Part shown: one piece after another, positions 1 to 64,000 of the stretch
How the letters are laid out: each line of letters opens with the position of its first letter
Position numbering within the stretch: position 1 is the first letter of the stretch
Program-made: the position numbers and the translations under genes
The notes under the pieces: generated by a model
Databases searched by the model: none
What the model was told of the DNA's origin: nothing
What the model saw: only the letters and a program-made list of their open reading frames with translations
IMG/VR virus record: IMGVR_UViG_2639762884_000001
Strand: one strand, 5' to 3'
Source: a virus
Taxonomy: Duplodnaviria > Heunggongvirae > Uroviricota > Caudoviricetes
Length of the DNA stretch: 64,000 nucleotides

Positions 1-1359
1 TATACGATCCGCATAACAACGGCCACAACGACAAGTGTTTCCGGTGCTCTCACTAATGCGGAGTTTATCTATGTATTTAATGGCACAGATTATTCTCCAG
101 GATGGCGAAGAGTATATAACACGAAAAACAAACCAACAGCCTCTGATGTCGGTGCATTACCTCTTACCGGTGGTACATTATCTGGAGGTTTGACATCTTC
201 TGGCGAGATCATTTCAAAATATGCAAATGGTTTCCGCATTGCTTACGGTAGCTTTGGGTTCTTTATCCGTAATGATGGATCGAACACATATTTCATGCTA
301 ACAGCATCAGGAGACACATTAGGTTCATGGAACGGTTTGCGACCTATTACAATTAATAATACCAGCGGTGCTGTATCAATTGGTAATGGACTAAATGTGA
401 CTGGTGGCGTAAATGGTAGTTTGAACGGTAATGCTTCAACAGCTACGAAGTTGCAAACAGCGAGAAACATCAATGGTGTTAAGTTTGATGGCTCAGGCGA
501 TATCAACATTAATACATTGGTATCTCGTGGCCGAGTTACGGCGTTAAGCGGTTCTACTCAAGGTACTGCTGGCATTCAAATGTACGAGGCGTACAACAAT
601 AGCTACCCGACCACGTATGGCAACGTATTGCACATGAAAGGTGCGAGTGCTGCTGGTGAGGGCGAGTTGCTTATTGGCTGGAGTGGTACGAGCGGTGCAC
701 ATGCGCCGGTTTTCATTCGCTCCAGAAGAGATACCACTGATGCGGCATGGTCAGCGTGGGCGCAGGTATATACCGCTAAGGATTCAATCCCTGGTGTGAA
801 TACAACCGGTAATCAGAATACTACTGGTAATGCCGCAACAGCCACAAAATTGCAGACAGCAAGGAAAATTGCTGGTGTGGCGTTTGATGGCTCTGCCGAT
901 ATAACTTTGACTGCGGCTAACCTTAATGCTTACACGAAAACAGAGGTAACAAACCTTCTAAGTTCCTATGTGAAGAGCAGTGCTCTTCCAAGCATGACTG
1001 TGCGAACTTCCTCTGTTTCAGGTGGGGATATGGGCATGAGCTTGTCCGCATTCATTAGCCACCTAAAATCAAATGGGGCGTTTAGCAAAAGTTATTGGAT
1101 TGGCTTTGGCGATGCTATGGGATTCAATGCTGGCAGTATCAACAATATAACGGGATTTGGTGCTGTAGAATTAGCAGAATCTATAATCGAAGTTTTTAAT
1201 CTACCTAACGGTGATTATACAATTCGTTTAACAACGTCACATAAAGCTGACTACGGTGGAGTTACAAACGCAATCCTCGTTTATCACTACCGTAGTAATA
1301 GAAGTCCGTCAGGTCAATGGCTGAAATTTGCAGGTACTGTTGGGGCAACAAGTAACTGA
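1..1359 (+). CDS. tail fibre protein, C-terminal portion (5' end upstream of window)
   Basis: Frame 1 open from base 1 to stop at 1357-1359; table ORF 190..1359 is only the part after the first Met; Gly/Thr/Asn/Ser-rich; two copies of fibre motif GNAxTATKLQTARxIxGVxFDGSxDI. Confidence 0.7.
   Translation, partial: YTIRITTATTTSVSGALTNAEFIYVFNGTDYSPGWRRVYNTKNKPTASDVGALPLTGGTLSGGLTSSGEIISKYANGFRIAYGSFGFFIRNDGSNTYFMLTASGDTLGSWNGLRPITINNTSGAVSIGNGLNVTGGVNGSLNGNASTATKLQTARNINGVKFDGSGDININTLVSRGRVTALSGSTQGTAGIQMYEAYNNSYPTTYGNVLHMKGASAAGEGELLIGWSGTSGAHAPVFIRSRRDTTDAAWSAWAQVYTAKDSIPGVNTTGNQNTTGNAATATKLQTARKIAGVAFDGSADITLTAANLNAYTKTEVTNLLSSYVKSSALPSMTVRTSSVSGGDMGMSLSAFISHLKSNGAFSKSYWIGFGDAMGFNAGSINNITGFGAVELAESIIEVFNLPNGDYTIRLTTSHKADYGGVTNAILVYHYRSNRSPSGQWLKFAGTVGATSN
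427..903 (+). repeat. intragenic duplicated tail-fibre motif (copies ~427-504 and ~826-903)
   Basis: NGNASTATKLQTARNINGVKFDGSGDI and TGNAATATKLQTARKIAGVAFDGSADI in the same frame. Confidence 0.6.
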
Positions 1360-1377
1360 TTTAGACATTATTTATAT

Positions 1378-1409
1378 GGCTGTGAGGTTTAAAATGCGAT
1401 CTCACAGCC
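1378..1409 (+). other. stem-loop downstream of tail-fibre gene (weak terminator candidate)
   Basis: ggctgtgag ... ctcacagcc inverted repeat; no clear T-run. Confidence 0.3.
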
Positions 1410-1479
1410 GCAATCATAGGGATATATTAGTGAGTTACTAGATACGAATTTGAACAGCCGTTAAACGGCATATGCATAG

Positions 1480-1499
1480 ATAGGTAAGTATGTACCTAT
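1480..1499. promoter_or_regulatory. intergenic ATAGGTAAGT...ACCTAT palindromic motif (family member)
   Basis: ataggtaagtatgtacctat, about 60-70 nt upstream of the holin-like gene; same motif family recurs in at least 15 intergenic regions. Confidence 0.3.
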
Positions 1500-1561
1500 A
1501 ATTGAAAGGAGAAGTGTGATATAAATCCGCCATCCCGATTTGACTTTTCATGGAGGAAAAT

Positions 1562-1885
1562 ATGTCGAACGAGATGGCGGGCGTTACAACAGAGCAAGTT
1601 GAGCGTATTGCCGCGATCGTTGCTCGGGAGGTTGTTGGTAAATTAGGTAAAGAGCTACGTGAAGAAATTGGCCAGGAGGTCAATGATCAGCTGAAAACCT
1701 ACTTTGGTGATATGACCCCGGCGCAACATAGTATTCAACACTCCAATCTGGACAAACTCCTTAACCGGTTAGATTCCATCTCCAGTGGGTTCTTTGGCGG
1801 CATTGTTTCTAAAATAACGTCGTTCATTATTACTGCACTGCTTTTGGGGTTAGCCGCGTATGGCGTAAAAAATGGACTGCAATAA
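1562..1885 (+). CDS. holin-like small membrane protein (single C-terminal TM)
   Basis: ATG at 1562 preceded by GGAGG; hydrophobic C-terminal segment ITSFIITALLLGLAAYGV; first gene of a lysis-type cassette. Confidence 0.35.
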   Translation: MSNEMAGVTTEQVERIAAIVAREVVGKLGKELREEIGQEVNDQLKTYFGDMTPAQHSIQHSNLDKLLNRLDSISSGFFGGIVSKITSFIITALLLGLAAYGVKNGLQ

Positions 1886-1898
1886 CAGGAGATCAAGG

Positions 1899-2591
1899 AT
1901 GAAGACTCCGAGAGGCATTCGTAATAATAACCCCGGTAATCTTGATAAAGGATCACCGTGGCAAGGTCTGGTTGCGAATCCAGACGAACCGCGCTTTTGC
2001 ACGTTTAAAGACCCTGTTTGGGGGATTCGTGCGCTGGCGGTGACTCTAATTACCTACCACGACAAACGTCGCGCAAAAGACGGCTCAAGTATCGATACCA
2101 TTCGTGAAGTTATTGAACGTTGGGCACCGCCGAATGAAAACAATACTGACGCCTACATTAATGAGGTGTCTAAAGCCGTTGGTGTAACCGCAGACATGAT
2201 CATCGATCTGCATGATTACGACATCCTTCGACCTTTGGTTGAGGCAATCATTCGCCATGAGAATGGGCGAGGTCCGCTAAAAACGCTGAACACCTGGTAT
2301 GCGGCAGAAGTTATTGAGGAAGGTCTGCGTCGAGCTGGCGTCGTTAAGCCGGTGAAAACCGTGAAGGCTGTTCCTGTAACTAAAGAAACCGCAGGCGCAA
2401 CTGTCACAGCAGGTATTGGTCTGGCGCAGCTGGCCGATGTTATGCAGCAGGTTTCCGCTGCTATGGATAAAGCACAAGGTCATATCTCTAGCGGGGATAC
2501 AGTACGCATCATCTTCGGTATTGCCACTATTGTTGTGGCAGGATTCATTGCCTGGTCGCAGGTAAGAAAACACCAGAAAGGGATGGTCTAA
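1899..2591 (+). CDS. putative endolysin-like protein with C-terminal membrane anchor
   Basis: ATG 1899 with AGGAG RBS; N-terminal RNNNPGNL-containing domain; hydrophobic C-terminus IIFGIATIVVAGFIAW; sits between holin-like gene and spanins; enzymatic family not assigned. Confidence 0.35.
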   Translation: MKTPRGIRNNNPGNLDKGSPWQGLVANPDEPRFCTFKDPVWGIRALAVTLITYHDKRRAKDGSSIDTIREVIERWAPPNENNTDAYINEVSKAVGVTADMIIDLHDYDILRPLVEAIIRHENGRGPLKTLNTWYAAEVIEEGLRRAGVVKPVKTVKAVPVTKETAGATVTAGIGLAQLADVMQQVSAAMDKAQGHISSGDTVRIIFGIATIVVAGFIAWSQVRKHQKGMV

Positions 2592-2592
2592 T

Positions 2593-2844
2593 ATGCTAGG
2601 CAGCCTGATGACAAAGCTAAAAGTTGCTTTGATTACGCTGGCTGCCGTTCTTTTCGTTCTTGTCGGCGCTTACACGATGGGCGGAAATGCGGCGCGACGA
2701 GCAATGGAAGAGAAGGCAAAACAGGAAGACAGAAAACGACTTCAAAGCACAGTGGATGTCAAAAATGAAACGGTTAATGAAGTGCGGCAAAAAGATGCCT
2801 CTGGTGTTCATCGCGAGCTGTTTGATAAATGGGTGCGTGATTAA
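2593..2844 (+). CDS. i-spanin (Rz-like)
   Basis: N-terminal TM (LITLAAVLFVLVGAY) followed by charged, coiled-coil-like region; overlaps o-spanin gene. Confidence 0.55.
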   Translation: MLGSLMTKLKVALITLAAVLFVLVGAYTMGGNAARRAMEEKAKQEDRKRLQSTVDVKNETVNEVRQKDASGVHRELFDKWVRD

Positions 2845-2992
2845 GACGCAGGCTCCAGGCGTGCTATTCTGCGATGCTGCAAATCCTATCTATGTGAGTA
2901 GAGAGGATTTTATGACTGAGGAAACGGAGCGACAGTTGCTTATCCACAATACGATAGGTGAAAGGCTGTGTGAGTGGGGGCACCTGAACTGA
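2765..2992 (+). CDS. o-spanin lipoprotein (Rz1-like), overlapping i-spanin in another frame
   Basis: MKRLMKCGKKMPLVFIAS-C signal peptide with lipobox IASC; short Cys-containing mature part; start inside the i-spanin gene. Confidence 0.55.
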   Translation: MKRLMKCGKKMPLVFIASCLINGCVIKTQAPGVLFCDAANPIYVSREDFMTEETERQLLIHNTIGERLCEWGHLN

Positions 2993-3216
2993 GTCGATGA
3001 TTGATGAGTGGTCTCAGTTTACCTTTTATCCTAAAGATGGCATCTTCACTCATATACACGCCTGTTCACTCAAGCTCATGTTGAATCATTTAGTAATTTG
3101 ATGTAGATTTATTAGGCATCCACGTAAGTGGACACATACAGGCTACGCATCCTCGTAGCCTTCAACCCCGAGAGGGGTGCCGCAATGACACTTGTGTTAA
3201 CGGCTAAGGTGGACAC

Positions 3217-3600
3217 ATGCTGAACGAGAAACGTTCTATACAAACTATTCGCGATTGCACGAGTATTATCGAGACTCATGTGCTGAATCAGCACAAGCTT
3301 GAAGTACGTAAGCTCAATAATGACGCTATTGAACCGGAAGACTCACGCTTCATCGTTACCTTCAAAGACGATGTTGAGCGCGCTGGTGCAAGCGTGAAGC
3401 CATTAGCTGAAGCAATTTACCTGAATGGTCGTGTTCGTTTTGTAGTCAAGCCAGCTAAACAGTACCCTGAGCTGTCTCGTTTTATCGAGGCTTTTTCGGA
3501 GGTTATTGAACATTCTATTCGCCGCTTCTTACGCAATCATGGTAGCATTGTCAGCACGGTTAAGGCTGATGATTCTGCTACAAAATGGCTCCTACACTAG
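3217..3600 (+). CDS. hypothetical protein
   Basis: ORF with AAGGTGGA RBS before ATG 3217. Confidence 0.5.
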   Translation: MLNEKRSIQTIRDCTSIIETHVLNQHKLEVRKLNNDAIEPEDSRFIVTFKDDVERAGASVKPLAEAIYLNGRVRFVVKPAKQYPELSRFIEAFSEVIEHSIRRFLRNHGSIVSTVKADDSATKWLLH

Positions 3601-4337
3601 ATAGCGCATATTCAAAAGATCTAAGCGAGTTTCCTCATAAAGGGGAGACTCGTGTTGTTCGTTTTGGCTTTCTTATCAATGAAGCCTCCCTCTATAAAAT
3701 CTCAGAAATTGAAATCATTGAACCAGAAGATGACATTTGCCTGTATGTCTCTATGGAACGTGTAGGTGCGCGCGACCAAGGCGACCTGAGCGAATTCATC
3801 TTAGATCGAGCGGATGAAGATGCCCCTGAAGAAGAGATTATCAAAGAGGTGCTCCAGTCCGGGCTTCTGGACGAAAACAAAAATACGATCGCTGGTAGGA
3901 TAGCTCTGCGTGAATATAGTTTTGTTGAAGACGGTAATGAGATCGAATGTTACCAGGTAGCCGGTGTCGAAACTGTCAGAGAGCGTCGTCAGCGAGGATT
4001 GTGTCACCGTACCTATCTCTTTCTTCTTCATTGGTATGAGCATTTAGTCTGCGACGATACACAAACCATTCCTGGTGCTAAGATCTGGGCAGGGCCTCTC
4101 ATGCGAACCGGCGATGTGCGTATATACAATGCCAAAACAGAAACGTTCGAGGATGTGTTAGGTGAGTACGGGATGGGGAAAGAAACCGGATTTTTGCCGT
4201 GGAACAGAGGATTGTTGCTTGATGCAGAGTTAAGCTCTTGGCTCCCAAACAAAGTGCAAGTTAACGTTCAGAAATTTATCGTACTTATCATCTCCCGCAA
4301 AACAAGAACTCCAGTAGGTTTATACCTAAAAGATTAA
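3585..4337 (+). CDS. hypothetical protein
   Basis: 250-aa ORF overlapping the upstream gene by 16 nt; followed by a terminator. Confidence 0.5.
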   Translation: MAPTLDSAYSKDLSEFPHKGETRVVRFGFLINEASLYKISEIEIIEPEDDICLYVSMERVGARDQGDLSEFILDRADEDAPEEEIIKEVLQSGLLDENKNTIAGRIALREYSFVEDGNEIECYQVAGVETVRERRQRGLCHRTYLFLLHWYEHLVCDDTQTIPGAKIWAGPLMRTGDVRIYNAKTETFEDVLGEYGMGKETGFLPWNRGLLLDAELSSWLPNKVQVNVQKFIVLIISRKTRTPVGLYLKD

Positions 4338-4342
4338 AAATC

Positions 4343-4366
4343 AGGCGACTTTGGTCGCCTTTTTGT
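4343..4366 (+). terminator. rho-independent terminator
   Basis: aggcgactttggtcgcct stem followed by ttttt. Confidence 0.6.
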
Positions 4367-4462
4367 TAACAGCCATTGATTCTCGCCTAAAAATTCTAAG
4401 GCAGCACCTACCATTTAACCTTTACACCACAGCCGTAGGCATTTAGGCTATATCACATATAA

Positions 4463-4480
4463 GAAAACAAGTTGTTTCAG
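4463..4480. promoter_or_regulatory. GAAAACAA-N-TTGTTT palindromic motif upstream of parA
   Basis: gaaaacaagttgtttcag, 50 nt upstream of ATG 4513; one of six near-identical sites. Confidence 0.45.
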
Positions 4481-4512
4481 ACGATAATTATATACGCAAA
4501 GGGAACTCTCCA

Positions 4513-5181
4513 ATGACCAAGATCTTTGTGGTTGGCGGCACAAAGGGCGGGCCTGGCAAATCCACCGTTGCCCAGCAAATTGCCGTTTGCCTGAAAGTCA
4601 AAAAGAAGAAGAAGGTTTATATCACCGATATAGATATTCAGCGCACGACAACGAGCTGGTGTGAAGACCGTCGACAGAACGAAGATCTTGAGCTGATTCC
4701 TTTTGCATACGTTCAAGATGACATCATTAAGCACCTAAAATCGCTTCAGGGTAGAGCTGAGTATGTAGTGGTAGATGCTGGTGGCTTTGACTCCGAAATT
4801 CAGCGACAAGCGATGCTGATGGCCGACGTTATCATTATCCCGCTGCGTCCTAAGCGTCGTGATTTGAAATCTTTACGTGACATCGATCCTATTATCGACA
4901 ATGTTCGCAATGTAAACGACAAAGTGAAAGTCCGCGCGGTCATGAACCAATGCCCGGCTTTGCCATCACAAGTGTCTCGCATTCTAGCGGCTAAAGAGAT
5001 TGTCGAGACGTTTGGCATCGAGTCTGCGCCAGTCAATCTATATAACCGCAACGTCTATGATGATGCGGAAGAGTCTGGTCGTTCTATCTTTGAAATGACC
5101 GGTAGCGAGCGCGACAAAAAGGCGGAAGCCGAGTTTGAAGAATTTGTAGATTATCTGTTGAGTCTGGAGGAAGAAGAATAA
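4513..5181 (+). CDS. parA: ParA-family partition ATPase (small type)
   Basis: Deviant Walker A GGTKGGPGKST near N-terminus; 222 aa; followed by small partner gene. Confidence 0.8.
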   Translation: MTKIFVVGGTKGGPGKSTVAQQIAVCLKVKKKKKVYITDIDIQRTTTSWCEDRRQNEDLELIPFAYVQDDIIKHLKSLQGRAEYVVVDAGGFDSEIQRQAMLMADVIIIPLRPKRRDLKSLRDIDPIIDNVRNVNDKVKVRAVMNQCPALPSQVSRILAAKEIVETFGIESAPVNLYNRNVYDDAEESGRSIFEMTGSERDKKAEAEFEEFVDYLLSLEEEE

Positions 5182-5540
5182 TGTCCATGAAAATGGGTGA
5201 CCTAGCAAAGCGCAAAGAGCCTGATGCACCGGCTAAGAACACAACTCCTTTGCGCCAACCAATCAGACCACAGGGACGCCCGACTCGTGGCAAAGAGAAA
5301 ATTAAAAGCCGCACGATGTCACTGGAAGACGAATACTTCGAACTGCTGGAGATGATGAAGTTCATCCCTCGCTTCGAGAAGTTCACCCGTTCTGACGTGA
5401 TTCGCGCAGCCATTTTCCATCTGGCAGAGAAGTCACCGCAGGAAATCGAGGACATCGTGAAACTTAACGAGGCGATCACTGCTGCCGATGTCACGATGCG
5501 TACCGATGAAATTAAACGCGAGTTAATGAAGAAAGGTTGA
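5181..5540 (+). CDS. small partition partner protein (ParB/ParG-like centromere-binding protein)
   Basis: 119-aa basic protein translationally coupled to parA (ATG overlaps stop); position only, no motif proof. Confidence 0.45.
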   Translation: MSMKMGDLAKRKEPDAPAKNTTPLRQPIRPQGRPTRGKEKIKSRTMSLEDEYFELLEMMKFIPRFEKFTRSDVIRAAIFHLAEKSPQEIEDIVKLNEAITAADVTMRTDEIKRELMKKG

Positions 5541-5546
5541 TATAAA

Positions 5547-5581
5547 TCTCTAAGGCTGGTCTGCATTGGACAGCCTTAGAA
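5547..5581. terminator. bidirectional stem-loop between convergent genes (also candidate ParB site)
   Basis: ctctaaggctg ... cagccttagaa perfect inverted repeat. Confidence 0.45.
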
Positions 5582-5600
5582 ATATTTCGTTCTATGAAAG

Positions 5601-6659
5601 CTATTCGTAGTTAAGCTCACCGAACAGACTGAACATCAAGTCACCATCCAAAATTTCAAAGGGCAACTCGACATACTCATCCTTATGTCTCGGAATTGCG
5701 TTGCCGTCGTTAGGGGCATTCTTGGTATAACCTTTTACATGTTTACCGTTTTCTTTTGTATACGGCAGCACGACAATTCGACCGTGATTTTTTGAAATGA
5801 TAGTTCCTTCTTTCCAGAGCGTATTGCCTCTTGAGGTGGTTTCGCTTTCGCTAGCAACTTTAACACTCCAACCTACCTGATTTTTGTCCTCAAACCAGAA
5901 AACAAAGTTGCCAACAACCAGTACCTTTTGCCCATTCCTGAGAGCTTCATCCAGCATTCTTTTTACGCTGGCGAGTTGCAGTAACCGGTTAGCACGCGGC
6001 AGAAGCATTGAGCGAATAGTCGCTTTTGTTTTTCCCCAATGTGCAGCGCCTGATAAACCAAAACCTCTGGCTATGCGTTCTTGGTAGCAGATCTTCGCTG
6101 TCTTAGCTTTGTTGTTATATGAACATTCCCAAGTGTTAGGAGCAACGAGTTGAAGTGAAACTTGGAATTTGGGAAGAAAAACAAAATGTAAGTAAGGCAT
6201 CTCGCTTAGCACGTCAAAAAGGGGTTGACGCAAAGTTTCGTAATCTGGGTTAATTATTAACTCATTTAATGTCACTCGCGGATCGTTGGCGTGTGCCTTA
6301 ATTGCTTCGTTGAGCATTATATGCTCTTCATCCATGAGACGTGATTTGGCTTTGAGTGCTTTGTCAACTTTCAAACGCAATGACTTCTTTTGAAACATAG
6401 ATAGAGGAAGTTTTTCAATGTCAAAGCTCACGTTTTTATTCAGCTCTAATGCCGCTTTTCTTGCTTCAGGATAGTTATCGTAGTCGTCATCAAAAGCGTG
6501 GTTTGGCATACCACGATCAACATATCGCCGATACCAAGCAAGGGTTCCATCATTACGGAGTTTCAGACAGAACATCGACCATTTATTCCGTTCATATTTA
6601 GGCTGAGGCCAAAAAGCCAGTTCGGGAAGGCCATATCCTGGAAGTCTATTCATGCGCAT
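5601..6659 (-). CDS. hypothetical protein
   Basis: Long minus-strand ORF (table 5601..6674, GTG); ATG at 6659 preferred; no recognised motif. Confidence 0.5.
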   Translation of the reverse strand: MRMNRLPGYGLPELAFWPQPKYERNKWSMFCLKLRNDGTLAWYRRYVDRGMPNHAFDDDYDNYPEARKAALELNKNVSFDIEKLPLSMFQKKSLRLKVDKALKAKSRLMDEEHIMLNEAIKAHANDPRVTLNELIINPDYETLRQPLFDVLSEMPYLHFVFLPKFQVSLQLVAPNTWECSYNNKAKTAKICYQERIARGFGLSGAAHWGKTKATIRSMLLPRANRLLQLASVKRMLDEALRNGQKVLVVGNFVFWFEDKNQVGWSVKVASESETTSRGNTLWKEGTIISKNHGRIVVLPYTKENGKHVKGYTKNAPNDGNAIPRHKDEYVELPFEILDGDLMFSLFGELNYE

Positions 6660-6777
6660 GGTGACAATATCCACGAGGCTAAAACACTGATTCTAACATG
6701 ATCTCCCTTGATAAATCTGTCAATGACATAGCATCTGGGGTTGGAGTCAAATTATGTTGTTCTTGGTATCCATTAGG

Positions 6778-6838
6778 AGCCTGTTTCTGTATATAAATAA
6801 TAAGTAACTTATTAAATATATACGGAAGCAGGTCTTTT
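6778..6838. repeat. AGCCTG(C/T)TTCTGTATATA...TATATACGGAAGCAGG hairpin element, copy 1
   Basis: Long imperfect inverted repeat with AT-rich loop; near-identical copy at 53874-53932. Confidence 0.5.
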
Positions 6839-6916
6839 AAAAGACACCACCAGACCAACTCCCTTCCGTTTTCACTTCCAAAAACTGACACCAGTCGCTA
6901 TCATCCGCTCATTGTG

Positions 6917-6937
6917 ATAAGTAAGTAACTACCTACC
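6917..6937. promoter_or_regulatory. ATAAGTAAGT...ACCTAC motif (family member)
   Basis: ataagtaagtaactacctacc immediately upstream of gene 6949. Confidence 0.3.
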
Positions 6938-6948
6938 AGGTGAGCCAC

Positions 6949-7689
6949 ATGAGCCAAATCTTTTTCGATACCATCGACAACGACCAGTACGACTTCATGA
7001 CAGAGTGGAATACCGCTGTTATGGACAAGTGGGTCGCTGAAAACATTGGTTTGTCGCGCTGTAAAGACGAGGCTGAACTCTTCGAGACGAAGTGGTTTGA
7101 TTACCGCGACATGCATCCTCTGATGGCCACCTGTCTATTTACGGAGGCATACAAACGTCAGTACTCAAATATCATGCTGACGCACGGTCGCGAACACTTT
7201 GAAACAGCTCCGTTCACCACCGGGTTAAAACGCCTGCCTTATCAGGAGTTGTCGACTGCCAATAAAACGTCGCTATGGAAAGCACGCCAGTTTGCTGACC
7301 GCTATTGCTGCTCATACGACTACTTTATCTCCACCGTTCTTTCCGCAGCTGCACGACGACTGTGGGACAAGCTGCCGCGTCCGCAGCATTTGTGGCAGCC
7401 AGAACTGATTGAGATATTTGAAGATAAATTAGCCAGACGCGCAACAACCCGTCTGGATGACTCTCTGGTTAGCTTTAAGCATATGGGAGACATGCAGTTC
7501 AACCCGATTCAGGAAAGCTATTTTGAGTGGATTCTGGAGCGTTTACGCGCCATCCCCCGCAGCAAGCGCATACGCGCAATTTTCTCCGCTATCTGGCTAA
7601 TGGAAATCGTTCCAGAGCGCCTTATTTCCGCCCACTTTCCAGAAGAACTGGAAGAAGCACGGCGGTTTATTGATCCCCTATCTAATTAA
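6949..7689 (+). CDS. hypothetical protein (upstream of helicase)
   Basis: ATG 6949 with AGGTGA RBS; table start 6940 is GTG. Confidence 0.5.
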   Translation: MSQIFFDTIDNDQYDFMTEWNTAVMDKWVAENIGLSRCKDEAELFETKWFDYRDMHPLMATCLFTEAYKRQYSNIMLTHGREHFETAPFTTGLKRLPYQELSTANKTSLWKARQFADRYCCSYDYFISTVLSAAARRLWDKLPRPQHLWQPELIEIFEDKLARRATTRLDDSLVSFKHMGDMQFNPIQESYFEWILERLRAIPRSKRIRAIFSAIWLMEIVPERLISAHFPEELEEARRFIDPLSN

Positions 7690-7698
7690 CTAATACTA

Positions 7699-7716
7699 GA
7701 AAACAATTTGTTTAAA
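7699..7716. promoter_or_regulatory. GAAAACAA-N-TTGTTT palindromic motif upstream of helicase
   Basis: gaaaacaatttgtttaaa, 34 nt upstream of ATG 7733. Confidence 0.45.
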
Positions 7717-7732
7717 AAACAAAGGAAAGCAC

Positions 7733-9073
7733 ATGACCGAACTTTGCCATACAGGACGCGGGCTGTCCGAAGAGTTTGATGAAGATTTCCAGAACAGACT
7801 GACGGCATATTTTTGTCGTGATCACGAGTTTCTTACTCGTGCGGGAGATCTGGTTGTGCCTAGCCAATTTGCCAATGCGGCCAATGCCATATTGGTTAAT
7901 ATGGTTTCGGGCTATTACCGTATGTACAAGAGCGCGCCCTCTTCATCTGCAATTCTGGATATGCTTAAGCGTGCGAAACGCGATAAGACTATCCGTGAGG
8001 AACTATTCGCCGATGTTGTTGCTGCGTTTAAGCGCATCCTTGCAGAAAAATTGTCCGATACCTCGTACATGGTTGACCAGGTATCAACCTTCGCAAAAAG
8101 CGTAGCGTTTGATGATGCTCTGATTAAGGCTGCTGAACTGAAAGAGAAAGGCGACTTTCAGGGGGCGATGGCAATCATGGCCAAGGTTCAGCAGATTGGA
8201 TCGAACGAAGCGACCGGAATCTATGACTACTACACCTCCGCAAGTGAGCGATTGAAAGCGCGTGAATATGAGGCTTCAGAGGAGTATGTGCCAAACAGCA
8301 TTACAACTGGACTCCCTCTGCTCGATAGGTTGTTGTACCAAAAAGGCTGGGCGAAGCGTGAAATGGTGCTCTTCATGGGGTTCGCTAAATCCGGTAAATC
8401 GACCGCAATGGGTGAGTTTTCCATAAACGCAACGCTTGCTGGCTACAATGTTCTGTATCTCTCGCTGGAGGTTCACACCACCATTTTATCCGACCGTTTT
8501 GATGCAAGATTGTCGGAGACAGAAATGTCCAAGCTAGTGGAACGGCGCGATGAGGTTCATCGTAAGTTGGCAGAGTTGGGAGCCACGAAGGGGATTGGTA
8601 GTTTGTGGGTGGTTGAGCGTCCGTCAGGAAGTATGTCACCGGCAGATCTGGACCGTATGCTTAACAGCATGAAAGCCAACGGCATGGTGCCTGACATGGT
8701 TGTTGTCGACTACGCAGATTTGATGCGTGCCAGTTATGACCTTCGTGATGATCGCGCCAACATTCGTAGTATCTACACCGATTTACGTGCTCTTTATGAC
8801 AAACATAACGTTGCTGGAATCACGGCATCGCAGACAAACCGTGAAGGTGGCGCGTCAGAAGTTGCCACAATGATGCACGCCGCCGACAACATCGAAAAAG
8901 TACGTATTGCTGACCTGGTAATAACGATCAACAAAACCGAAGAAGAAGAAGCGAAAGGAGAGGCTCGTCTCTACTTTGCTGGTTCACGTAACCAGCAGGG
9001 AGGGATCAGCATTCGCGTTAAACAAAACCTCGAACAAATGCGCTTCATTGAGCGAATCTTAGACGTTACCTAA
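7733..9073 (+). CDS. replicative DNA helicase (DnaB-like, RecA-fold C-terminal domain)
   Basis: Walker A GFAKSGKST; DnaB-type C-terminal region (VVVDYADLM, ITASQTNRE). Confidence 0.75.
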   Translation: MTELCHTGRGLSEEFDEDFQNRLTAYFCRDHEFLTRAGDLVVPSQFANAANAILVNMVSGYYRMYKSAPSSSAILDMLKRAKRDKTIREELFADVVAAFKRILAEKLSDTSYMVDQVSTFAKSVAFDDALIKAAELKEKGDFQGAMAIMAKVQQIGSNEATGIYDYYTSASERLKAREYEASEEYVPNSITTGLPLLDRLLYQKGWAKREMVLFMGFAKSGKSTAMGEFSINATLAGYNVLYLSLEVHTTILSDRFDARLSETEMSKLVERRDEVHRKLAELGATKGIGSLWVVERPSGSMSPADLDRMLNSMKANGMVPDMVVVDYADLMRASYDLRDDRANIRSIYTDLRALYDKHNVAGITASQTNREGGASEVATMMHAADNIEKVRIADLVITINKTEEEEAKGEARLYFAGSRNQQGGISIRVKQNLEQMRFIERILDVT

Positions 9074-9154
9074 AAAATAAGCGTGGAGAACACCTCCACG
9101 CTTGATTCATTGGTGAAACAACTTTTCTTTTGCCAAACCACAAAAGAAAAACAC

Positions 9155-17208: not shown

Positions 17209-18429
17209 TTAATTAAAACCGAATGAATTAAGTTCTGCTTTGAATTTATCGACCATTTTTTCAACTTCGTTTACAATTGCGTGAATCTCTTCGTCTTTTC
17301 TCGGATTAGAATTGAGGTCAAAATATGCCTTATATAAGGCATATTTTGACAAGCTTCCTTCAATATTTTCAGAGAAAATATTGGTACGACCATCAGTTAA
17401 TAAGATATCAGCAGATCGGGAATTTAAATTATATTTATAGTAAATCTTTATTAGTCTGCTTATCTCTTTTTCATTCTTGATTACCCTCTGTCTTTTACCA
17501 GCAATATTAAGACTCCAGCCTACATAACTAGTCAGATCGGAATTAAACTTACACACTTCCGCATCAGCTTTTTCCATATTTAGATTAATATTATTTCTCA
17601 TGTGTAGCGGTAATTCGTTGAATTTTTGCTGTAAATGCTGTTTGCAGGGATTGTTGTAAGACCACAGAATTGCGAACGTAGCTCTTTGCATCCGGGTATT
17701 CAGATCGATGTTAAAGTTCTCACGATCACGAATCATTTCATCTACATAAAACTCTACAGCTTTTCGGTATTCTTTGTTAAAGATCTCGGTAACATACATT
17801 TCTAAATAATGGACTTTCGAGATTGCCTCATCAAAAAAAAGCTCACTCTCAAAGAAGTTGTATTTATTTAAGAGATTAGAAAGTCTACTTAAGTCATAGG
17901 TTTTATTATTTTCAATATTAAGACCAAAAATGGCAATTAACAGACTTACTTTATGATTAATACTGCTACGTAATTGAGCTATATAAATTCTCTTTTCATC
18001 TTCTGCTGATGACAGTAGATAAAACTCTTTATCTAAATAATTTAAAATTAGAATTATGTGATTTACATATTTAATGTAAATAGGTTGTTTTGTTACATAA
18101 TAATAAATGCTTTTGATGGAATTAATGCTCAATTTCGTATTAAACTCTTTGTCATTCAACAAAGTGTTATTTACGTCCTCAAGTAATTTATCATGTTGCT
18201 CTAGTAATATTCCGTACCATTCTTTAAAAGAGGCTTTTTTCATTTCAAGAAGTGAATCTGCCGTTAATTGTGTTGCCTTCATTGCAGCTTTTGCACTATT
18301 TCTTGCCTCATAAGCAGCCCAAGCAGTAACAAAAGTAGCAAGTGAACCTATAGCCTCTTTGTATTCTTTAGCCACATCCCAAAAAATAATAGTTATTACA
18401 CACAATATGAGAATTAATATTAAAGGCAT
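17209..18429 (-). CDS. membrane-anchored protein of unknown function (AT-rich accessory gene)
   Basis: N-terminal TM MPLILILILCVITIIFW; remainder K/N/Y/F-rich; composition visibly more AT-rich than neighbours; opposite strand. Confidence 0.55.
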   Translation of the reverse strand: MPLILILILCVITIIFWDVAKEYKEAIGSLATFVTAWAAYEARNSAKAAMKATQLTADSLLEMKKASFKEWYGILLEQHDKLLEDVNNTLLNDKEFNTKLSINSIKSIYYYVTKQPIYIKYVNHIILILNYLDKEFYLLSSAEDEKRIYIAQLRSSINHKVSLLIAIFGLNIENNKTYDLSRLSNLLNKYNFFESELFFDEAISKVHYLEMYVTEIFNKEYRKAVEFYVDEMIRDRENFNIDLNTRMQRATFAILWSYNNPCKQHLQQKFNELPLHMRNNINLNMEKADAEVCKFNSDLTSYVGWSLNIAGKRQRVIKNEKEISRLIKIYYKYNLNSRSADILLTDGRTNIFSENIEGSLSKYALYKAYFDLNSNPRKDEEIHAIVNEVEKMVDKFKAELNSFGFN

Positions 18430-18635
18430 GTTATCTATATCGTTAGTTAATTTTGAACATAAATGATACTTAGTCCACCGCTAAATTTCATCAAATTTGA
18501 TAATTTTCTTGACGATCATGTCTCAAAATTATTTATACTTGGCATATTTGAGATATATAATAATAGGTAATAACACACCTATCACATTTAAGCATCAACA
18601 AGATAAATTACGGACCCAGACCAGAAAGGAAACTA

Positions 18636-18884
18636 ATGAGAAATATACTTATCTACGGACGAGATAACTGCTCATACTGCAAACGTGCGGTCGAGCTGGC
18701 GAAGAAACTAAAGGGACATGGCTACGGTGATTATGAGTACATCGACATCACCACTGCCGGTATCGATAAGGAAAAACTTAGCGAAATTGTTGGTAAACCG
18801 GTAGAGACTATCCCCCAGGTGCTGATCGATGGCCAGCCGATTGGCGGATACACAGAACTGGCTGCATACGTCAGCACCCTCTGA
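18636..18884 (+). CDS. glutaredoxin (NrdH/NrdC-like redoxin)
   Basis: CSYC active-site motif near N-terminus (YGRDNCSYCKRA), 82 aa; AAAGGA RBS. Confidence 0.8.
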   Translation: MRNILIYGRDNCSYCKRAVELAKKLKGHGYGDYEYIDITTAGIDKEKLSEIVGKPVETIPQVLIDGQPIGGYTELAAYVSTL

Positions 18885-18889
18885 TTTTA

Positions 18890-18913
18890 ACGGCTCACAG
18901 GAGCCGTTTTTTA
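18890..18913 (+). terminator. rho-independent terminator
   Basis: cggctc acag gagccg followed by tttttt. Confidence 0.65.
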
Positions 18914-19095
18914 TTCCCACCAAACTCACACCTGTTTCCATTAAAATTCAAAAAACAACGCCTGAATGATTCCATACCTACTATGTATGGAATCATTGCT
19001 GAAAATGAGTTACTTTTACTCTTGATCCTATAAGAATCTATGCCTAATATACTGTTTACTTATACAGTGCATCGGCGTAACTCGGTGATTGTCAT

Positions 19096-20199
19096 ATGAA
19101 AAATAGCTTTGACAGAGCACGCGCTGCGGAGAACACCTCAAAAGAGGCGATAGAGTATCTCGAAAGAGCATCTCAAATGCAGGCCGTTATGATCTCCCAG
19201 GTCAGCAATGACATGAGATTCTCGGACGCATTCATGTTATTCACTCGCTTATCTCTGCTGATAACCAGACGTCGGCCAGAGATCGCTGTTCATTGTATTT
19301 TGATACATGTTTTGCCGCACATTGCCGATGTAAAAGTAAGTGACATTAATAGGTTCATGGTGAACCAACTGGTCAACCCACTAATACTGGATGGCAAAAT
19401 TGTTATGGGCCGCCGCGTTTTCTCTCTGATGAAGCAGTTCCTTAGCTGGTGCGCCTTCCAGGGGATGATAGACGTGTCACCGTTAAACGATATGTCACTT
19501 AACAAAGTTGCCGGTGGCGCAAAGCCCACACCTCGCGAGCGGAAGCTGACCGACGCAGAGGTATGGGTGTTCTGGAATATATGGGACTACTTCAATGTGT
19601 GTGCTGGTACAAAATGGGCGGCCAGGCTGTGTCTTGTATCAGCAAGACGACCTGACGAAGTACTGCGGGCTAAAAAAAGTGAGTTCAATCTTAAGCGTGG
19701 GGTTTGGAATCAAGGCAAGAGGAACAAATCTGCCCGTGAGCATTCTCTGCCTTTAAGCTCATTAATGCGCACTTGTATTGAAGAGTTGTTCGAATATGGT
19801 AAAGACAGCCAGTGGCTCGTGCCTTCGAATAAAAAAATCGGGAAAGACCTTCCTATGTCTAAAGTGGCAATAGCCCAGGCATTACGTCGTATTCTGGAAC
19901 GACCAGAACTGATGGAGCTTGAGCCATTTACACCCCGAGATTTGCGCCGTACTGCGCGTAGTTACTTCCCAGCATTAGGCATAAGCCAGGAGGTATCACG
20001 TAAAATCATGAACCACAGTCTTGAGGGGATAGATCGGGTCTACGACCGGCACGATTATATGGACGAGATGCGAGACGCCTTAGAAAGTTTCTCGACGTAC
20101 ATCGCATCAATCGTAGAGCAACCGGATTTAGACGAAATTGACCACAAATTTAAGGGAGATCGTCTATCAACAGAGCTTATTCGTGTAAATTTTTCATAG
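19096..20199 (+). CDS. int: tyrosine site-specific recombinase (phage integrase family)
   Basis: C-terminal catalytic signature ...RDLRRTARSYF...HSLEGIDRVYDRHDY; core-binding-like middle domain; N-terminal arm-binding region short or atypical. Confidence 0.75.
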   Translation: MKNSFDRARAAENTSKEAIEYLERASQMQAVMISQVSNDMRFSDAFMLFTRLSLLITRRRPEIAVHCILIHVLPHIADVKVSDINRFMVNQLVNPLILDGKIVMGRRVFSLMKQFLSWCAFQGMIDVSPLNDMSLNKVAGGAKPTPRERKLTDAEVWVFWNIWDYFNVCAGTKWAARLCLVSARRPDEVLRAKKSEFNLKRGVWNQGKRNKSAREHSLPLSSLMRTCIEELFEYGKDSQWLVPSNKKIGKDLPMSKVAIAQALRRILERPELMELEPFTPRDLRRTARSYFPALGISQEVSRKIMNHSLEGIDRVYDRHDYMDEMRDALESFSTYIASIVEQPDLDEIDHKFKGDRLSTELIRVNFS

Positions 20200-20580
20200 A
20201 GACTTTATGGCCTCAACAACCTTTTGTGATGCGCCTTTCTCTTTACCGAATCGCTCGTTATATGCAGCAAGAACCTGTTTTTCGTCCTCGTTAAGAGGAG
20301 CAGTGCCTTCTTTGTATAAAAATGCTGCGAGTTCGGGTTGGCGTTCTTCCAGCACCATCATCATAAGACGACTTGGCTCAATACCCAGTGCCAGCGCCAG
20401 CGGACGAACCTTATCGATAGGCAAAGGAATTTTGCCGCTTTTAATTAAAGAAAGGTTGTTGGCGTTTTTATACCCAATTGTTTTGGCTATCTGGGCCTGG
20501 CTCATAGGTGAGGATTCAATCAACCCTGCGATAAAAGCAGCGTAGCGACTTTCTATAAATTCAATCTTGTTATCAGACAT
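20194..20580 (-). CDS. HTH transcriptional regulator (XRE/Cro-CI-like)
   Basis: HTH segment MSQAQIAKTIGYKNANNLSLIKSG; 128 aa; convergent with recombinase; AAAGG RBS. Confidence 0.6.
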   Translation of the reverse strand: MSDNKIEFIESRYAAFIAGLIESSPMSQAQIAKTIGYKNANNLSLIKSGKIPLPIDKVRPLALALGIEPSRLMMMVLEERQPELAAFLYKEGTAPLNEDEKQVLAAYNERFGKEKGASQKVVEAIKSL

Positions 20581-20831
20581 GGTTACAACCTTTGCGCGTT
20601 CAATTCTCTCTGGTAAGTGCTTACCGATATTACATCAAAGGTTAGGGTTGTAAAGCTATTATCATTTTTTTCGATAGGCACTTAAAAGACCGGTTAAAGG
20701 CCATTGCACGGAGAAAAATTAGCCCAAAACAGGTAAGAAAATCAACTTGCATATGATATGTATGTATTCAGTATTGATACAAATTTTAGTAGTATTCCTT
20801 ACCATAGTATAAGTTAGAATGGATTGATTGA

Positions 20832-21044
20832 ATGAACACCACTATTTCCAGCCTAATCGCTCTTGAGATCGGACACGTACAGAAATTAGCTGATGAGTGT
20901 GTAGCTGACATCCTCACCGATCTACCGAATGAGCAGATTCAGGTTGGTGTGAATGACACAACTGGATTTATATTCGAACTTAACAACAAACGCTTCACGC
21001 TTCTCAATACCGGCTCCGGGTCTTTAGCCGTCAGAATCTGTTAA
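20832..21044 (+). CDS. hypothetical small protein
   Basis: 70-aa ORF divergent from the HTH regulator; weak RBS. Confidence 0.35.
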   Translation: MNTTISSLIALEIGHVQKLADECVADILTDLPNEQIQVGVNDTTGFIFELNNKRFTLLNTGSGSLAVRIC

Positions 21045-21142
21045 CCCCTCTTCTCCCTGCGCGAATGGCTTAGTTCCCTGTTCGCGCAGTGCTACATTAA
21101 ACACACTAGTAAATAATTTGTTTTCATAACAAAGGATTAGCC

Positions 21143-23251
21143 ATGTCTAAAAAACGTTCCATCAAAGAGGTTCAGGACTTCCGTGACAGTGTAAAACGAG
21201 TAGTCGCTCTCCTTTCAGGTAAAAACATCCCTGTTGCAGAACGAGGGGACGACGCTTATGTACGCTATAACGATGATGGAGAGCCAATTCTCGTAAACAT
21301 CCCATCAATCCCGGATAACGCAACACCGGCATTGATGAATGCTGTGCGCGGATTTCTCGATCATGAGGTTGCTCACATTTTGTTTACCGATATTCGTGTG
21401 TCCAACAAAATGAGAGAAAAAGGACGCGTTCCTTCCTGGTCGCTATGGAATGCCTTAGAAGACGTGTTCATCGAGCGAAAAATGGGTCAGGTCTTTAACG
21501 GAACAAGACGTAATCTGATGGCAACTCAGCGCCTTATAATCGAAAAAGTCTTTAAACCAAAGGCTTCAGAGGCTATTGCTTATTGTGGCAAAGATCAGCG
21601 CGCGCTTTTTCTAAACTTCTTTCTCTGTCCGGTTGTAAGAGCCTGGGATGGCCAAGCACCGTTCGTAGATTTCATGGATGAATATTGGCCTGTCATTGAG
21701 AAACCAATTTCATTATTAAAAGAACATGGTATCGATGTGGCCGTGCGTAACATGTCTTGCACCGAGGATTGTGTAAAGGTGGCTGCGACCATAGCTAAGA
21801 TCCTCAAAGACACTGAAAGTGAAAGCAAAGGTAAGGAGTCAGCTCCGGGAAAAACTTCCGATCCTTCAGACGCTGACCAGACGGATGCCTCTGGAGAAAA
21901 CAATGAAGACAACGAAGATCATGAGACACCCTCAGCGTTAGATAATCACAAATCTATCAAATCAGAATCACACAGTAAGCACAAACATGATAATAACGAC
22001 AGTGATGATTCAGATAATTCTGAATCATCAGAAACAATATTCGATGATACAGAAAATGATAAAGAGGTATCAGATTCTGATGCTTCTGATAACGCGGTGT
22101 CAGAATCATTTACCGCTGACCACGAAAAAAGAAAAACGACAGAAGACGGCTCTTCAGATATTCCAACTCCGTCAAAAATGAGTCTGGAAGAGGCTTTAGA
22201 GGAGCTGGATAGCATAGAAGATGAAGTCGGAGGCATGACAGAAGATGCTCTATCCGAAACGATTAAAAGCGAGTTAACAGAAAGCTCGAAAAGCGAATAC
22301 AGGCCATACAATCGCTCATACGACTTCATCGGCTCGATTGATCAGGCAGAAGCCCATATCAAACGGCTTATTAAAACATTCTCCGATATTGATTTAGGAG
22401 GATATCCAATCAGCCGCTATCGCATCGTTCCTGAAGGCAACCAGCTCTTCGACAAATATATTGAAAAGCATCTTTCGTCAGGTGTTTCGTCGACGCTGGC
22501 AAAAGACCTGGAGCGAGCAATAGCAAGCAGAAACAGAGTTCAGTTTATACCGGGCCAGCGTCGGGGGCGCATTCATGGTTCTAGTATCTACAGATTAGCA
22601 ATGAATGATGATCGCGTGTTTCGTAAAAAAGAAGAATCTAAAGCCGTTAACGCCTGTGTTCAACAAGTGATTGATTTATCAGGTTCAATGAGTGGTATAA
22701 CGATACAATTGGCTCTTGCAAGTGCATATACCATCGCCGATGCCCTTGATCGAATAAATGTTCCCAACATTATCACCGGCTTCACTACATTTGGTAGTCA
22801 TATGGCGGCAGGAGAACTTAAGGCTGTCAAGTATGAGTTCTCTCGCTTTGAATCTTTAATGCTACCTATCATCAAAAATTGGAATGAAAAGGTAAATTCT
22901 CGCGAAGTTCGCTCACGTATGGGGTGCGTAGGCTACACATTCCCACTTCTTAATAACGTGGATGGTGAAAGCATAGCCAGCCTTGCATCGTTATTTTCCG
23001 GTCGCATGGAGGACAGGAAGATCATGCTTGTTCTGAGTGATGGCGCGCCGTGGGCTGTTGGGAGAGGTTTTGACGCTCATTTGCGTTCGGTTGCGAAGCA
23101 AATTGAAACGCAGACTGACATTGATTTGATGGCAATTGGCATCATGACTGACGCACCGGAGAGATTTTACTCAAATCATGCCCTGGTAACGAGCGTTGAT
23201 AGTCTTGGTTCATCTGTAGTTACTGAACTATCTCGTATCATTTTAAAGTGA
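21143..23251 (+). CDS. CobT-like vWA-domain protein with long acidic Ser/Asp-rich linker
   Basis: MIDAS-like DxSxS (VIDLSGSMSG) in C-terminal half; ~120-aa acidic low-complexity region; paired with downstream AAA+ gene. Confidence 0.55.
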   Translation: MSKKRSIKEVQDFRDSVKRVVALLSGKNIPVAERGDDAYVRYNDDGEPILVNIPSIPDNATPALMNAVRGFLDHEVAHILFTDIRVSNKMREKGRVPSWSLWNALEDVFIERKMGQVFNGTRRNLMATQRLIIEKVFKPKASEAIAYCGKDQRALFLNFFLCPVVRAWDGQAPFVDFMDEYWPVIEKPISLLKEHGIDVAVRNMSCTEDCVKVAATIAKILKDTESESKGKESAPGKTSDPSDADQTDASGENNEDNEDHETPSALDNHKSIKSESHSKHKHDNNDSDDSDNSESSETIFDDTENDKEVSDSDASDNAVSESFTADHEKRKTTEDGSSDIPTPSKMSLEEALEELDSIEDEVGGMTEDALSETIKSELTESSKSEYRPYNRSYDFIGSIDQAEAHIKRLIKTFSDIDLGGYPISRYRIVPEGNQLFDKYIEKHLSSGVSSTLAKDLERAIASRNRVQFIPGQRRGRIHGSSIYRLAMNDDRVFRKKEESKAVNACVQQVIDLSGSMSGITIQLALASAYTIADALDRINVPNIITGFTTFGSHMAAGELKAVKYEFSRFESLMLPIIKNWNEKVNSREVRSRMGCVGYTFPLLNNVDGESIASLASLFSGRMEDRKIMLVLSDGAPWAVGRGFDAHLRSVAKQIETQTDIDLMAIGIMTDAPERFYSNHALVTSVDSLGSSVVTELSRIILK

Positions 23252-23266
23252 ACAAAACAGCCTTAA

Positions 23267-23289
23267 CGATAAGTAACCACTTACGATAG
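23267..23289. promoter_or_regulatory. ATAAGTAA...ACTTAC motif (family member)
   Basis: cgataagtaaccacttacgatag between the CobT-like and CobS-like genes. Confidence 0.3.
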
Positions 23290-23346
23290 ATAATGATATA
23301 TTTATATAAGAAGTTGAACGCTCATTAGAAAACAAAGGAAAAACGC

Positions 23347-24582
23347 ATGACTACTACTGCACTGCAAAATGAAAAAAATCCTTCTGATTACCTTGTTTGC
23401 AAGTGGTGCGGAAAATCATTTCACTATTTTAAGTCCCATGTAGCCAATGGTAATTGCGAGGGCATTCCTGAGTCAGTAAAAGATGCCGATCCTGACACCG
23501 TACTGAAAATGTACACAACACAGTTTCCAGATGAGCCAACGCTATCGAAAAAGGCACTTGATGCAATTCAAGCTAAACGTGCCGAGCAAAAAAGCGAAAT
23601 GGCCAAATCATCTGGCGTGACCAGTAGCCCAGGCTACACAGGCACAGTTGAGTACAAGACAGATCTGGTCGCAGCTCACGAACTGCTAAATGTAACGGTG
23701 AAAGAACTCGGAACAAAACGTGGGACGCCGCTCATGGTTAGCGTCAACGTCAATACGCCGTTTCCAGAGTTCGTTCCAGAAGTGAAGAAGGGATACGTAT
23801 ATGGCGACTTCGAACTGATCAAAGACATTTTCATGATGCTTGAACTTGGCATACCTGGCTATTTGTGGGGTCATGCAGGAACAGGCAAATCTTCATTGCC
23901 TACACAACTATGTGCTTTGCTCAATCGTCCGTTAATCCGTGCCCAACATACAGCATCAATGGAAGAGGCTCATGTTACGGGACAAATTCTGGCGCGTGAT
24001 GGCTCTACGTATTTCGAGCCTGGCTTGCTTGCGCTCGCAATGAAGCATGGCTGGGTTTACCTCGCGGATGAATACGACTTTGCGTTTCCACAGATTCTTG
24101 GCGTGTATCAGCCAGTGCTGGAAGGTGAAGCGTTGGTCATCAAAGAGGCGACTCCAGAATGGCGTCGCATTACTCCGCATGAACGGTTTGCTTTCATTGG
24201 CACTGGCAACACGAACGGATCTGGTGATGAAACCGGCTTGTACCAGGGTACAAACATCCAGAACGCCGCGAACTTTTCGCGTTTTGGCATCGTTTCGAAT
24301 GTGAAATACATGAGCAAAGAGGCAGAGATCAACATGTTGATAAATGCCGGTATCGTGGATGAATACGCAGAAAAGATGGTTAAGTTTGCCGGTATCGTTC
24401 GCGATGGATACGAAGAACACCTTATCAGTCAGCCAATTGGCCCTCGTGAACTTTTGTTGTCGGCCAAGATTGGAATGATGCGAGGCGACTTTGTGACAGG
24501 TATTGAGCGTTCTTTCATTAACAAACTCCCTTCAGCTTCTGCACAAGCGGCTCGTGAAGTTGTTCAAAAAATATTTGGTTGA
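23347..24582 (+). CDS. CobS-like / MoxR-like AAA+ ATPase
   Basis: Walker A GHAGTGKSS, Walker B-like VYLADEYD; N-terminal Cys cluster (CKWCGKSF...HVANGNCEG). Confidence 0.6.
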   Translation: MTTTALQNEKNPSDYLVCKWCGKSFHYFKSHVANGNCEGIPESVKDADPDTVLKMYTTQFPDEPTLSKKALDAIQAKRAEQKSEMAKSSGVTSSPGYTGTVEYKTDLVAAHELLNVTVKELGTKRGTPLMVSVNVNTPFPEFVPEVKKGYVYGDFELIKDIFMMLELGIPGYLWGHAGTGKSSLPTQLCALLNRPLIRAQHTASMEEAHVTGQILARDGSTYFEPGLLALAMKHGWVYLADEYDFAFPQILGVYQPVLEGEALVIKEATPEWRRITPHERFAFIGTGNTNGSGDETGLYQGTNIQNAANFSRFGIVSNVKYMSKEAEINMLINAGIVDEYAEKMVKFAGIVRDGYEEHLISQPIGPRELLLSAKIGMMRGDFVTGIERSFINKLPSASAQAAREVVQKIFG

Positions 24583-24788
24583 TCGTGCGTAAAGGATGTT
24601 TCGGCTCTCTTATCGCTGCTTCTGAAACTGGTAAGGCTTGTCTGGTGTGTCCAGACAAGCCCGATTGTCACCAGTCAGCAAAAGAAGTTGCGATTTCGAT
24701 GCATGGGAAGTTCGTAGGCTTCCCCAATGACAAAATCAAAAAAACCAGAAAGGTAAAAACACATGAAGGCACTGATGGTTCGAACTGA
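24579..24788 (+). CDS. small Cys-rich hypothetical protein (uncertain)
   Basis: 69-aa ORF with TTG/GTG start only; CxnCxxCx5C pattern; overlaps the polymerase start. Confidence 0.25.
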   Translation: MIVRKGCFGSLIAASETGKACLVCPDKPDCHQSAKEVAISMHGKFVGFPNDKIKKTRKVKTHEGTDGSN

Positions 24789-27700
24789 CTTCTCACTTGG
24801 GGAGTCGGCTCTAAAAGCAGAAAACGCGGTGAAGATTGCCAGAGAAGCTGGCTACACCGCTGTAATTTCAGCAGATAGCATGAATATTGCGAGCGTTATT
24901 CCACTACAACGTGCCGCTGGTGACGACATGGCGGTTATTTGTGGTGTGAAACTAAACATTGTTGATGATCCCACATACGAGCACCGGGCTAAACTTGCTA
25001 AAGAATCTATGAGATGTATGGAATCATTAGAGCGGGGACGTAACTACTCGTTTACCGCTCTAATTAAAAATGAGCAAGGATATCGCGACATCTGCGAACT
25101 AATGACGGTGGCCAACACACGAGAACAGTTCTACTTTGTACCGCGTCTCTCGCTCGAACAGTTGGTTTCTACATATGCCAAAGGCAACATCATCCTGCTC
25201 ACTTCCGACATCGGTAGCGTGTTCCAACGCAACGATTTTGCAAAAATCATAAGCTCACTGATTACAGCGGGCGGGAAAGACAACTTCTATAGCGTGGTTT
25301 ATCCGCACCCTACCCCATTCTACGACCAGATTAACGTCCGAGCGATGAAAGTAGCCAGCGCACTGAAAATAGAGCCAGTAGCGTTCTATCCCGCTTATTA
25401 CGAATCGATCGACGATGCAGACATTAAAGACATTGCGCACATGGTTACGAACAACATAAAAATCGACCAGCCGCATCGTCTGCGTATCCCCCACCAGCGA
25501 GATAACGCCGTCAATGGTCGCCGCCATCTCCTTGAGGCGCTTAAAGCCTTCTCCGTTCGCATGGATGTGCCGGTAACAGCTGCAATGGCCTCAACAACGC
25601 AGGACTCCATTATCGAAGCCTGTACATGGCGCTGGCATGAATTGCCACCAGCACTGCCCAAGATGGCAGACGACGAGCCTGCAACGCTGATGAAACTGGC
25701 TGTTGCAGGGCTGCGCAAACGTCTTACCACAAAAGAGTTTGGCTACACACCACCGGCTTCTGAGAACAGGGTTTATGTTGAGCGACTTAAGTACGAAATG
25801 GACACGCTTACTCGCCTGGGATTTTGTGGTTACTTCCTGATGGTACGCGATCTGATGAATCACAGCCGTGAAACTGGCATTCCTGTCGGGCCTGGTCGTG
25901 GTTCCTCCGCTGGCTCTTTGGTGGCATGGTGCATAGGCATAACCAACGTCGACCCTATCCGTCACGGTCTTCTGTTTGAACGTTTCATCAACCCTGAGCG
26001 TCTCGACTTGCCAGATGCGGATTTGGACTTCAGCCAGGCACGTCGCCATGAGGTGATCGAGTATCTGAATGAACGATACGGCGAAGATTACGTTGCGGGT
26101 ATTCCGAACTTCACATATCTGGGCGCAGCCTCTGCACTACGTGACACCGCTCGTATTTATGGTGTGGAGTCCGCAGATATGGCGGTATCAAAAGAACTGA
26201 AGAACGTCGAGGATGATAGCCTTCCATTGGAAGAGCTGCGCGAACAACTGGCAAGTCTCGACAAATACGCGACAAAATATCCTGATGCATTCAATGCAGC
26301 CTGCAAGTTACAAAGCCTTATGCGTGGCTTTGGTAGACATGCGGCAGGGATGATCGTAGCAGGTGTTCCTCTGACAGAACGTACACCGGTTGAGCGCCGT
26401 GGTGACGCGCGTTGTATCGCATTTGACAAGCGTTACTGCGAGGCTATGGGCCTAATTAAGCTGGACGTACTTGGCCTAGCAACTCTCGATTTGCTTGATA
26501 GTGCAAAACGCTACATTAAAGAGAACACAGGTGAAGATATCAATCTTGATGCCATTTCTCTTGAAGATCGCAAGGTGCTGGATGGTTTTGCTGCTGGGTA
26601 CACTCAAGGTGTTTTCCAGCTTGAATCAGGCCCAATGCGCAAGCTGCTTAAAGATTTAGGTGGTGGAATTGAGCCAATGAGCTTTAAAACGGTCGTCGCT
26701 ACGACTGCGCTCTTCCGGCCGGGGCCAATTCAGTCAGGCATGTTGGATGACTATGTTTCTGTCGCCAAAGGCTTTATGACGCCGGAATCATTACACCCCG
26801 TTCTTGATGAACTTACCGCGGAAACAAATGGCGTGATTCTCTATCAGGAACAGACGATGAACGCGACTCGATTGCTTGCCGGCTTCACAATGGCTGAAGC
26901 TGACGCTGTGCGTTCCGCAATCGGTAAGAAGAACATGGAAAAAATGAAGAGCATGGGCGAGAAGTTCATCGTTCAGGCTCAAGCTGGCTGGATAGACGTT
27001 GAGCTGGAAGATGGCACTACACAGCGCATTCACCGTGCGGAACATTTTAAATGCGAAGACGGAACTCTGAAAACTGTCGAAGAGGCACTTGAGCACGGCG
27101 CAAAACTACCTATAAACGCAGTACGCGTTACAGCGTCACATCCAGGGCTATCAGAGATGAAAGCGAAGGAGATCTGGACCGCATTCGAAAAAAATGGTGC
27201 CTACCAGTTCAACAAATCACACTCTGTTGCTTACTCCTTGATCAGTTATCAATCTATGTGGTTGAAAACTCATTATCCCGCAGAGTTTTTCGCTGCTGCT
27301 CTCACTATTCTTGGCGAAGATAAACACCAGGGGCTGGTTAAAGATGCGCTGACCTATGGTATTCGCGTATTGCCACCAGACGTTAACGTGTCATCCAACC
27401 GAATCGAGATCCGCACGCTTGAAGATGGCAGCCAGGTGCTGTATGCGCCCTTCTCTGCTGTGAAGGGGTGTTCTGAGAATGGCTGCCAAGCCATCATGAG
27501 AGCGCGAGAAAAAGTTGGCGGCAAATTCGAGTCACTGGCGCAATTCGAAGAAGCTGTCGAGAAACGTGCCTGTAATAGTCGAGTGCGCGAATCGCTGCAA
27601 AAAGTAGGGGCGTTTGCATCCATCGAGCCAGGTAGTCTGCCAGCAACTGATCCAGAGCGCCTACGCGACCAGGCTGAATTGATGGGAAACCTTGTCATAG

Positions 27701-28281
27701 ACGCAGTTAAAGCCTCACGTCCGTTTGAGATGAACCCCAAACGTTCGGCTGAGATTAACGTGCTCATGACACGGATGGCGGCTGAAATGGGCTTAGGTGA
27801 TGAACTAATCCGCCCCAGCATTGGTATTAAGCCGAAAATCATGATCATTCTGGACAATGCGAACGGCAATGATGCTCGAACCGGTTACTTTATGGAGAAC
27901 GGATACGACGATTTTAAGGCCAAGCTATTGACGGCTGGAGATTTACGCATGGGCGATCTGTATGTCACAGGCGTTTGCAAAAAGGTGAAAGACAAAGAAA
28001 AGGACTACACCAAAGACGAGATCGGCCAGTTCACCGACTTTATGCGTGAAGAGATCAATCTGGTACGTCCGACCTATGTGCTGACGTGTGGCAGCCGGGC
28101 GACGTCGCTCTTCAACAACAAGATCAAACCATCCGACCTGGTTGGACGCAAAGAGTATCTGCCGGAGCTGGATGTGACTGTTTTCTACGGATTTAACCCG
28201 AATATTTTGTACTTTCGCCCAGAGGAAGGCGAAAAGCTGGAAGCAATTCTTGCAGAGGTAGCGGAGACTATTAGCAAATGA
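24763..28281 (+). CDS. DNA polymerase III alpha-type catalytic subunit (DnaE family) with atypical C-terminal domain
   Basis: PHP-domain N-terminus; palm motif [48 protein letters not shown] closely matches bacterial DnaE; 1172 aa; conserved AAAAACACATG leader. Confidence 0.9.
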   Translation: [1172 protein letters not shown]

Positions 28282-28430
28282 ACAAAGAGAACACCATGAA
28301 GGTGGCCAGAGAGAAAAGAGTTTATGGAAGTAAACAAGATTGGCGATGTAAGACAGTACAGGCTGAAGTGCCAAACCAGAGTCTCGCTATCCAACATTCT
28401 TGGTAAGAAGGTCGCTTAATATAATAAACA

Positions 28431-28455
28431 GGCCCGTTATATAACGGGCCTTTTA
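28431..28455. terminator. bidirectional rho-independent terminator between convergent genes
   Basis: ggcccgtt atat aacgggcc with flanking A-run and T-run. Confidence 0.65.
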
Positions 28456-28456
28456 G

Positions 28457-29422
28457 TTAACAAATTCTATTATTAACTAGTATAGTATGGAGTTTATTAT
28501 TTATAGGGGAATACGGATCGAAATCACTCATCATGACACTATTTGATTCGCACGCCTGTTCAAAGGCATACATAATTATAGGCATATAGCGCTCATGACA
28601 TTTTTTAAGTGATTTAACTTCCTCTGATAGATACTCTAGTCGATTGTTACCTCTAATAGCCAATTCCACCTCATCATATGAGTACAACAAATCGTTTAAA
28701 TCACAGAAAAAATTAAAATTTGGTAGTCCATGTTTTAAATCCCCGTCCACAATTGTTTCTTCAAAGAATTCCCCTAATGCAGTAATGTTTCTCTCAATAC
28801 CTTCGCATCGTTCAATGATCTTCAGATCTTCACTAGATAGCCATAATCTAAGCCATTTCTCTCTATCCCTTGGAGATTTCAGATATTGGTCTTCGTTAAA
28901 TGTTACTGATGTACTTCCTGAGTTATTGTAATCCGCTGTACTTGATAACGATGCGATGGTTTGTTTGTCTAAATGCCGCCAGTAAATATCTGGCTCTTCA
29001 TGCTTATTATCTTCGTTTAGACAAATTAAAACGATCACTATAGGGAAATCGCATTCCCCCCAATACTTTAAATTTTTATAGGGGATCTGTACTCCTAGAC
29101 TACTACTCATTGTGCGTGAGGTGGTTTTTACCTGAACGCCAATAAACATACCGGTAGAAAGTTCATTTTCATAGATTTCAACCTGTGCATCCAACCCCAT
29201 ATCAATATCCAGCAGTCGACAAGGCCATTTGAAATAACGGGAAATCCAATAAGCAAATAAGTACTCACCAGCGTGTCCTTCTGCACTGGTCTTCGGATAT
29301 GTCATGCCTTCAGTTTTATTTTTTTCTGCTGCTGACCTCGCAGACTTAACTTTTGGGGGTGGGGACAGTTCTTTAGTCGGCACAGGCTTTTCTGCTTTTG
29401 CTTGATTGTTAGCTTTATTCAT
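28457..29422 (-). CDS. hypothetical protein with DUF4365-like (restriction-endonuclease-like fold) domain; candidate defence gene
   Basis: Opposite strand, AT-rich, terminator-bounded; Lys/Pro-rich N-tail then GEYLFAYWISRYFKWPCRLLDIDMGLDAQVEIYE...IGVQVKTT; domain assignment from memory. Confidence 0.5.
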   Translation of the reverse strand: MNKANNQAKAEKPVPTKELSPPPKVKSARSAAEKNKTEGMTYPKTSAEGHAGEYLFAYWISRYFKWPCRLLDIDMGLDAQVEIYENELSTGMFIGVQVKTTSRTMSSSLGVQIPYKNLKYWGECDFPIVIVLICLNEDNKHEEPDIYWRHLDKQTIASLSSTADYNNSGSTSVTFNEDQYLKSPRDREKWLRLWLSSEDLKIIERCEGIERNITALGEFFEETIVDGDLKHGLPNFNFFCDLNDLLYSYDEVELAIRGNNRLEYLSEEVKSLKKCHERYMPIIMYAFEQACESNSVMMSDFDPYSPINNKLHTILVNNRIC

Positions 29423-29565
29423 TGATTTTATTCTCACTTTGTTCTGTTCGCTTTATGCCCTGATTCTGCCCTTTAGCTCCCATACTGTCTACCGCTAATC
29501 ATAGCAGTAAAGCTCTTTTTATTTGATATAATCAAATACACAAAATTAAGTTGGAACCTATCAAA

Positions 29566-29997
29566 ATGAGTGCAGATATCTACGAAAAAATAATGTCCGA
29601 TCTTGAATTCGACCGCGACAATCTGGAGGAAGTCTGGCGTCAGCAACCGCGCTTGTTGATGGAGTATGGCTCAAAACTCGCTCATGCAGAAAGAAGTGTC
29701 GCAGAGGCAAAACTTAACCTTGAAGCTGTTGAAGCAAAGCTATACGACACAGAGCGTAAGAACTTGAGTATGAACGGCATTAAGTTCAACGAGTCTGTAC
29801 TGGACGCTAAGGTTAAAACAAACCCACAGTATCTATCTAAACGTCAGAAGTTGGATGACGCACGGCACATAGCAGACATATACAAACATGCTGTCGCCGC
29901 CTTTTCGCATCGCCGAGACATGATCGTTCAGGCGTCAAAGATGGCCATCGTTGAATTAAAGCGATTAGGCTCTGAACGCTTTATTACTCCCCGTTAA
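29566..29997 (+). CDS. UvsY-like recombination mediator (tentative)
   Basis: ~140-aa helical protein directly upstream of SSB/FEN/RecA-like genes; loose resemblance to T4 UvsY. Confidence 0.35.
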   Translation: MSADIYEKIMSDLEFDRDNLEEVWRQQPRLLMEYGSKLAHAERSVAEAKLNLEAVEAKLYDTERKNLSMNGIKFNESVLDAKVKTNPQYLSKRQKLDDARHIADIYKHAVAAFSHRRDMIVQASKMAIVELKRLGSERFITPR

Positions 29998-30001
29998 TTT
30001 T

Positions 30002-30030
30002 TGATAGATAATAAGTAAGTACTGATCTAT
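30002..30030. promoter_or_regulatory. GATAGATAATAAGTAAGTACTGATCTATC palindromic motif (family member)
   Basis: Between UvsY-like and SSB genes. Confidence 0.3.
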
Positions 30031-30114
30031 CATTTAACAGCTCGAAAGAGCCACGAATGAACGAAAGCCCAACGCGCATAGCGCCATCGGCCAAATCACA
30101 ACAAGGAGAAACAC

Positions 30115-31143
30115 ATGTCTAAGACATTACTTGATTTGCTTAACAAAACTCGTGAAGACATTGCCGCCAAACGTGGTAACAACGTTGATCTGACTCGCTT
30201 AAAAGACGGCGTTAACTATATCCGCATCTTCCCGAATAAAGACGACCCAAACGGTAAGTTCTTCCAGACTTTCGGTATGCACTACGTTAAGTATCAGAAC
30301 GAGGAAGGTAAAGAAGCAACCAACGCTTATATTTGTGAGCAACATACTCACGGTCGCGCTTGTCAGCTATGCGAAATGGTGATGGAAGGTCGCGCTCGTC
30401 ACAAGGGTAACAAAGCAATGGAAGAACGCATCGGTCAAATGCGTGCCACTCCTCGCTACCTGGTCAACGGCATTCTTTCTGCTCGTGAGGATTTCGCAGA
30501 TGCTGAGAAATGCCAGTTAATCGAGCTGCCGTCTACTGTATTCGATGATATCTGCAAAGCAATCACCGAAGACATCGCTGATGATATCGGCAATCCACTG
30601 AGCAAAGAGGAAGGCTACGCATTCCTGATTAAACGTACTGGCTCTGGTCGCGATACCAAATATGACGTCTCGCCTAAGCGTAAAGTCTACAAAGGCGATA
30701 TCGAAGATAAATTCTGGAACACCCAGCATGATCTGATCGCATACGCAAATCAGGCTGATGAAACTCGTCTTCTGTCGACAGTTCGCACTATGGGTCGTCT
30801 GATTGGCATCGCTGCACCAACTGCCGCAGCATCTGCACCAGCAATTTCCTCAACCGCGAAAACATCGGCTGCGGCACTACCTGGATTTGGCTCTGTCACT
30901 GGTCATACAGAAGGAGCGACGGCTGTAGCAACCGCGCACACACCGGCTTCTGAACCAACCAGTCTGGTTGATGAAGAAATCCTCCGTGCCGTTGAAACTG
31001 AATTTAAACCAGAGGCAAGTTCCGCTGCCGTTGCCGTATCAGTCAAAGAGTCTGAAGCAGTCGCAGCGACATCTGTAGCAACCGCATCTGCGACGGAAGA
31101 TGAAGGTCTGGATGACCTACTGAGAGAGCTGGACTCTCTGTAA
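30115..31143 (+). CDS. single-stranded DNA-binding protein (T4 gp32-like)
   Basis: His/Cys zinc-site-like cluster (EQHTHGRACQLCEM); Ala/Ser/Thr-rich linker; acidic C-terminal tail DEGLDDLLRELDSL. Confidence 0.6.
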   Translation: MSKTLLDLLNKTREDIAAKRGNNVDLTRLKDGVNYIRIFPNKDDPNGKFFQTFGMHYVKYQNEEGKEATNAYICEQHTHGRACQLCEMVMEGRARHKGNKAMEERIGQMRATPRYLVNGILSAREDFADAEKCQLIELPSTVFDDICKAITEDIADDIGNPLSKEEGYAFLIKRTGSGRDTKYDVSPKRKVYKGDIEDKFWNTQHDLIAYANQADETRLLSTVRTMGRLIGIAAPTAAASAPAISSTAKTSAAALPGFGSVTGHTEGATAVATAHTPASEPTSLVDEEILRAVETEFKPEASSAAVAVSVKESEAVAATSVATASATEDEGLDDLLRELDSL

Positions 31144-31160
31144 TCCCATTACGTGACCAG

Positions 31161-31188
31161 TAAGGCGTCTACGGACGCCTTACTTTTT
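31161..31188 (+). terminator. rho-independent terminator or attenuator between SSB and FEN
   Basis: taaggcgtc tacg gacgcctta followed by cttttt. Confidence 0.55.
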
Positions 31189-31203
31189 GGAAGGAATGTA
31201 CCG

Positions 31204-32148
31204 GTGAATTATCTCTTCGTAGATGGCAATAGCCTGGGTTATTACCACCAACAATCTGACAAATTGCACAACGGCGAAATGGAAGTACAGGCTGCTTTCG
31301 GCTTTGTTAAGAACGTCCGTCGTTATGCCTCCATCCTCCATGCCCGACCTATGATTCTTTGGGATGGATTTAGTGACAAGCGTCGCGACTTTTACCCGGA
31401 CTACAAAGCAAATCGCGACGACGATCCTGATATGAAAAAGATGAAGGAAGGCTTTGCTATCCAGAAGCCATACATCCTCAAAATGATGACCGCGCTTGGA
31501 GTTACCCAACTCATTGCAAAAGATGCAGAAGCGGATGATCTGGCCGGGCTGCTGGTATCCCGCATGGCACCGCAGCCAACCGTTGAACACATCTATCTGT
31601 TAACAGGCGATAGCGACTGGCTTCAGTTAGTTCGTGAAAACGTAAGCTGGGTAAGCCTGCGTGAAGACGCCAAAAACAAGCAGGTTAATTTTGAGCAATT
31701 TGCGGAGCTGACAGGATTCGCCACGCCTCGCGCATTTTTGGAAGCAAAAGCATTACAAGGCGATAACTCGGACAACATTAGCGGTGTTGGTGGCATTGGT
31801 GCTGGCGGTGCGAAAGAGCTGCTGCATGAATGGGGAAGTGTCGCAACGATGGTACGCGGCATCAACGACGGCTCAATCGTGGTTAATAAAGGGCGTCATA
31901 AGACCGCCTTCAACAAACTAGCGAAGAATGCCTTCAACGAGAAAACAGGCTGTCGAATGCTCGAAGCGTTCAAGAGAAACATCACGCTAATGAACCTGAT
32001 TGAGACGAAGTTTCCGCCTACCGAAATCGAAACAATCAAAGGCAATCGTGACGTGAAAGCATTCGAGCAACTGTGCTACGAGCTGAATTTCCGTTCGTTC
32101 CTTGAAGACCTTGAAGTGTTTGTTCTTCCATTCGAAAGGTATTGCTAA
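31204..32148 (+). CDS. 5'-3' exonuclease / flap endonuclease (FEN; T5 D15 / T4 RNase H class)
   Basis: Motifs YLFVDGNSLGY, DYKANRD, LTGDSDWLQL, GDNSDNISGVGGIG (H3TH); start moved to GTG 31204 with GGAAGG RBS because the terminator hairpin lies inside the table ORF 5' part. Confidence 0.8.
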   Translation: MNYLFVDGNSLGYYHQQSDKLHNGEMEVQAAFGFVKNVRRYASILHARPMILWDGFSDKRRDFYPDYKANRDDDPDMKKMKEGFAIQKPYILKMMTALGVTQLIAKDAEADDLAGLLVSRMAPQPTVEHIYLLTGDSDWLQLVRENVSWVSLREDAKNKQVNFEQFAELTGFATPRAFLEAKALQGDNSDNISGVGGIGAGGAKELLHEWGSVATMVRGINDGSIVVNKGRHKTAFNKLAKNAFNEKTGCRMLEAFKRNITLMNLIETKFPPTEIETIKGNRDVKAFEQLCYELNFRSFLEDLEVFVLPFERYC

Positions 32149-32414
32149 TGCTTAAATCGATTATCAATGGCGCTACAACCACCCCTGCCCAACTGGCAAA
32201 AGAGATTGTCTTTTATCACGGTGAGTACGCTGTCATCGCACTGCCGTCAATTCTAGGCGCTGCCGGAATGAAAGCGACAGATCGCGAGTTTGGATTAGTC
32301 AGCGAGCAGGTCGTAAAAATCCTCGCTCGTGTATCCAGACTCCTTAACCACGATGCGATTGTATTCGATGAATCCGCCGCTTTAAAACGAATCAACGAAA
32401 CAAAAGGAGCCTGA
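32148..32414 (+). CDS. hypothetical protein
   Basis: 88-aa ORF, ATG overlaps FEN stop. Confidence 0.45.
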   Translation: MLKSIINGATTTPAQLAKEIVFYHGEYAVIALPSILGAAGMKATDREFGLVSEQVVKILARVSRLLNHDAIVFDESAALKRINETKGA

Positions 32415-32416
32415 TC

Positions 32417-33490
32417 ATGGCAAAAGGAAAATCCGCACTGGCACTTGCTCTGAAAAAGAAAATCGGTAGCAACGACGAAATTCAGAAAGTAACTCATTGG
32501 ATTGATACAGGCTTTCCACCGTTAAACAAAGCTATTTCTGGTCGTTACGATGGCGGCTTCCCATGTGGTCGTATCGTCGAAGTATTCGGTCCTCCAAGTG
32601 CAGGGAAAACGTTCCTTGCAACAGCAGCGATGATCTCCGCTCAAAAACAAGATGGTCTGGCGGTATTCCTCGATCATGAAAACAGTTTTGACGTTGGCCT
32701 GGCTGTAGCCAATGGCCTGAACGCAGATGAGGATGACGGTCAGTGGGTATACAAGCAGCCAGATACCTTCGAAGACTCTGTAGAGTTGATCGGCACAATA
32801 CTTAAATTGGTTCGTGATGAAGAGCTTATCCCCGAATCAGCACCTATCTGTATCGTGGCTGACTCTCTTGCGTCTATGGTTCCGAACTCCAAAGCTGAGA
32901 AGTTCGAAAAGATGGCTGAAGGCACTGCCAAAGACAAAGATCAGCTAAACATGAACGACAATACGGCACTGGCTCGTGCGACGAGTGCGAACTTCCCTAC
33001 TCTGGCTTTGTGGGCACGCAAATACAACGCCTGCATCATCTTCTTGAATCAGGTTCGCACAAAAATCGGTGTAATGTTTGGCGACCCTACTACGTCGCCA
33101 GGTGGAGATTCACCGAAGTTCTACGCTTCTGTACGTATCCGTCTTGGTGCATCGGTGATGAAGGATGGTAAAGAGAAGATCGGCCAGGACGTAGGCGCAG
33201 AATGCATCAAAAACAAAGTTGCACCACCGTATGGCAAATGCACCTGGAAATTCTACTTCGATCCTACTCGTGGCCTCGACGTTATCGAATCGCTCGTCGA
33301 GTACATGCTGGAAGAAGGATACCTGCCAAAGAACGCCAGCGGGCGAGTTGAAATTGGTGACAAGAAATACACCAAATCGCAGATCGTCGAGATGTATCGG
33401 GAGAAGCCACTGGCTGAAATCATTGCGGCTTTGCAGGCAATCGACGACCGAAGAGCAAAAGACAACCCCACCGAGTCAGTAGAAGAGTAA
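32417..33490 (+). CDS. RecA/UvsX-family recombinase
   Basis: Walker A GPPSAGKTFLA inside RecA-like core; Walker B-like VFLDHE; 357 aa. Confidence 0.8.
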   Translation: MAKGKSALALALKKKIGSNDEIQKVTHWIDTGFPPLNKAISGRYDGGFPCGRIVEVFGPPSAGKTFLATAAMISAQKQDGLAVFLDHENSFDVGLAVANGLNADEDDGQWVYKQPDTFEDSVELIGTILKLVRDEELIPESAPICIVADSLASMVPNSKAEKFEKMAEGTAKDKDQLNMNDNTALARATSANFPTLALWARKYNACIIFLNQVRTKIGVMFGDPTTSPGGDSPKFYASVRIRLGASVMKDGKEKIGQDVGAECIKNKVAPPYGKCTWKFYFDPTRGLDVIESLVEYMLEEGYLPKNASGRVEIGDKKYTKSQIVEMYREKPLAEIIAALQAIDDRRAKDNPTESVEE

Positions 33491-33495
33491 ACACA

Positions 33496-33520
33496 AGGCG
33501 TCCACAGGACGCCTTTTTTA
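33496..33520 (+). terminator. rho-independent terminator
   Basis: aggcgtcc aca ggacgcct followed by ttttttat. Confidence 0.7.
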
Positions 33521-33532
33521 TCTCTTGAAAAT

Positions 33533-33551
33533 ATATAAGTGCTTACTTATT
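33533..33551. promoter_or_regulatory. ATATAAGTGCTTACTTATT motif (family member)
   Basis: Immediately after the terminator, ~30 nt upstream of gene 33583. Confidence 0.3.
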
Positions 33552-33582
33552 ATTTTCGCATAACAACCACATAGGAAAACAC

Positions 33583-33783
33583 ATGATCAAAATCTATCTA
33601 TTGGCAGTAGCCACAGGCCTTTCAGTGGCTCTCATCTACGGTTTACTGGTTCCGTCGCTGATTTCTACCAAGAGTGATTTAGCCGTCATGTTTGGAGTTA
33701 TCGTTGGTTTTGGTGCTCCTGTAATCGGTCTTATTGCTGGTCGTAAGTTTATCAACTCATTAATCAAAGCAAAGGGGAAATAA
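33583..33783 (+). CDS. small two-TM membrane protein
   Basis: 66 aa, two hydrophobic segments; directly precedes the SPFH gene. Confidence 0.5.
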   Translation: MIKIYLLAVATGLSVALIYGLLVPSLISTKSDLAVMFGVIVGFGAPVIGLIAGRKFINSLIKAKGK

Positions 33784-33786
33784 GTA

Positions 33787-34617
33787 ATGAAGAAAGGTTT
33801 ACTTGCAGTTGCTCTGGCGGCTATTTGCACAATGGGTCTTACTGGCTGCGATCGCGTGGAGCCTGGATACGTTGGCATCAAAGTAAACAAATTAGGTGAA
33901 GACAAAGGGATTGGTGAAGTGGTTGGCGTTGGTCGCCAATGGACAGGTCTTAACACCGAACTTTACGTATTCCCGACCTTCAAACAAATGAAGACCTACG
34001 ACGAGCCGTTCACATTCCAGATGAGTGACGGTACTGCTATTGGTCACAAAATTGGCGTTGCGTATCTGGTTAATCGTGACAAGGTAACGACGGTGTTCCA
34101 GACCTATCGCAAAGGCGTAGACGATATCACCGAATCAGATCTGCGTCAGAAAATTGCCGACTCTCTAAACCGTTTGGCCAGCCGTATGACCACTGACTCA
34201 TTTATCGACGGTGGTAAGGCACAATTGCTGGACAACGCACTGAAAGATATTCAGAAAGAGATGTCTCCGGTTGGTATTGAGGTACTGAGCCTGTCATGGG
34301 TTGGAAAGCCTGATTACCCAAAAACTGTCATTGAATCTATTAACGCCAAAGTAACGGCTAACCAGCGTACTCTGCAACGTCAGCAGGAAGTTGAACAACG
34401 TAAAGCTGAGGCGAATATGCTACGTGAACAGGCTAATGGTGAAGCTGATGCTATCCGTGCTCGTGCGCAAGCAGAAGCAGACGCCATTCGTCTGCGCGGT
34501 GAAGCTCTGCGTCAAAACCCGAACGTTATGGAACTGGAAGCCATCAATAAATGGAATGGCCAGTTACCGCAGTACATGACTCAAGGGGCTAACACTCCTT
34601 TCATTACAGTGAAATAA
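33787..34617 (+). CDS. SPFH/band-7 (stomatin/HflC-like) lipoprotein
   Basis: Lipobox LTGC in signal peptide; SPFH-like core; C-terminal coiled coil (QRTLQRQQEVEQRKAEANMLREQANGEADAIRARAQAEADAIRLRGEA). Confidence 0.65.
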   Translation: MKKGLLAVALAAICTMGLTGCDRVEPGYVGIKVNKLGEDKGIGEVVGVGRQWTGLNTELYVFPTFKQMKTYDEPFTFQMSDGTAIGHKIGVAYLVNRDKVTTVFQTYRKGVDDITESDLRQKIADSLNRLASRMTTDSFIDGGKAQLLDNALKDIQKEMSPVGIEVLSLSWVGKPDYPKTVIESINAKVTANQRTLQRQQEVEQRKAEANMLREQANGEADAIRARAQAEADAIRLRGEALRQNPNVMELEAINKWNGQLPQYMTQGANTPFITVK

Positions 34618-34633
34618 CTCCCCTAAAAAGTTC

Positions 34634-34660
34634 AGGCGTCCAGTTGGACGCCTTTTTTAT
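34634..34660 (+). terminator. rho-independent terminator
   Basis: aggcgtcca gt tggacgcct followed by tttttta. Confidence 0.7.
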
Positions 34661-34677
34661 CGCAATTATCTTATTAA

Positions 34678-34695
34678 GAAAACAATTTGTTTAAA
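34678..34695. promoter_or_regulatory. GAAAACAA-N-TTGTTT palindromic motif
   Basis: gaaaacaatttgtttaaa, 31 nt upstream of ATG 34709. Confidence 0.45.
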
Positions 34696-34708
34696 AGGAT
34701 AAGAAAAC

Positions 34709-35134
34709 ATGGCAGCTATTAAGAAACTCTACGATGCCGCAAACGTGGCTCTGGATGTTATTGATGATGAAGTAGCAAAAGGCTTTCCTGAACCTGATTG
34801 GGCGCATCAGCTACGAAACGCTATCGCAGAAATGACCCCACCAGATCCAACCCCCGACGAGACAGACTGGCAGCGATTCATCCGTATGTACGCTCAGGAA
34901 ATAGGTCCAACGCCAACGGCAGAGCAGGCAATGCTGCTGAAATACTTCAAAGAGGCGGGAGAGGATTTACCAATTGATGACTCAGCATATTGGTTCCACT
35001 GCGCATGGCGTAAGTATGACGTGATATTCACACAAGGCATGGGAAGCAAAGATATGGTTGTGTGGCATCTACTCCATATAGACACAGCCGTTGACAGAGT
35101 TATTGAACAGTTTTTCCCTAAACAAGAAGATTGA
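34709..35134 (+). CDS. hypothetical protein
   Basis: 141-aa ORF downstream of the palindromic motif. Confidence 0.5.
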   Translation: MAAIKKLYDAANVALDVIDDEVAKGFPEPDWAHQLRNAIAEMTPPDPTPDETDWQRFIRMYAQEIGPTPTAEQAMLLKYFKEAGEDLPIDDSAYWFHCAWRKYDVIFTQGMGSKDMVVWHLLHIDTAVDRVIEQFFPKQED

Positions 35135-35189
35135 TCGCCTATTCATAACTAACAAAATAAGTAAACACTAACCACAAAAGGAAAAACAC

Positions 35190-35465
35190 ATGAGAGTTTT
35201 AGTTCGAATCGTTACCAGCACTGTCTATGACGTGTTTCCGCTTTTTATGGTCAAAGCCGATGGCCTTAACGACGAAGAAACTGACGCGCTGATCCAGCGT
35301 ATTCTCGTTGAATATACAGGTCATGACGCTGATTCAGTGATGGTTGATGATGATGGTGTTTGTTGGCATAACGGCAACTGTTGGTACGTAGAAGAGACTC
35401 AACAAATCAGTGATGAAGATGCCGCACATCTTGAGCGTATTTTAAGCATCAGCACTTTTGAGTGA
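35190..35465 (+). CDS. hypothetical acidic protein
   Basis: 91-aa ORF with conserved AAAGGAAAAACACATG leader. Confidence 0.5.
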   Translation: MRVLVRIVTSTVYDVFPLFMVKADGLNDEETDALIQRILVEYTGHDADSVMVDDDGVCWHNGNCWYVEETQQISDEDAAHLERILSISTFE

Positions 35466-35504
35466 GTTTACAGTAAAATTTATATAAGTTAGTATCTACC
35501 TATC

Positions 35505-35684
35505 ATGAAGATTTTTATTGAATACTTGTTACTCATCGTTTCAATAGCTTTTGTCATCGACTGCATTTTCACCGGTGTCATTCGTAAAGTCTTTTCCCCG
35601 GTGAACGACGTAGTCATAAACGCTTTGGCTATCGTGCTCGTATTTAATTCAGCATTTGATGTAATCAAAGAGGTGGCAGCATGA
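35505..35684 (+). CDS. small membrane protein (~59 aa, not in ORF table; coordinates +/-1)
   Basis: MKIFIEYLLLIVSIAFVIDCIF...; stop overlaps next ATG. Confidence 0.3.
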   Translation: MKIFIEYLLLIVSIAFVIDCIFTGVIRKVFSPVNDVVINALAIVLVFNSAFDVIKEVAA

Positions 35685-36016
35685 AGGCCATCCCATTCGC
35701 GCTGTTGTTCCTTTCTTCGATCGTTGTGGCCGACACCACTGTTTATCAGTGTGAAATGTCTGTAGCCGACGTTAAGAATGGCGCTCTTACCGACGTCATA
35801 AAAGCACCATATGGCGCGATGGTCGTAGACAGCGGCGACCAGTTCTATGTTGTGCGAGACGATCGAGTATTGTCATCCCCATATCTCACAAACCGTAATG
35901 GCAAATTAACCGGCGTCGGAGAAGACCACTTCGTATACAACAAATACAAGGGCTTCTATGGCGTTCACGCTTCTCAGCAAAGCTACCTTTTCGATGACTG
36001 CAAGGAGGTTGGATAA
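35681..36016 (+). CDS. secreted hypothetical protein
   Basis: Signal peptide MKAIPFALLFLSSIVVA; AGAGGTGG RBS. Confidence 0.5.
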   Translation: MKAIPFALLFLSSIVVADTTVYQCEMSVADVKNGALTDVIKAPYGAMVVDSGDQFYVVRDDRVLSSPYLTNRNGKLTGVGEDHFVYNKYKGFYGVHASQQSYLFDDCKEVG

Positions 36017-36228
36017 TGGCATTAACACTGGCAGGTCTGGAAATCGAGAAAACAAGCGGATACTGGCGTGCTAAGGGTTTCAAGCAGCCTGGCATTCTTG
36101 AGCGTCTGGAACGTGAAGATGGGTATATCGTCCACCAGCGGCGTGAATGGCGTATGTACGATCCAGAAACAGGAAAACTGACTACAAAAGCCGGAACACT
36201 TTGGGGTCTGTTGAAGAAAATACACTAA
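36016..36228 (+). CDS. hypothetical protein
   Basis: 70-aa ORF, ATG overlaps upstream stop. Confidence 0.4.
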   Translation: MALTLAGLEIEKTSGYWRAKGFKQPGILERLEREDGYIVHQRREWRMYDPETGKLTTKAGTLWGLLKKIH

Positions 36229-36275
36229 ATGCAAACTGACTGCGGCACGTTCCGCAGTCATATTTCATAGTCGTC

Positions 36276-36808
36276 ACCGCTGACAGCATACACAATCAAC
36301 TGCCGCTGATAGCATATCGAGAGTCTATCTCACCGCTCACAGCATACTTTACTCGATTTTTTACCGCTGACAGCATACTTAAGACATTGCATGAATAATG
36401 TGTACCGGTATGGGTATAACCAGAACAAAATTACCGCTGGCAGCATACGAAGGTCTGATATATGCCATTAATTACCGCTGATAGCATATCCAAACAAAAA
36501 TTCCTCAATAAAACACCGCTGACAGCATACGTTCTATCAGGGAGCAGCAGGGAATAAATACCTTTCACTACAAGTAATCAGCGCAATGGGAATAGAATGT
36601 TAGTGAGCGCAAACCTATATGGAATGCACTCTTCGAGGTTAGTAACCACTGGGGAGGTATAAAAGAGCATTGAGTGGTGATAGATGATTTACCGCTCACA
36701 GCATACGTTTATCTCACTATACCGCTGGTAGCATATCTTTAACCGTTCACAGCATACTTTTCAGAAAAATAGCCGCTGATAGCATACATTTCACCGCTGA
36801 CAGCATAT
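36276..36808. repeat. iteron array I (12 copies of ACCGCTGACAGCATAC-like 16-mer) downstream of repA
   Basis: Copies start near 36276, 36302, 36332, 36363, 36433, 36474, 36515, 36691, 36721, 36742, 36772, 36793; variants CCGCT(G/C)(A/G)(C/T)AGCATA(C/T). Confidence 0.8.
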
Positions 36809-37902
36809 CAAAGCAGTTTGAGACTATTGGAAAGGATCTCAATCATCTTGATATTTTCAGGCGTCAAATTCTGCGAAAGTTCAGTTATCTTGTTGATAAT
36901 GTTCTGTTTAGCATCAATTTCCCCGGCTTTCTCATCTGGTTTTTTGGGTTCGATGTCTTCAGGTTTTGGCGGTGCGACTTTAAGTTTTGGATTGCGGCTG
37001 TGAATCTGGATATAGATCGACCGCCCTCGCTTAATCTCGCTGTATTCGAGATAGCCCAAATCTTGGAGAGCTTTTAAGCCGTTACGTATAGTCTGATTCT
37101 GCGAGCTTACATTCCTGCTACTCAAATTGAGTCGCGCACGCAATCGAGCAAGCGATACCGGCGCAGGCTTGGTTGGAAGACTTTCGATGAAGGTGTACAG
37201 AGCCTGTGCTGTTTCTTTGCGTGGTAGCTTATTGATAACCTTTAACTGCAAAAGAACCTTATGGTCAAAGCGATATAGTTCGGCCAGCTTCGGTTCTGCA
37301 TAGAACACCACCGTATCTTTCTGCTCGTTGTAGTCCACGCTATTGATGAGGTGCACCATCAGAAGCGAGATCTTGTTAGAGCCGTCGACGTTCTTTTCTT
37401 CATACGTTCTCTGGAAAGACAGAGTTGTACGCATGATCTTCAAAAGACTGTTTGTAAGCCGGTCGCGGAGTGTTTTGCGGATCTGTGACGATGGATAGCC
37501 ACAAAACTTCGCAAATTTCGTGATGCTTAACTCGACACGACCGTTAGGTTCGCCGTATTCTGCCAGCGAACGCACAACGCCCACCCACGTTTTGAAATCA
37601 TGATCCATGTCGAGACGAGGACCGGTTATCTTGATATCGGAATAGCCTTCAGAACGGGCTACTTCGAGCTGAACAAGCTCCTTTGAAGCATCGATCTCAT
37701 TTGGCTTGTTACGCTTGCTGTATTTTGTCCCCTTGAGCGTGGGCACGAACAATCCCAGCCGCATCAACGCAATTGGTTGGACTGTATTGTTGCTATTAGG
37801 GACAAGTTCCCCTGTGTACAATTCAAGGGAACCTTCTTCAAAGTTGTCGAGATTATCTTCTACTTCTTTGTTATTTTTACCTTTTTTATTTTTTGTGGAC
37901 AT
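36808..37902 (-). CDS. repA: plasmid-type replication initiator (RepA-like, iteron-binding)
   Basis: 365-aa basic protein flanked on both sides by iterons; ATG 37902 with AAAGG RBS (table start 38022 would run through the origin iterons); call rests on context. Confidence 0.6.
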   Translation of the reverse strand: MSTKNKKGKNNKEVEDNLDNFEEGSLELYTGELVPNSNNTVQPIALMRLGLFVPTLKGTKYSKRNKPNEIDASKELVQLEVARSEGYSDIKITGPRLDMDHDFKTWVGVVRSLAEYGEPNGRVELSITKFAKFCGYPSSQIRKTLRDRLTNSLLKIMRTTLSFQRTYEEKNVDGSNKISLLMVHLINSVDYNEQKDTVVFYAEPKLAELYRFDHKVLLQLKVINKLPRKETAQALYTFIESLPTKPAPVSLARLRARLNLSSRNVSSQNQTIRNGLKALQDLGYLEYSEIKRGRSIYIQIHSRNPKLKVAPPKPEDIEPKKPDEKAGEIDAKQNIINKITELSQNLTPENIKMIEILSNSLKLL

Positions 37903-37922
37903 GTGGACACCTTTGTCATTCA

Positions 37923-38024
37923 ACCGCTGACAGCATACTTGATTTGCCGCTGACAGAATACCAAAAACAGTTGGCAGCATACGGTGAACCGCTGACAGAC
38001 TATCAATTACCGCTGACAGCATAC
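37923..38024. repeat. iteron array II (4-5 copies) upstream of repA: candidate origin
   Basis: Same 16-mer at ~37923, 37946, 37971 (partial), 37988, 38009 with ~21-25 bp spacing. Confidence 0.75.
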
Positions 38025-38059
38025 ATGAACATGGCTTCAGACCAGTCGTGGCGCGGCTT

Positions 38060-38140
38060 ACAGCGATCGGGGATCTTATTTGATCTATACAAGGATCTAT
38101 CTATGGATCTCTTTATTAGGATCTATCCTGTGGATATGTG
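38060..38140. promoter_or_regulatory. origin-adjacent GATC cluster with DnaA-box-like site
   Basis: Six GATC within ~60 bp (repeated GGATCT/AGGATCTAT units) and TGTGGATAT at ~38129-38137 (one mismatch to TGTGGATAA). Confidence 0.55.
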
Positions 38141-38223
38141 AATAATTAAAACAGGCATTTACTACCTTCGGCGCACCTGGTGGGTTATCGTTGCCTCGGC
38201 TAACAATCACAGAAAAATGACAT

Positions 38224-38868
38224 ATGGATCTAAAACGCACGCGCTGGGTTCGTCGTCTTGAAGACGGCTCCTACACTATCGAATCAAATTCCAACCTGAA
38301 TAAGCAGAAGTTGCTTTGTGACATCTGCGGTATAGCGGCGAAGTGCCCGATCTACGAAACCAGAATTAAACTTGATAAGGCTGGTGTGAATTTTCATTTA
38401 AACAGTTGCATCAGGTACGTTCCATTACTCGCATTTCGTAAACCGATCATCGGATTGGATGCTCCCTACTTCAACACACTCCGTTCAGGTGTGACGTGGC
38501 GAGATCGTTTATCACCAGACAAGCTGATTTGCCTCGTATCCGCAGACACAGGGAAAATCATCCGTTTTGGGAAAGTAGACAAGGTTTACTCAGGCCCAGT
38601 AGACGAAATGTTGCGGAAACACAGCCGGTTTAATCATCTCTGTATGGGTGGTGAGAAAATCGAGAAGGTAGAAGAAGTGATCCGCAAATCCTACGGACAC
38701 TTTCTGACCAAAGATAGCCTGCTCACCGCAATCTACATCAGACATGTAAAACGTGAGTTCGACCTCGAATACCACAGCGAAGAAGAGCTTAACCTTGTTG
38801 ACCCACGTCCAAAAGCTGGCGTCATAAGCATAAACGCAGCGCGTAAAAAGCCCACTGACGCGCTGTAA
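38224..38868 (+). CDS. hypothetical protein
   Basis: 214-aa ORF next to the origin region. Confidence 0.5.
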   Translation: MDLKRTRWVRRLEDGSYTIESNSNLNKQKLLCDICGIAAKCPIYETRIKLDKAGVNFHLNSCIRYVPLLAFRKPIIGLDAPYFNTLRSGVTWRDRLSPDKLICLVSADTGKIIRFGKVDKVYSGPVDEMLRKHSRFNHLCMGGEKIEKVEEVIRKSYGHFLTKDSLLTAIYIRHVKREFDLEYHSEEELNLVDPRPKAGVISINAARKKPTDAL

Positions 38869-38990
38869 CCCTCCAGATCGTATATTGGCGTAGATAGAAT
38901 CTACGCCCCCTCAAAATAGCTCTCATAGCGTTCTACAGTGATCCTGTCTTATTTTTAGTCATACAGACAAGCAAAGTTGCGCCACGATAA

Positions 38991-39009
38991 ATAGGTATAT
39001 ACTTACTTA
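38991..39009. promoter_or_regulatory. ATAGGTATATACTTACTTA motif (family member)
   Basis: ~130 nt upstream of SbcD-like gene. Confidence 0.3.
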
Positions 39010-39122
39010 TAAATTTTGTATATTAAGGCGCTCGTTTCATTCCTAACATACCGTTATGCATAGTTGTTTACCTCCTCATTGCTCTTAGAATTTGTATCAA
39101 AATAACCACAAAGGAAAAATAC

Positions 39123-40208
39123 ATGACTTTGCCATACGGCGTCATTTCTGACTGCCACTACCACAAATGGGATGCGTTCTCCACGACGAACGCTGAGGGG
39201 CTTAACTCCAGACTTGAAATACAGTTGGAAGCAACGAAAGAAGCAGCCATCGCCATGAAGAAGGCCGGTTGTAAGTACATGTTGGTTGCCGGTGATACAT
39301 TTCACGTCCGAGGAACTGTGTCCCCTTCTGTTTTGCATTACGTAACTGAAACGTACAAGTGGATTATCAACGAGCTTGATCTGACAGTAGTAATGCTGGC
39401 CGGTAATCACGATCTTGAAACCAACGATTCAGTATATAGCGCCAACGCAGCAGCATCGCTGAGTTCTATCGGCGTGGTAATCGTATGTGGCAAGCGCCCA
39501 CACTCAATAAAAATTGGTGATGTGACTGTCCACCTGATTAGCTGGCGTAACAATCATGCGGAACTTATCAGCGATCTGAAAGCATTACGTAAGAGCGTAG
39601 AAGGTGATAATCATGACGTTGTTATCCATACATCCATTAACAAAGCCATTCCAACAATGCCTGACGTCGGTATCGATGCGCAGGAGTTAAAGGATATCGG
39701 CTTTCGTCTCGTGCTTAGTGGGCATTACCACAACCACAAAGAGGTCATTCCTGGAGTTATCAGTGTCGGTGCACTGACTCATCAAAATTGGGGAGATGTT
39801 GGATCTCTGGCTGGCTACATGATCGTAAACCCGGACGGCAGTTTCAGTCACTACGAAACCAGTGCGCCTAAATTCATTAACCTGGAAGATGATGTTGCTG
39901 ATGACCAAATTCGCGGCAACTACGTGCGTTTCCGCGCCGTAATTGAGAACGATGAAGAAGGCATTAAGTACCAGAACATCCTCAAAACAATGGGTGCAAA
40001 AGGTGTCGTGTGCAACTTCATCCGTAAGTCATCAATGATGGAAGGGACAGCCAGCACAACTGAAACCAGCAAAATCGATAGCCTAGGAGAGTCGGTATCT
40101 GCTTATTGCAAGATTGTCCACGATACTGACGGCGGATTTGATCTGAGCAAATTGGATATTTTGTGTCAGGAAATCCTCACCGAAGCGGAGAGTTCGGAGG
40201 CTGTGTGA
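39123..40208 (+). CDS. SbcD/Mre11-like nuclease (calcineurin-like phosphoesterase)
   Basis: Phosphoesterase motifs GDTFH, MLAGNHD, GHYHNH; followed by SbcC-like ATPase. Confidence 0.75.
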   Translation: MTLPYGVISDCHYHKWDAFSTTNAEGLNSRLEIQLEATKEAAIAMKKAGCKYMLVAGDTFHVRGTVSPSVLHYVTETYKWIINELDLTVVMLAGNHDLETNDSVYSANAAASLSSIGVVIVCGKRPHSIKIGDVTVHLISWRNNHAELISDLKALRKSVEGDNHDVVIHTSINKAIPTMPDVGIDAQELKDIGFRLVLSGHYHNHKEVIPGVISVGALTHQNWGDVGSLAGYMIVNPDGSFSHYETSAPKFINLEDDVADDQIRGNYVRFRAVIENDEEGIKYQNILKTMGAKGVVCNFIRKSSMMEGTASTTETSKIDSLGESVSAYCKIVHDTDGGFDLSKLDILCQEILTEAESSEAV

Positions 40209-40441
40209 AGCAAAGTCGTTATGGGAGCTTTCGAGACTTTGCCATCACGATGAAAAGACTTGAACGAGGCCAGACGGTGATGTTTCACAAGCCCTACCCG
40301 CCACAAGGAAATCCCGTAGCGTTTTATCTTGGAAGGTTAACAAGAAAAGGCGTATTGAGGCGCAGATCCTTCCCGGCGCATACGGAGTTCAGATTGAAAG
40401 AAGGCCAAAAGCTAACACACGGTATCAGAGGTGTTATATGA
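40163..40441 (+). CDS. small hypothetical ORF between SbcD and SbcC (uncertain)
   Basis: 92-aa ORF overlapping SbcD 3' end; no clear RBS. Confidence 0.2.
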   Translation: MSGNPHRSGEFGGCVKQSRYGSFRDFAITMKRLERGQTVMFHKPYPPQGNPVAFYLGRLTRKGVLRRRSFPAHTEFRLKEGQKLTHGIRGVI

Positions 40442-42354
40442 AGTTTTTAAAGCTCCAGGTTGAGAATTTTATGGCTATCGCCAGCGCGGAGGTCGAGTTA
40501 GATCAGCGTGGTTTAGTGCTCATTCAGGGTGTTAATAGTGATGATAGTTCCGCATCAAGTAATGGCTCTGGAAAGTCAACTCTAATGAATAGCCTGATGT
40601 GGTGTCTTTATGGCGAAACAGCTCATGGTGTGAAGGGTGACGATGTGTTGTCTACCGACCATGAAAAGAACTGTCGTGTTGCAGTAACCATCGAGGATGA
40701 AGGCAAGAGATACGCAATCATTCGTCACCGTAAACACAAAGAGTTCAAAAATCGTCTTATCGTTCGTGGTGAAGATGGCGATATGACGAAAGGCAAAGAT
40801 GCGCTGACGCAGGAGTTCGTCGAGCGTCTGATCGGTGCATCTAAAGAGGTTTTCATGGCTTCCATCTATGCGAGCCAAGAAGCTATGCCAGATTTACCTG
40901 GAATGTCCGACAAAAACCTCAAAACCATCGTAGAAGAAGCCGCTGGCGTTGACAGACTGACACGCGCCTACGCTATTGCTCGTGAGCGAGCTAATGCAGC
41001 TGCCGCACGTATGGATGTGGTTAAAACCAAATTGGAGTCGACAATCTCGACCATTGAGGCAACACAGTCAGAAATTGAGTCAGCGAAAGCCTCCTCTGAA
41101 TCATGGGAGCAAGAGCGTTCTAAACGTTATGACGATGCCCTGGCTGGGCTGGCCAGTGCCGAAGTTGAGTTAACGGAAGTTGAACTTGAGATCCGCACTC
41201 TTCCCGAACAGATACGTGATACCGAGAAGGCAATCGAAAGTGAGCGCAAAAAGTTAGCCTCAAAAGAAGAACATGACGCCAAGTTGCTCAAAGTTCGTGG
41301 TGCGATAACTGATATTCGGGCAAGCATCAACGCTACAGAAAATAGTCAGGCTGATGCAATGAACCGCGCGCGTAATTTTAAGACCAAAGCAGAAGAGGTT
41401 GGTACTAAAGTGGGATCACCATGCCCTACTTGTGGCAAAGCCTACTGCGAAGAAGATCTATCAACGGTGAAGGAGAATTTCATTGAACAAGCACGTCAGG
41501 AAATTGGTCAGGCGAAGACACTTGCAGAGGCAATGGCTAAACACAAAACGAATCTTGAGAAAGCGTTAAGCATTGAGTCTGCCCTTGTTAAAACGACACC
41601 TGATGTAACGGCTATCATTGCCCGGATTGAAGAGCTTACGAAACAACTCTCATCTTTGCGTCATCGTGAGAAGGAGGTTGTTGCTATTGAGTCTCTTGTG
41701 ACTCGTGCTCGTACTGAGGTCGATCGTATATCAAAAGAGATTAATCCGTTTATTGCTCTTATCGCCAGACACGAAGATAACTTGGTATCCAGTAAGTCTA
41801 CCTTCAAGTCCTTAAAAGATGAGTTGAAGGCTATTCAGGAACAAACGTTGCTATTGGAAAAAGCTCGTCAGGTCTACTCTCCTGCCGGGGTGCGTTCTCA
41901 TATTTTGACGTCTGTTACGCCTTTCCTGAATACACGCACTGCCGAGTATCTCAATACGTTGTCTGACGGGAATATTACTGCTGAGTGGTCGACGATGGAT
42001 GTCACTAAAAAAGGTGAGTATCGCGACAAATTCAACATTAGTGTGCAGAAGAAAGGTTCAAGTAAGTCGTTCCAGACCCTCTCTGGTGGTGAGAAGCGGA
42101 AGGTTCGCATTGCGTGTTCTTTGGCATTGCAGGATCTGGTTAGTAACCGGGCGAGTAAAAACATCGATTTGTTTATCGGCGACGAAATTGACGATGCACT
42201 CGATACAGCCGGTCTTGAACGCCTCATGGGTATTCTGGAGTCCAAAGCTCGCGAGCGAGGTACTGTGCTGATTATCTCCCATAAAGAGATGAAGTCATGG
42301 TTCCGGGAAACTATTACGCTGGAAGTTAAAGAGGGGCGCAGCTATGTCGTTTAA
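40438..42354 (+). CDS. SbcC/Rad50-like ATPase
   Basis: N-terminal Walker A GSGKSTLMNSL; long coiled-coil middle with CPTCGK zinc hook-like motif; C-terminal signature LSGGEKRK and Walker B FIGDEIDD. Confidence 0.8.
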   Translation: MKFLKLQVENFMAIASAEVELDQRGLVLIQGVNSDDSSASSNGSGKSTLMNSLMWCLYGETAHGVKGDDVLSTDHEKNCRVAVTIEDEGKRYAIIRHRKHKEFKNRLIVRGEDGDMTKGKDALTQEFVERLIGASKEVFMASIYASQEAMPDLPGMSDKNLKTIVEEAAGVDRLTRAYAIARERANAAAARMDVVKTKLESTISTIEATQSEIESAKASSESWEQERSKRYDDALAGLASAEVELTEVELEIRTLPEQIRDTEKAIESERKKLASKEEHDAKLLKVRGAITDIRASINATENSQADAMNRARNFKTKAEEVGTKVGSPCPTCGKAYCEEDLSTVKENFIEQARQEIGQAKTLAEAMAKHKTNLEKALSIESALVKTTPDVTAIIARIEELTKQLSSLRHREKEVVAIESLVTRARTEVDRISKEINPFIALIARHEDNLVSSKSTFKSLKDELKAIQEQTLLLEKARQVYSPAGVRSHILTSVTPFLNTRTAEYLNTLSDGNITAEWSTMDVTKKGEYRDKFNISVQKKGSSKSFQTLSGGEKRKVRIACSLALQDLVSNRASKNIDLFIGDEIDDALDTAGLERLMGILESKARERGTVLIISHKEMKSWFRETITLEVKEGRSYVV

Positions 42355-43087
42355 ATTAAGCCGCTCGCAGTTTTTGCAGGTATTTGCAGTGATGCAGTCG
42401 ATAAAACTGATCAATGGGCATACTTCCAATGGTGCGGCTCCACGTATTCTGTGGGGCAGCAACAATATTGACGGAGTACAATTCGCCGCGTTGCTTGGTC
42501 TAATATCCGAGACGCCATTGATGCAAAGTTTGAAATCACTACCACCTGGATGTATTGCGCCGATCCTGATTAATCCTTTTGTTGAGGGGGGATATCTTCC
42601 CAACGTCGGGCCTGGGTTTATTGCATCCCATGAAACTGAAGATCTTAACATTAATAGCGAAGGGTTCTTTGGGGGAATGGGTGCGCATCACTGTATGGCT
42701 TTCACGAACCTTATTCGACTTGCCAATAAGCGGGTGGATAGTTTGGCATCGCCAGGTGATGCTTTTACTGGTTTCCTTATCCAAAGGAGGGATAAAAAGT
42801 ACAGTGCGGACAAACTACAGTTTGTTGGTAAGTATGGAGAAATGGTAGAAATCGAACTTCAGCTCCCTCATGTTTTAGCAAACGATAGTGCAGACAGTCG
42901 GAGGCTGTTGGGCATCATGCGTCATTTCATAGCAAGTGGTGTTAAACATGCCGCAGATAAACGTGTCACGCAGGAAAATGAGTATTCAGACTTTGCAAAC
43001 TATCCCCAACCAACGTTGCAAACGGCAATAGTAGCCAATTCGTTGGAGGCGAGATTATTGGAAAACCCTATATGGGGAACATGGTAA
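42344..43087 (+). CDS. hypothetical protein
   Basis: 247-aa ORF overlapping SbcC stop. Confidence 0.5.
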   Translation: MSFKLSRSQFLQVFAVMQSIKLINGHTSNGAAPRILWGSNNIDGVQFAALLGLISETPLMQSLKSLPPGCIAPILINPFVEGGYLPNVGPGFIASHETEDLNINSEGFFGGMGAHHCMAFTNLIRLANKRVDSLASPGDAFTGFLIQRRDKKYSADKLQFVGKYGEMVEIELQLPHVLANDSADSRRLLGIMRHFIASGVKHAADKRVTQENEYSDFANYPQPTLQTAIVANSLEARLLENPIWGTW

Positions 43088-43096
43088 GGAGACTAT

Positions 43097-43666
43097 ATGA
43101 GTAAAAAAATCAGCGTAGTTGGTGTTGATCCCTCAATGAGCAACTTTGGGCTTGCTGTGGGCACTTTAGACCTTGAGACGGACGAACTTGAGATTCACGG
43201 CCTTACTCTTGTTGAGACTAAAGCGGGGAGTAACAAAAAGACCGTTCGTGTGAACAGTGACGATCTGCGCCGAGCCAGTGAAATATGGCGTGTTGCGAAG
43301 CCAATCATTGATAAGGCAAATATGGTTTTTTGTGAGCTACCGGTTGGGAGCCAAAACTCTCGTTCGCAGACGTCTTACGGTATTTGTATCGGTGTACTTG
43401 CGTGTGTGGATAAGCCATTGATCCAGGTTACTCCAAACGAAATCAAGCATTTTGTCGGCAATAAACTTACTACATCGAAAGAAGAGATTATCCAGTGGGC
43501 TACGAAAAAACACCCTAAAGCACCGTGGCTGCGTCGTAAGCAATCTGGACAGGATGTTCTCGTGAACAAAAACGAACATTTGGCTGATGCGGTGGCTGCC
43601 ATCCATACCGGTATGCAAACAGATCAGTTCCGCCAGGTGCGCGATGTTCTTAAGTCTCTCATTTGA
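43097..43666 (+). CDS. RuvC-like Holliday junction resolvase
   Basis: N-terminal VVGVDPSMSNFGLAV and C-terminal LADAVAAIHTG resemble the RuvC/RNase H-fold resolvase pattern. Confidence 0.6.
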   Translation: MSKKISVVGVDPSMSNFGLAVGTLDLETDELEIHGLTLVETKAGSNKKTVRVNSDDLRRASEIWRVAKPIIDKANMVFCELPVGSQNSRSQTSYGICIGVLACVDKPLIQVTPNEIKHFVGNKLTTSKEEIIQWATKKHPKAPWLRRKQSGQDVLVNKNEHLADAVAAIHTGMQTDQFRQVRDVLKSLI

Positions 43667-43673
43667 TTTCATT

Positions 43674-43696
43674 GATAGGTAAGTGCTTATCTATTA
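43674..43696. promoter_or_regulatory. GATAGGTAAGTGCTTATCTATTA motif (family member)
   Basis: Just after RuvC stop, before a hairpin and nrdA. Confidence 0.3.
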
Positions 43697-43700
43697 ACAT

Positions 43701-43733
43701 GGGCCACTATATTTAGTGGCCCTCTTTATTTGG
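43701..43733 (+). terminator. rho-independent terminator-like hairpin before nrdA
   Basis: gggccact atattt agtggccc followed by tctttattt. Confidence 0.5.
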
Positions 43734-43739
43734 TGATAC

Positions 43740-46055
43740 ATGATAAGCATCGTAAAACGTAACGGCCAAACAGAGCCGTTATCCGAAGAAAAATACAACC
43801 GCGTCGTAATGTATGGCGTAGAAGGCATTCGTGGTGTAAGCGCATCCGCTGTAGCAATGGGAGCTGCGGCCAGCATTTTTGATGGGATTACCACCAGCCA
43901 GTTGCATGAGGCTTTGGTTAAATCTGCCGCTGATTTGATCTCACCAGAAGCACCAAATTACTCACAGGTGGCTGCCCGCCTGAACATTTTTAAAATCCGC
44001 AAAGATGCCTTCGGTCGTTACGACTATCCGAACTTCTACCAACACATTGTCAAGAACGTTAACAAGGGCGTTTATGACAAGGATTTGCTGACACATTATT
44101 CGTTTGAAGAGATCGAAGAACTCGGCAATTACATTAAGCCGAAACGTGACGATCTTTTTGGCTATGCAGCTACGGTGCAGTTGCAAAGCAAATACCTCGT
44201 TCAAAACCGTGTTACTGGTGAGATTCATGAGGGGCCGCAACATATCTATATGCTGGTAGGCATGTGTCTGTTCCAGAATTGGGAAGACGACTGCGCTGGC
44301 AAAACACGTATGGAGATGGTCAAAGGTTTCTATGACGTTACAAGTACGTTCAAACTGTCTCTGCCCACACCAATCATGGCCGGCGTCCGTACTCCAACCC
44401 GTCAGTTCTCCAGTTGTGTGCTGATTGAGTCTGGCGATAGTCTGAAAGGGATTAGTGCAGCTTCAGCCGCAATTATCGACTACGTTTCACGTCGTGCTGG
44501 AATTGGTATTGGTTTTGGCCGTATCCGTGCGCTGGGCAGCGAGATCCGCAATGGTGAAGCCACCCATACTGGAGTTATTCCATTCCTGAAGCATTTCCAG
44601 ACGGCTGTTAAATCTTGTTCGCAAGGTGGTGTTCGTGGTGGCGCAGCAACAGCGTTTTACCCGATCTGGCATCTTGAAGTTGAAAGTCTGCTGGTGGTGA
44701 AAAATAACCGTGGTATTGATGAAAACCGCGTTCGCCATCTTGATTACGGCGTCATGAGTAACCGTCTAATGTACCGTCGACTCGTCAGAAGCGAGAACAT
44801 CACTCTGTTCAGCCCGCATGATGTGCCTGATATGTACGAAGCCTTCTTCACAGACCAGGAGCTGTTTGAAAAGCTGTACCATAAATACGAAGCCGATGAT
44901 TCAATTCGCAAGAAGTCAGTACCTGCCATTGAGCTGTTCTCATCTCTGATGCAGGAACGAGCGTCCACGGGCCGAATTTATATTGCGAACGTCGATCATA
45001 TTAATGAGCATGGCGCTTTCATTCCTGCTCTTGCACCTGTTCGCCAGTCAAACCTGTGTATGGAGATCACCCTACCCACCCGTCCACTGGCATTTACCGA
45101 CGACCCGAACGGTGAGATCGCGCTATGCACTTTATCCGCTTTTAACCTCGGAGCCATCCGTTCACTGGAGTCTCTTAAAGAGGTGGCGTTCTATGCCGTT
45201 GCTGCACTGGATTCGTTACTGGATTATCAAGACTATCCGATGGAGGCAGCCGAAGTGCCTGCCAAAGCTCGTCGTAGCTTGGGAATTGGTGTAACCAACT
45301 TTGCTTATTACCTGGCAAAGAATGGCGTTCGTTATTCTGATACCGCTGGCAATAAACTGGTGCATGAAACGTTCGAAGCTATCCAGTATTACCTTCTTGA
45401 TGCCAGCTGCCGACTTGCTGAAGCAAAAGGTGAGTGTGACTGGTTTGAGCAGACCAAATACGCAATTGGTCAGTTGCCGATCGACCATTACCGTTCTTCA
45501 TTAGACGAAAGTGGCGAAACCAACTTTGAGTTAAAGATGCCGTGGGAAGAACTGCGTGAACGTATTGCAAAATACGGCCTTCGCAACTCCACTCTGACGG
45601 CACAAATGCCATGCGAGACTTCCAGCCAGATCACTAATTCCACCAACGGCATCGAACCGCCTCGTGGCCCGGTGTCAGTGAAATCTTCTAAGGACGGCAT
45701 CGTCAAGATGGTCGTGCCTGAGTTTGAAAAACTGAAGGAACAGTATGAATACCTGTGGGATATGCCGGACAACCGCGGCTATCTGACAAAGGTGGCGATC
45801 ATCCAGAAGTTCTTTGACCAGGCTATTTCAGCCAATACCAACTATGACCCTTCTCGCTTTGAAGGCGATAAAGTCCCAATGATGACGCTACTGTCAGATT
45901 TGCTTCTCGCCTACAAGATGGGAGTTAAAACGCTTTACTACCACAACACCAGAGATGGTGCAGGAAAGCGTGATGACGACGAACCGCAGAATCCACTGGC
46001 GCAAGCTGTAGCCGTCGAGCCAGAAGATGAGTGCGACGGAGCCTGCAAAATCTGA
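43740..46055 (+). CDS. nrdA: ribonucleoside-diphosphate reductase large subunit (class Ia)
   Basis: 771 aa; N-terminal ATP-cone-like segment; core shows the class I large-subunit pattern with a C-terminal Cys pair (EDECDGACKI). Confidence 0.85.
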   Translation: MISIVKRNGQTEPLSEEKYNRVVMYGVEGIRGVSASAVAMGAAASIFDGITTSQLHEALVKSAADLISPEAPNYSQVAARLNIFKIRKDAFGRYDYPNFYQHIVKNVNKGVYDKDLLTHYSFEEIEELGNYIKPKRDDLFGYAATVQLQSKYLVQNRVTGEIHEGPQHIYMLVGMCLFQNWEDDCAGKTRMEMVKGFYDVTSTFKLSLPTPIMAGVRTPTRQFSSCVLIESGDSLKGISAASAAIIDYVSRRAGIGIGFGRIRALGSEIRNGEATHTGVIPFLKHFQTAVKSCSQGGVRGGAATAFYPIWHLEVESLLVVKNNRGIDENRVRHLDYGVMSNRLMYRRLVRSENITLFSPHDVPDMYEAFFTDQELFEKLYHKYEADDSIRKKSVPAIELFSSLMQERASTGRIYIANVDHINEHGAFIPALAPVRQSNLCMEITLPTRPLAFTDDPNGEIALCTLSAFNLGAIRSLESLKEVAFYAVAALDSLLDYQDYPMEAAEVPAKARRSLGIGVTNFAYYLAKNGVRYSDTAGNKLVHETFEAIQYYLLDASCRLAEAKGECDWFEQTKYAIGQLPIDHYRSSLDESGETNFELKMPWEELRERIAKYGLRNSTLTAQMPCETSSQITNSTNGIEPPRGPVSVKSSKDGIVKMVVPEFEKLKEQYEYLWDMPDNRGYLTKVAIIQKFFDQAISANTNYDPSRFEGDKVPMMTLLSDLLLAYKMGVKTLYYHNTRDGAGKRDDDEPQNPLAQAVAVEPEDECDGACKI

Positions 46056-46060
46056 CATAT

Positions 46061-46092
46061 GGTGGGGGATATCCCCACCTTCTCTTTGATTT
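46061..46092 (+). terminator. rho-independent terminator
   Basis: ggtggggatatccccacc followed by ttctctttgattt. Confidence 0.6.
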
Positions 46093-46115
46093 GTAAGCCT
46101 TGTTTAAACACATAA

Positions 46116-46133
46116 GATAACAACTTGTTTAAA
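46116..46133. promoter_or_regulatory. GATAACAA-N-TTGTTT palindromic motif upstream of nrdB
   Basis: gataacaacttgtttaaa, 46 nt upstream of ATG 46162. Confidence 0.45.
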
Positions 46134-46161
46134 CGCACCAAAAAAGAAAAAGGAAAAACAC

Positions 46162-47304
46162 ATGTCATATTCAACGTTCCGTTTGGGTGCTAATGATGCA
46201 ACCAAAGAGCCTATGTTCCTCGGACAATCTGTCAACGTGGCACGTTACGATCAGCAAAAATACCGTGATTTTGAAAAGTTGATTGAACGTCAATTGTCTT
46301 TCTTCTGGCGGCCGGAAGAAGTTGATATTTCGAGCGATCGTATCGACTTCAACACGAAGCTGCGGGACCACGAACGTCACATTTTTCTGAGCAATCTCCG
46401 TTATCAAACGTTACTCGATTCAGTTCAGGGACGTAGTCCAAATGCAACGCTGCTGCCGCTTATCTCTATTCCTGAACTGGAAACGTGGGTTGAAACGTGG
46501 TCTTTCTCTGAGACTATCCATAGCCGCAGCTACACCCACATTATTCGTGGCATGGTGGACGATCCGAGCATTGTTTTTGACGGTATTGTTACGGATGAAG
46601 AAATCATCAACCGAGCGATCAGTATCTCTGCTGAATATGACAGGCTTTATGGGATGACCTGCGAGCGCCAGTCGTTAGGTGAGAAGGAGTTTGAACGTCT
46701 GTACGTAAATGAATATGGCTGGGAGCCATACCCTTTGCACCGTCAGCTTTTCCGCACGTTGGTGTCCATTAATGCGCTTGAGGCGATCCGTTTCTATGTA
46801 AGTTTTGCATGTACGTTTGCCTTTGGCGAACGGAAGTTGCTTGAGGGTAACACCAAAATTATGCGCTTTATTGCCCGTGATGAAGCTCTGCATTGCGAAG
46901 GAACTGAACGCATGATCCGCTTCATGCGTACCGGTCGCGAAGGTTTATTGTGGAAAGAGATTGCCGCTGATGAAGAAAACGTCATTTACGACACCATGAA
47001 ATCAGTCGCCGAACAAGAAATGAACTGGGCAGACTATCTCTTCAAAGACGGTTCGATGATTGGTTTAAACGCGGATATTCTCAAAACCTATGTAAAATAC
47101 CGCACCAATCTGGCTATGAATCGTCTTGGCCTGAAGGCTTTATTTCCAGAGGTTACCACCGATCCGCTGGTCTGGATGAACAAGTGGTTGTTAACCGACA
47201 CACTGCAAATTGCACCACAAGAGGCAGAGCAAAGCACATATCTGGTAGGTCAGATCGATTCTACCGTGGATAAGGCTTCTCTAAGCCAGTTTGCTGACCT
47301 GTAA
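46162..47304 (+). CDS. nrdB: ribonucleoside-diphosphate reductase small subunit (class Ia)
   Basis: 380 aa directly after nrdA; di-iron/tyrosyl-radical subunit pattern ([22 protein letters not shown]). Confidence 0.85.
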
Positions 47305-47381
47305 ACCGATACAAAGCATTATGTGGCCTGGCAACGCTGGGCCACAATGGATCACAAGAATTAAGAAGGAACAAAACTAGC

Positions 47382-48251
47382 ATGAACTTTACCAAACTGA
47401 CTGACCACCTGAAACTTGCCACCGATCGACTCATTGGATTTAAGCCAGAACCATATGAGTTGCATGAAGGTCATGGTGTAGCTACTGAAAGTATTTACAA
47501 GATGGTCGATCAGTTTCATGAACTCTTCCAGCATCCGAGACGCGTTATGCCGACACCAGAGCTGCTTCGTCTCCGTGCAAGCCTGATTCATGAAGAAGCT
47601 GTAGTGGAAGGTATTCCAGCCGCAATGAATGGGGATATTGAGCAACTGCTGGATGCAATGGCCGACTTTTTATACGTTGGTGTTGGTACGATGGTCGCCA
47701 TCAAAGGTGGTATTTCTACCGGCATGACCTATTACACGCAGGAACAGAGCATTGATCGCTTTATGCAGACAATTTTTGTGCCCGGTAACACTGTTTTCGA
47801 TGATATGGCAATGCCATTTCAGGAAGCTCGTGAGGCGTCATGTATGCTCGAAGAGCTGGCAGATAAACTTGAGAACAAGACTGTTAAGGATTCTGAGCTG
47901 ATTCAGGAACTGCGCCGTGTCATGAACAAAATCTATGTGGCGTGCATGATGACCTATCGACTGGCTGATTTCCTCGGTATCAATGTAGTCGAGCTGGTTG
48001 GCGAAATTCATCGGTCTAACATGACAAAATTATGGCCTGCTGATGTCGAGGAACGTCGCCAGGCTGTGGCCAACTGCAAATACGACTCTTCAGACCTGGG
48101 ATTTCGCCATGCTGATGGTACCGATAAGATGATCGGTTTTCGAATTTCCGATGGAAAGATTCTGAAGTCTCCAACCTATAGTGATGTCGATTTATCCTCC
48201 TTTGTTGAGCAAGCTAAAGCCTCAGCAATGTACGGAATGATCAAAAAATAA
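47382..48251 (+). CDS. hypothetical protein, possibly all-alpha NTP pyrophosphohydrolase (MazG-like)
   Basis: Helical protein in the nucleotide-metabolism block; weak similarity of EExxE/D-containing helices to MazG-type enzymes. Confidence 0.3.
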   Translation: MNFTKLTDHLKLATDRLIGFKPEPYELHEGHGVATESIYKMVDQFHELFQHPRRVMPTPELLRLRASLIHEEAVVEGIPAAMNGDIEQLLDAMADFLYVGVGTMVAIKGGISTGMTYYTQEQSIDRFMQTIFVPGNTVFDDMAMPFQEAREASCMLEELADKLENKTVKDSELIQELRRVMNKIYVACMMTYRLADFLGINVVELVGEIHRSNMTKLWPADVEERRQAVANCKYDSSDLGFRHADGTDKMIGFRISDGKILKSPTYSDVDLSSFVEQAKASAMYGMIKK

Positions 48252-48253
48252 TT

Positions 48254-48270
48254 GTAGGTAGTTATCTATC
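48254..48270. promoter_or_regulatory. GTAGGTAGTTATCTATC motif (family member)
   Basis: Immediately after stop of gene 47382..48251. Confidence 0.3.
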
Positions 48271-48319
48271 TATGTATATTGTGTTAGCGCGTTAAATTCC
48301 TGAAACAACTATTCGTTTT

Positions 48320-48346
48320 GGTGGCCTATGGCCACCATTTTTTTAT
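48320..48346 (+). terminator. rho-independent terminator
   Basis: ggtggcc tat ggccacc followed by atttttttat. Confidence 0.7.
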
Positions 48347-48421
48347 CTATCTGGCCTTGTTCCCTCAATAAATGTAAACTCACGTAATGAATAAGTGGTT
48401 ACTTATCTTTGTGAGGTTTTT

Positions 48422-49525
48422 GTGTCACTCCTTTTGAATCGTGAGCATACGAACGGTCAGGTAACAAACGCATCGTATGCAAAAGTTATTGAGACGGTGC
48501 TTAAAAGCGGCGTGCAGGCTGATGATCGCACAGGCACTGGTACTTTAAGCACCTGCTACGTTCCCTCTTACTACATGCTTACTGGTGGGACTGTGCCGCT
48601 TATTTCTGGAAAGGCGGTAAATCTTAAGCCACTGCTTGTCGAACTTGAGTGGTATCTGAAAGGCACGGGCAACATCCAATTTCTCAAGGATAACGGCGTT
48701 AAGATTTGGGATGCATGGGCCGATGAGAATGGCGATTTGGGGCCAGTTTACGGTAAGCAGTGGCGTCGATGGGAAGATACCCGCATCGTGAGCCATAGTG
48801 AATATCTGAGCAAGATCGCTACTTTCCGTGAACGCGGGTACAAAGTCGAGGGATACCTAGGTATCAGTGAAGATCGCGTAGTGCTGTCCCGTGAAATCGA
48901 TCAGCTACAGCGTATTGTCGATACACTGCGCACGAACCCTACCGATCGTCGCATCATGCTTAACGCATGGAACGTAGGCGAGCTTGAGGATATGAAACTG
49001 CCACCTTGCCACTTTGTCTTCTCTTTGTGGAGTCGTGAGCTTGATTTTGAAACCCGTTTAACGATGGCAACTGACATTGGTCTTCAACACAGTCGCCTCG
49101 GTTACGAGTCTATCTACACCAAGATGCTATACGATCTGGAGATGGACGGCAGTGTTACTGAAGCTGAACTGGATGAACTTGGAATCCCCAAACGCATCCT
49201 CAACTCCTGCCTCGTACAGCGTAGCGTAGACACTTTTGTTGGTATGCCATTCAATATTGCTGGCTATGGCATTCTCACTCATTTTCTCGCGAAGATTACG
49301 GGTCACATGGCCGGTGCATTTGTGCATTTTGGCTTTGACGTGCATTTGTACAATAACCACATGGAAAGTGTGCGTGAGCTAATGCAACGACAGGCTCCAG
49401 AGCATTCAGATCCGGTCGTTATATTCCCTAATGAATGGTCTGAGCTGGATGATTTCAAATGGGACGAGATTCTTATTCTTGGCTATGCCCCTCTACCGTG
49501 GATCAAGGTTCCAGTGGCGGTGTGA
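48422..49525 (+). CDS. thyA: thymidylate synthase (ThyA family) with internal insertion
   Basis: DRTGTGTLS, WDAWADENGDLGPVYGKQWR, active-site LPPCHF, PFNIAGY, HLYNNH; ~60-aa insertion after PPCHF versus E. coli ThyA; start moved to GTG 48422 with GAGG RBS. Confidence 0.8.
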   Translation: MSLLLNREHTNGQVTNASYAKVIETVLKSGVQADDRTGTGTLSTCYVPSYYMLTGGTVPLISGKAVNLKPLLVELEWYLKGTGNIQFLKDNGVKIWDAWADENGDLGPVYGKQWRRWEDTRIVSHSEYLSKIATFRERGYKVEGYLGISEDRVVLSREIDQLQRIVDTLRTNPTDRRIMLNAWNVGELEDMKLPPCHFVFSLWSRELDFETRLTMATDIGLQHSRLGYESIYTKMLYDLEMDGSVTEAELDELGIPKRILNSCLVQRSVDTFVGMPFNIAGYGILTHFLAKITGHMAGAFVHFGFDVHLYNNHMESVRELMQRQAPEHSDPVVIFPNEWSELDDFKWDEILILGYAPLPWIKVPVAV

Positions 49526-49526
49526 T

Positions 49527-49940
49527 ATGGCAAGAGGTATGTATGTCTTATGCGAAATTGAAGGTGTGCTGGCAAATACCAGCCATCGTAAATCTGTATC
49601 TGACTCGGATGCAGGCCAATTCATTGCCGGTGATGAACTCATTTTCCCCACCAGCCGTATGTTGCGTGGTTTTGCTCGCTCAGGGGCTGAAGTGGTGCTT
49701 ATCAGTAGCCGCTCTGAAACTCTTGAAGCGCCCACTAAACGATGGCTGAAAGATTTTGGTGTTGATTACGACTGGCTTCATCTCGTACCGAATAGCACTA
49801 GTTATGAGAAGCATATTAAGCGCACATTAGCGGAGCATAAAGGCGATCTGCTTATCGCTGCGCTGGTGCACGATCCTCGACTCCGTGCCGCTTTAGCTGA
49901 CTCTCATCATAGACCGGTCATCTATGAGGTGAGCAAATGA
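49527..49940 (+). CDS. hypothetical protein (possibly HAD-like hydrolase)
   Basis: ATG overlaps thyA stop; N-terminus MARGMYVLCEIEGVL loosely resembles HAD motif I. Confidence 0.3.
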   Translation: MARGMYVLCEIEGVLANTSHRKSVSDSDAGQFIAGDELIFPTSRMLRGFARSGAEVVLISSRSETLEAPTKRWLKDFGVDYDWLHLVPNSTSYEKHIKRTLAEHKGDLLIAALVHDPRLRAALADSHHRPVIYEVSK

Positions 49941-50413
49941 AGATGATAGCTGCTGTTGGCCGTAACTATGAGATCGGCATAGCGAACGAACTGCCCTGGC
50001 GTTGTTCTACCGATCTGAAGCTATTTAAGAGACTCACCAAAAACGCCACTGTCGTTATGGGGCGTAAAACGATGGAAAGTCTCAAACGCCCTCTTCCAGA
50101 GCGTCATAACCTCGTTTTGACGCGCTCTCATGGCTTTGTACCAAATGGATTCTACCCTGCTGGTGTGGATGATGTGTTGCGATTACCAGAGCCTGTGTGG
50201 GTGATTGGCGGGAAACAAATTTACTCGCTATTCATGCCGCATGTTGAAGAGATTTGGCTCTCCCACATCGACGTTGATGTGCCAAACGCCGATGCATTCT
50301 TCCCGGCAAGCATGATGCGTAATTTAGGCTTTGTGCCTGTTGAAACAGCTTATACCCAACGAGCCAGCGAGGAAGAGCCTGGCTTTTCGCAGATCGTATA
50401 CAGAAGGTCGTAA
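49937..50413 (+). CDS. dihydrofolate reductase
   Basis: 158 aa; N-terminal MIAAVGRNYEIG...LPW and VVMGRKT segments typical of DHFR; adjacent to thyA. Confidence 0.75.
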   Translation: MKMIAAVGRNYEIGIANELPWRCSTDLKLFKRLTKNATVVMGRKTMESLKRPLPERHNLVLTRSHGFVPNGFYPAGVDDVLRLPEPVWVIGGKQIYSLFMPHVEEIWLSHIDVDVPNADAFFPASMMRNLGFVPVETAYTQRASEEEPGFSQIVYRRS

Positions 50414-51057
50414 TGGATTACCGGATTGGGATCACTGGTGCTCAGGGCAGTGGGAAAACAACCCTGGCTAAATATATCGACAAACATTACGGAATCCCTT
50501 ACGTGGATGCTGGTGTCGGAAGTTTGATGAGCCGCCTCGGTGTTCGAGTAGGTGAGTCTATGCCTCTATATGAGCGGCTTCAGATTCAAATGGAAATAGC
50601 AAAGCATATAGAGCTACTTACACGTGGTGTTGAAGGCTTTGTTATCGATCGCACACCTGCTGATGTTATGGCCTACACGTTGGATTTGGTCGGCCATACA
50701 AATGAAGATCGGTGTATTGAGTTAGCCCTCGATATCGAAAAGTTTTGCCACAAAACTGCTATTTCAAACTTTAACGCCATTGCTGGCCTACGCCCGGGGG
50801 TCTCTCTCTCAGAGCGAGATTACTTGCGGTCACAACGAGCATCATTAGACCGTCTGTATGTCGCTCGTATTGATGCGTTGATGTGCGGGGAACTGACAAA
50901 AATTCACCTGCATCCGCAAAGGGGAGATCTGCAAACCTTCGTCGTTTCCAACCGGTATCGCACAGTTGAAGCAAGAGCCAGATCAGTAATGAGAATGCTC
51001 GATAACGCGGTAGAAAAGATAGAAAACCGCTTCTGTGGCCGAGTTACCGTTCATTAG
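50413..51057 (+). CDS. P-loop nucleoside/nucleotide kinase-like protein
   Basis: Walker A GITGAQGSGKTT at N-terminus; 214 aa; in nucleotide-metabolism block. Confidence 0.5.
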   Translation: MDYRIGITGAQGSGKTTLAKYIDKHYGIPYVDAGVGSLMSRLGVRVGESMPLYERLQIQMEIAKHIELLTRGVEGFVIDRTPADVMAYTLDLVGHTNEDRCIELALDIEKFCHKTAISNFNAIAGLRPGVSLSERDYLRSQRASLDRLYVARIDALMCGELTKIHLHPQRGDLQTFVVSNRYRTVEARARSVMRMLDNAVEKIENRFCGRVTVH

Positions 51058-51118
51058 AAATTGTTCGCCTCTTCGACATTGCGACAATAAAACTCTCAAA
51101 ATGGGTTAAGGATAAAAA

Positions 51119-51538
51119 ATGTTTAGTGAACTGTTGCTTGAAGATGAACTGGATCGGAAAACAACAGAGGCTTTGATTCGTGTAGCGGACGAACATTCCC
51201 GGTCGCTTATGAGCGATCGAGAGGCTCGTCTGGCTATTCGTGCCATATTCGAAACTGTGCAGGGGCTTGTTGGCGCACAAGTAGGTGAAGCCATTAACAT
51301 CGCCATGTCTCAGTTCAGTGAAGGCAGTATAAAGCCTCTGTTTCCTATGCATTTGATGCTGGCTGGTGGCACGGTGCTTTACGTCTCTGTTTGTCTGGAT
51401 AGCAACCAAATCAACATTCTCAACACGGCGTCAGGTAAGTGGAAAGATCCGGTTGTCTGTGAAACCAGTGAAGAAACTTTGAAAAAAGCGGCTCAATTTG
51501 TACGTAGCGCACTACTTAAGGGCGCTAAGAAGTTGTAA
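51119..51538 (+). CDS. hypothetical protein
   Basis: 139-aa ORF with AAGGA RBS. Confidence 0.5.
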   Translation: MFSELLLEDELDRKTTEALIRVADEHSRSLMSDREARLAIRAIFETVQGLVGAQVGEAINIAMSQFSEGSIKPLFPMHLMLAGGTVLYVSVCLDSNQINILNTASGKWKDPVVCETSEETLKKAAQFVRSALLKGAKKL

Positions 51539-51547
51539 GGAGTTTTG

Positions 51548-52105
51548 ATGACAACGATTGTTGCAGGCATCGATATCGAGTCTACGGGGCTGGATTTCCT
51601 TTCTGGTCATAAAATTATTGAAATCGCAATTACCCGCTATGAACTGGAGACACAGAGACATATTGATAGTCTGGAGATGCGTTTTAACCCTCGCAGGAAC
51701 ATAGATCCGAAAGCTCAAGCCGTTCATGGCATTTCATTAGAACAGCTGGCAGCTGAACCTTTGTTGTCAAATCATGCCAGCGAAATTGGCGCTTATATGG
51801 AGGCATGTAGTGCGTGGGTTGCTCATAACGGCGAAGCGTTTGATATACCATTTATTAGACACGAGTTTTCAGGGTATGGAGTAAGACTGCCAGACGTTCC
51901 CGTTATAGATACTATGTTATCGGGATTGTGGGCCACAGAAGACGGCAAACGTCCTCGCCTTGAAGAATTGGCCTTCTCTCTTGGCTTTATATACGATCAT
52001 ACCAAAGCACATAGTGCCTTATATGACACAAACTTAATGATGCAATGCTTCTTTAAGGCACGTAATAAATACGGATTTTTTAAATTACCCTCTGAAATTG
52101 TGTAA
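51548..52105 (+). CDS. DnaQ-like 3'-5' exonuclease (DEDDh family)
   Basis: Exo I motif GIDIESTG, Exo II-like AHNGEAFDIPFI, C-terminal H...D (AHSALYD); ATG 51548 with AAGGAG RBS. Confidence 0.75.
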   Translation: MTTIVAGIDIESTGLDFLSGHKIIEIAITRYELETQRHIDSLEMRFNPRRNIDPKAQAVHGISLEQLAAEPLLSNHASEIGAYMEACSAWVAHNGEAFDIPFIRHEFSGYGVRLPDVPVIDTMLSGLWATEDGKRPRLEELAFSLGFIYDHTKAHSALYDTNLMMQCFFKARNKYGFFKLPSEIV

Positions 52106-52109
52106 AACA

Positions 52110-52150
52110 AAAGCCTGCTTTAAAGATAGTTTGAAGCAGGCTTTCTTTTA
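52110..52150 (+). terminator. rho-independent terminator
   Basis: aagcctgctt ... aagcaggctt followed by tcttttaaa. Confidence 0.65.
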
Positions 52151-52265
52151 AAGAACAGTCGCCTTTCAATCATTTCCTGCCTGTATTTAATACTTTTCCG
52201 CCTGATAGGTTTAGTCAAAATGTAGCCATCGAAACGCAAATGCAACTAAACAGAAGGAGACTTAC

Positions 52266-53075
52266 ATGAGTTCGGTTGAAAATGTAATGACAAATGATGA
52301 TCTGGATGAGCTGACAGCCATGTTGCAATCACTTGATGAACCAGTAAAAAAAGCTGCACAGGTTGAAAATACTGATGATATTGACGATCTGCTTCTCGGC
52401 CTCGATGCTGGCGTAGCCATGAGTTCTGATGATGTTGCCGAAGAACTGTTCAATGAAGAAAAAGTAGGTGATTTCAGCTCCGCTTTAAATGAGTTGGAAT
52501 TAGCTCATGAGCCTATAAACGTAATTAACGCTGAAAGTGTTGAAGCTGCCGTAAACGAGCCAGAACAATTGGGATTTATTGAGGTTGAAGAGTGTGTTGA
52601 GGTTAATGAAGAATTAAAAGTTCAACAGTCAAATGATAGCAATACAAATAAAAAAGCTCGTACTGCAAGAGGTCCTCGTTTTACTTTAAGTGATAAAGAT
52701 GATTCGTTTTTCAATAAAGCAGGCTTAGAAAAAGATATTTTCTTAGACGCTTACGATAACGCGCCTGTCAAAGCAAAGGATAAGATATTAAACCTTCTTA
52801 ATTGGTTTAGCGGAGGTCCAGATATTAGTGTTTACACGGTAATTTCCATGAGACACCTTCTCACAGAAAAGAAGGCTACAAGTAATAGTATTAAGATTGC
52901 TTTAATGAGCAATCCAGAAAAACCGTATCCGCTTAACACTGCGTCAACTCAGGCTGGGCAAATGATGGCTGTATTTCCAGCTACAGGAATTGCCGTTAGA
53001 GACGGTGGAAATCTAACATTGAACGAAGAATCACCGATCGTTAAGAAGTTTGTCGCGGAGTACACTATTGGATGA
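52266..53075 (+). CDS. highly acidic hypothetical protein
   Basis: 269 aa; N-terminal half very Asp/Glu-rich (DDLDELTAMLQSLDEP...DDIDDLLLGLDAG...); AGGAG RBS. Confidence 0.5.
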   Translation: MSSVENVMTNDDLDELTAMLQSLDEPVKKAAQVENTDDIDDLLLGLDAGVAMSSDDVAEELFNEEKVGDFSSALNELELAHEPINVINAESVEAAVNEPEQLGFIEVEECVEVNEELKVQQSNDSNTNKKARTARGPRFTLSDKDDSFFNKAGLEKDIFLDAYDNAPVKAKDKILNLLNWFSGGPDISVYTVISMRHLLTEKKATSNSIKIALMSNPEKPYPLNTASTQAGQMMAVFPATGIAVRDGGNLTLNEESPIVKKFVAEYTIG

Positions 53076-53227
53076 CGTTCCCCTACTGAAAATAAAGCCC
53101 ATAGAGAGCTTTATAGTGCTGGGTAAGCCAATCACATACCCAGCACCACAAAAACGCGCCAGAGAGCTTCTCGTTTGCATTTCTGGCGCGTTTTATTTGA
53201 TTGCCATACATAAAATCAAATGCAAAA

Positions 53228-53247
53228 ATAGGTAATCACTTACCTAT
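53228..53247. promoter_or_regulatory. ATAGGTAATCACTTACCTAT palindrome (family member)
   Basis: Perfect AGGTAA/TTACCT inverted repeat just upstream of the Dam-like gene. Confidence 0.35.
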
Positions 53248-53258
53248 TGAGAAAGAAG

Positions 53259-53852
53259 ATGATTGCAGCCGAAAAAATCAAAAAGCGAAAGCGCGACAAC
53301 TCTCTTCGTGACCTCTGGAGAACACCTGACTGGCTGTTTAATGCCATTCAACGTTATCTGGGAGTGACATTTGATGTTGACGTTGCCTGCAATAAGGACA
53401 ATGCAAAGCTGCCTATTTTCATAGGCGTTGAGCGCGATGCTTTGAAATCTGAATGGGGGCAGCCAGGTACAATTGCCTTCCTCAATCCACCCTACTCCAA
53501 AATCTCCCCCTGGATTGATGCGGCTATACGTGAGCAGGCTCGCGGAGTTACAACAGTGATGCTAATTCCTCAATCCCTCGATACAAAGTGGTATGAGCGT
53601 GCAACAGAGTGTGCGAATGAGACGATTATTCTGTCTGGTGGCCGCGTAGCGTTTGTCGAGCCTGACGTCAATCTGGGTCAGGTAGAAGTAAACATCAACC
53701 CCGGTGGCAGTATGCTCGTTGTTTTTCGCGGATTCTGTCAGGACGCTGGGCACTCTATAAGCAAGATCCCTTTGGACGTCATGAAAAGTCTGGGAGGGTA
53801 TGATCCTGCGAATGTGATCAGGAAAAAAAGACCATCAAAGAAGGCTGCTTAG
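53259..53852 (+). CDS. DNA N6-adenine methyltransferase (phage Dam-like)
   Basis: Catalytic NPPY (AFLNPPYSKISPWIDAA); 197 aa from ATG 53259 (table start 53247 is TTG). Confidence 0.7.
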   Translation: MIAAEKIKKRKRDNSLRDLWRTPDWLFNAIQRYLGVTFDVDVACNKDNAKLPIFIGVERDALKSEWGQPGTIAFLNPPYSKISPWIDAAIREQARGVTTVMLIPQSLDTKWYERATECANETIILSGGRVAFVEPDVNLGQVEVNINPGGSMLVVFRGFCQDAGHSISKIPLDVMKSLGGYDPANVIRKKRPSKKAA

Positions 53853-53873
53853 TTTGCTCTGGCGTCTGTAATT

Positions 53874-53932
53874 AGCCTGCTTCTGTATATATAAATAACT
53901 ACATATTAATTATTAATATACGGAAGCAGGCT
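53874..53932. repeat. AGCCTGCTTCTGTATATAT...ATATACGGAAGCAGGCT hairpin element, copy 2 (likely terminator)
   Basis: Near-identical to 6778-6838 element; followed by gttttg. Confidence 0.5.
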
Positions 53933-54038
53933 GTTTTGTATCAGAGACTCCCAGACCTGAACATCACTACAGAATCCACTAGAACCCCTTCCCAGACGCT
54001 TTAAAATCGATTTTATGAACCACTTTAAGGAAACCAAC

Positions 54039-54269
54039 ATGTCATACCCGACTAATGTCGTTGCGCTCGTAGAGAGCGATTTTCTGGCCCAGGCTCGTGA
54101 AATGATGAAAGATCGTGAGCAGGCCTTCAACTTGTACGAATGGGCAATTAAGTGCTTGCATCTTGGCGAGCATCGCGAACTTGTTGAACAGCTTTTAGGT
54201 GAGTTGATCAATGAGGTGTTTGCCTTGAATGTTCAACTACATGGTAGAGAAAATAATCAATCACAATGA
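54039..54269 (+). CDS. hypothetical protein
   Basis: ATG 54039 with AAGGA RBS. Confidence 0.45.
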   Translation: MSYPTNVVALVESDFLAQAREMMKDREQAFNLYEWAIKCLHLGEHRELVEQLLGELINEVFALNVQLHGRENNQSQ

Positions 54270-54850
54270 TAGATAAGTACAAACTATTCATAAAGTGAAT
54301 TGTAAGTGCTAAGATCTGATAGTTTCCAGTCGTAGACTGGAGGCTCGATCTGATGGGTGGGGGTAAGCGTCACTGGCGTCAGGTTTAAAAAAGCTCACTA
54401 CCAGCGTAGAACCGGTGCCGTTTAGGTGTCGGGGAAGGGGGAACCAAAGTGAGCAGAGACAAGGGTCACTTTATGATTGTCGAGTCTGGGGTGTTTCGAG
54501 AGGTTGAATCCAGTACTCCCCTTCATAAAGTGTGGGAAGATCTCGGTTCTGGGGTGCTGTCATCCATAACTTCCCAAGTCTAAGCTGGCAGTAGACTTAG
54601 ACCATAGCTTTTCAGGTTATGAAACGACCAGGTTGGTGAGGAATTTTATACTCACCTCCCTGGGAGAGTATTACCTGAAAAGACAACCTCTCACTTCGTT
54701 CGAGGTGAACTTCACTCACTTCGTTCGTTCAGTTCAGGTTTATAAAAACCTGTTCTGGGAAGTAATTTGTTTATTTTAATAATTATTAACACGCACGCGT
54801 GTGCGCACGCGCGAGGAAAAAATCGGCGCGGCGCTTGATTCAGGAGTTTA
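54270..54850. other. ~580-bp non-coding, GC-richer structured region (candidate ncRNA or cis element)
   Basis: No plausible ORF on either strand; hairpins (ccagtc gta gactgg), direct repeats (tcacttcgttcg x2, tctggggtg x2) and GC palindrome cacgcgtg near 54790-54812. Confidence 0.35.
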
Positions 54851-54851
54851 T

Positions 54852-55445
54852 ATGACGACGAAGACACCAGCCCGATCGCAAGCAAAAACTCGCAAAAAAG
54901 ACAAAAACAAAAATTCTCCCCGCACCAATCCCACAACGCCTGTCGTAGAGTTCAACCCCCAGCTTAAAACCGTGAAAATCTTTAGTGATGGCTCTTGCCT
55001 CAAAAATCCGGGTGGCCCGGGCGGTTACGGTATCGTTCTCCAGTATCGTGGTGAGGAACGCGAGTTCTCAGATGGTTTTCATAGCACCACCAATAACCGC
55101 ATGGAGATGATGGGGGCACTTATCGGGCTGGAGCGTTTGAAATATCCATGCAACGTTATTTTGTACTCTGATAGCCAGTATCTGAAAAACGGCATGACAC
55201 AGTGGATGAAATGGTGGAAACGTAATGGATGGATGACTTCTGATAAAAAACCGGTAAAGAATGTTGATCTGTGGAAACGTCTGGATGAGGCCGCAAGTCG
55301 ACATAATGTTCGCTGGAAGTGGGTTAAAGGTCACGCCGGGCATCGTGAAAATGAAATATGTGATCGACTCGCGAAGATCGCAGCTTTTTCCGCAGCCGAT
55401 ACGCCTCACAAGAAAGACATTGGTTTTATTTACAACAAGTGGTAA
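54852..55445 (+). CDS. rnhA: ribonuclease HI with N-terminal basic extension
   Basis: Core closely matches bacterial RNase HI ([51 protein letters not shown]); ~38-aa Lys/Arg/Thr-rich N-terminal extension; ATG 54852 with AGGAG RBS. Confidence 0.85.
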
Positions 55446-55462
55446 GTAAGTGTTTACCTATC
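55442..55462. promoter_or_regulatory. GTAAGTAAGTGTTTACCTATC motif (family member)
   Basis: Overlaps the RNase H stop codon. Confidence 0.3.
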
Positions 55463-55590
55463 ATATTAAATCATGTATCTTATCGGCGTCAGGATGACAA
55501 TGTGTCGGTAAGACACAGTTCCAGGATGGAACGAGAAAGGCGGCTGGCGATCGCCAGCCGCAACTCTTTCTGACACTGGATGGAGTCCAC

Positions 55591-56085
55591 ATGGCACGTC
55601 AAACCTATTTCACTTCTGCAACTAAACGTCCTCGTTCACTACGTCAAATTTTGGCCGAATTATTTAGCGGTCGTGTTCTGTCACGTCTTGATGAACTGGA
55701 GACTACCGTTCGGTTGCTGAATGAACGTTTAGATAAGCAAGCGTCAGTTGTTGCGAACGTGGGGGCGATTGTTACCTCTGGTTCTTCACACCAAGCGAAA
55801 AATGCACGGCCTTTAGTGAAGGAGAAAAACAACAAGGACAGTTCGAATGGAAAATTTTCAAAGAAAGAGGCTGAAACCAATGGCCTACGTTCTCATTATA
55901 GTTTCACTGGCGACGGTAGCCGTTCCAGCCGGTCAGAGCCTTTTGATGCCGGATTCATCCATCACCACACCTCCGTCGACGACAATTACCACCACTCCAG
56001 TAGAGCGTCCTGTCACTCTGGATGGGATGACGGTGGATGCGATACCTCAAGTTCATCCAGTTACTCAGGATCATGTTGTGACTAA
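55591..56085 (+). CDS. hypothetical protein (3' half doubtful)
   Basis: Convincing coiled-coil-like N-terminal ~90 aa; 3' half overlaps ORF 55847..56098 in another frame and looks low-complexity. Confidence 0.3.
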   Translation: MARQTYFTSATKRPRSLRQILAELFSGRVLSRLDELETTVRLLNERLDKQASVVANVGAIVTSGSSHQAKNARPLVKEKNNKDSSNGKFSKKEAETNGLRSHYSFTGDGSRSSRSEPFDAGFIHHHTSVDDNYHHSSRASCHSGWDDGGCDTSSSSSYSGSCCD

Positions 56086-56098
56086 GGTGGTTGTATGA
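55847..56098 (+). CDS. membrane protein with Thr/Pro-rich linker
   Basis: TM segment MAYVLIIVSLATVAVPA then TTPPSTTITTTP. Confidence 0.4.
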   Translation: MENFQRKRLKPMAYVLIIVSLATVAVPAGQSLLMPDSSITTPPSTTITTTPVERPVTLDGMTVDAIPQVHPVTQDHVVTKVVV

Positions 56099-56283
56099 AC
56101 TGGCTTTCAAATCACTTTGGGAAAATTTGGCTGGCAATTCTGGCTCTCATGGCCGCCGGTTGGGTATCCAACATTATAAAACTCGTTTGCTCAGGTGATC
56201 TCCAGTTTCAGGCTGGCATGACCTTGGCTCGTGTAGTTGGGATTTTTATTTTTCCAGTCGGTTCGGTACTTGGTTATTTCTGA
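56095..56283 (+). CDS. small membrane protein
   Basis: 62 aa, two hydrophobic segments. Confidence 0.45.
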   Translation: MNWLSNHFGKIWLAILALMAAGWVSNIIKLVCSGDLQFQAGMTLARVVGIFIFPVGSVLGYF

Positions 56284-56337
56284 CGGTTGTTAGTGCATAT
56301 GCATTGACCGTCTTTGCGTAAGCAATTTATGTAACCA

Positions 56338-56355
56338 GAAAACAATTTGTTTTGA
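56338..56355. promoter_or_regulatory. GAAAACAA-N-TTGTTT palindromic motif
   Basis: gaaaacaatttgttttga, 39 nt upstream of ATG 56377. Confidence 0.45.
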
Positions 56356-56376
56356 CAAATAGCAAAAGGAAAACAC

Positions 56377-56802
56377 ATGTTAGGTTTCTTCAAAAAGAAA
56401 ACTCGTAAAGCTGTTATCGAAGTCAAAAAAATGGAGAACCGTGATGCGGTTGAAGCCACCGTGTGGGGCGGGTACATGATCTCCTATGCCAACGGTACAT
56501 GCGATGCAAAAGAAATTTCCATTCTTGAGAAAACAATTGCAGCTCTGCCTGCATTTTCTCCTTTTGCTGGTGAGATTGCCCAGATGAGCGCCAATATCCG
56601 CGCTCAATACGAAGCCTCACCGCGCCGTGCTAATGCCCAGGCTTTACGTGAGCTGGCGGATGTGGCCGGGACTGATGATGCAGTAGATGTACTGTGTCTG
56701 TGCCTTGATATTGCCGACCAGGACGGCATTGATGAACCAGAAGAGCAGGCGCTGAAAAAGATCGCCCAGGCGCTTCAGTTGTCACTGGATGCTTATCTCT
56801 AA
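56377..56802 (+). CDS. hypothetical protein (possibly TerB-like)
   Basis: 141 aa; acidic C-terminal helical region with loose resemblance to TerB-type domains. Confidence 0.3.
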   Translation: MLGFFKKKTRKAVIEVKKMENRDAVEATVWGGYMISYANGTCDAKEISILEKTIAALPAFSPFAGEIAQMSANIRAQYEASPRRANAQALRELADVAGTDDAVDVLCLCLDIADQDGIDEPEEQALKKIAQALQLSLDAYL

Positions 56803-56960
56803 TGCTTGAGAGATTCCGGCTTGTGACCGTCATTGCTCTTCTGGTGATGGCGGTGTTGGTGGATTTTACGGGAAAGATGATGTCTGTCATTTCTGATGGC
56901 GTCCTCATTGGTCTGGCGATCTACTTCGCTTATCCGCTAGTCCGTAAAGCAACGTGTTAA
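56802..56960 (+). CDS. small membrane protein (52 aa, not in ORF table)
   Basis: ATG overlaps upstream stop; two hydrophobic segments; followed by terminator. Confidence 0.4.
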   Translation: MLERFRLVTVIALLVMAVLVDFTGKMMSVISDGVLIGLAIYFAYPLVRKATC

Positions 56961-56962
56961 TG

Positions 56963-56992
56963 ACAAGGGCCAAATGGCCCTTGTGTTTCGTT
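56963..56992 (+). terminator. rho-independent terminator
   Basis: acaagggcc aaa tggcccttgt followed by gtttcgtt. Confidence 0.6.
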
Positions 56993-57066
56993 GACCGAAA
57001 TAGAGAGTTTGCACCTTTACGTTTAGCTTGCTCCCCTTTTATGCCACATCACAATAAAGCCAATAA

Positions 57067-57084
57067 GAAAACAACTTGTTTAAG
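57067..57084. promoter_or_regulatory. GAAAACAA-N-TTGTTT palindromic motif
   Basis: gaaaacaacttgtttaag, 33 nt upstream of ATG 57100. Confidence 0.45.
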
Positions 57085-57099
57085 CATTAGGAAAAACAC

Positions 57100-57669
57100 A
57101 TGTGCAAGAAATGCAAAGCGATAGCTGATGAACAAAACGCCTTATTCGAAGAAATGGATGCTAATGAACTGGTCAAAATGTTAGCCATTCTTCGAGGAAT
57201 AGAAGACGTTTCCATATTTGAGAGAGTGGTTACAGCACTTAATTTTGAGTCCACCTTTGAAGAGCCAACTCAGGTTGTAGCTTTAGCACATCATTTCGGT
57301 GTTCATTATCTTGCTGAAAAAGAGCGCGCTGATAAGTTGCAGGCGACTTTGGATATGGTGAGCGAGACTCAACGAACTGATGACACTAACAAGAGTGAGG
57401 CGATTATTGCCAGCAAAGATCGTGAAATTGCTGGGCTTAAATCCTCTCTAACGATGTTGATGTCTGCGTTCAATCTTATGTCTTCTCAGGCGGGTTATAA
57501 AATGCCATCACTAAACAGCGATGATCCGATGGCCGTTCGTCAGCTTTTGGGAGCAATGGCCGACCAACTCGACGACACAAAGAGTCGCCTTGAAGACATG
57601 ATGCGTGAGTTAAGCCATCGACATAACCTCGCAACACAACCACACAAAGTCTTTCAAAGCTCTAATTGA
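57100..57669 (+). CDS. hypothetical protein
   Basis: 189-aa ORF with conserved AAAAACACATG leader. Confidence 0.5.
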   Translation: MCKKCKAIADEQNALFEEMDANELVKMLAILRGIEDVSIFERVVTALNFESTFEEPTQVVALAHHFGVHYLAEKERADKLQATLDMVSETQRTDDTNKSEAIIASKDREIAGLKSSLTMLMSAFNLMSSQAGYKMPSLNSDDPMAVRQLLGAMADQLDDTKSRLEDMMRELSHRHNLATQPHKVFQSSN

Positions 57670-57723
57670 TCTGATATGGCCGCATGATCGGCCATATTGT
57701 GTTGATAAAAACAAGGGTGAAAA

Positions 57724-58005
57724 ATGGCATACGGTACAGGGATTTACAACAATAAAGGAATTAACGTTACTGGCTTCCTTACACCTATTTTTTTTCTTGA
57801 TCGATTTACGGCGTCATCAGGCTCTAAGACGTACTCTAATCCGCCACCGGGTAAATCACTACATGCCGTGTGGTCATTAATGCCTCTTAACAACGACAAC
57901 TACATCAATTTACCTGTTCCAAATGTTACTATTAATGGAAATACGGTTAGTTGGTCAAATTTATATACGGGGCTTGGTTCTTACATATACACATACTGGG
58001 GATAA
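57724..58005 (+). CDS. hypothetical protein (AT-rich accessory gene 1 of 2)
   Basis: 93 aa, Asn/Tyr/Gly-rich; AT-rich composition. Confidence 0.45.
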   Translation: MAYGTGIYNNKGINVTGFLTPIFFLDRFTASSGSKTYSNPPPGKSLHAVWSLMPLNNDNYINLPVPNVTINGNTVSWSNLYTGLGSYIYTYWG

Positions 58006-58007
58006 TT

Positions 58008-58622
58008 ATGTTCGGGATGTCAATTACTCAATCAGATGGAAGTTTGTGGATGAGTCCAGAATTTACTCCGCAAAATCTGATTAATAAAGGGACAATGTCT
58101 ACATCTAAAGGTTCTGTTTTTCAAACATCAATCCCATCAAACAAATCATGTTTTTTTTTCATAAAAAGCAGTAATAAGGCGAACATGATGTTTATTCATG
58201 AGCATAGTAACGGATACAATGCTCTCAGATTGCATCAGGTAAATGGTAGCCCCGGAACAATAACAGTTTATGCTTTTTCTGATATGGTGTTACCACATTC
58301 TGGCTATGGCATTGCCATGTATAACAGCGCAGGCGCAATGGTGTATCACGGTGAGATGATGCCCCTTGATGCGAAACTTATCACTATTTCTGACCCTCAA
58401 TTTACAATAGATATGGGGTATCCATGTGCGGTAATGCCTGCTATGGTTGGAGTATATAACTATAGACGAACCGATTACGACAGACCTGTCTATGTAACAA
58501 TGACAGGTGCAACTGGAAACCAAGTATATAACGGTCAATGGTATTCCGGTAATGTCACATGGGATATTAAGAAGATTTATACAAACAAAATTCTGGTGAT
58601 AAATACCTCCAAGTATGATTAG
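58008..58622 (+). CDS. hypothetical protein (AT-rich accessory gene 2 of 2)
   Basis: ATG 58008 three nt after upstream stop; Asn/Tyr/Met-rich, predicted beta-rich. Confidence 0.45.
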   Translation: MFGMSITQSDGSLWMSPEFTPQNLINKGTMSTSKGSVFQTSIPSNKSCFFFIKSSNKANMMFIHEHSNGYNALRLHQVNGSPGTITVYAFSDMVLPHSGYGIAMYNSAGAMVYHGEMMPLDAKLITISDPQFTIDMGYPCAVMPAMVGVYNYRRTDYDRPVYVTMTGATGNQVYNGQWYSGNVTWDIKKIYTNKILVINTSKYD

Positions 58623-58685
58623 CCAATGCCTTTATTTGAAGGATTGCCTGTTTATTTCTATTTAGTACCTTTTCATTTTTGAAAT

Positions 58686-58725
58686 AATTGCACCATTAAA
58701 CAAATCACTTCTTAATGGTGCAATT
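58686..58725. promoter_or_regulatory. perfect 14-bp inverted repeat abutting the methyltransferase start codon
   Basis: aattgcaccattaa - 12 nt - ttaatggtgcaatt, ending at the ATG. Confidence 0.5.
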
Positions 58726-60411
58726 ATGAATACAGCCCTTTCCATCATCGACGATGCCAACTCAAACACTGCTATCGACTATCGGCAGGAAATGAACGTC
58801 ATCCACGAAATTGTGGCCGAGTGCGAGAAAGAGATCGCCTTCATGTATCAGGTTCACGACTTCGTTTATGGCGACGAACGCCACAACATGATTAATCGCC
58901 TGCTGAGACTAAACCATCGACCAGATGAAGATCGCTCGCGTTTAAATCGAGGTTGGTTGGATAAAGTCGATCTGGAATGGGTGAAACAGAATATTTGGGC
59001 CGAGTACTGGAGGAAGGTCACGGACATGACTAACGTTTTGCTGATCATGCCAGCTTCCCGTCGAGATGAGTGGCGCGAGCAGTTTATAGAGGGCAAACAG
59101 GAAGTCATCAAAACTGACAGAACCGGCTACCAGATGAAGGTTAAAGAGTTCGTTGGTGTACCGGAGTTCAAAGCAGAAACGGTCATACCCACGATGCTTA
59201 ATTTGCTGAATGACAGGCACAAATATCTCTCTGAGCGCGTGTATGGCTTGTTTAAGGCGCTGAGTCCTGCGCACAAGACAAATAAGACAAACGGTTTCAG
59301 CGAGCGTCTGATAATCGCTGACTGCATTTCTGATTTCTGGCGGGACAGCGTTAGCGTGAACTATCGCAAAGAGGACTACATCGACGATCTGCGTGTCTTG
59401 CTTCATTTCTTCGCGCACAAAGAATTTATTACCATCAACCGCACTGCTGAGGTGCTATCAGCTGCGTATCGGGCAAACGACTGCCAGACCGGTGACTGGA
59501 TGAACGTCGATGGAAATCTGATGCGCGTGAAGATGTTCAAGAACGGCAACGTTCACTTTGAAATACATCCTGACGTGGCCTGGAAGTTGAATGAGGTGCT
59601 GGCTTACAGTATGCCTGCTGCAATTCCCGCGCCATGCCGAACTGCGCCAAAAACACGGGCACCAAAGCAGTTCGGGTTAATCCAGAAGACGATCTCCGTG
59701 CCGGTTCGCACTGCGCTTCGTGACGGGCGATTTAGCAAAGACAAAGGCGTATGGTACTTCTCTGATTCAGCTCTCCAGAAGTCGCAGGTGGAAGAGCTTG
59801 AGCGCACACTGAGCTTCATTGGCGGCGTGCAGGAGAAAAAGCACTGGCAGTTCCCGTATGAGATCGGCCATACGCTAAATACGATTGTGGCTACCGGTTT
59901 AATACCGGATACAAAATCACACCAGTTCTACCCTACCCCACGCTTGATTGCTGAGTACGTTGCCAGAGCCACTGAATTGAAGCCTGGTGAGAAGTTGTTG
60001 GAGCCTCAAGCCGGACGTGGGGATCTTCTGGCCTATATTAACGCCGATCTGGAAGATGTTACCTGCATAGAAATCGCACCTCTCTTCGCTGATATCCTGC
60101 GTGGAAAAGGGTATACGAACACGATTTGCTGCGACTTCATAAAGTGGTCTGAGGACAACGCAGGTTATCAGTTCGACAAAATCGTTATGAACCCGCCGTA
60201 CTCGCTTGGTCGTCATAGAGAGCACACGCTGGCTGCGCTGGGGCATCTGAAAGTCGGCGGGCGTCTTGTAGCAGTATTGCCGGGCACTGCGCCAATACTG
60301 GACTGGATGACGATGGATAATTACGTTTATGCCAGAGGGAAGTCGTTTACCAACGAGTTTGAAGACACAGGGATCACAGTCAGCGTATACGTTTTCAAAC
60401 GCGTTAAATGA
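58726..60411 (+). CDS. DNA N6-adenine methyltransferase (gamma-class) fused to a large N-terminal domain of unknown function
   Basis: C-terminal ~180 aa: FYPTP, SAM motif LEPQAGRGDLL, catalytic MNPPYS; N-terminal ~380 aa without recognised motif; no adjacent restriction enzyme gene. Confidence 0.65.
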   Translation: MNTALSIIDDANSNTAIDYRQEMNVIHEIVAECEKEIAFMYQVHDFVYGDERHNMINRLLRLNHRPDEDRSRLNRGWLDKVDLEWVKQNIWAEYWRKVTDMTNVLLIMPASRRDEWREQFIEGKQEVIKTDRTGYQMKVKEFVGVPEFKAETVIPTMLNLLNDRHKYLSERVYGLFKALSPAHKTNKTNGFSERLIIADCISDFWRDSVSVNYRKEDYIDDLRVLLHFFAHKEFITINRTAEVLSAAYRANDCQTGDWMNVDGNLMRVKMFKNGNVHFEIHPDVAWKLNEVLAYSMPAAIPAPCRTAPKTRAPKQFGLIQKTISVPVRTALRDGRFSKDKGVWYFSDSALQKSQVEELERTLSFIGGVQEKKHWQFPYEIGHTLNTIVATGLIPDTKSHQFYPTPRLIAEYVARATELKPGEKLLEPQAGRGDLLAYINADLEDVTCIEIAPLFADILRGKGYTNTICCDFIKWSEDNAGYQFDKIVMNPPYSLGRHREHTLAALGHLKVGGRLVAVLPGTAPILDWMTMDNYVYARGKSFTNEFEDTGITVSVYVFKRVK

Positions 60412-60429
60412 TAGGTAAATACTTACTTA
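60411..60429. promoter_or_regulatory. ATAGGTAAATACTTACTTA motif (family member)
   Basis: Overlaps the methyltransferase stop codon. Confidence 0.3.
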
Positions 60430-60472
60430 ATTTGTGTAAGAATGTAATAACTAAACGATAAGAGAAAAACAC

Positions 60473-61177
60473 ATGAACAACCTCCAGTTAGAGCATTTTA
60501 ACGTCACAGGCCATTCTGATTTTCCTTTCAAGTTTACATTGAAAGGTTATGCAGAGGATGCGGTAGGCCAGATCATTATTGATAAAGGCATCGTTAAGTT
60601 TGAGGGGGATTTTGATGAATCCGCGAAAACATTCATAGACTTCGTTGCCAAACGTTGGAGCGAGCAATGGAAAGACCTGGAAAAGCGCGCTAATGAGTTT
60701 GATCGGTTCATGGATGCAATGGATACAGCAAAAGAGGCTCTTGCTGCCGGGACTCCGTTAGATCTGGAGTCACTTTTCAACGGCGAAGTGGCCTCTGCGA
60801 TGTTCGCCACCATGTTCGCGGGTGAGTTCGTCCGCAGCGGTGCCAAAAACTACCTTGAGCTGGATTACAACGTCCCTGCAATTGGCGATTTCGTCGTTAC
60901 CATCCAACGCAAAGAAGGTAAGACGCCAGGTGAACGCGTCGCAGAGCTTGAGGCCGTTGTGGATCAGCGTAACGGAGAGTGTGACCGTTTGATCAACGAG
61001 CTTCATGCACTTCGGGAAGAAAGAATATGCGCGGGTAGTAATACACGTAATGCAGCGGATATCTACTTCCAGTTAGTTGAGGAATGCCAGATTCCACCAG
61101 GTGGCTCTCTTGTCGATTACGTCAGACATTTAATGGCGGAAGTTAACTCCAGCCATAAAGATGGTGAGGTGCGCTGA
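60473..61177 (+). CDS. hypothetical protein
   Basis: 234-aa ORF with AGAGAAAAACACATG leader. Confidence 0.5.
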   Translation: MNNLQLEHFNVTGHSDFPFKFTLKGYAEDAVGQIIIDKGIVKFEGDFDESAKTFIDFVAKRWSEQWKDLEKRANEFDRFMDAMDTAKEALAAGTPLDLESLFNGEVASAMFATMFAGEFVRSGAKNYLELDYNVPAIGDFVVTIQRKEGKTPGERVAELEAVVDQRNGECDRLINELHALREERICAGSNTRNAADIYFQLVEECQIPPGGSLVDYVRHLMAEVNSSHKDGEVR

Positions 61178-61557
61178 TGTTTGGCATTGATGCACAGCGT
61201 ATAGCCGCTTTTGCAAAAAGTCCTCTTGATAATCCCTTGTCTCGTAGTGAGCAAATGGCGCTGGCAAGGCTTTTTCTTCACATTCAAAAACAGGCAGACG
61301 TTTTCAATAACATGCCTGATCAACCTATTCTGGATGGTCACATCCAGATGGTCATTAACAGTCATGAGAAAGGCTGGGCTGCAATCGTCCCCTGCACAAT
61401 TACATACAAGTTGGCGAAAGAGGTTCAAGAGTTTCGAAAAGCCAGTGTCGAATCGGAGTCTACCAAAGCCGCAATAAACACTCTTATTCGCATGGGGTTC
61501 ACATGGACCGGTGGAGCCTACTGGCAAGCACCTCAACCCATTTTATCCGGCAATTAG
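61177..61557 (+). CDS. hypothetical protein
   Basis: 126-aa ORF, ATG overlaps upstream stop; GGTGAGGTG RBS. Confidence 0.5.
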   Translation: MFGIDAQRIAAFAKSPLDNPLSRSEQMALARLFLHIQKQADVFNNMPDQPILDGHIQMVINSHEKGWAAIVPCTITYKLAKEVQEFRKASVESESTKAAINTLIRMGFTWTGGAYWQAPQPILSGN

Positions 61558-61588
61558 GCGCTACAAATCCTTCTGCATGAATAAATAA

Positions 61589-61625
61589 AGGCCATAACTT
61601 ATGGCCTTAAATAAATTGTTTTCTA
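61589..61625 (+). terminator. rho-independent terminator
   Basis: aaggccat aact tatggcctt followed by aaataaattgtttt. Confidence 0.6.
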
Positions 61626-61695
61626 CCTTTTCTTATTTGTGAAAATAAACCAGCACTTGGTAGTACTTATGTAACAGCAAAGAAGAGAAAAACAC

Positions 61696-62151
61696 ATGAG
61701 TAACAAAATCGAAAATCCCGTAGTTCTCATTCACAAGCGCGAGAACCACGACTCCTATGCGGTGGCGATCACCAATGGGAGTCACGATTTTTACGATGGC
61801 CTGCTAATGGCCTCAGTGTCGCCTGATGAGGCAGACAACTCTTTTGCCGTCTTCGCTATGGTTGGTTACTACATGGCTGCCGAAATTGAGAAGTTGCGGG
61901 CGCAGAGAGACGCATTAGCGGCGGAGAATGCAGCCCTGAAAGAATCTGAGCGAGCATTCGATGCGATGTGTGCCGAGGAACACGGAGATAATTGGGTTAG
62001 CGAATTAACGGAGACTCCAGCAACCGATGCTTTTCTGGCTGAAGTACGTGCGCAGGGCGTGGAGATGTTTGCTGAGTGCGCATACACACTTGAACATCAT
62101 GATCACGCAGTAGCTTTTGCCGCTGAGCTTCGTACAGGAGCTAAACAGTGA
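61696..62151 (+). CDS. hypothetical protein
   Basis: 151-aa ORF with AGAGAAAAACACATG leader. Confidence 0.5.
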   Translation: MSNKIENPVVLIHKRENHDSYAVAITNGSHDFYDGLLMASVSPDEADNSFAVFAMVGYYMAAEIEKLRAQRDALAAENAALKESERAFDAMCAEEHGDNWVSELTETPATDAFLAEVRAQGVEMFAECAYTLEHHDHAVAFAAELRTGAKQ

Positions 62152-62714
62152 ATGAGATTTACTACCTGACGTTACGTGAACGTTATTCACCAAAACCAGC
62201 GCCTAAATGCTCTGTTTGTGGCGAGGAAATGTCAATACAGCGCATATCTGGAGCACATGTTGTTTATGCCTGTTCCGGTGAGGGTGATGACGGATATTTT
62301 AAGATAGGGCGTACTTTTGCAGACGAACATTATGAAAAATCACGCGTAACAGTAGTTGATGATAGTGATCCCGATGTGATTGCACTGCTGGACGAACTGG
62401 ATAAAAGACAGCAACACATCCGACGTCTTGAGCAGGAGAACGTAGAGATGGCCCTAACGCTTGAGAAACTGCGTGTTGAGCTGGAGACCGTTAAACAGCG
62501 GGAAAAGGATCTGTTTATGGAAAATGTTCGACTTAAGTCAGGTATAGCAGGTCTGATACACCTCGGTATTCGATATGCGGATGTCGAAGTCATGAAAATA
62601 GCTGGAGATGCCCAGCTTTCTACTCCCTGTACTGACAGCATCATAAACAGTATTGCATCAGGCGTTTTCACCAAAGAGGGTCAGCATGATGAGAACAGTA
62701 GAAGTTCGCGCTGA
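62148..62714 (+). CDS. hypothetical protein with zinc-ribbon-like Cys pairs and coiled coil
   Basis: GTG start overlapping upstream stop; CSVCGEE...YACSGEG; RRLEQENVEMALTLEKLRVELETVKQREKD. Confidence 0.45.
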   Translation: MNEIYYLTLRERYSPKPAPKCSVCGEEMSIQRISGAHVVYACSGEGDDGYFKIGRTFADEHYEKSRVTVVDDSDPDVIALLDELDKRQQHIRRLEQENVEMALTLEKLRVELETVKQREKDLFMENVRLKSGIAGLIHLGIRYADVEVMKIAGDAQLSTPCTDSIINSIASGVFTKEGQHDENSRSSR

Positions 62715-62874
62715 AGATGTAACCCCAGGTGATGTGGTCATAACATCTAAAGGCAAACGATGTGCGGTTAAATCTTTCTGGATGAACGGTGAAAAAGTGA
62801 CTCTGTTCGGTACGGATGGTTCCGAAACTGATTATGACTACGACGAATTGCTTGTTGTTGAGAGAGCCACCTAA
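62686..62874 (+). CDS. small hypothetical protein
   Basis: ATG 62686 with AAAGAGGG RBS; table start 62653. Confidence 0.4.
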   Translation: MMRTVEVRAEDVTPGDVVITSKGKRCAVKSFWMNGEKVTLFGTDGSETDYDYDELLVVERAT

Positions 62875-63410
62875 TGACCACCTTTACCAAAGAACAGTTA
62901 ATCTCCCATGCACGCGAAAGCGTTAGTTATCTGGAAGACTTGAAAGGACGTGTTAGTAAAGAAGGAGCGGACTGCAAAGTTGTTCATGAGATGGTTGAAC
63001 GAGATCTAAAACTGGCTCGAATTGCACTGACCTCACTGGAGGCAGAGCCAGTGGCGTGGCTGGTAACACTCACAAAAAACGATCAGGAATCAGTCTCTAT
63101 TATTTACCGTGACTGTGCAGAGAAAGATACATGGGTTCGGATACATGAGTCACTCGGTTCTGTCGCACATGTTGCCCCGCTTTACATGGCGCAGCCAGAA
63201 CCGTCGAAGGAGGAGAAAGGACGTTCAGTCATCCAGGGTAAAGCCGATAATTCACCATTGCCGCGCTACCAGGTTATCGAATTAACAATGCTGGTTAAAC
63301 AATTGGTCAGCCAACTGAAAAAAGCAAAACCTGATTGCAAATTACCGGATAGGGCGATGGATTATCTTTTGCGGAACGGACTGCTAAGTGTGGAGGATGC
63401 CTTACGATGA
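62874..63410 (+). CDS. hypothetical protein
   Basis: 178-aa ORF, ATG overlaps upstream stop. Confidence 0.5.
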   Translation: MTTFTKEQLISHARESVSYLEDLKGRVSKEGADCKVVHEMVERDLKLARIALTSLEAEPVAWLVTLTKNDQESVSIIYRDCAEKDTWVRIHESLGSVAHVAPLYMAQPEPSKEEKGRSVIQGKADNSPLPRYQVIELTMLVKQLVSQLKKAKPDCKLPDRAMDYLLRNGLLSVEDALR

Positions 63411-63970
63411 TTGAAATGACAAAAGAAGAACTAACACAGGCAACAAAGGATTACGGAAAAAAGCACATCGCACATCGTATGGCGAATGTGTTACTGGCCT
63501 TGTCTGAACAAAAGCCATCTGCGTTTGTAATGAAAGATGATTTGGCCGATCCGGCAATTGTTTCGACTCCGGCATATTTAGATATTGAGGATGCGGAACA
63601 AAAAACGATTGGGGATATTGTCGCGCTTTATGCCGATCCCTTTCCTGTCATCGGCGACACTACTGCTCTTGTGGACGATATTTTAAACATTCTCGCGCTT
63701 CTTGAGGCTGGCGATTGGTCAGAACATTGCACTAAAACGGAGTTAGGCGGTCGGCTTGAAAGAGAGATTACACAACTTATTGGTGATGCCCAAAATGATT
63801 TGTCACCTGAGCATCTCCCCTGCGATGTAGTCCTTGTGCCAGGGATGAGGATACACGAAGGCGTCAGAACGAAAACATTATTAACCGCATTACAGAGAAG
63901 AGCCGAACTAAGCTCGCGGATAAAGTTGATGGATTTGCCCCTATATTTCCAGACATCTGTTATCACTTAA
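63407..63970 (+). CDS. hypothetical protein
   Basis: 187-aa ORF, ATG overlaps upstream stop. Confidence 0.5.
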   Translation: MIEMTKEELTQATKDYGKKHIAHRMANVLLALSEQKPSAFVMKDDLADPAIVSTPAYLDIEDAEQKTIGDIVALYADPFPVIGDTTALVDDILNILALLEAGDWSEHCTKTELGGRLEREITQLIGDAQNDLSPEHLPCDVVLVPGMRIHEGVRTKTLLTALQRRAELSSRIKLMDLPLYFQTSVIT

Positions 63971-64000
63971 CCCATTACAAGCCCGCTGCCGCAGATATTC

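Follow-up and report, generated by a model that had tools for sequence, protein, structure and literature searches.

What occupies the C-terminal end of a DnaE-type DNA polymerase when the domains expected there are missing? The question is raised by a 64,000-nucleotide stretch of viral DNA (Caudoviricetes; IMG/VR record IMGVR_UViG_2639762884_000001), here called the window, in which a dnaE-type C-family DNA polymerase gene lies on the plus strand at 24763..28281. The gene is a single uninterrupted ORF of 1172 aa in an SSU5-like phage-plasmid, so the C-terminus is neither encoded by a gene of its own nor produced by an artefactual frameshift. It shares 96% nucleotide identity with the gene of Escherichia phage PhiR41_1 and 85.5% identity with the 'DNA polymerase III alpha subunit' of Salmonella phage SSU5, and the ORF is conserved from end to end in SSU5, PhiR41_1, pJN2-26 and Cyrano. 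A preliminary description had proposed that its 3' end (27820-28281, plus strand), which codes for aa 1020-1172 and the stop codon, resembles a degenerate uracil-DNA glycosylase (UDG).

The body of the protein is that of a C-family polymerase of the DnaE type, with PHP, Pol3 core, fingers and (HhH)2 all present. The PHP domain (aa 6-175; 24778..25287, plus strand; Pfam PF02811, E 6.5e-13) is followed by the Pol III alpha catalytic core and fingers (aa 309-740; 25687..26982, plus strand; PF07733, E 1.3e-73; PF17657, E 7.8e-44) and by the (HhH)2 domain (aa 866-955; 27358..27627, plus strand; PF14579, E 1.7e-16), the last part homologous to cellular DnaE. The polymerase aspartates, found in PDADLDF and KLDVLGL, are retained and pair with D401, D403 and D555 of E. 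coli. When the full-length AlphaFold2 (AF2) model (pLDDT 89.3, pTM 0.84) was searched with Foldseek, the best matches were the Pol III alpha subunits of Taq, Mtb and E. coli (E 5e-61). BLASTP gave 30% identity to E. coli DnaE across aa 4-956. That alignment stopped at aa 956, corresponding to E. coli residue 893 of 1160, the HMMER profile alignment stopped at residue 897 of 1160, and Pfam and NCBIfam profile searches of the polymerase gave no match to an OB or tau-binding CTD. For NF004226 the score was 678.6 bits, short of the cut-off of 1002. Since homology to E. coli alpha ends past (HhH)2, the OB and tau-binding domains have been replaced, and a UDG-like domain holds their place. The earlier proposal of such a module instead of the tau-binding C-terminus is thereby borne out, and extends to the OB domain. 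In lacking the C-terminal OB and CTD, the protein departs from the DnaE1 type, the cellular replicative alpha subunit.

The replacing domain (aa ~990-1172; 27730..28278, plus strand) belongs to the UDG superfamily by fold as well as by significant sequence homology; the alpha/beta fold common to UDG families 1-6 is built on a parallel sheet of four strands. The C-terminal 193 aa matched TIGR00758 (UDG_fam4, NCBIfam) with E 5.7e-9, at 35.9 bits against a curated cut-off of 125.3; NF040953 scored 27.3 against 250, and Pfam PF03167 scored 19.3 (E 0.0012), below its cut-off of 24.3. Relatives of identical architecture exceeded the PF03167 gathering score. Searching the PDB with the single sequence found only family-4 UDGs, weakly (E 0.02-0.16). 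These single-sequence Pfam and PDB results were borderline and by themselves would not settle homology. A word-indexed homologue search started from the C-terminal 213 aa yielded no more than six close fragments, and an exhaustive search of representatives gave a usable alignment. The family profile (43 sequences) found 4zbx (6.8e-20), 1l9g/1vk2 (3e-18), 1ui0 (3e-15) and UdgX (~1e-12) in the PDB. Furthermore, the AF2 model of the domain (pLDDT 94.8, pTM 0.90) had family-4 UDGs as its best Foldseek matches (E ~1e-10; TMq 0.78-0.81 for 4zbx, 1ui0 and 1l9g) rather than an unrelated fold, and the 50 best PDB matches listed were all of the UDG superfamily (family 4, UdgX, TDG, family 5 and MUG). 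Within the full-length model the UDG part reached TMt 0.77-0.79 over 185-193 columns, and the fold is complete. PHROG 17 (PolA) also matched the domain (E 1e-6), and Foldseek against viral models recovered UDG-bearing PolA proteins, including the SP-15 polymerase. The C-terminal fold is therefore that of a family-4-type UDG, and the resemblance goes far beyond chance. Profiles, AF2 and Foldseek thus confirmed what had been a pattern match: the quoted peptides were all found in the ORF, and the order and spacing of the family-4 motifs held up in the alignment to family-4 UDGs. However, the domain is not limited to the last ~150 aa, as had been supposed. It starts earlier, at about aa 990 (~27730), and takes in a helix at 992-1009.

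The fold of the family-4 enzymes (UDGa of T. thermophilus, 1UI0; T. maritima, 1L9G/1VK2; S. tokodaii, 4ZBX) is thus shared at a TM of ~0.8, together with motif order and spacing, the Y-x-T strand, the LG loop and the motif B Pro. However, those are free-standing enzymes with catalytic motifs and a four-cysteine cluster, whereas the domain here is fused to a polymerase and has neither. The motif A remnant, L1030-D-N-A-N-G-N-D1037 (27850..27873, plus strand), pairs with G40-E41-G42-P43-G44-E45-E46-E47 of T. thermophilus (Tth) UDGa. GE(A/G)PG has become L1030-D-N-A-N1034, with an acidic residue (D for E41) as its sole holdover. The preliminary description had rightly seen that GEAPG and HPSP were replaced, but its register in motif A was off by one residue, reading DNANG for LDNAN (1030-1034). 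The motif B remnant, G-F-N1145-P-N-I-L-Y-F1151-R-P (28189..28221, plus strand), pairs with T-Y-H164-P-A-A-A-L-Y170-N-P of S. tokodaii, F1151 opposite Y170. HP(S/A) reads N1145-P-N1147 here, with Asn for the catalytic His (Tth H155). In the strand beta-2 segment, Y1067-V-T-G-V-C-K-K-V-K1076 (27961..27990, plus strand), which pairs with Tth Y77-I-T-N80-I-V-K-C84-R-P, the uracil-reading Asn80 is replaced by Gly (G1070), and the stacking Phe F54 corresponds to M1044. The Tth pocket as a whole thus maps as E41=D1031, G42=N1032, P43=A1033, F54=M1044, N80=G1070 and H155=N1145. The only cysteines in aa 950-1172 are C1072 and C1109, neither in an Fe-S ligand column, and Cys84 is Lys; on this alignment the four-cysteine [4Fe-4S] cluster of family-4 UDGs, whose ligands are a CxxC close to the N-terminus and two Cys following strand 2, is lost. 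Judged by motif A, motif B, Asn80/Phe54, the Fe-S cysteines and the curated thresholds, the domain would not be classed as a family-4 UDG (UDGa). In Tth UDGa, H155S lowers k2 >1000-fold, N80A lowers k2/Km ~40-fold, and every substitution of E41 and G42 is damaging, E41D included (PMC5387724). From these residues, which cripple Tth UDGa when mutated, we infer that the domain is very probably non-catalytic (PMC5387724).

The degeneracy extends over the entire fused clade, in which residues were counted over 102 DnaE-fused relatives (cluster representatives). Asn at the Asn80 position was found in none of the 102 and Phe at the F54 position in nine. The H155 position was occupied by N in 63, S in 24, T in 12 and H in 1. 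Only six kept Cys at the position of the Fe-S ligand Cys84, and the upstream CxxC persisted in 40/102. The G42 position was variable (C/A/G/S over the clade, N/T/G inside the SSU5 subgroup), and the P43 position (A1033) carried P in 77/102 and A in 16/102. Conservation was highest at positions common to real UDGs, namely Y-x-T, K1073, K1076, the LG loop and the motif B P. The Y, T, K1073 and K1076 of the beta-2 segment were nearly invariant, and the motif B Pro was retained in 99/102.

Part of the pocket was also conserved: D stood at the E41 position (D1031) in 91/102, an acid at the E47 position (D1037) in 94/102 (E in 66, D in 28), and motif B read N/S/T-Pro in 99/102. These counts could speak for surviving enzymatic activity, with the domain a glycosylase of a new class, built on the family-4 scaffold, that acts on another base or removes uracil slowly during replication. 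Its working residues would be Asp1031, Asp/Glu1037 and the MUG-like N-P motif B. Family-2 UDG enzymes function without the motif B His, which would favour this possibility. Active UDG-polymerase fusions do exist: SPO1-/SP15-like PolA is likewise a phage replicative polymerase joined to a UDG fold (Missoury et al. 2025, bioRxiv 10.1101/2025.03.26.645540). However, the UDG domains of those polymerases have retained motifs A and B and remove dU in front of the fork, whereas both motifs are replaced here. Apart from the acids, all residues important in Tth UDGa are changed, and E41D alone is damaging in that enzyme (PMC5387724). The G42 position, counterpart of the water-positioning Asn/Asp of families 1/2, varies across the clade, the stacking Phe and base-reading Asn are gone, and the SSU5-like records inspected carry no annotated base-modification genes. 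We consider a surviving glycosylase improbable. Nevertheless, D1031 and D/E1037, conserved at ~90%, would be needless in a pure backbone binder, so a ligand or catalytic pocket, or a purely structural role, is possible. That the clade-wide re-tooled pocket (Asp at E41, Asp/Glu at E47, N/S/T-Pro) provides, on the family-4 scaffold, a glycosylase or base sensor of a new kind that is coupled to replication is a long shot. If true, the pocket might read or remove a non-uracil base on the template of a C-family replicase, and replicative polymerases of families A, B and C would each have acquired UDG-type base surveillance on their own.

Two other uracil-related roles were considered. UdgX of M. 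smegmatis, which cross-links to uracil-DNA, is related in fold and sequence (profile E ~1e-12, TMq 0.73-0.77); however, it keeps GEQPG, HPS and a KRRIH R-loop with His109 (PMC10359453), none of which occurs in the domain here. A UdgX-like cross-linking role was rejected, as the R-loop His and GEQPG/HPS are missing. A 'uracil read-ahead' sensor like that of archaeal PolB was judged unlikely, since the clade as a whole lacks the uracil-specific Asn and the stacking Phe.

Loss of the catalytic motifs, in a gene that is mosaic and whose UDG-like domain travels by recombination, might also be explained if the fusion had simply been inherited and the domain now did no more than cap the protein for folding or stability, making no specific interaction. 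Such a relic is very improbable. The dN/dS of the domain was 0.012-0.063 in four pairwise comparisons, equal to that of the polymerase core, indicating strong purifying selection on a domain that is still functional. Phages as distant as the Pseudomonas nickie-like and Rhizobium RHEph10-like ones retain the fusion, as do ~100 clusters at 50% identity. Furthermore, where a homing endonuclease splits the gene, the HhH+UDG piece is kept as its own ORF. Among enterobacterial plasmids (>600) the domain is 95-99% identical, and those of Y. pestis and S. enterica plasmids share 96-97% identity with the domain here.

The element encodes a helicase (7733-9070), a primase (9221-10330), a ligase, a gp32-like SSB (30115-31011+), an epsilon-like exonuclease (51548-52102) and further replication proteins, and the annotation of Cyrano, a close relative, lists neither a clamp nor a clamp loader nor a separate UDG. 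In our preferred reading, to which we assign a probability of roughly 0.55, the family-4-derived fold no longer recognises or excises uracil and is a selected module of the polymerase that holds DNA or a replisome partner non-enzymatically. The fold has lost the residues required to recognise and excise uracil together with the iron-sulfur cluster, and follows (HhH)2 and the linker helix in place of the ssDNA-binding OB and the tau-binding domains. Its old DNA-binding face would grip template DNA, duplex DNA or a partner in the replisome, most likely in a non-enzymatic manner. The conserved Y1067, T1069, K1073, K1076, G1110, G1128, P1146 and the aromatic residue at 1151 may form this face, and the holding would stabilise a polymerase that works without a phage-encoded clamp, clamp loader or tau. 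A comparable arrangement was described in N4-like family-A polymerases, in which a family-4 UDG domain without catalytic residues was proposed in 2023 as a processivity module (PMC10201439). There too a degenerate family-4 UDG fold is permanently fused to a phage replicative polymerase, with a processivity or structural role proposed. However, the N4-like polymerase is of family A and not C, its UDG domain is N-terminal and wedged between the exo and pol domains, and a helix and a beta-hairpin have been deleted from it, whereas the fold here is complete (PMC10201439). A role as processivity factors has likewise been discussed for the UDG-like domains of SPO1 and T5 and for the vaccinia D4-A20 complex (PMC3201878).

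The domain is acidic (pI 5.05, net charge -4; the family median pI is 6.3), which slightly weakens the DNA-binding side of this proposal and is unlike a generic DNA clamp. The acidity would suit a protein-interaction hub better, in which the UDG-like fold binds not DNA but a phage partner (the helicase, primase, epsilon-like exonuclease or gp32-like SSB are candidates) or the host clamp or clamp loader. The domain also sits at the position of the tau-binding CTD (cf. PMC3919608), and the phage's own helicase, primase, SSB and epsilon-like exonuclease must couple to the polymerase somehow. Poxvirus D4, a catalytically active family-1-like UDG, offers a parallel. As cited in PMC3201878, D4 is tied to the polymerase via the protein bridge A20. 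In D4-A20-E9, too, a UDG fold serves a viral replicative polymerase as an accessory or processivity component, although D4 is a separate subunit on a family-B polymerase and the domain here is fused. In mpox, as in SP15-like PolA, the UDG pocket is turned towards the template strand. However, conservation peaks at the former pocket and the DNA-contact loops, and no new surface patch was identified, so we regard binding to protein partners and not DNA as unlikely. The UDG-like domain is most likely a non-catalytic module contacting DNA or the replisome.

The linker helix between (HhH)2 and this module (aa 964-977; 27652..27693, plus strand) had the lowest dN/dS in the gene (0.007-0.01). Its family consensus is R..DQxELmPGl, and R966 and Q970 were at least 90% conserved among 37 full-length relatives. 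The segment Q970-AELM974 starts 14 residues past the end of the E. coli DnaE alignment; from this position and conservation, an internal beta-clamp-binding motif is a possible but unproven lead. However, AF2 predicted a confident helix over the linker, and the location of QAELM inside it counts against an exposed clamp-binding peptide. Neither BLASTP nor the family HMM paired QAELM with 920-QADMF-924 of E. coli, and by eye aa 970-974 fit 896-AALMNSL-902 of E. coli about equally well.

That a plasmid-borne DnaE carries a UDG where the OB and tau-binding domains would be is not new. A 'DnaEX' variant with a C-terminal UDG domain was reported in Y. pestis and S. enterica (Timinskas, Balvociute, Timinskas & Venclovas, NAR 42:1393, online 2013; PMC3919608). 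As that variant is defined there, the polymerase here belongs to it: the family is the same, and so is the architecture, PHP-Pol3-(HhH)2 with a PF03167 'archaeal-type' UDG for the OB/CTD. No structural difference emerges from the published description, and our finding is mostly a re-discovery. The passages on DnaEX mention no loss of catalytic residues or Fe-S ligands and treat the gene as an extra bacterial polymerase, whereas here it is the replicase of a phage-plasmid (PMC3919608). What our analysis adds is the catalytic degeneracy across the fused clade, the loss of the Fe-S cluster in the SSU5 branch, and a constraint on the UDG-like domain as strong as that on the polymerase core. UDG folds have joined viral replicative polymerases of family A (N4, SPO1, SP15), family B (poxviruses) and family C (the SSU5-like clade), and SSU5-like elements are a convenient system for asking why they keep doing so in unrelated families. 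Such elements are common in clinical Enterobacteriaceae, with 942 plasmids in PLSDB. Relatives of the fused polymerase are already labelled by Pfam and PGAP.

The polymerase region of the window shares 96% DNA identity with Escherichia phage PhiR41_1 and 85.5% with Salmonella phage SSU5, both of which have the gene annotated as 'DNA polymerase III alpha subunit', and from these identities the window is part of an SSU5-like phage-plasmid. Here the gene is an ORF of 1172 aa (24763..28281, + strand) whose translation contains all four peptides quoted in the preliminary description; 27820-28281 corresponds to its aa 1020-1172 plus the stop codon. In BLASTP, aa 4-956 aligned with residues 9-893 of E. 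coli DnaE (30% identity, polymerase aspartates retained), where the alignment ended, and the family HMM alignment ended at E. coli residue 897. Neither an OB domain (PF01336) nor a tau-binding domain was detected in the polymerase by Pfam and NCBIfam. Since homology ends after (HhH)2 and these domains are lacking, the order is PHP, Pol3, fingers, (HhH)2, a conserved linker helix and a domain resembling uracil-DNA glycosylase (UDG). The OB and C-terminal domains are thus replaced by this UDG-like domain, as had been suggested for the tau-binding C-terminus.

The linker that joins (HhH)2 to the UDG-like domain (27652-27693, aa 964-977; family consensus R..DQxELmPGl) was the most constrained segment of the gene (dN/dS 0.007-0.01). 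Its residues R966 and Q970-AELM974 are similar to the clamp-binding motif QADMF of E. coli alpha. QAELM (27670-27684) lies in a helix confidently predicted by AlphaFold2, was paired with QADMF by no alignment tool, and could equally match E. coli 896-AALMNSL-902. Relative to E. coli DnaE, the fingers carry a 52-residue insertion (aa ~749-800, 27007-27162), for which the model predicts a small, beta-rich excursion at its lowest confidence (pLDDT 61-73).

The resemblance to family-4 UDGs, first proposed from a pattern match, proved to be real. With the single sequence, Pfam PF03167 stayed below threshold (E 0.0012, 19.3 bits; cut-off 24.3), phmmer against the PDB matched family-4 UDGs alone and weakly (E 0.02-0.16), and NCBIfam TIGR00758 (UDG family 4) was significant (E 5.7e-9). 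Exhaustively searching 1.84 billion cluster representatives with HMMER yielded 142 relatives, most of them ~1100-aa proteins that end in the domain. A profile built from a 43-sequence alignment matched the family-4 UDGs of S. tokodaii (4zbx, E 6.8e-20), T. maritima (1l9g and 1vk2, E ~3e-18) and T. thermophilus (Tth UDGa, 1ui0, E 3.2e-15), followed by UdgX (E ~1e-12) and family 5 (2d3y, E 0.28). By fold and homology, the domain is a member of the UDG superfamily. Its AlphaFold2 model, built with the same alignment (pLDDT 94.8, pTM 0.90), had family-4 UDGs as best Foldseek matches in the PDB (E ~1e-10, TMq 0.78-0.81), with UdgX and then TDG, family 5 and MUG below them. The full-length model matched family-4 UDGs over 185-193 columns (TMt 0.77-0.79), so that the fold starts at about aa 990 and takes in helix 992-1009. 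These models show a complete predicted UDG fold at the polymerase C-terminus.

In Tth UDGa, the uracil pocket comprises E41, G42, E47, F54, N80 and H155, and N89 positions the attacking water; H155S lowered k2 by >3 orders of magnitude, N80A lowered k2/Km ~40-fold, and every substitution of E41 and G42 was damaging (Xia et al., 2017, PMC5387724). We took the register from HMMER alignments to 1ui0 and 4zbx and counted the columns in 102 cluster representatives with the domain fused to a DnaE-type polymerase. Tth G40-E41-G42-P43-G44 corresponds to L1030-D-N-A-N1034, with D at E41 in 91/102 and P (77/102) or A (16/102) at P43. E47 is D1037 (E in 66/102, D in 28/102), F54 is M1044 in a column where the aromatic is not conserved, and N80 is G1070, Asn being found in 0/102. 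H155-P156 is replaced by N1145-P1146 (N 63, S 24, T 12 and H 1; Pro in 99 of 102). The preliminary description had given the replacements as DNANG and FNPN; the replacement stands, but its register was off by one residue. The Fe-S ligand C84 is K1074 (Cys in 6/102), and the 4Fe-4S cluster is absent because aa 950-1172 hold two cysteines only, both at non-ligand positions. The upstream CxxC, kept in 40/102 fused relatives, betrays the family-4 ancestry of the clade. All testable features that define a family-4 enzyme were lacking here (motifs A and B, Asn80, Phe54, the Fe-S cysteines and scores above curated thresholds). As read from the alignments, the uracil-specific and catalytic residues and the Fe-S ligands are lost, and canonical uracil excision is probably absent. 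The catalytic His and the Asn that reads uracil were lost in the ancestor of the entire DnaE-fused clade; their loss is no quirk of the SSU5-like element. Near-invariant positions in the 43-sequence alignment are Y1067, T1069, K1073, K1076, E1097, P1103, G1110, G1128, D1137 and P1146; a conserved aromatic at 1151 lines up with S. tokodaii Y170.

Pairwise Nei-Gojobori dN/dS over aa 1026-1172 was 0.032 (SSU5), 0.063 (PhiR41_1), 0.020 (Klebsiella phage pJN2-26) and 0.012 (the relative Cyrano), and values for the polymerase core were equal or higher. Such constraint argues that the domain is still doing something; that it is a relic seems very improbable. We consider it somewhat probable (about 55%) that the domain is non-catalytic and would hold on to DNA or to a partner in the replisome, at the site usually taken by the ssDNA-binding OB domain. 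Others have proposed the same for the UDG-like domains of SPO1 and T5, by analogy with vaccinia D4-A20 (PMC3201878), and for N4-like family-A polymerases, whose UDG domain is inactive (PMC10201439). Because of its acidity (pI 5.05, net -4), the domain might instead be a pure protein-interaction hub, which we regard as unlikely. Two acidic pocket residues, ~90% conserved in fused relatives, leave some room for a re-tooled pocket, although a non-canonical enzyme is still less likely.

A passage of Timinskas et al. (PMC3919608) describes this polymerase architecture with a PF03167 domain, and relatives do score above the Pfam UDG threshold. Since plasmids of Y. pestis and S. enterica carry a domain 96-97% identical to that of the window, theirs is the same protein, and the architecture is already known. 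A previous survey of C-family polymerases from viruses noted a divergent C-terminus and no more (PMC3201878). The observation is confirmed and its interpretation supported by homology, predicted fold, residue replacements and the missing OB and C-terminal domains; the modest addition to what was known is clade-wide catalytic degeneracy combined with strong constraint.

In PLSDB, 942 plasmids carry the domain, 624 of them at 95-99% identity, in Klebsiella, Escherichia, Enterobacter, Yersinia, Salmonella and other hosts, and distant cultured phages with the fusion include Pseudomonas nickie-like and Rhizobium RHEph10-like phages. The gene (24763-28281) is a recombination mosaic: dS against PhiR41_1 ranges from 0.03 (PHP) to 0.74 (UDG-like part), and the UDG-like part is nearer to SSU5 (98% aa, dS 0.36) than the remaining gene (dS 0.7-1.1). 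In p1OC068 (A. baumannii; locus 5-5459) and other ~110-kb Acinetobacter plasmids, the dnaE homologue is in three pieces, matching in p1OC068 aa 23-381, 372-783 and 795-1171; a hypothetical gene (locus 1380-2267) separates the first two, and a NUMOD4 (homing-endonuclease-type) gene lies directly before the HhH+UDG piece, which PGAP names 'uracil-DNA glycosylase family protein'. This break-up accounts for the numerous ~390-aa HhH+UDG proteins seen in metagenomes. In one relative, an intein occupies the same boundary between fingers and HhH.

The gene sits in a large, self-contained module (7733-55442) for replication, recombination and nucleotide metabolism. The window encodes a helicase, primase, ligase, gp32-like SSB, FEN, RepA, epsilon-like exonuclease (51548-52102) and RNase H; UvsY-like and RecA-like proteins, SbcCD and RuvC; and RNR, a MazG-like protein, ThyX, DHFR, PNK and Dam. 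The annotation of Cyrano, a close and well-annotated relative, contains no sliding clamp, clamp loader, dUTPase or separate UDG. Directly downstream of dnaE, a lower-GC (41%) stretch encodes a 326-aa DUF4365 protein (28457-29437, - strand; Pfam E 2.3e-16; PADLOC Aga_REase-PNTD1-PNTD2, E 2.2e-10). In SSU5 this slot contains gp053 together with an AlpA-like regulator, in Cyrano it contains HicAB, and it looks like a variable accessory/defence hotspot. Directly upstream (21143-24788), a CobT-like VWA protein (702 aa) and a dynein-type AAA_5 ATPase (411 aa) occur in all relatives inspected, under varying annotations such as 'porphyrin/cobalamin biosynthetic'. A Cys-rich ORF of 69 aa (24579-24788) overlaps the dnaE start, and a cluster of four tRNAs (Asn-GTT, Tyr-GTA, Thr-TGT and Ser-TGA) lies at 16466-17023.

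Follow-up and report, generated by a model that had tools for sequence, protein, structure and literature searches.

An SPFH lipoprotein of an SSU5-type phage-plasmid and its predicted two-helix membrane partner

Why would a phage carry the gene for an SPFH protein directly behind the gene for a very small membrane protein? SPFH proteins, i.e., prohibitins, stomatins, flotillins, and HflK/C, are universal membrane scaffolds, the cargo and purpose of which are debated. Viral SPFH proteins are widespread, and none of them has a known role (PMC13239085, PMC8540360). The question was raised by a locus within a stretch of 64,000 nucleotides, in the following called the window, which sequence comparison identified as an SSU5-type E. 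coli phage-plasmid, with 99% identity to a known element of this type. The mobile-element setting assumed in a preliminary description of this DNA is thereby confirmed. The description had also postulated a 66-aa protein with two transmembrane segments, followed by a lipoprotein, and both open reading frames are indeed present at exactly 33583-33783 and 33787-34617 on the plus strand, the first one encoding two hydrophobic stretches. The locus comprises the following features:

33495..33515, plus strand: upstream terminator-like hairpin, AAGGCGTCC-ACA-GGACGCCTT, then TTTTTT (terminator scan; stem conservation)
33525..33553, plus strand: sigma-70-like promoter, TTGAAA-17 nt-TATTAT (promoter scan, 10/12 matches; conserved block)
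33583..33783, plus strand: partner gene, predicted two-helix inner-membrane hairpin of 66 aa (open reading frame; PHROG 1130; motif conservation; dN/dS; fusions)
33787-34617, plus strand: SPFH/Band 7 lipoprotein gene, 276 aa (open reading frame; Pfam; PHROG; AF2)
33787..33849, plus strand: signal peptide and lipobox L-T-G-C (sequence; conservation of the Cys; Asp at +2)
33853..34413, plus strand: SPFH/Band 7 domain, residues 23-209 (Pfam PF01145; AF2; Foldseek)
34321..34551, plus strand: long alanine/glutamate-rich helix (residues 179-243) and second helix (245-255) (AF2; alignment with HflK/C and prohibitin; Flotillin match)
34552..34617, plus strand: conserved C-terminal tail K-W-N-G-x-L-P...P-F-I (invariant columns; low pLDDT)
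34634..34653, plus strand: downstream terminator-like hairpin, AGGCGTCC-AGTT-GGACGCCT, then TTTTTT (terminator scan; conservation)

The promoter and the terminators are consensus matches retrieved by scans, and their conservation was analyzed in related elements. The upstream terminator-like hairpin is located directly 3' of a RecA/UvsX-like gene and delimits the unit on its upstream side; its stem is kept in phage Cyrano, Y. pestis pMT, S. Typhi pHCM2, and K. pneumoniae pA4. The downstream boundary is formed by a near-copy of this hairpin, which is conserved in all five aligned SSU5-type elements. The hairpin GGCGTCC..GGACGCC exists in only two copies in the 64-kb window, namely the upstream one and that at 34635-34652, and a 16-nt exact direct repeat, GGACGCCTTTTTTATC, is found at 33507-33522 and 34646-34661. 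The promoter is part of the block TTGAAAATATATAAGT(A/G)CTTACTTAT, which occurs once in the window. Y. pestis pMT, S. Typhi pHCM2, and K. pneumoniae pA4 share this block with the E. coli window, and in phage Cyrano it is altered at a few positions. It is nearly invariant, although the coding DNA of the compared elements is only about 80% identical. The palindrome AAGTACTT may be an operator. With its conserved sigma-70-type promoter and two terminators, the unit would be transcribed separately in the phage-plasmid, and it could therefore be made in the lysogen. The whole unit, including its own predicted promoter, has a size of about 1.1 kb and is portable; a DUF7238 protein is encoded downstream of it.

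The arrangement of the two genes is tight. An AGGA is located 6 nt 5' of the ATG of the first gene, only 3 nt separate the two genes in the window, and the Shine-Dalgarno motif of the second gene lies within the end of the first. At many other loci the two genes overlap by 4 nt, which is the geometry of translational coupling.

The product of the second gene had been described as stomatin/HflC-like, and this assignment holds at the levels of sequence and predicted fold. The protein matches the Pfam family Band_7 (PF01145) with 106.2 bits (cut-off 23.6; E 2.6e-30) over residues 23-209, covering model positions 2-176 of 176, and PHROG 200 'lipoprotein' (E 3e-108), a family without assigned mechanism. 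The AF2 monomer model has a pLDDT of 88.3 and consists of the SPFH domain, with block values of mostly 87-98 that go down to 80 at residues 31-40, a 65-residue helix (179-243), and a second helix (245-255). The two helices are the C-terminal coiled coil noticed previously. In a Foldseek search the model matched prohibitin, HflK/C, erlin, stomatin, and flotillin with E-values of 2e-14 to 1e-9; for these and for QmcA the probability was 1.00 over 246-315 aligned columns. The best full-length matches were HflK/C and prohibitin (8rrh, 7vhq, 9cz2; E about 1e-14), and residues 208-266 gave a weak match to Pfam Flotillin. A fold search in BFVD retrieved only unnamed viral Band 7 proteins. According to the model, helices 179-243 and 245-255 are probably the counterparts of the wall helices in SPFH cages. 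The C-terminal tail is disordered in the monomer model (pLDDT 46-66), and nevertheless W256, G258, and P261 do not vary in two alignments, of 50 and of 104 homologues. The comparison with solved SPFH cages, which have C-terminal caps, makes the tail a candidate cap or oligomerization element. The gene is under purifying selection (omega 0.01-0.07), as is the partner gene (dN/dS 0.14-0.28), and gene-wide positive selection, which would have hinted at an arms race, was found in neither of them.

The N-terminus of the protein, MKKGLLAVALAAICTMGLTGC followed by DR, contains the lipobox L-T-G-C with Cys21 and an Asp (Asp22) at position +2, in agreement with the lipobox noted before. The start MKK-GLLAVALAAICTMG-LTGC exhibits the basic n-region, the hydrophobic h-region, and the lipobox ([LVI][ASTVI][GAS]C) of lipoproteins, and Cys21 is the predicted lipidated N-terminus. 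This cysteine is conserved in at least 90% of 104 SPFH homologues, and a cysteine is found at the lipobox position in 109 of 143 full-length cluster representatives. In enterobacteria, Asp at +2 is the residue for retention in the inner membrane. It is present in 20 of the 21 unique enterobacterial members, which suggests that they are kept in the inner membrane. Distant members have S, E, T, or G at this position; where it is Ser, Thr, or Glu, the sequences from outside the enterobacteria do not reveal whether the protein stays in the inner membrane. The second gene product is thus an SPFH protein that belongs structurally with prohibitin and HflK/C, and in which a lipoprotein signal replaces the transmembrane anchor.

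The structural relationship raises the possibility that the phage protein mimics HflK/C. HflK/C, QmcA, and prohibitins act together with FtsH-type proteases, and the host HflK/C affects the turnover of lambda CII. A phage cage might enclose or compete for FtsH or another inner-membrane protease and thereby alter the turnover of membrane proteins, be they of the phage or of the host, and of regulators of the lysis-lysogeny decision; an FtsH-type idea has been raised for Bruynoghevirus phages (PMC8540360). The best structural matches are just those cages that are associated with FtsH or m-AAA proteases, the predicted extracytoplasmic orientation is the same, and the sequence is weakly similar to those of HflK and HflC. 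However, the scores are far below the NCBIfam equivalog cut-offs (30.2 versus 134.4 bits for HflC, TIGR01932; 18.7 versus 159.4 bits for HflK, TIGR01933), a single SPFH gene with a lipid anchor is present instead of a K/C pair with transmembrane helices, and the pair is abundant in strictly virulent phages, for which no lysogeny decision exists. Therefore, we consider this explanation unlikely, yet it is the main competitor of the model favored below.

A different role would be that of an envelope or virulence factor acquired by lysogenic conversion, i.e., a lipoprotein at the cell surface or in vesicles that alters capsule, adhesion, serum resistance, or innate recognition. A precedent is PM0222 of a P. 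multocida prophage (OAZ06802.1), an HflK/C-like protein of 25-35 kDa that is found in outer-membrane vesicles and elicits TLR1/2 signaling, and the deletion of which attenuates virulence (PMC9872710); it is a possible member of the phage SPFH family. The presence of the pair on Y. pestis pMT, on S. Typhi pHCM2, and in Stx2a phages would also fit. The Asp at +2 of the enterobacterial members, however, speaks for retention in the inner membrane, an inner-membrane partner and natural fusions with it fit poorly with a protein at the cell surface, and members of the family are widely distributed among virulent phages from environmental bacteria. Taken together, a surface role seems quite improbable. 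If PM0222 does belong to the family, its reported presence in outer-membrane vesicles counts against a location in the inner membrane.

What, then, is the small protein? It matches PHROG 1130 'membrane protein' (E 2.1e-25), again a family without assigned mechanism. Its basic N-terminal tail is one residue long, and the 13 residues that are left after helix 2 form a tail with five K/R and no D/E. The residue before helix 1 is K or R in 88% of the partners, and the charge distribution points to an inner-membrane protein with N-in/C-in topology. The partners in phages are 50-90 residues long, and their sole strongly conserved residues are P-x-L-I-S and a Gly 12 residues later (P24-S-L-I-S28 and G38 in the window protein), with conservation values of 92% for P, 97% for L/M, 96% for S, and 95% for G in 77 unique homologues. 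These residues cluster at one membrane edge, which in the predicted topology is the periplasmic one, at the outer ends of the helices. Alternatively, helix 1 could be a cleaved signal peptide, and a Pro at -6 and small residues at -3 and -1 fit to this reading. It is less likely than the hairpin, because the hydrophobic stretch comprises about 21-27 residues and the best-conserved Ser would be at -2.

A word-indexed search with the 66-aa query retrieved close relatives from E. coli and Shigella and none that were more distant, and distant partners were located by position, by the motif, and with a custom HMM. A Pfam search with the window protein and 19 diverse homologues (E <= 1) yielded no consistent family, and a search of the partner profile against the PDB no relative; in both cases chance matches to various hydrophobic families were obtained. 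A pilin reading was dropped, as the Pfam and PDB matches were of this scattered type. The preliminary description had seen in the locus an echo of bacterial SPFH-NfeD pairs and had proposed an HMM search for both domains. Only half of this idea survived. Linkage of an SPFH protein with a small membrane protein is real, gene order (small membrane protein, then SPFH) and operon structure resemble qmcA-ybbJ-type pairs, and the structural matches of the SPFH protein include QmcA-YbbJ (8z5g). In contrast to the Band_7 domain, NfeD (PF01957) was detected neither in the window protein (E <= 0.01) nor when the 19 diverse homologues were included (E <= 1), and a protein of 66 aa with a 13-residue tail has no room for the defining OB-fold. 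Membership of the small protein in the NfeD family is therefore refuted, and a classical SPFH-NfeD operon in the literal sense is extremely improbable.

Evidence that the small protein belongs to the SPFH protein comes from their linkage. The hairpin gene adjoins the SPFH gene at 80 of 81 close viral loci, and of the 99 distinct SPFH sequences that 178 loci represent, about 85 have it as a neighbor. These include SSU5-, P1-, P2-, and lambda-like temperate phages, N4-like, 145-kb, and crAss-like phages, Y. pestis pMT, and S. Typhi pHCM2. Viral contigs were searched with single distant proteins and exact look-ups were made, and further pairs were found in prophages of Nevskia, Alcaligenes, and Cohaesibacter, on a Luteibacter chromosome, and on a 202-kb phage contig. 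Virulent carriers are Erwinia phage S6, Pseudomonas phage TL, and the crAss-like IAS virus, and about 5% of the complete genomes of E. coli contain the pair. Among 31 SPFH groups the hairpin is the sole common neighbor, and a search for a third conserved gene among the neighbors of these groups found none; one large apparent cluster was an artefact, an antisense open reading frame inside the SPFH gene. Most SPFH relatives without a detectable partner also lack the N-terminal Cys or have N-terminal transmembrane segments of their own. Separation of the two genes in relatives had been named as an observation that would speak against a pair; the opposite was observed, with linkage in many phage lineages and even fusion of the two. 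In fusions, which occur in many distant relatives, the order is hairpin, basic linker (47 K/R versus 19 D/E), lipobox helix, and SPFH domain, and both the hairpin motif and the lipobox are retained. An AF2 model of a natural fusion has three N-terminal helices, with a pLDDT of only 58-80 in the N-terminal part. Given the recurrence across loci, the sequence comparisons rule out that the pairing is a product of chance, and they identify the hairpin as a genuine, dedicated partner of the SPFH protein.

The genomic contexts also bear on function. The pair behaves as a cassette, and in P1-like phages it occupies the slot between upl/plp and tRNA-Met-ban, in which classic P1 has tciA-tciB-tciC. At the inspected loci its neighbors are early, replication, or recombination genes and not lysis genes. 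A spanin-like combination of an inner-membrane protein and a lipoprotein was dismissed, as the hairpin has no periplasmic domain and no lysis cassette was present in the inspected contexts. The pair occurs in temperate and in virulent phages, which fits a function that is useful in infection as well as in lysogeny. As it is common in virulent phages, including phages of environmental bacteria, the fitness of the lysogen, for which an effect had been considered, is not the whole story.

Could the hairpin instead be an effector and the cage its keeper? Class II holins and pinholins are small proteins with two helices in N-in/C-in topology and a basic C-terminal tail. The hairpin has the same size, layout, and tail, and the two proteins would be made stoichiometrically. 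A holin-like or pore-forming peptide held inactive by the cage could upon release depolarize the membrane, for abortive exclusion or for the timing of lysis. Against this possibility stand the lack of a match to any holin family in Pfam or PHROGs, with PHROG 1130 being annotated merely as 'membrane protein', the lack of lysis genes in the neighborhood, and the fusions, which tether the hairpin permanently to the SPFH domain and are a better fit to a structural partner. In addition, a search of PADLOC-DB 2.0 (E <= 0.1) revealed no known defense component for the hairpin, the SPFH protein, or the DUF7238 protein encoded downstream. We therefore attribute a low probability to a caged effector.

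The model that we favor, with the chances of being right or wrong about evenly balanced, is that of an SPFH cage in the inner membrane that faces the periplasm, is anchored by the hairpin, and fences the membrane for the phage, with superinfection exclusion as the first choice for its function and modulation of FtsH as the main rival. The SPFH protein would be exported and lipidated, and in enterobacteria Asp at +2 would hold it in the inner membrane, so that the SPFH domain would face the periplasm, as in HflK/C. Via its long helices and the invariant C-terminal tail it would oligomerize to a ring or cage. The hairpin, produced in equal amounts, would dock beneath the cage wall with its periplasmic-edge motif and provide a fence that spans the bilayer, which is beyond the reach of a lipid anchor alone. 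Linkage and fusion are the evidence that suggests this contact, and the fusions would fix both the topology of the partner and a 1:1 stoichiometry. Since no third component is conserved, the pair must act on the host membrane or on a protein of the host. The cage could fence off or stiffen patches of the host inner membrane to the benefit of the phage, and the outcome would be that the entry of superinfecting phage DNA, or another attack from outside, is blocked; alternatively, it could capture a host membrane protein such as FtsH. The missing match to a known defense or exclusion family in PADLOC and the absence of gene-wide positive selection in the partner count against a guarding function.

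The new aspect is that the common lineage of phage SPFH lipoproteins has a dedicated, apparently obligatory hairpin partner with a fixed motif at the predicted periplasmic edge. In its boldest form, which we put forward tentatively and regard as rather doubtful, the model describes a widespread and previously unrecognized phage system, in which a periplasmic cage of lipoprotein SPFH subunits and a co-translated hairpin seal or partition the inner membrane against superinfecting DNA, colicins, or effectors of abortive infection. If this were true, it would be the first function assigned to a viral SPFH protein and would define a new, non-NfeD class of SPFH partners, with users ranging from crAss-like viruses to P1, Stx phages, and the phage-plasmids of Y. 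pestis and S. Typhi. Its occurrence on Y. pestis pMT, S. Typhi pHCM2, and Stx2a phages may also give the pair medical relevance.

Among known systems, the HflK/HflC cage of E. coli, which associates with FtsH, and prohibitin (PHB1/PHB2) share with the phage protein the SPFH domain, the long wall helices, the C-terminal cap region, and the predicted orientation towards the periplasm or the intermembrane space. However, the sequence identity is only about 17%. HflK/HflC have an N-terminal transmembrane anchor and are encoded in a heteromeric K plus C operon, whereas the phage unit combines a lipobox signal peptide on a single SPFH protein with the 66-aa hairpin. HflK/C and prohibitin belong to the core genome and have no dedicated two-helix partner, while the pair is carried by phages. 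In the SPFH-NfeD pairs QmcA-YbbJ, YqiK-YqiJ, PH1511-PH1510, and FloT-YuaF, an SPFH protein is likewise co-transcribed with a small membrane partner, which is thought to assemble with the SPFH cage. NfeD proteins are, however, defined by an OB-fold domain, and the phage hairpin has neither this nor any protease domain; furthermore, QmcA-type SPFH domains face the cytoplasm, in contrast to the phage protein, which is predicted to be exported. The tciA-tciB-tciC genes of P1 are also a small accessory cassette with membrane proteins in the same slot of P1-like phage-plasmids, but the Tci proteins (TciA is TerB-like) are unrelated to the pair and the equivalence is positional only. The superinfection-exclusion proteins T4 Imm, P22 SieA, T5 Llp, and TP-J34 Ltp are small inner-membrane proteins or lipoproteins that are expressed early or from the prophage and protect the envelope of the infected cell. 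None of them is an SPFH protein or related to the pair in sequence or fold, and the analogy is thus functional, based on a comparable genomic setting and expression logic. A precedent in concept is YdjG/YdjH-YdjI (SamGHI) of B. subtilis. The phage hairpin appears unrelated in sequence to YdjG/YdjH, and YdjI is cytosolic and tied to PspA; a membrane protein pair that is not of the NfeD type is reported to recruit an SPFH protein in this system (bioRxiv 10.64898/2026.02.06.704340, PMC8581546).

The gene for the SPFH/Band 7 lipoprotein and the gene for its small hairpin partner appear from their flanking signals to form a self-contained unit of two genes that has conserved promoter-like and terminator-like elements of its own, arranged as follows.

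32417-33490, RecA/UvsX-like gene, directly 5' of the upstream terminator-like hairpin
33495-33515, upstream terminator-like GC-rich hairpin followed by a T-run (terminator scan)
33525-33553, sigma-70-like promoter, TTGAAA-17 nt-TATTAT (promoter consensus match)
33583-33783, + strand, hairpin ORF, 66 aa (ORF call)
33787-34617, + strand, SPFH ORF, 276 aa (ORF call)
34634-34653, downstream hairpin with T-run (terminator scan)

The two ORFs are separated by 3 nt. The Shine-Dalgarno sequence of the hairpin gene (AGGA) lies 6 nt ahead of the first ATG, and that of the SPFH gene (AAGGGGA) lies within the 3' end of the hairpin gene, 8 nt ahead of the second ATG. The two terminator hairpins (33497-33513 and 34635-34652) are near-copies that have the stem GGCGTCC/GGACGCC and an exact 16-nt repeat, GGACGCCTTTTTTATC (33507-33522 and 34646-34661), in common; no further copy of this hairpin exists elsewhere in the 64-kb window. 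The duplication may be the footprint of a cassette insertion or exchange, or a duplicated terminator. A 26-nt block, TTGAAAATATATAAGTACTTACTTAT, lies between the -35 and -10 hexamers and includes the palindrome AAGTACTT, a candidate operator. Across SSU5-type elements the upstream hairpin, both hexamers, the 26-nt block and the downstream hairpin are near-invariant, although the coding DNA of the same elements is only ~80% identical. Because these signals match consensus sequences and are conserved, the pair looks like an autonomous transcription unit. The promoter block at 33525-33550, TTGAAAATATATAAGT(A/G)CTTACTTAT, is more conserved than flanking coding DNA in plasmids of E. coli, Y. pestis (pMT), S. 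Typhi (pHCM2) and K. pneumoniae (the window and loci L180-L182 and L082). The palindrome AAGTACTT is found between the hexamers in most SSU5-type copies, and the window copy reads AAGTGCTT.

The region is 99% identical to the 107.6-kb record 'Escherichia phage CMS-2020a' and 93-96% identical to the phages PhiR41_1 and Cyrano. The window is an SSU5-type phage-plasmid, a group that includes S. Typhi pHCM2 and Y. pestis pMT1 (PMC7969092). The genes around the pair encode a gp32-like SSB, a 5'-3' exonuclease, RecA/UvsX, a DUF7238 protein and a Rep3-type initiator. In Y. pestis pMT, S. Typhi pHCM2 and K. pneumoniae pA4 the pair likewise follows the recombinase gene, and the next downstream gene differs. 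On pMT (L180 4371-5405) and pHCM2 (L181 19540-20586) the window's pair recurs at ~81% DNA identity and is followed by a DUF2591 gene, versus DUF7238 in the window. The Rep3-type replication initiator (Pfam Rep3_N, PHROG 775; 36808-38022, - strand) lies 2.2 kb downstream of the pair, which therefore belongs to the part of the element devoted to plasmid replication and recombination, away from the structural and lysis genes. The RecA/UvsX-like gene encodes 357 aa in the window versus 779 aa in Cyrano (L082 3752-6091), and many related plasmids have it annotated as intein-containing or as a LAGLIDADG homing endonuclease; therefore, an intein is present in some close relatives and absent from others, just 5' of the pair.

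The preliminary description of an SPFH lipoprotein next to a small two-TM protein was confirmed by a Band_7 match, a lipobox and two hydrophobic stretches in the partner. Pfam Band_7 covers residues 23-209 of the SPFH protein (106 bits, E 2.6e-30), and PHROG 200 'lipoprotein' matches with E 3e-108. The N-terminus reads MKKGLLAVALAAICTMGLTGC|DR: a basic start and a hydrophobic core precede the lipobox L-T-G-C, the make-up of a lipoprotein signal. In the AF2 model, built on 104 homologues (pLDDT 88.3), the SPFH domain is followed by a helix of 65 residues (179-243), a second, short helix (245-255) and a tail of low confidence. Foldseek aligned nearly the whole chain with solved cage subunits (E 2e-14 to 4e-8), namely prohibitin (8rrh), HflK/C (7vhq and 9cz2), erlin, stomatin, flotillin and QmcA (8z5g), and the model points to an SPFH fold of the cage type. 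Identity with HflC or HflK is ruled out by sequence (30 and 19 bits versus cut-offs of 134 and 159); the sole PDB sequence match is HflK, with E 0.007. The tail motif W256-x-G258-x-L-P261 is among the residues invariant throughout the family, and by analogy with solved cages we take it to be a probable oligomerisation or cap element. In Enterobacteriaceae, Asp at position +2 is the canonical inner-membrane retention signal for lipoproteins. Of 21 distinct enterobacterial members, 20 have it; more distant ones carry Ser, Glu, Thr or Gly at this position, to which no sorting rule applies. From Asp+2, the inner-membrane partner and the natural fusions described below, we infer that the SPFH protein is anchored in the inner membrane and faces the periplasm, oriented like HflK/C and the prohibitins.

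The 66-aa partner matches no Pfam family; PHROG 1130 'membrane protein' does match it. It has two hydrophobic stretches, a short loop (PSLISTKSDL) and a tail with five K/R and no acidic residue. In 77 distinct homologues from related loci, helix 1 is preceded by K/R (88%) and ends in P (92%), any residue, L/M (97%), I/V/L (87%), S (96%) and A/S (75%), and 12 residues later there is a Gly (95%); the remaining positions are variable but hydrophobic. The positive-inside rule suggests an N-in/C-in hairpin with all conserved residues at the periplasmic edge. The partner is conserved, either adjacent or fused, and constrained at one membrane edge only. Judged from its dN/dS of 0.14-0.28 among 32 distinct SSU5-type alleles (versus 0.01-0.07 for the SPFH gene), the hairpin ORF is a real gene. 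Between SSU5-type elements with near-identical SPFH genes (dS < 0.02; loci L002-L046 and L180-L182) the partner dS is ~0.21; recombination therefore seems to reassort the partner alleles independently of an SPFH gene that lies only 3 nt away. The hairpin gene was left unannotated in several deposited phage genomes, e.g., phiP27 (L177 ~2780-2965) and RCS47 (L083, 5' of 3565), and the SPFH gene often carries a wrong label, 'serine protease' or 'transposase fusion protein'.

The linkage of the two genes in relatives is far stronger than could be anticipated from the window alone. A hydrophobic ORF of 55-113 aa (typically 66-78) lies directly 5' of the SPFH gene in 80 of 81 closely related loci, ending -20 to +3 nt from the SPFH start, and the sole exception is without upstream DNA. 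These loci are on three unrelated backbones, i.e., SSU5-like phage-plasmids, P1-like phage-plasmids (e.g., RCS47) and the P2-like phage P88. Between the window and P88 the small proteins are 25% and the SPFH proteins 77% identical. In the P1-like elements the pair lies between upl/plp and tRNA-Met-ban, the exact slot of tciA-tciB-tciC in classic P1 (RCS47 pair, L083 3348-4392; P1 tci genes, L084 3352-4057), which shows a cassette swap at a fixed site. Among relatives with 38-45% identity (prophages of Nevskia, Alcaligenes and Cohaesibacter, a Luteibacter chromosomal site and a 202-kb phage contig), a motif-bearing hairpin gene is directly 5' of the SPFH gene in all five, with a 4-nt overlap in four. 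Three added viral scans with distant queries gave a total of 178 loci with 99 distinct SPFH sequences; by partner HMM and motif, a partner was found for about 85 of the 99, plus two outright fusions. None was detected for a divergent branch without N-terminal Cys (<=36% identity; L118, L127, L152-155, L172), two proteins that bring a multi-helix N-terminal extension of their own (L120, L122), a truncated gene (L148) and Caulobacter phage Karma (29% identity), where another kind of multi-helix gene lies upstream. A few SPFH proteins lack the Cys yet have the partner (e.g., L096, L098). Neighbour clustering of 31 SPFH groups revealed the partner as the only gene common to many groups.

When 1.84 billion cluster representatives were searched exhaustively with HMMER, 2,816 relatives emerged (195 at E <= 1e-30), and many 330-390-aa relatives bear the hairpin at their own N-terminus, e.g., P0157 (LIPSFISAPST), P0168 (VLPWLISAKSD) and P0184 (LVPALVSAPDT). 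The order is hairpin, linker, a third hydrophobic helix usually still ending in the lipobox Cys, and SPFH domain; in P0162, by contrast, the hairpin is C-terminal. By a strict script, at least 11 of 143 full-length representatives are such fusions, with 47 K/R versus 19 D/E in their linkers. Two fusions were confirmed on their own contigs, both within phage-like gene neighbourhoods. AF2 placed helices 2-25, 32-67 and 69-85 ahead of the SPFH domain of the fusion P0308. The fusions argue for physical association of hairpin and SPFH protein at 1:1 stoichiometry, and they fix the predicted topology, with both hairpin ends and the linker in the cytoplasm and the motif loop and the SPFH domain outside. 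That the hairpin itself is the effector seems improbable. One fusion-bearing metagenomic phage contig (L088) encodes an Acb2/Tad1-hairpin family protein, an anti-defence sponge family, at 5689-5892, a few kb downstream of the fusion and amid many small early genes.

The pair occurs cassette-like in unrelated phages. The SPFH protein was found by tblastn in 373 phage records, which include temperate phages (phiP27, Stx2a-converting phages, P1-like phages, P88, Burkholderia phi644-2) as well as virulent or large ones (N4-like Erwinia S6 and G7C-like coliphages, the 145-kb SSE121/KB57 group, Bruynoghevirus, jumbo Salmonella phages, phiCbK-like phages, Lak megaphages and crAss-like viruses). The partner is gp044 in S6, gp10 in TL (one gene away from the SPFH gene) and gp017 in the crAss-like IAS virus, where Thr replaces Pro, and it is also present in phiP27. 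A megablast-detectable copy is present in 283 of 5,426 complete E. coli genomes, on plasmids in 195 of the 283. A search of one genome per species found copies in Kluyvera, Buttiauxella, Y. pestis, Shigella, Salmonella and Pantoea, and relatives with 25-30% identity in Bacteroidales.

No paper was found that gives a function to phage SPFH proteins or mentions the hairpin partner. The role of the SPFH protein "is still not clear" in a Bruynoghevirus study of 2021 (PMC8540360), and the reason for its presence "remains unclear" in a 2026 study of an N4-like phage (PMC13239085). We tentatively favour a role in which the pair shields or partitions the inner membrane against attack from outside, namely superinfection exclusion at the DNA-entry step, because it occurs without any other phage component and in an early or accessory gene setting, is shared by virulent and temperate phages alike, and takes the place of the tci cassette in P1-like phages. 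The pair has no match among known defence systems. A holin or spanin pair was rejected, since no such family matched and the pair lies outside lysis cassettes in the contexts inspected. Capture or modulation of FtsH by the cage ranks next after exclusion and is rather doubtful. The sole experimental lead comes from a prophage protein of P. multocida, PM0222, which is found in outer-membrane vesicles and the deletion of which changes capsule, adhesion and virulence (PMC9872710). It is a candidate relative, 'HflK/C-like' by description. Envelope or virulence conversion by the pair is distinctly unlikely. Members of the SPFH family already carry the annotations SPFH, lipoprotein or prohibitin family, and therefore the element itself is not new. 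The novelty lies in the obligatory hairpin partner and its motif, in the fusions and in the wide range of phages.

The likening of the pair to bacterial SPFH-NfeD pairs fails as a claim of membership: none of 20 diverse partners matched NfeD at E <= 1, and the partner has no room for an OB-fold. A survey of prokaryotic SPFH families has described small subfamilies without NfeD partner and without characterised members (PMC2636767). In the mechanism that we consider most likely, SPFH lipoproteins would assemble as a ring or cage at the inner membrane, on its periplasmic face, and hairpins in equal number would dock under the cage wall via P-x-L-I-S/G. This arrangement would explain why most relatives without detectable partner have a membrane-spanning N-terminus of their own. 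The docked hairpins would form a palisade across the bilayer, a role that in HflK/C is served by the proteins' own transmembrane helices.

Follow-up and report, generated by a model that had tools for sequence, protein, structure and literature searches.

A probable P1-type plasmid replicon with an exchangeable iteron-repA cassette in an SSU5-supergroup phage-plasmid

The segment 36246-38145 of the window, by which we mean the whole 64,000-nucleotide stretch of viral DNA that was analysed, is with a probability of about 90% the low-copy replicon that maintains the prophage state of a pECOH89/pSLy3-type phage-plasmid of the SSU5 supergroup, organised as a P1-type iteron replicon of the RepFIB family. 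Its initiator protein and its origin are homologous to those of P1, its architecture is conserved among relatives and its location is exclusively on plasmids. Replication, copy control and Dam dependence would follow the example of P1 and other iteron plasmids. Features of this kind are already known, this one being the ordinary plasmid-maintenance replicon of the SSU5/pECOH89 family, and the most useful addition is the recognition of the replicon core as a discrete specificity cassette.

Judged by sequence comparison, the element as a whole belongs to the SSU5-supergroup phage-plasmids. Across positions 38501-63500, phage Cyrano covers 96% of the sequence at 98.3% identity, PhiR41_1 (host MG1655) 89% at 97.5% and SSU5 71% at 78%, and the flanks of the replicon are syntenic with SSU5, Cyrano and pJN2-26. 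About 120 E. coli plasmids of 100-115 kb contain the replicon region at 98-100% identity. Of 5426 complete E. coli genomes, 120 carry it, in 185 places which are all on plasmids and never on a chromosome, a natural proxy for autonomous low-copy replication; it is also present in 144 mostly non-mobilizable plasmids in PLSDB and in the phages PhiR41_1 and CMS-2020a. The original prediction had spoken of a replicon inside a phage genome, which is no anomaly here, as a RepFIB-type replicon is the known and expected prophage maintenance system of the SSU5 supergroup (PMC4270462, PMC7969092, PMC3999498). Phage-like plasmids resembling pECOH89 carry RepFIB/Rep3 and have been proposed to be P1-like (PMC4270462), while the SSU5 supergroup has been typed as IncFIB (PMC7969092). 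On a backbone that hardly differs from that of pLF82, pECOH89 has a RepA with 48% similarity to the pLF82 protein (PMC3999498), and we measured 48-50% between the RepA of the window and that of Cyrano/pLF82; the agreement of these values suggests, by way of pLF82, the PlasmidFinder subtype IncFIB(H89-PhagePlasmid), whose reference is pECOH89 (HG530657).

The initiator gene repA lies on the minus strand at 36808-37902, with its ATG at 37902 preceded by an AAGGTG Shine-Dalgarno sequence. It encodes a protein of the Rep_3 superfamily (RepFIB/P1 RepA family) that is predicted to bind iterons; strand and basic character (pI 9.46) are as first described, and the length is 364 aa, not 365. In the profile search against Rep initiator families that had been suggested as a check, RepA matches Pfam Rep3_N (PF01051) with an E-value of 3.9e-9 and 37.5 bits against a cutoff of 22.4, and the same domain is present in all 120 RepA homologues listed. 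BLASTP aligns the protein with P1 RepA at 46% over 278 aa (E 4e-86), and tblastn finds matches in both P1 and P7. The protein is genuinely homologous to P1 RepA and to the initiators of the RepFIB family.

The second half of the protein is recognised less easily. The match to Pfam Rep3_C (WH2) reaches 13 bits and stays below the threshold of 21.1, an NCBIfam scan of RepA matched no family, and the sequence search against PDB chains returned a chance match only (E 2.1), so that the link to initiators of solved structure had to be made through the predicted fold. In the AF2 model the core (residues 65-305) has pLDDT values of 76-91, with only 71 for the protein overall. Foldseek matches this core to domains 2-3 of RctB, to RepE, to the WH1 domain of pPS10 RepA, to pi and to TrfA, with more than 210 columns aligned to full-length RepE and RepE54, to pi and to RctB domains 2-3. 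The model points to two tandem winged-helix domains, WH1 and WH2, of which WH2 rests on the predicted fold. RctB of Vibrio cholerae chromosome 2 (PDB 5TBF/5UBF) is the best structural match (E 4.5e-8); it, too, initiates from iterons, and its origin needs Dam methylation. The two proteins share 13-14% identity, and RctB differs in its additional domains and in the set of sites that it uses; on the evidence of the model, RepA would work like RctB while standing outside the RctB family. The C-terminal tail of RepA was considered as a unique feature and discarded, as it is common to most RepFIB-like relatives.

Homology to P1 extends from the protein to the DNA of the outer half of the origin. 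A blastn search with P1 oriR as the query matches 38042-38156 of the window at 77% over 118 nt (E 2.6e-15), whereas the iteron half of the origin is only 43% identical to P1. At the outer end, on the minus strand, two DnaA-box-like 9-mers abut with one shared base (38129-38145), namely ATATCCACA at 38129-38137 and TTATTCACA at 38137-38145; each differs from TTATCCACA at a single position, and TTATTCACA fits TTWTNCACA. A near-consensus DnaA box had been noticed here, correctly as to its presence but as a single site. By simple arithmetic about 14 one-mismatch boxes are expected by chance in 64 kb, so that a lone box of this kind is not significant. The two 9-mers align with the annotated tandem DnaA boxes of P1 oriR (K02380 729-746), and relatives have a perfect TTATCCACA at this position.

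Next to the boxes, six GATC sites in (A)GATCC-type heptamers are packed into 59 bp (38065-38123), as predicted. This is the only such cluster in the window, where the next-densest 60-bp stretch holds three sites and the background is 4.3 per kb. The spacing of 14/12/12/10/7 bp in repA sense is identical in a Salmonella relative and nearly so in Klebsiella and Rosenbergiella relatives, and in alignment the cluster falls on the Dam sites that are annotated in P1. It is presumed to be the Dam-methylated opening region that SeqA sequesters. Between the cluster and the iterons lies a spacer (38024-38064) with a G+C-rich stretch (GCCGCGCCACG.CTGG) that is conserved with P1. At the inner end of the origin, the tandem TGTCCACA TGTCCACA across the repA ATG (37894-37910, minus strand) may be a weak DnaA-box-like element with 2 mismatches; the corresponding sequence in relatives is GTATCCACA, ATATCCACA or TTGTCCACA (1 mismatch), and in P1 CTATCCACA lies between the iterons and repA.

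The iterons were counted with the query CCGCTGACAGCATA, allowing up to three mismatches over the whole 64-kb window. This gave 24 matches, a number reached by none of 100 shuffled controls (mean 4.7, maximum 12). Seventeen of them fall on the plus strand between 36277 and 38023, twelve 3' of repA (36277-36807) and five 5' of it (37924-38023); the repeat unit is 14-16 nt, and all seventeen copies flanking repA are on one strand. The origin array (37924-38023, minus strand) is the counterpart of P1 incC and consists of five direct copies of TATGCTGTCAGCGG(T) in repA sense. Four to five upstream copies at about 21-25 bp had been predicted; the array is real and comprises exactly five, which are spaced at 21/21/21/23 bp and thus two helical turns apart. 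This phasing is kept in every relative examined.

The downstream array, the counterpart of P1 incA, does contain the twelve copies originally counted, but not at a uniform spacing of about 30 bp. Block I (36692-36807, minus strand) begins at the repA stop codon with five direct iterons spaced at 21/30/21/30 bp, and block II (36277-36529, minus strand) has seven direct iterons at 41/41/70/31/30/26 bp. They are separated by an iteron-free segment of 145 bp (36540-36684), which splits the array 5+7, shows partial conservation in the Salmonella relative and is absent from Klebsiella. A promoter scan found no consensus promoter in this segment and Rfam gave no match to it; an Rfam scan of 36000-38500 with E-values up to 1 likewise returned no known antisense or regulatory RNA. 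Small open reading frames in the control array are all shorter than 40 aa and are translated iterons. In phage PhiR41_1, 36276-36362 is missing through a clean iteron-to-iteron deletion of three copies.

Set beside P1, the replicon matches element by element, which bears out the predicted P1-type architecture of origin iterons plus a presumed control array. P1 has two DnaA boxes, five GATC sites, five iterons at 21/21/21/22 bp, repA and then nine iterons from the stop codon; in the window the order is two DnaA boxes, six GATC sites, five iterons at 21/21/21/23 bp, repA and twelve iterons from the stop codon. Both have the G+C-rich spacer, both lack an inverted-repeat operator, both RepA proteins are basic (P1 RepA has a pI of 9.41), and the incA array of P1 also starts within a few nucleotides of the repA stop codon. 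The differences lie in detail. The iterons are TATGCTGTCAGCGG in the window and TGTGTGCTGGAGGGA in P1, and the twelve control iterons are all direct, while the nine of P1 incA are three direct and six inverted. RepA has 364 aa against 286 in P1 and is extended at its N-terminus by an acidic stretch of about 12 residues and at its C-terminus by a tail of about 55 aa. Unlike in P1, parAB is not adjacent to the replicon, and the ParA of the window is encoded 31 kb away. The prediction of a RepA-type replicon is supported by the homology to P1 RepA, the iteron-initiator fold, the 77% match of half of oriR and the plasmid-only location.

By analogy with P1 and other iteron plasmids, RepA monomers would bind the five in-phase origin iterons and host DnaA the boxes at both ends of the origin, and together they would open the adjacent region of GATC heptamers, with Dam methylation required for firing. 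The host replisome would be loaded once the origin is open. After firing, the hemimethylated GATC region would be sequestered by SeqA, which would limit initiation to once per cycle. The twelve iterons downstream of repA would form the copy-control and incompatibility locus equivalent to incA, titrating RepA and pairing with origin-bound RepA (“handcuffing”). RepA bound to the origin iterons would probably repress its own promoter too. A scan of the minus strand at 37903-38060, in and near the origin iterons, found no consensus sigma-70 promoter, so that autorepression does not draw support from the sequence; no good hexamers are aligned in the window with the -35 and -10 positions of P1, and the search of 37880-38060 found no inverted repeat of the kind that forms the inverted half-iteron operator of F RepE or pPS10. 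Two further candidates were rejected. A TTGATA-19 nt-TATGCT promoter picked by eye has an over-long spacer and is not conserved in Klebsiella, and an inverted iteron-like site within repA (37556-37569), considered as an operator or handcuffing target, has three mismatches and is missing in the Klebsiella and Salmonella relatives.

The replicon sits in a large phage-type replication module with a DnaB-like helicase, primase, ligase, Pol III alpha, a gp32-like SSB, RecA and SbcCD-like genes. This neighbourhood, and the fact that no other origin was identified in the window, would suit a RepA/iteron origin that also, or mainly, serves lytic (vegetative) replication in an element which, unlike P1 with its oriL/repL, has no separate lytic origin. 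Such a role is unlikely, as the replicon is homologous to P1 oriR, a plasmid-state origin under strict copy control, and a negative-control array of twelve iterons is hard to square with runaway lytic replication. The predicted Dam-like methylase is indeed present in the form of a phage-encoded Dam-family N6-adenine methyltransferase (53247-53852, plus strand; PF05869, E 2.4e-37). If it has GATC specificity, it could modify the origin cluster, a possible but unproven role; this is one possibility among others because the Dam of an E. coli host would also methylate these sites. The phage enzyme could conceivably free the origin from host Dam or help to time the switch from plasmid to lytic growth.

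As a prophage-state plasmid replicon, the system would keep a widespread family of E. coli phage-plasmids as low-copy plasmids in about 2% of complete genomes. Some family members carry CTX-M-15 or other resistance genes, and the replicon is a target of plasmid typing schemes. The SSU5 group has been little studied experimentally, and what is known of P1 (handcuffing, Dam/SeqA control and chaperone activation) is directly applicable to it because the replicon is a close structural copy of that of P1.

The iterons and repA form a discrete cassette (36246-38035, minus strand, comprising the five origin iterons, repA and the twelve control iterons) which has been exchanged for an SSU5-type set in phages that are otherwise 96-98% identical. 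On each side, 3.3 kb of flanking sequence match phage Cyrano at 96-97% identity, and there is no detectable nucleotide match within the cassette; homology to Cyrano stops at 38036 and restarts at 36245. The upstream breakpoint, at about 38036, falls within the spacer between GATC cluster and iterons. The downstream boundary is a terminator-like bidirectional hairpin (36237-36260) with a 9-bp stem containing six GC pairs, located at the end of a convergent plus-strand operon. At the same genomic site Cyrano/pLF82 has an SSU5-type RepA (50% identity to that of the window) and unrelated iterons, ATCCACTGTAGTGAG, and each of the two iteron types is absent from the other element. The SSU5/Cyrano replicon has the same outer DnaA/GATC half and the same iterons-repA-iterons organisation on a 96-98% identical backbone, but its control array is of mixed orientation and its origin is apparently partly duplicated. 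It is an alternative cassette and not an orthologous copy of the replicon in the window.

The two RepA types on one phage backbone are each found in roughly 120-130 of the 5,426 complete genomes, and the mapped boundaries suggest how such elements could change their incompatibility group. Tentatively, the outer origin half and the terminator might be a portable junction at which specificity cassettes swap between phage-plasmids and plasmids. P1 and the SSU5-type elements share the outer half at about 77% and RepA at 46%, with no DNA similarity beyond the replicon. Were such a junction to exist, nearly identical phages could switch incompatibility group and either co-reside with or displace one another.

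That Cyrano-type elements have their alternative cassette at precisely this position is an argument that the essential replicon is located here. It speaks against the very improbable alternative of a remnant replicon, decaying or redundant, with plasmid maintenance provided by another initiator in the element. No direct point favours a remnant, although relatives have slightly less degenerate DnaA boxes than the window; repA has an intact reading frame, which about 120 plasmids share at 98-100%, and the cis architecture persists in Salmonella, Klebsiella, Rosenbergiella and metagenomic relatives, down to a Rep identity of 62%. Among these the origin array is constant. The control array varies, from 8, 9 or 12 copies in the closer relatives to a smaller number detected in the two that diverge most. 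In Rosenbergiella (L009) and the metagenomic relative (L010) the first detected control copy lies 20-45 nt downstream of the stop codon; the other arrays start within a few nucleotides of it. The iteron sequence co-varies with a 62%-identical Rep, and it changes together with Rep in L010 and in Cyrano/SSU5, an indirect sign that RepA may bind its adjacent iterons sequence-specifically.

The closest non-phage relatives by protein are the RepFIB initiators of F-type enterobacterial plasmids, with about 50% RepA identity (E about 1e-83) in thousands of plasmids. They share the C-terminal tail, and a different iteron specificity is expected of them; P307 RepFIB has repeat arrays on both sides of repA. 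Much nearer are the Klebsiella pKpn/IncpKPHS1 replicons, with an 85% identical RepA, the same iteron core, five origin iterons in identical phasing, a GATC cluster, DnaA boxes and eight control iterons interrupted by a shorter gap unrelated to that of the window. The published description of the Klebsiella replicon lists only four iterons 3' of repA and a RepA without a known domain, so the full P1-like anatomy went unrecognised there (PMC6735626).

In GenBank MZ779062, a Klebsiella relative, the repeats are annotated as attL/attR, and the window does have a tyrosine integrase gene (19096-20199), but prophage attachment or recombination sites are a scarcely credible reading of seventeen copies (not two) that surround a Rep_3 initiator exactly as in P1, co-vary in sequence with the Rep protein and belong to an element that is never chromosomal. 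Recognition of the flanking repeats as initiator-binding iterons corrects one of two recurring annotation errors, their labelling as attL/attR; the other is a RepA start that yields a protein of 404 aa.

The minus-strand ORF at 36808-37902 encodes what is, judging by its sequence, a replication initiator of the P1 RepA/RepFIB family. As expected from the original prediction of a RepA-type protein, a profile search against initiator families placed it above threshold in Pfam Rep3_N (E 3.9e-9), and in BLASTP 278 residues aligned with P1 RepA, 46% of them identical (E 4e-86). The RepA proteins of P1 and P7, SSU5 (48%) and a Klebsiella phage-plasmid (85%) were retrieved by tblastn, as were RepFIB-type initiators of about 50% identity on more than 5000 plasmids, and homologues in a large protein collection carry the names “RepB family plasmid replication initiator”, “RepA” and “RepFIB replication protein A”. 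The PDB, searched directly with the sequence, gave no match. The core of an AlphaFold model based on 26 homologues is predicted with confidence, and the top structural matches of the model are iteron-type initiators throughout: RctB domains 2-3 (E 4.5e-8), F RepE, the MSBI1.176 WH1 domain, pPS10 RepA, R6K pi and TrfA.

The protein is basic (pI 9.46), as had been stated, with a length of 364 rather than 365 aa. Compared with P1 RepA, its acidic and poorly predicted N-terminal region is about 12 residues longer, and at the C-terminus it adds a tail of some 55 residues (310-364; window 36808-36972) which P1 RepA lacks. This tail, in which two predicted helices (residues 327-342 and 348-363, pLDDT ~80) come after a disordered acidic linker, is common to most RepFIB-like relatives, with the motif LT.E.l.LlE.L. 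RefSeq/PGAP annotates a RepA of 404 aa starting at ATG 38022 (36808-38022, minus strand), the 40 additional residues of which (MLSAV...SLSAV...ILSAA) are the origin iterons in translation. ATG 37902 has an AAGGTG Shine-Dalgarno sequence and agrees with homologue N-termini, and many deposited plasmids are rotated to it.

Reading of 36000-38500 together with a repeat finder gave the iteron core CCGCTGACAGCATA on the plus strand. With up to three mismatches it occurs 24 times in the 64-kb window, while shuffled sequences average 4.7 occurrences and do not exceed 12; 17 matches lie in 36277-38023, all on the plus strand and mostly with 0-2 mismatches, while the other seven are 3-mismatch matches, six scattered and one inside repA on the opposite strand. 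This inverted site (37556-37569, minus strand), which the iteron at 36435-36449 matches as a pair (93% over 15 nt), is probably due to chance, as the Klebsiella and Salmonella relatives lack it. Two arrays of one repeat thus flank the gene as predicted, although in detail they differ from the first description. Upstream, where four or five copies at ~21-25 bp had been proposed, exactly five are present (37924-38023; spacing 21/21/21/23 bp). The twelve downstream copies (36277-36807), the first of which starts at the stop codon, are not evenly spaced at ~30 bp but form blocks of five and seven separated by a 145-bp iteron-free insert (36540-36684). About 75 nt of the insert (CCCAGTGGTTACTAACCTC ... 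GTTTGCG.TCACTAACATT) are kept in the Salmonella relative and absent from the Klebsiella arrays, and the insert yielded no Rfam match, consensus promoter or ORF of at least 40 aa. The predicted cluster of six GATC sites in ~60 bp is borne out (59 bp, 38065-38123; at most three per 60-bp stretch elsewhere in the window), and the supposed single near-consensus DnaA box is a pair of abutting DnaA-box-like 9-mers at 38129-38145.

The replicon was compared in the same orientation with that of P1, as annotated in GenBank (K02380). In both, the order is DnaA boxes (two each), GATC sites (five in P1, six in the window), an array of five iterons (at 21/21/21/22 bp in P1, 21/21/21/23 bp in the window), repA and a run of iterons from the stop codon (nine in P1, twelve in the window). 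In layout, the cis elements copy oriR-repA-incA of P1. By sequence the resemblance of the origins is more than analogy, because the outer half, comprising DnaA boxes, GATC heptamers and G+C-rich spacer, aligns at 74-77% nucleotide identity (blastn over 38042-38156, E 2.6e-15). The iteron stretch reaches only 43%; hence the half read by host factors is conserved and the half read by the initiator has diverged with its initiator. Of the proposed P1/F-type architecture the P1 part holds, in element order and outer-origin identity; no operator built of inverted repeats, such as those of F RepE and pPS10, was detected by the repeat finder, and this fits P1.

Relatives were taken with flanking DNA from Salmonella (93% Rep identity), Klebsiella pJN2-26 (85%), K. 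oxytoca (79%), Rosenbergiella (78%) and a metagenome (62%). All of them keep the outer DnaA boxes, often as perfect TTATCCACA, the GATC cluster and a DnaA-like box at the repA start. The GATC spacing of the window, 14/12/12/10/7, recurs in the Salmonella and Klebsiella relatives and is off by no more than one base in the remaining two; five sites are present in the 62% relative. Detected origin iterons match the five-position register, some relatives having at least one position below the 3-mismatch threshold. In the closer relatives the control array starts at the stop codon; in the two most divergent ones, 20-45 nt separate the stop codon from the first copy detected. The array has twelve copies in both the window and Salmonella, nine in K. 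oxytoca and in phage PhiR41_1, and eight in Klebsiella. What sets PhiR41_1 apart from the window is a deletion of 87 bp that runs cleanly from one iteron to another (36276-36362). A fixed origin array with a plastic control array is what the P1 model predicts. The 62% relative has an altered iteron (TATTCTGTAGGCGG); protein and site therefore co-vary. In GenBank, two repA-flanking iterons of pJN2-26 (MZ779062; 2378-2397 and 3648-3667 of the fetched locus, L005) are annotated as the phage attachment sites attR and attL, which looks like an artefact of prophage-boundary tools catching the direct repeat. In Rosenbergiella (L009 1-1238) a divergent P1-type parA/parB pair (HTH_54 + CbiA; PF08775 ParB) adjoins repA; the sole ParA-like gene found in the window (222 aa, 4513-5181) lies 31 kb from the replicon.

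Phage Cyrano (pLF82) is 98.3% identical to the window over 25 kb beside the replicon, yet its RepA shares only 50% identity. In a 9-kb alignment around the replicon, identity is 97% across 38036-41417 and 96% across 33000-36245, with no detectable alignment across 36246-38035. The origin array of five iterons, repA and the control array of twelve make up exactly this block; the DnaA/GATC half of the origin sits in the common flank. Cyrano carries at this site an SSU5-type RepA with ATCCACTGTAGTGAG iterons, and each iteron type is absent from the other element. Among complete E. coli genomes the window cassette occurs in 120 and the Cyrano cassette in 129, on plasmids in every case. The alternation parallels that of IncY and p0111 replicases reported for P1-like elements (PMC7969092), and the exchange probably changes the incompatibility group. 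The control array of the SSU5/Cyrano-type cassette is of mixed orientation, as in P1. Between its first iterons and repA this cassette (L011 3600-3900 in Cyrano; L004 in SSU5) has an apparent second, internal copy of the origin half, in Cyrano with DnaA boxes at 3608/3655, four GATC sites (3669-3769) and further iterons (3776-3882).

In PLSDB, 144 plasmids, most of them non-mobilizable and ~100-115 kb in size, match the 2-kb replicon region at 98-100% identity. The region also matches phages PhiR41_1 (host MG1655) and CMS-2020a; of 5426 complete E. coli genomes 120 carry it, and all 185 occurrences are plasmid-borne. The window encodes ParA, DnaB-like helicase, primase, ligase, integrase, Pol III alpha, gp32-like SSB, RecA, SbcCD-like proteins, NrdAB, ThyA, DHFR, RNase H and Dam, which is the SSU5/pHCM2-type backbone. 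pECOH89-like elements have been described as phage-like plasmids, “analogous to phage P1”, whose initiator is of the RepFIB (Rep3) type (PMC4270462), the SSU5 supergroup is typed IncFIB (PMC7969092; bioRxiv 10.1101/2025.09.12.675607), pECOH89 and pLF82 RepA show only 48% similarity despite nearly identical backbones (PMC3999498), and only four downstream iterons are reported for the Klebsiella branch (PMC6735626). No paper giving the full P1-like anatomy for the window's lineage was found in the literature; this anatomy follows directly from homology. The replicon is real and was correctly read. As the maintenance replicon to be expected in a known phage-plasmid family, and one that has been typed before, it has little novelty. 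Interest remains in the sharply bounded specificity cassette, the host-factor origin half conserved with P1 at the nucleotide level, the control array, whose 12 copies are all direct and are split by a 145-bp insert, and the annotation errors exposed by the analysis.

Homology, architecture, conservation, plasmid-only location and cassette structure are direct observations; the mechanism is drawn from established knowledge of P1 and other iteron plasmids. RepA monomers would bind the phased origin iterons and DnaA the terminal boxes; the methylated GATC region would open, its hemimethylated form being sequestered by SeqA. The downstream array would limit copy number by RepA titration and origin handcuffing. 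RepA would also repress its own promoter, which is the weakest step because a consensus search located no repA promoter. The Dam-like methylase that had been noted is encoded at 53247-53852 and may contribute at the origin, for which host Dam suffices in principle.

Three further features of the backbone were observed. RecA is encoded by 1074 bp in the window (32417-33490) and p503440_100, and by 2340 bp in PhiR41_1 (L002 951-3290) and Cyrano (CYRAN_55); the in-frame insertion of ~1.27 kb could be an intein or homing element. A DUF4365 gene (28457-29437, minus strand), possibly an accessory or defence insertion, lies between Pol III alpha and gp32-like SSB in a block of replication genes that is otherwise on the plus strand. 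Adjoining the Pol III alpha gene, a 702-aa CobT-like VWA protein and, after it, an AAA_5 (CobS/MoxR-like) ATPase are encoded at 21143-24582 (plus strand), a pair conserved in the SSU5-type phage-plasmid backbone.

Follow-up and report, generated by a model that had tools for sequence, protein, structure and literature searches.

Two genes of an SSU5-like E. coli phage-plasmid are identified by their sequences as encoding orphan N6-adenine DNA methyltransferases (MTases), a Dam-like enzyme of 197 aa and a larger protein of 561 aa, and both genes are silent in the plasmid state. The account that we favour as a whole, with moderate confidence, is that these orphan MTases are off in the plasmid state and serve anti-restriction during lytic growth, that the larger enzyme recognizes its target through its N-terminal region, and that an inverted repeat controls the larger gene. 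Overall, these are ordinary phage-type orphan MTases with some uncharacterised details. Neither gene is rare, annotations exist for both, and novelty is confined to certain details of the larger enzyme and of its control signals.

Two methyltransferase genes in a DNA-metabolism module

The window, i.e., the whole stretch of 64,000 nucleotides that was analysed, matches plasmid CP056300 at 100% identity and phage Cyrano at 98%. Both MTase genes belong to the DNA-metabolism module of the phage-plasmid (Table 1), and the Cyrano annotation places SbcC, RuvC, ribonucleotide reductase, ThyX, DHFR, exonuclease and RNase H around them in the same-strand gene array. A preliminary description had named them as two orphan adenine MTases with no restriction enzyme nearby, and this was borne out: both open reading frames (ORFs) were confirmed, Pfam and PADLOC found no restriction enzyme or nuclease match in the ORFs adjoining them, and the curated Cyrano annotation holds no restriction enzyme gene in the surrounding 31 kb. 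Nor was a nuclease fold found in the N-terminal model of the 561-aa protein. A restriction-modification system (type I, II, IIG or III) was considered and rejected, there being neither a partner nuclease gene nor a fused nuclease domain. We also examined four distant homologues of the large MTase, found on a phage contig, on a plasmid-like contig and in the early regions of prophages; none of the four has a nuclease gene beside it, and three adjoin other orphan MTases.

Table 1. Positions of the genes, domains and control signals in the window
Feature	Position	Strand	Basis
Terminator-like hairpin, AAAACGCGCCAGA / TCTGGCGCGTTTT, then T-rich tail	53151..53194	+	13-bp perfect inverted repeat
Predicted sigma-70-like promoter of the Dam-like gene: TTGCCA, 17-nt spacer, AAAAAT, upstream TG	53201..53229	+	consensus scan
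Recurrent 20-bp palindrome, perfect copy, ATAGGTAA-N4-TTACCTAT	53228..53247	.	repeat search
Dam-like phage N6-adenine MTase, 197 aa, ATG start	53259..53852	+	PF05869, TIGR01712, PHROG 111, motif positions
Recurrent palindrome copy, 15/16 positions, at RNase H gene stop codon	55442..55461	.	palindrome scan
Candidate extended -10 element of the large MTase gene, TGaAATAAT	58680..58688	+	inferred from conservation
Left arm of the 16-bp perfect inverted repeat, ATAATTGCACCATTAA	58684..58699	+	repeat search
Right arm of the inverted repeat, TTAATGGTGCAATTAT	58712..58727	+	repeat search
561-aa DUF4942 MTase gene, CYRAN_90 / SSU5_095 orthologue	58726..60411	+	ORF, profiles, homology
DUF4942 domain, aa 140-295	59143..59610	+	PF13708, 73.9 bits
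Catalytic N6-adenine MTase core, aa 395-561	59908..60408	+	motif X FYPTP, motif I LEPQAGRGDLL, motif IV NPPY
Recurrent palindrome copy, 15/16 positions	60411..60430	.	palindrome scan

The smaller enzyme proved to be Dam-like, with an NPPY motif and 197 aa, as initially described; the mechanical ORF, read from a TTG at 53247, gives 201 aa. Its NPPYS at aa 76-80 (NPPY at aa 76-79) has the form of the catalytic (D/N)PP(Y/F) motif IV, and the protein scores above the curated cut-offs of both PF05869 (128.6 bits against 28.1, E 2e-37) and TIGR01712 (113.1 bits against 97.05). It also matches PHROG 111, and its relatives are encoded in 1,983 phage records, including Stx-converting phages and mEp213 (39% identity). 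T1 Dam, HP1 Dam and VT2/933W Dam, all members of PF05869 / TIGR01712, are GATC-specific, and the enzyme resembles this phage Dam family in its NPPY motif and small size. Its target is probably GATC or another short site of that kind, the GATC specificity being that of those family members.

The 561-aa protein carries a gamma-class MTase in its C-terminal third, with the ORF and motifs exactly as first quoted: FYPTP (aa 401-405), LEPQAGRGDLL (aa 425-435) and MNPPYS (aa 488-493, NPPY at 489-492). The linear order X, I, IV is that of the gamma class, the motifs are conserved in 27 homologues, and the C-terminal ~165 aa constitute an N6-adenine MTase core of the TaqI/BseCI/CamA type. In an AlphaFold model (pLDDT 83.6), the catalytic fold superposes on solved gamma-class enzymes. 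The family sequence profile matches M.TaqI (E 3e-4) and EcoR124 HsdM, and PADLOC returned mad2 and type II methyltransferase matches. The Pfam family N6_Mtase matches 17 of the 27 family members at E ≤ 0.05 (best 7.9e-6); the large protein itself falls short of the cut-off of 20.4 bits, scoring 17.7 with its C-terminal 201 aa alone and 13.6 as a whole.

Candidate control signals at the two genes

The larger gene begins inside a perfect inverted repeat with a 12-nt loop. It had been described as a perfect 14-bp repeat immediately followed by the gene; its perfection is real, but it measures 16 bp, and the first two bases of the ATG lie within its right arm, as does the GGTG ribosome-binding site (58717-58720). 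In 100 Markov-shuffled windows, not one perfect 16-bp repeat with ≤40 nt between its arms arose, and the real window has just one other (17317-17350). Both the large-gene repeat and its half-site occur once in the window. Folded as RNA, the repeat forms a hairpin of -19.1 kcal/mol.

Upstream of the larger gene, a simple sigma-70 scan did not find a canonical promoter. Comparison of 22 distinct upstream variants showed no change in the TG (58680-58681) or the A at 58684 and almost none in the T at 58688, and upstream homology among divergent relatives starts ~58 nt before the ATG. We infer that the gene has its own predicted extended -10 promoter, whose conserved element is covered by the repeat's left arm; the predicted transcription start, near 58695, falls within the same arm.

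The large-MTase family retains the repeat in a weaker form, with a loop of variable length (5 nt in Providencia, 12 nt here and 21 nt in the L009 lineage). Over the 22 variants, pairing in register holds in 79% of cells, against 27-49% with a slid register. One lineage shows compensation from G-C to A-T, both arms having changed from TTGCACCA/TGGTGCAA to TTACACCA/TGGTGTAA, and two lineages carry C-to-T changes in one arm that break the DNA palindrome and keep G.U pairs in the RNA. Only one pair covaries within the repeat, a weak signal that does not exceed that of the shuffles. In Providencia the ribosome-binding site has moved and the repeat is still present, and relatives with an upstream terminator retain a 12-bp repeat.

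With the left arm over the -10 element and predicted start, and the right arm over the ribosome-binding site and start codon, a transcript initiated at the gene's own promoter would be missing most of that left arm and could be translated, and read-through transcripts from upstream genes would fold into the -19 kcal/mol hairpin and hide the ribosome-binding site. Translation of the IS10 transposase is subject to such fold-back inhibition of read-through transcripts: there too, the 5' arm contains the promoter of the gene, the 3' arm covers the ribosome-binding site, and the inhibitory hairpin can form only in transcripts that enter from further upstream. The analogy is one of layout only, and here the start and the translational effect are predicted. 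Since the 12-bp repeat is kept despite an upstream terminator, blocking read-through transcripts cannot be its full explanation.

Alternatively, the repeat may be a private DNA operator at which a dimeric protein, either the N-terminal region of the MTase or another regulator, represses the overlapping promoter. It spans the -10 element, predicted start and ribosome-binding site, a classic operator position; the symmetric change of both arms in one lineage suits such a site, and a half-site found nowhere else in the window is what a private operator would lead one to expect. We nevertheless consider this explanation unlikely, given that a fixed dimer would not tolerate arms that lie 5, 12 or 21 nt apart depending on the lineage, a spacing that suits a hairpin better, and that the one-arm C-to-T changes sacrifice the DNA palindrome while sparing the RNA pairing. 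SsoII-type self-regulating MTases combine an N-terminal helix-turn-helix with a palindromic operator in their own promoter. The large gene has a palindrome in its predicted promoter, Pfam detected no helix-turn-helix in the 561-aa protein, and among 27 homologues there was one marginal match, to HTH_52 (E 0.029). Of the initial suggestion that the repeat occludes the ribosome-binding site or binds a regulator, the first half agrees with the position of the right arm, and the second is disfavoured, as far as a fixed-spacing operator is concerned, by the variable spacing, the repeat being moreover single in the window.

The clearly operator-like element is not this hairpin-forming repeat but a 20-bp palindrome, ATAGGTAAnnnnTTACCTAT, at the promoter of the Dam-like gene. 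Its perfect copy there runs from the end of the -10 element over the predicted transcription start, and the palindrome has ~15 occurrences in the window: 14 matches with ≤3 mismatches against 0.23 expected, and 19 sites with at least 13/16 positions against 0.77 expected. Directly before the promoter, a terminator-like hairpin closes the upstream gene. This hairpin is kept in SSU5 and in the Klebsiella relative pJN2-26, the predicted promoter occupies the same position in both, and the palindrome there has invariant arms and a variable 4-nt loop. Other orthologous palindrome sites are kept as well: the copy at the RNase H stop codon reaches 16/16 in both relatives, and both have copies at the end of the large MTase gene, where, in the window, the first base of the palindrome is the last base of the stop codon and the next gene (60473) lies 62 nt on. 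In addition, the palindrome core GGTAAGTGCTTACC is found 31 nt upstream of a helix-turn-helix repressor ORF.

The copy at the Dam-like gene is likely a repressor operator, one of a putative set placed before many genes, and the protein that binds it is probably the element's own repressor. In phage-plasmid P1, operators of the C1 repressor are scattered before many lytic genes and also lie near the repressor gene. The likeness is that one sequence is repeated before many genes, including near that of the repressor; P1, however, uses an asymmetric 17-mer, whereas the palindrome here is symmetric and its binder only proposed.

The N-terminal region of the larger enzyme

The N-terminal ~395 residues comprise a helical bundle, DUF4942 and a small alpha/beta subdomain. 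This large domain had been called unknown, which holds in part: a profile search matched aa 140-295 to the catalogued Pfam family DUF4942 (73.9 bits against a cut-off of 25), which itself has no known function and also matches 27 of 27 aligned homologues. A sequence-profile search against solved structures gave no match within the region, and no solved structural relative of the 395 aa was found. PHROG 38825, a family of ~300 aa, matches only aa 129-302 of the protein.

Ten DUF4942 residues are invariant in the 27 homologues (H183, T185, N186, D221, R223, D262, G263, H277, H281 and P282). In a variable target-recognition domain one would not expect so many polar residues to stay invariant at 30-35% identity, and they might reflect a second catalytic or a fixed function.

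M.TaqI, M.BseCI and CamA share with the large MTase the motif order X (FYPTP), I (LEPxAGxG) and IV (NPPY). In those enzymes, however, a target-recognition domain follows the core, whereas the large MTase ends ~10 residues past the core's last strand and bears its extra 395 aa, DUF4942 included, on the N-terminal side with no solved relative. No target-recognition domain was found after the core and motif VIII, the model's last strand being at aa 551-559 and the protein ending at aa 561; all extra domains are N-terminal to the core. The N-terminal region is nearly always fused to the MTase core (~600 protein clusters): a search with the region matched 610 representative sequences (E ≤ 0.001), of which the best 150 are mostly 500-590 aa long. 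Because the core lacks a target-recognition domain of its own and is nearly always joined to this region, we suggest that DNA binding and target recognition are most likely the task of the N-terminal region.

Conceivably, the large protein is instead bifunctional, DUF4942 serving not target recognition but a second enzymatic or an anti-defence function, in fusion with a low-specificity MTase. The ten invariant polar or glycine residues, kept down to 31-35% identity, would fit this, as would the separate existence of the DUF4942 module (PHROG 38825) and the presence of the core in giant phage proteins and a DarB-like antirestriction protein. Yet no known enzyme fold or family match was found, the catalytic core would be left with no other candidate for recognizing DNA, and a nearly obligatory fusion is what parts of a single enzyme should show, all of which makes a bifunctional protein rather improbable in our view.

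Expression and a probable anti-restriction role

RNA-seq of Cyrano in the plasmid state, which covers uninduced cultures only, showed both MTase genes at background (CYRAN_79, 6.0; CYRAN_90, 7.8), i.e., at the level of the terminase (7.1) and major capsid protein (7.4) genes, compared with 96 for the repressor (PMC9928086 S1 Table). Such background transcription favours lytic-phase anti-restriction methylation over origin regulation. Both functions had been proposed initially; anti-restriction fits best, the four homologues examined having no nuclease gene nearby, and regulation of a GATC-rich origin sits poorly with two genes at plasmid-state background.

That one or both enzymes are plasmid-state epigenetic regulators, acting on the GATC-rich replication region or a lysis-lysogeny switch rather than in anti-restriction, we regard as very unlikely. 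The orphan MTases Dam and CcrM do regulate replication and transcription, and the window has a GATC cluster, with 18 sites in 38001-40000 against 5-13 per other 2-kb block. However, besides the silence of both genes in Cyrano, GATC overall is neither avoided nor enriched (observed/expected 0.87), E. coli and other enterobacterial hosts already supply their own Dam, and homologues of the large MTase lie within the lytic early regions of prophages. Also very unlikely is that the large protein modifies adenine in RNA (rRNA, tRNA or mRNA), as its profile matches (M.TaqI, EcoR124 HsdM, N6_Mtase and the PADLOC models) are DNA enzymes, its motif X, FYPTP, is like that of DNA enzymes of type I and the TaqI class, and in prophages its gene adjoins other DNA MTases.

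Phage-plasmid P1 encodes Dmt and the methyltransferase domain of DarB, and resembles the present element as a phage-plasmid carrier of its own adenine MTases with no partner nuclease. The core of the large MTase is 34% identical to that of a 'DarB-like antirestriction protein' of Serratia phage Parlo, and it also occurs within giant phage proteins of 1,259 to 3,925 aa (PHROGs). Unlike P1 DarB, the large MTase has no helicase or other polyvalent-protein domains. We rejected its classification as a DarB-like or polyvalent antirestriction protein: it has only 561 aa, with DUF4942 and the core alone, and the likeness is limited to the core. The plasmid-borne orphan MTases M.EcoGIX and M.BceJIII also lack a nuclease and shield the incoming mobile element from restriction; they belong to the beta class, carry a DPPY motif and work on single-stranded DNA in conjugation (PMC7736820). 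They are not homologous to the MTases here, and the phage-plasmid injects double-stranded DNA.

Taken together, both MTases most likely mark the phage-plasmid DNA during lytic growth against restriction enzymes. Silent during replication as a plasmid and most likely turned on at the onset of the lytic programme, they would methylate the replicating phage DNA, such that packaged genomes would resist the restriction enzymes of the next host; a possible secondary benefit may be full methylation where replication outruns the host Dam.

Two orphan methyltransferases in an SSU5-like element

The 7.2-kb region holding the two methyltransferase genes shared 100% identity with E. coli plasmid CP056300. 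Non-mobilizable plasmids of ~110 kb, well over 100 in number, matched it at 96-99%, and the corresponding figure for Escherichia phage Cyrano was 98%; identity fell to 79-84%, across 58-65% of its length, in Salmonella phage SSU5 and in Klebsiella relatives. At the sequence level, these identities place the window within an SSU5-like phage-plasmid, and 704 plasmid records matched the region. Both genes form part of a long run of co-oriented DNA-metabolism genes, which in the Cyrano annotation includes SbcC, RuvC, ribonucleotide reductase, MazG, ThyX, DHFR, exonuclease, RNase H and Ead/Ea22-like genes. The preliminary description had presented the two enzymes as orphans, and indeed both reading frames and their quoted motifs were confirmed (Table), and no nuclease family was found among the neighbouring ORFs using Pfam and PADLOC, nor in the curated annotation of Cyrano. 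Hundreds of records already carry annotations for the genes (as 'phage N-6-adenine-methyltransferase', 'DUF4942 domain-containing protein' and 'DNA modification methylase'), which fit a well-known kind of system.

Table. Positions of the methyltransferase genes and associated elements in the window
Feature	Position	Details
Terminator-like hairpin	53151-53194	First of three elements in order before Dam-like gene; conserved
Promoter TTGCCA-17-AAAAAT with upstream TG	Between terminator and palindrome, before Dam-like gene	Predicted
Palindrome ATAGGTAAtcacTTACCTAT	53228-53247	Overlaps end of Dam-like promoter
Dam-like ORF	53259-53852	197 aa from ATG; NPPYS at aa 76-80
Repeat, left arm	58684-58699	ATAATTGCACCATTAA
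Repeat, right arm	58712-58727	TTAATGGTGCAATTAT
Large ORF	58726-60411	561 aa; FYPTP aa 401-405, LEPQAGRGDLL aa 425-435, MNPPYS aa 488-493
Palindrome copies	1480, 6800, 6917, 12185, 15701, 18563, ~23272, 30011, 33531, 35484, 38991, 43675, 48387, 53228, 55442, 60411	20 bp each
Palindrome core GGTAAGTGCTTACC	20611-20624	31 nt upstream of 128-aa ORF
128-aa ORF	20194-20580	Minus strand; adjoins integrase

The smaller, Dam-like protein (orthologue of Cyrano gene CYRAN_79) scored well over the curated PF05869 and TIGR01712 cut-offs, and its relatives are encoded by 1,983 phage records. The nearest of these outside the SSU5 group belong to Vibrio phages (40-41% identity), with homologues in Stx-converting phages and mEp213 at 39% identity; no solved structure related by sequence was found. 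Characterised family members (T1, HP1 and VT2 Dam) methylate GATC, and we infer the same specificity here; the literature searched yielded nothing on PF05869 specificity. The non-specific methyltransferases Hia5 and Hin1523, with their DPPY motif, length of ~290 aa and divergent recognition region, were rejected as its family. Across the whole window GATC occurred close to expectation (observed/expected 0.87), and CTAG was strongly rare (37 observed versus 100 expected under a Markov model).

Downstream, only a weak 44-codon GTG ORF (CYRAN_81) occupies the ~530-bp gap that separates the Dam-like gene cluster from RNase H (54300-54700); its region is one of the few in Cyrano with strong plasmid-state transcription (117 versus a background of ~7; PMC9928086 S1 Table). 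This gap had no Rfam match and a fold z-score of -2.5, and may encode an unannotated non-coding RNA. An Rfam scan of 52500-61000 gave no match near any gathering score, and a tRNA search found none.

Architecture and relatives of the large enzyme

The N-terminal part of the large enzyme (orthologue CYRAN_90 / SSU5_095) had been described as a large unknown domain. Our profile search placed Pfam DUF4942 at aa 140-295, the sole Pfam match in the protein, and recovered no further family; the C-terminal 165 aa gave only sub-threshold matches to N6_Mtase, RrnaAD and MTS. In the literature searched, DUF4942 received passing mentions only. When 27 sequences ranging from E. coli to Variovorax (34-91% identity to the window protein) were aligned, motifs X, I and IV were invariant, as were many residues of the N-terminal part. 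A search of 1.8 billion representative proteins with aa 1-395 as the query returned 610 matches at E <= 0.001, and most of the 150 listed were 500-590 aa long, i.e., of the same two-part architecture.

Unlike TaqI, BseCI and CamA, the catalytic core carries no C-terminal recognition domain, stopping two residues past its last strand. On the simplest reading, therefore, DNA binding and the choice of target fall to the N-terminal region; the strong conservation of its polar residues could also reflect a second, fixed function. M.EcoGIX and M.BceJIII were rejected as relatives, since these plasmid orphan methyltransferases are beta-class enzymes with a DPPY motif.

In Variovorax and in an Enterobacterales genome, homologues of the large gene sit in lambdoid prophages, right after the cI/cro-type switch and replication genes, and adjoin other orphan methyltransferases (N6_N4_Mtase; C5 DNA methylase) with no nuclease. 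Another homologue lies on a plasmid-like contig with ParB, Dam and UmuDC, and yet another on a phage contig with terminase; the core without the N-terminal region was also found in giant phage proteins and in one protein annotated as DarB-like. These surroundings are the pattern expected of phage anti-restriction methyltransferases, so that the anti-restriction role suggested in the preliminary description is likely.

One relative presents a different arrangement: in Klebsiella plasmid pSg1-1 (CP012427, 211-495), the DUF4942 methyltransferase gene is truncated to its first 216 nt and adjoined, on the opposite strand, by the type I restriction enzyme gene hsdR, which indicates that a restriction-modification system inserted into the orphan gene.

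An inverted repeat at the start of the large gene

The inverted repeat at the large gene is perfect, as first described, and its length, mis-measured as 14 bp, is 16 bp with a 12-nt loop. Its right arm spans GGTG (58717-58720), the sole Shine-Dalgarno-like element, as well as the first two bases (AT) of the start codon. In 100 Markov-shuffled windows, no perfect repeat of 16 bp with arms <=40 nt apart arose. The real window has one other, at 17317-17350: a perfect 34-bp palindrome without spacer (GTCAAAATATGCCTTAT / ATAAGGCATATTTTGAC), the longest in the window, located within a low-GC minus-strand ORF (17209-18429) that is seemingly absent from Cyrano.

The repeat had been proposed either to hide the ribosome-binding site or to bind a regulator. 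As a multi-site operator it could be rejected, since a search of the whole window for its half-site TTGCACCATTAA with <=2 mismatches gave a count equal to chance, the two arms being the only exact matches. From plasmids and viral contigs we assembled a set of 27 distinct upstream sequences, of which 22 were aligned; the variants were collinear. Across all of them, 79% of cells were paired in the window's register versus 27-49% in slid registers, which points to an ancestral imperfect repeat that the E. coli lineage lengthened to 16 perfect pairs. Strong-repeat lineages showed one compensatory G-C to A-T exchange (ATAATTACACCA / TGGTGTAATTAT) and two independent left-arm C-to-T changes that kept G.U pairs; in a formal covariation test, with one pair changed on both sides, the repeat did not rise above shuffles. 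The loop measures 12 nt in the window, 21 nt in the lineage of relative L009 and 5 nt in Providencia, where the repeat is kept although a new GAGG ribosome-binding site lies downstream. This varying spacing, together with the tolerance of G.U pairs, favours a hairpin over a fixed-spacing protein operator. As RNA, the hairpin was computed at -19.1 kcal/mol, and the 141-nt region folded with z = -4.0.

Invariant in every variant were TG (58680-58681) and A (58684), and nearly so T (58688), the bases by which an extended -10 promoter (TGnNAnnnT) is recognised; transcription is predicted to start near the invariant A at 58695, within the left arm. Should this start be correct, the gene's own promoter would yield RNAs that miss most of the left arm and remain translatable, and in read-through transcripts of the same-strand upstream genes the ribosome-binding site and AUG would be masked. 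From 57951 to the repeat, the scan detected no terminator-like site. The layout, with a promoter in one arm and the ribosome-binding site in the other, resembles that known from IS10 fold-back inhibition, and we give such gating of the large gene a roughly even chance against the alternatives.

Directly upstream lie two small genes (57724-58622) encoding products of PHROG 557 ('outer membrane protein') and PHROG 425 ('membrane associated protein'). The pair shares ~78% DNA identity with phages JenP1 and BRET, is missing from SSU5 and the Klebsiella relatives, and looks like an inserted accessory-gene cassette without a terminator before the methyltransferase gene.

A recurrent palindrome and expression in the plasmid state

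An operator-like element of the kind proposed does exist, at the Dam-like gene rather than the large one. This palindrome has the consensus ATARGTAA-N4-TTACYTAT and occurs ~15 times in the window, with 14 matches at <=3 mismatches (0.23 expected) and 19 sites matching at >=13 of 16 positions (0.77 expected). Nearly all copies fall between genes, with a plus-strand gene following, and four lie 61-65 nt ahead of a start codon. Copies 55442 and 60411 lie at the stop codons of RNase H and the large methyltransferase, respectively, places conserved in SSU5 and the Klebsiella relative. At the Dam-like gene, the arms are invariant in SSU5 and Klebsiella relative pJN2-26 and the loop is variable. Arm differences among the listed sites were non-compensatory and thus suit a DNA site for a dimeric protein. 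By its position next to the integrase, the 128-aa ORF is the counterpart of the putative repressor annotated in Cyrano, and it contains, by eye only, a helix-turn-helix-like stretch. The palindrome is probably a scattered operator of this candidate repressor, with a layout comparable to that of the P1 C1 operators. Copy 18563 was rejected as the repressor control region, as it precedes a glutaredoxin gene, where the window has insertions relative to Cyrano. The literature searched yielded neither a description of the palindrome or of SSU5 operators, nor SSU5 methylomes.

Misson et al. (PMC9928086) re-analysed RNA-seq of an overnight LB culture of LF82 carrying Cyrano. In their values (fpkm+5), the Dam-like gene (6.0) and the large gene (7.8) resemble terminase (7.1) and the major capsid protein (7.4); the repressor reached 96 and CYRAN_43 ~7,000. 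The 13 genes expressed in lysogeny include neither methyltransferase (PMC9928086). Both therefore behave as repressed lytic genes, which argues against the suggested regulation of a GATC-rich origin during plasmid maintenance. The origin meant is presumably the GATC cluster at 38001-40000 (18 sites in 2 kb versus 5-13 in all other 2-kb blocks); palindrome copy 38991 lies inside this block.

Taken jointly, it is possible, if rather doubtful, that the DUF4942 region is an unrecognised DNA-recognition module, that a hairpin gates expression of the large gene and that the palindrome marks an undescribed SSU5-like repressor regulon. These readings overturn nothing in current understanding. If true, they would define a distinct amino-methyltransferase architecture, in which the recognition part comes first and a minimal TaqI-type core follows, represented by ~600 protein clusters across phages, prophages and plasmids, as well as a promoter-embedded hairpin that lets only own-promoter transcripts be translated in SSU5-like elements. 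The DUF4942 methyltransferase family is large, and a role for its N-terminal 395 aa would annotate hundreds of protein clusters; the palindrome, in turn, offers a direct handle on the silencing of lytic genes. Phage-plasmids of the SSU5 type are common in E. coli, Salmonella and Klebsiella, and carriage of antibiotic resistance genes has been reported for them (PMC9600943). The range of hosts open to these elements could depend in part on the methyltransferases that they encode, and knowledge of the methylated motifs would therefore help predict it.
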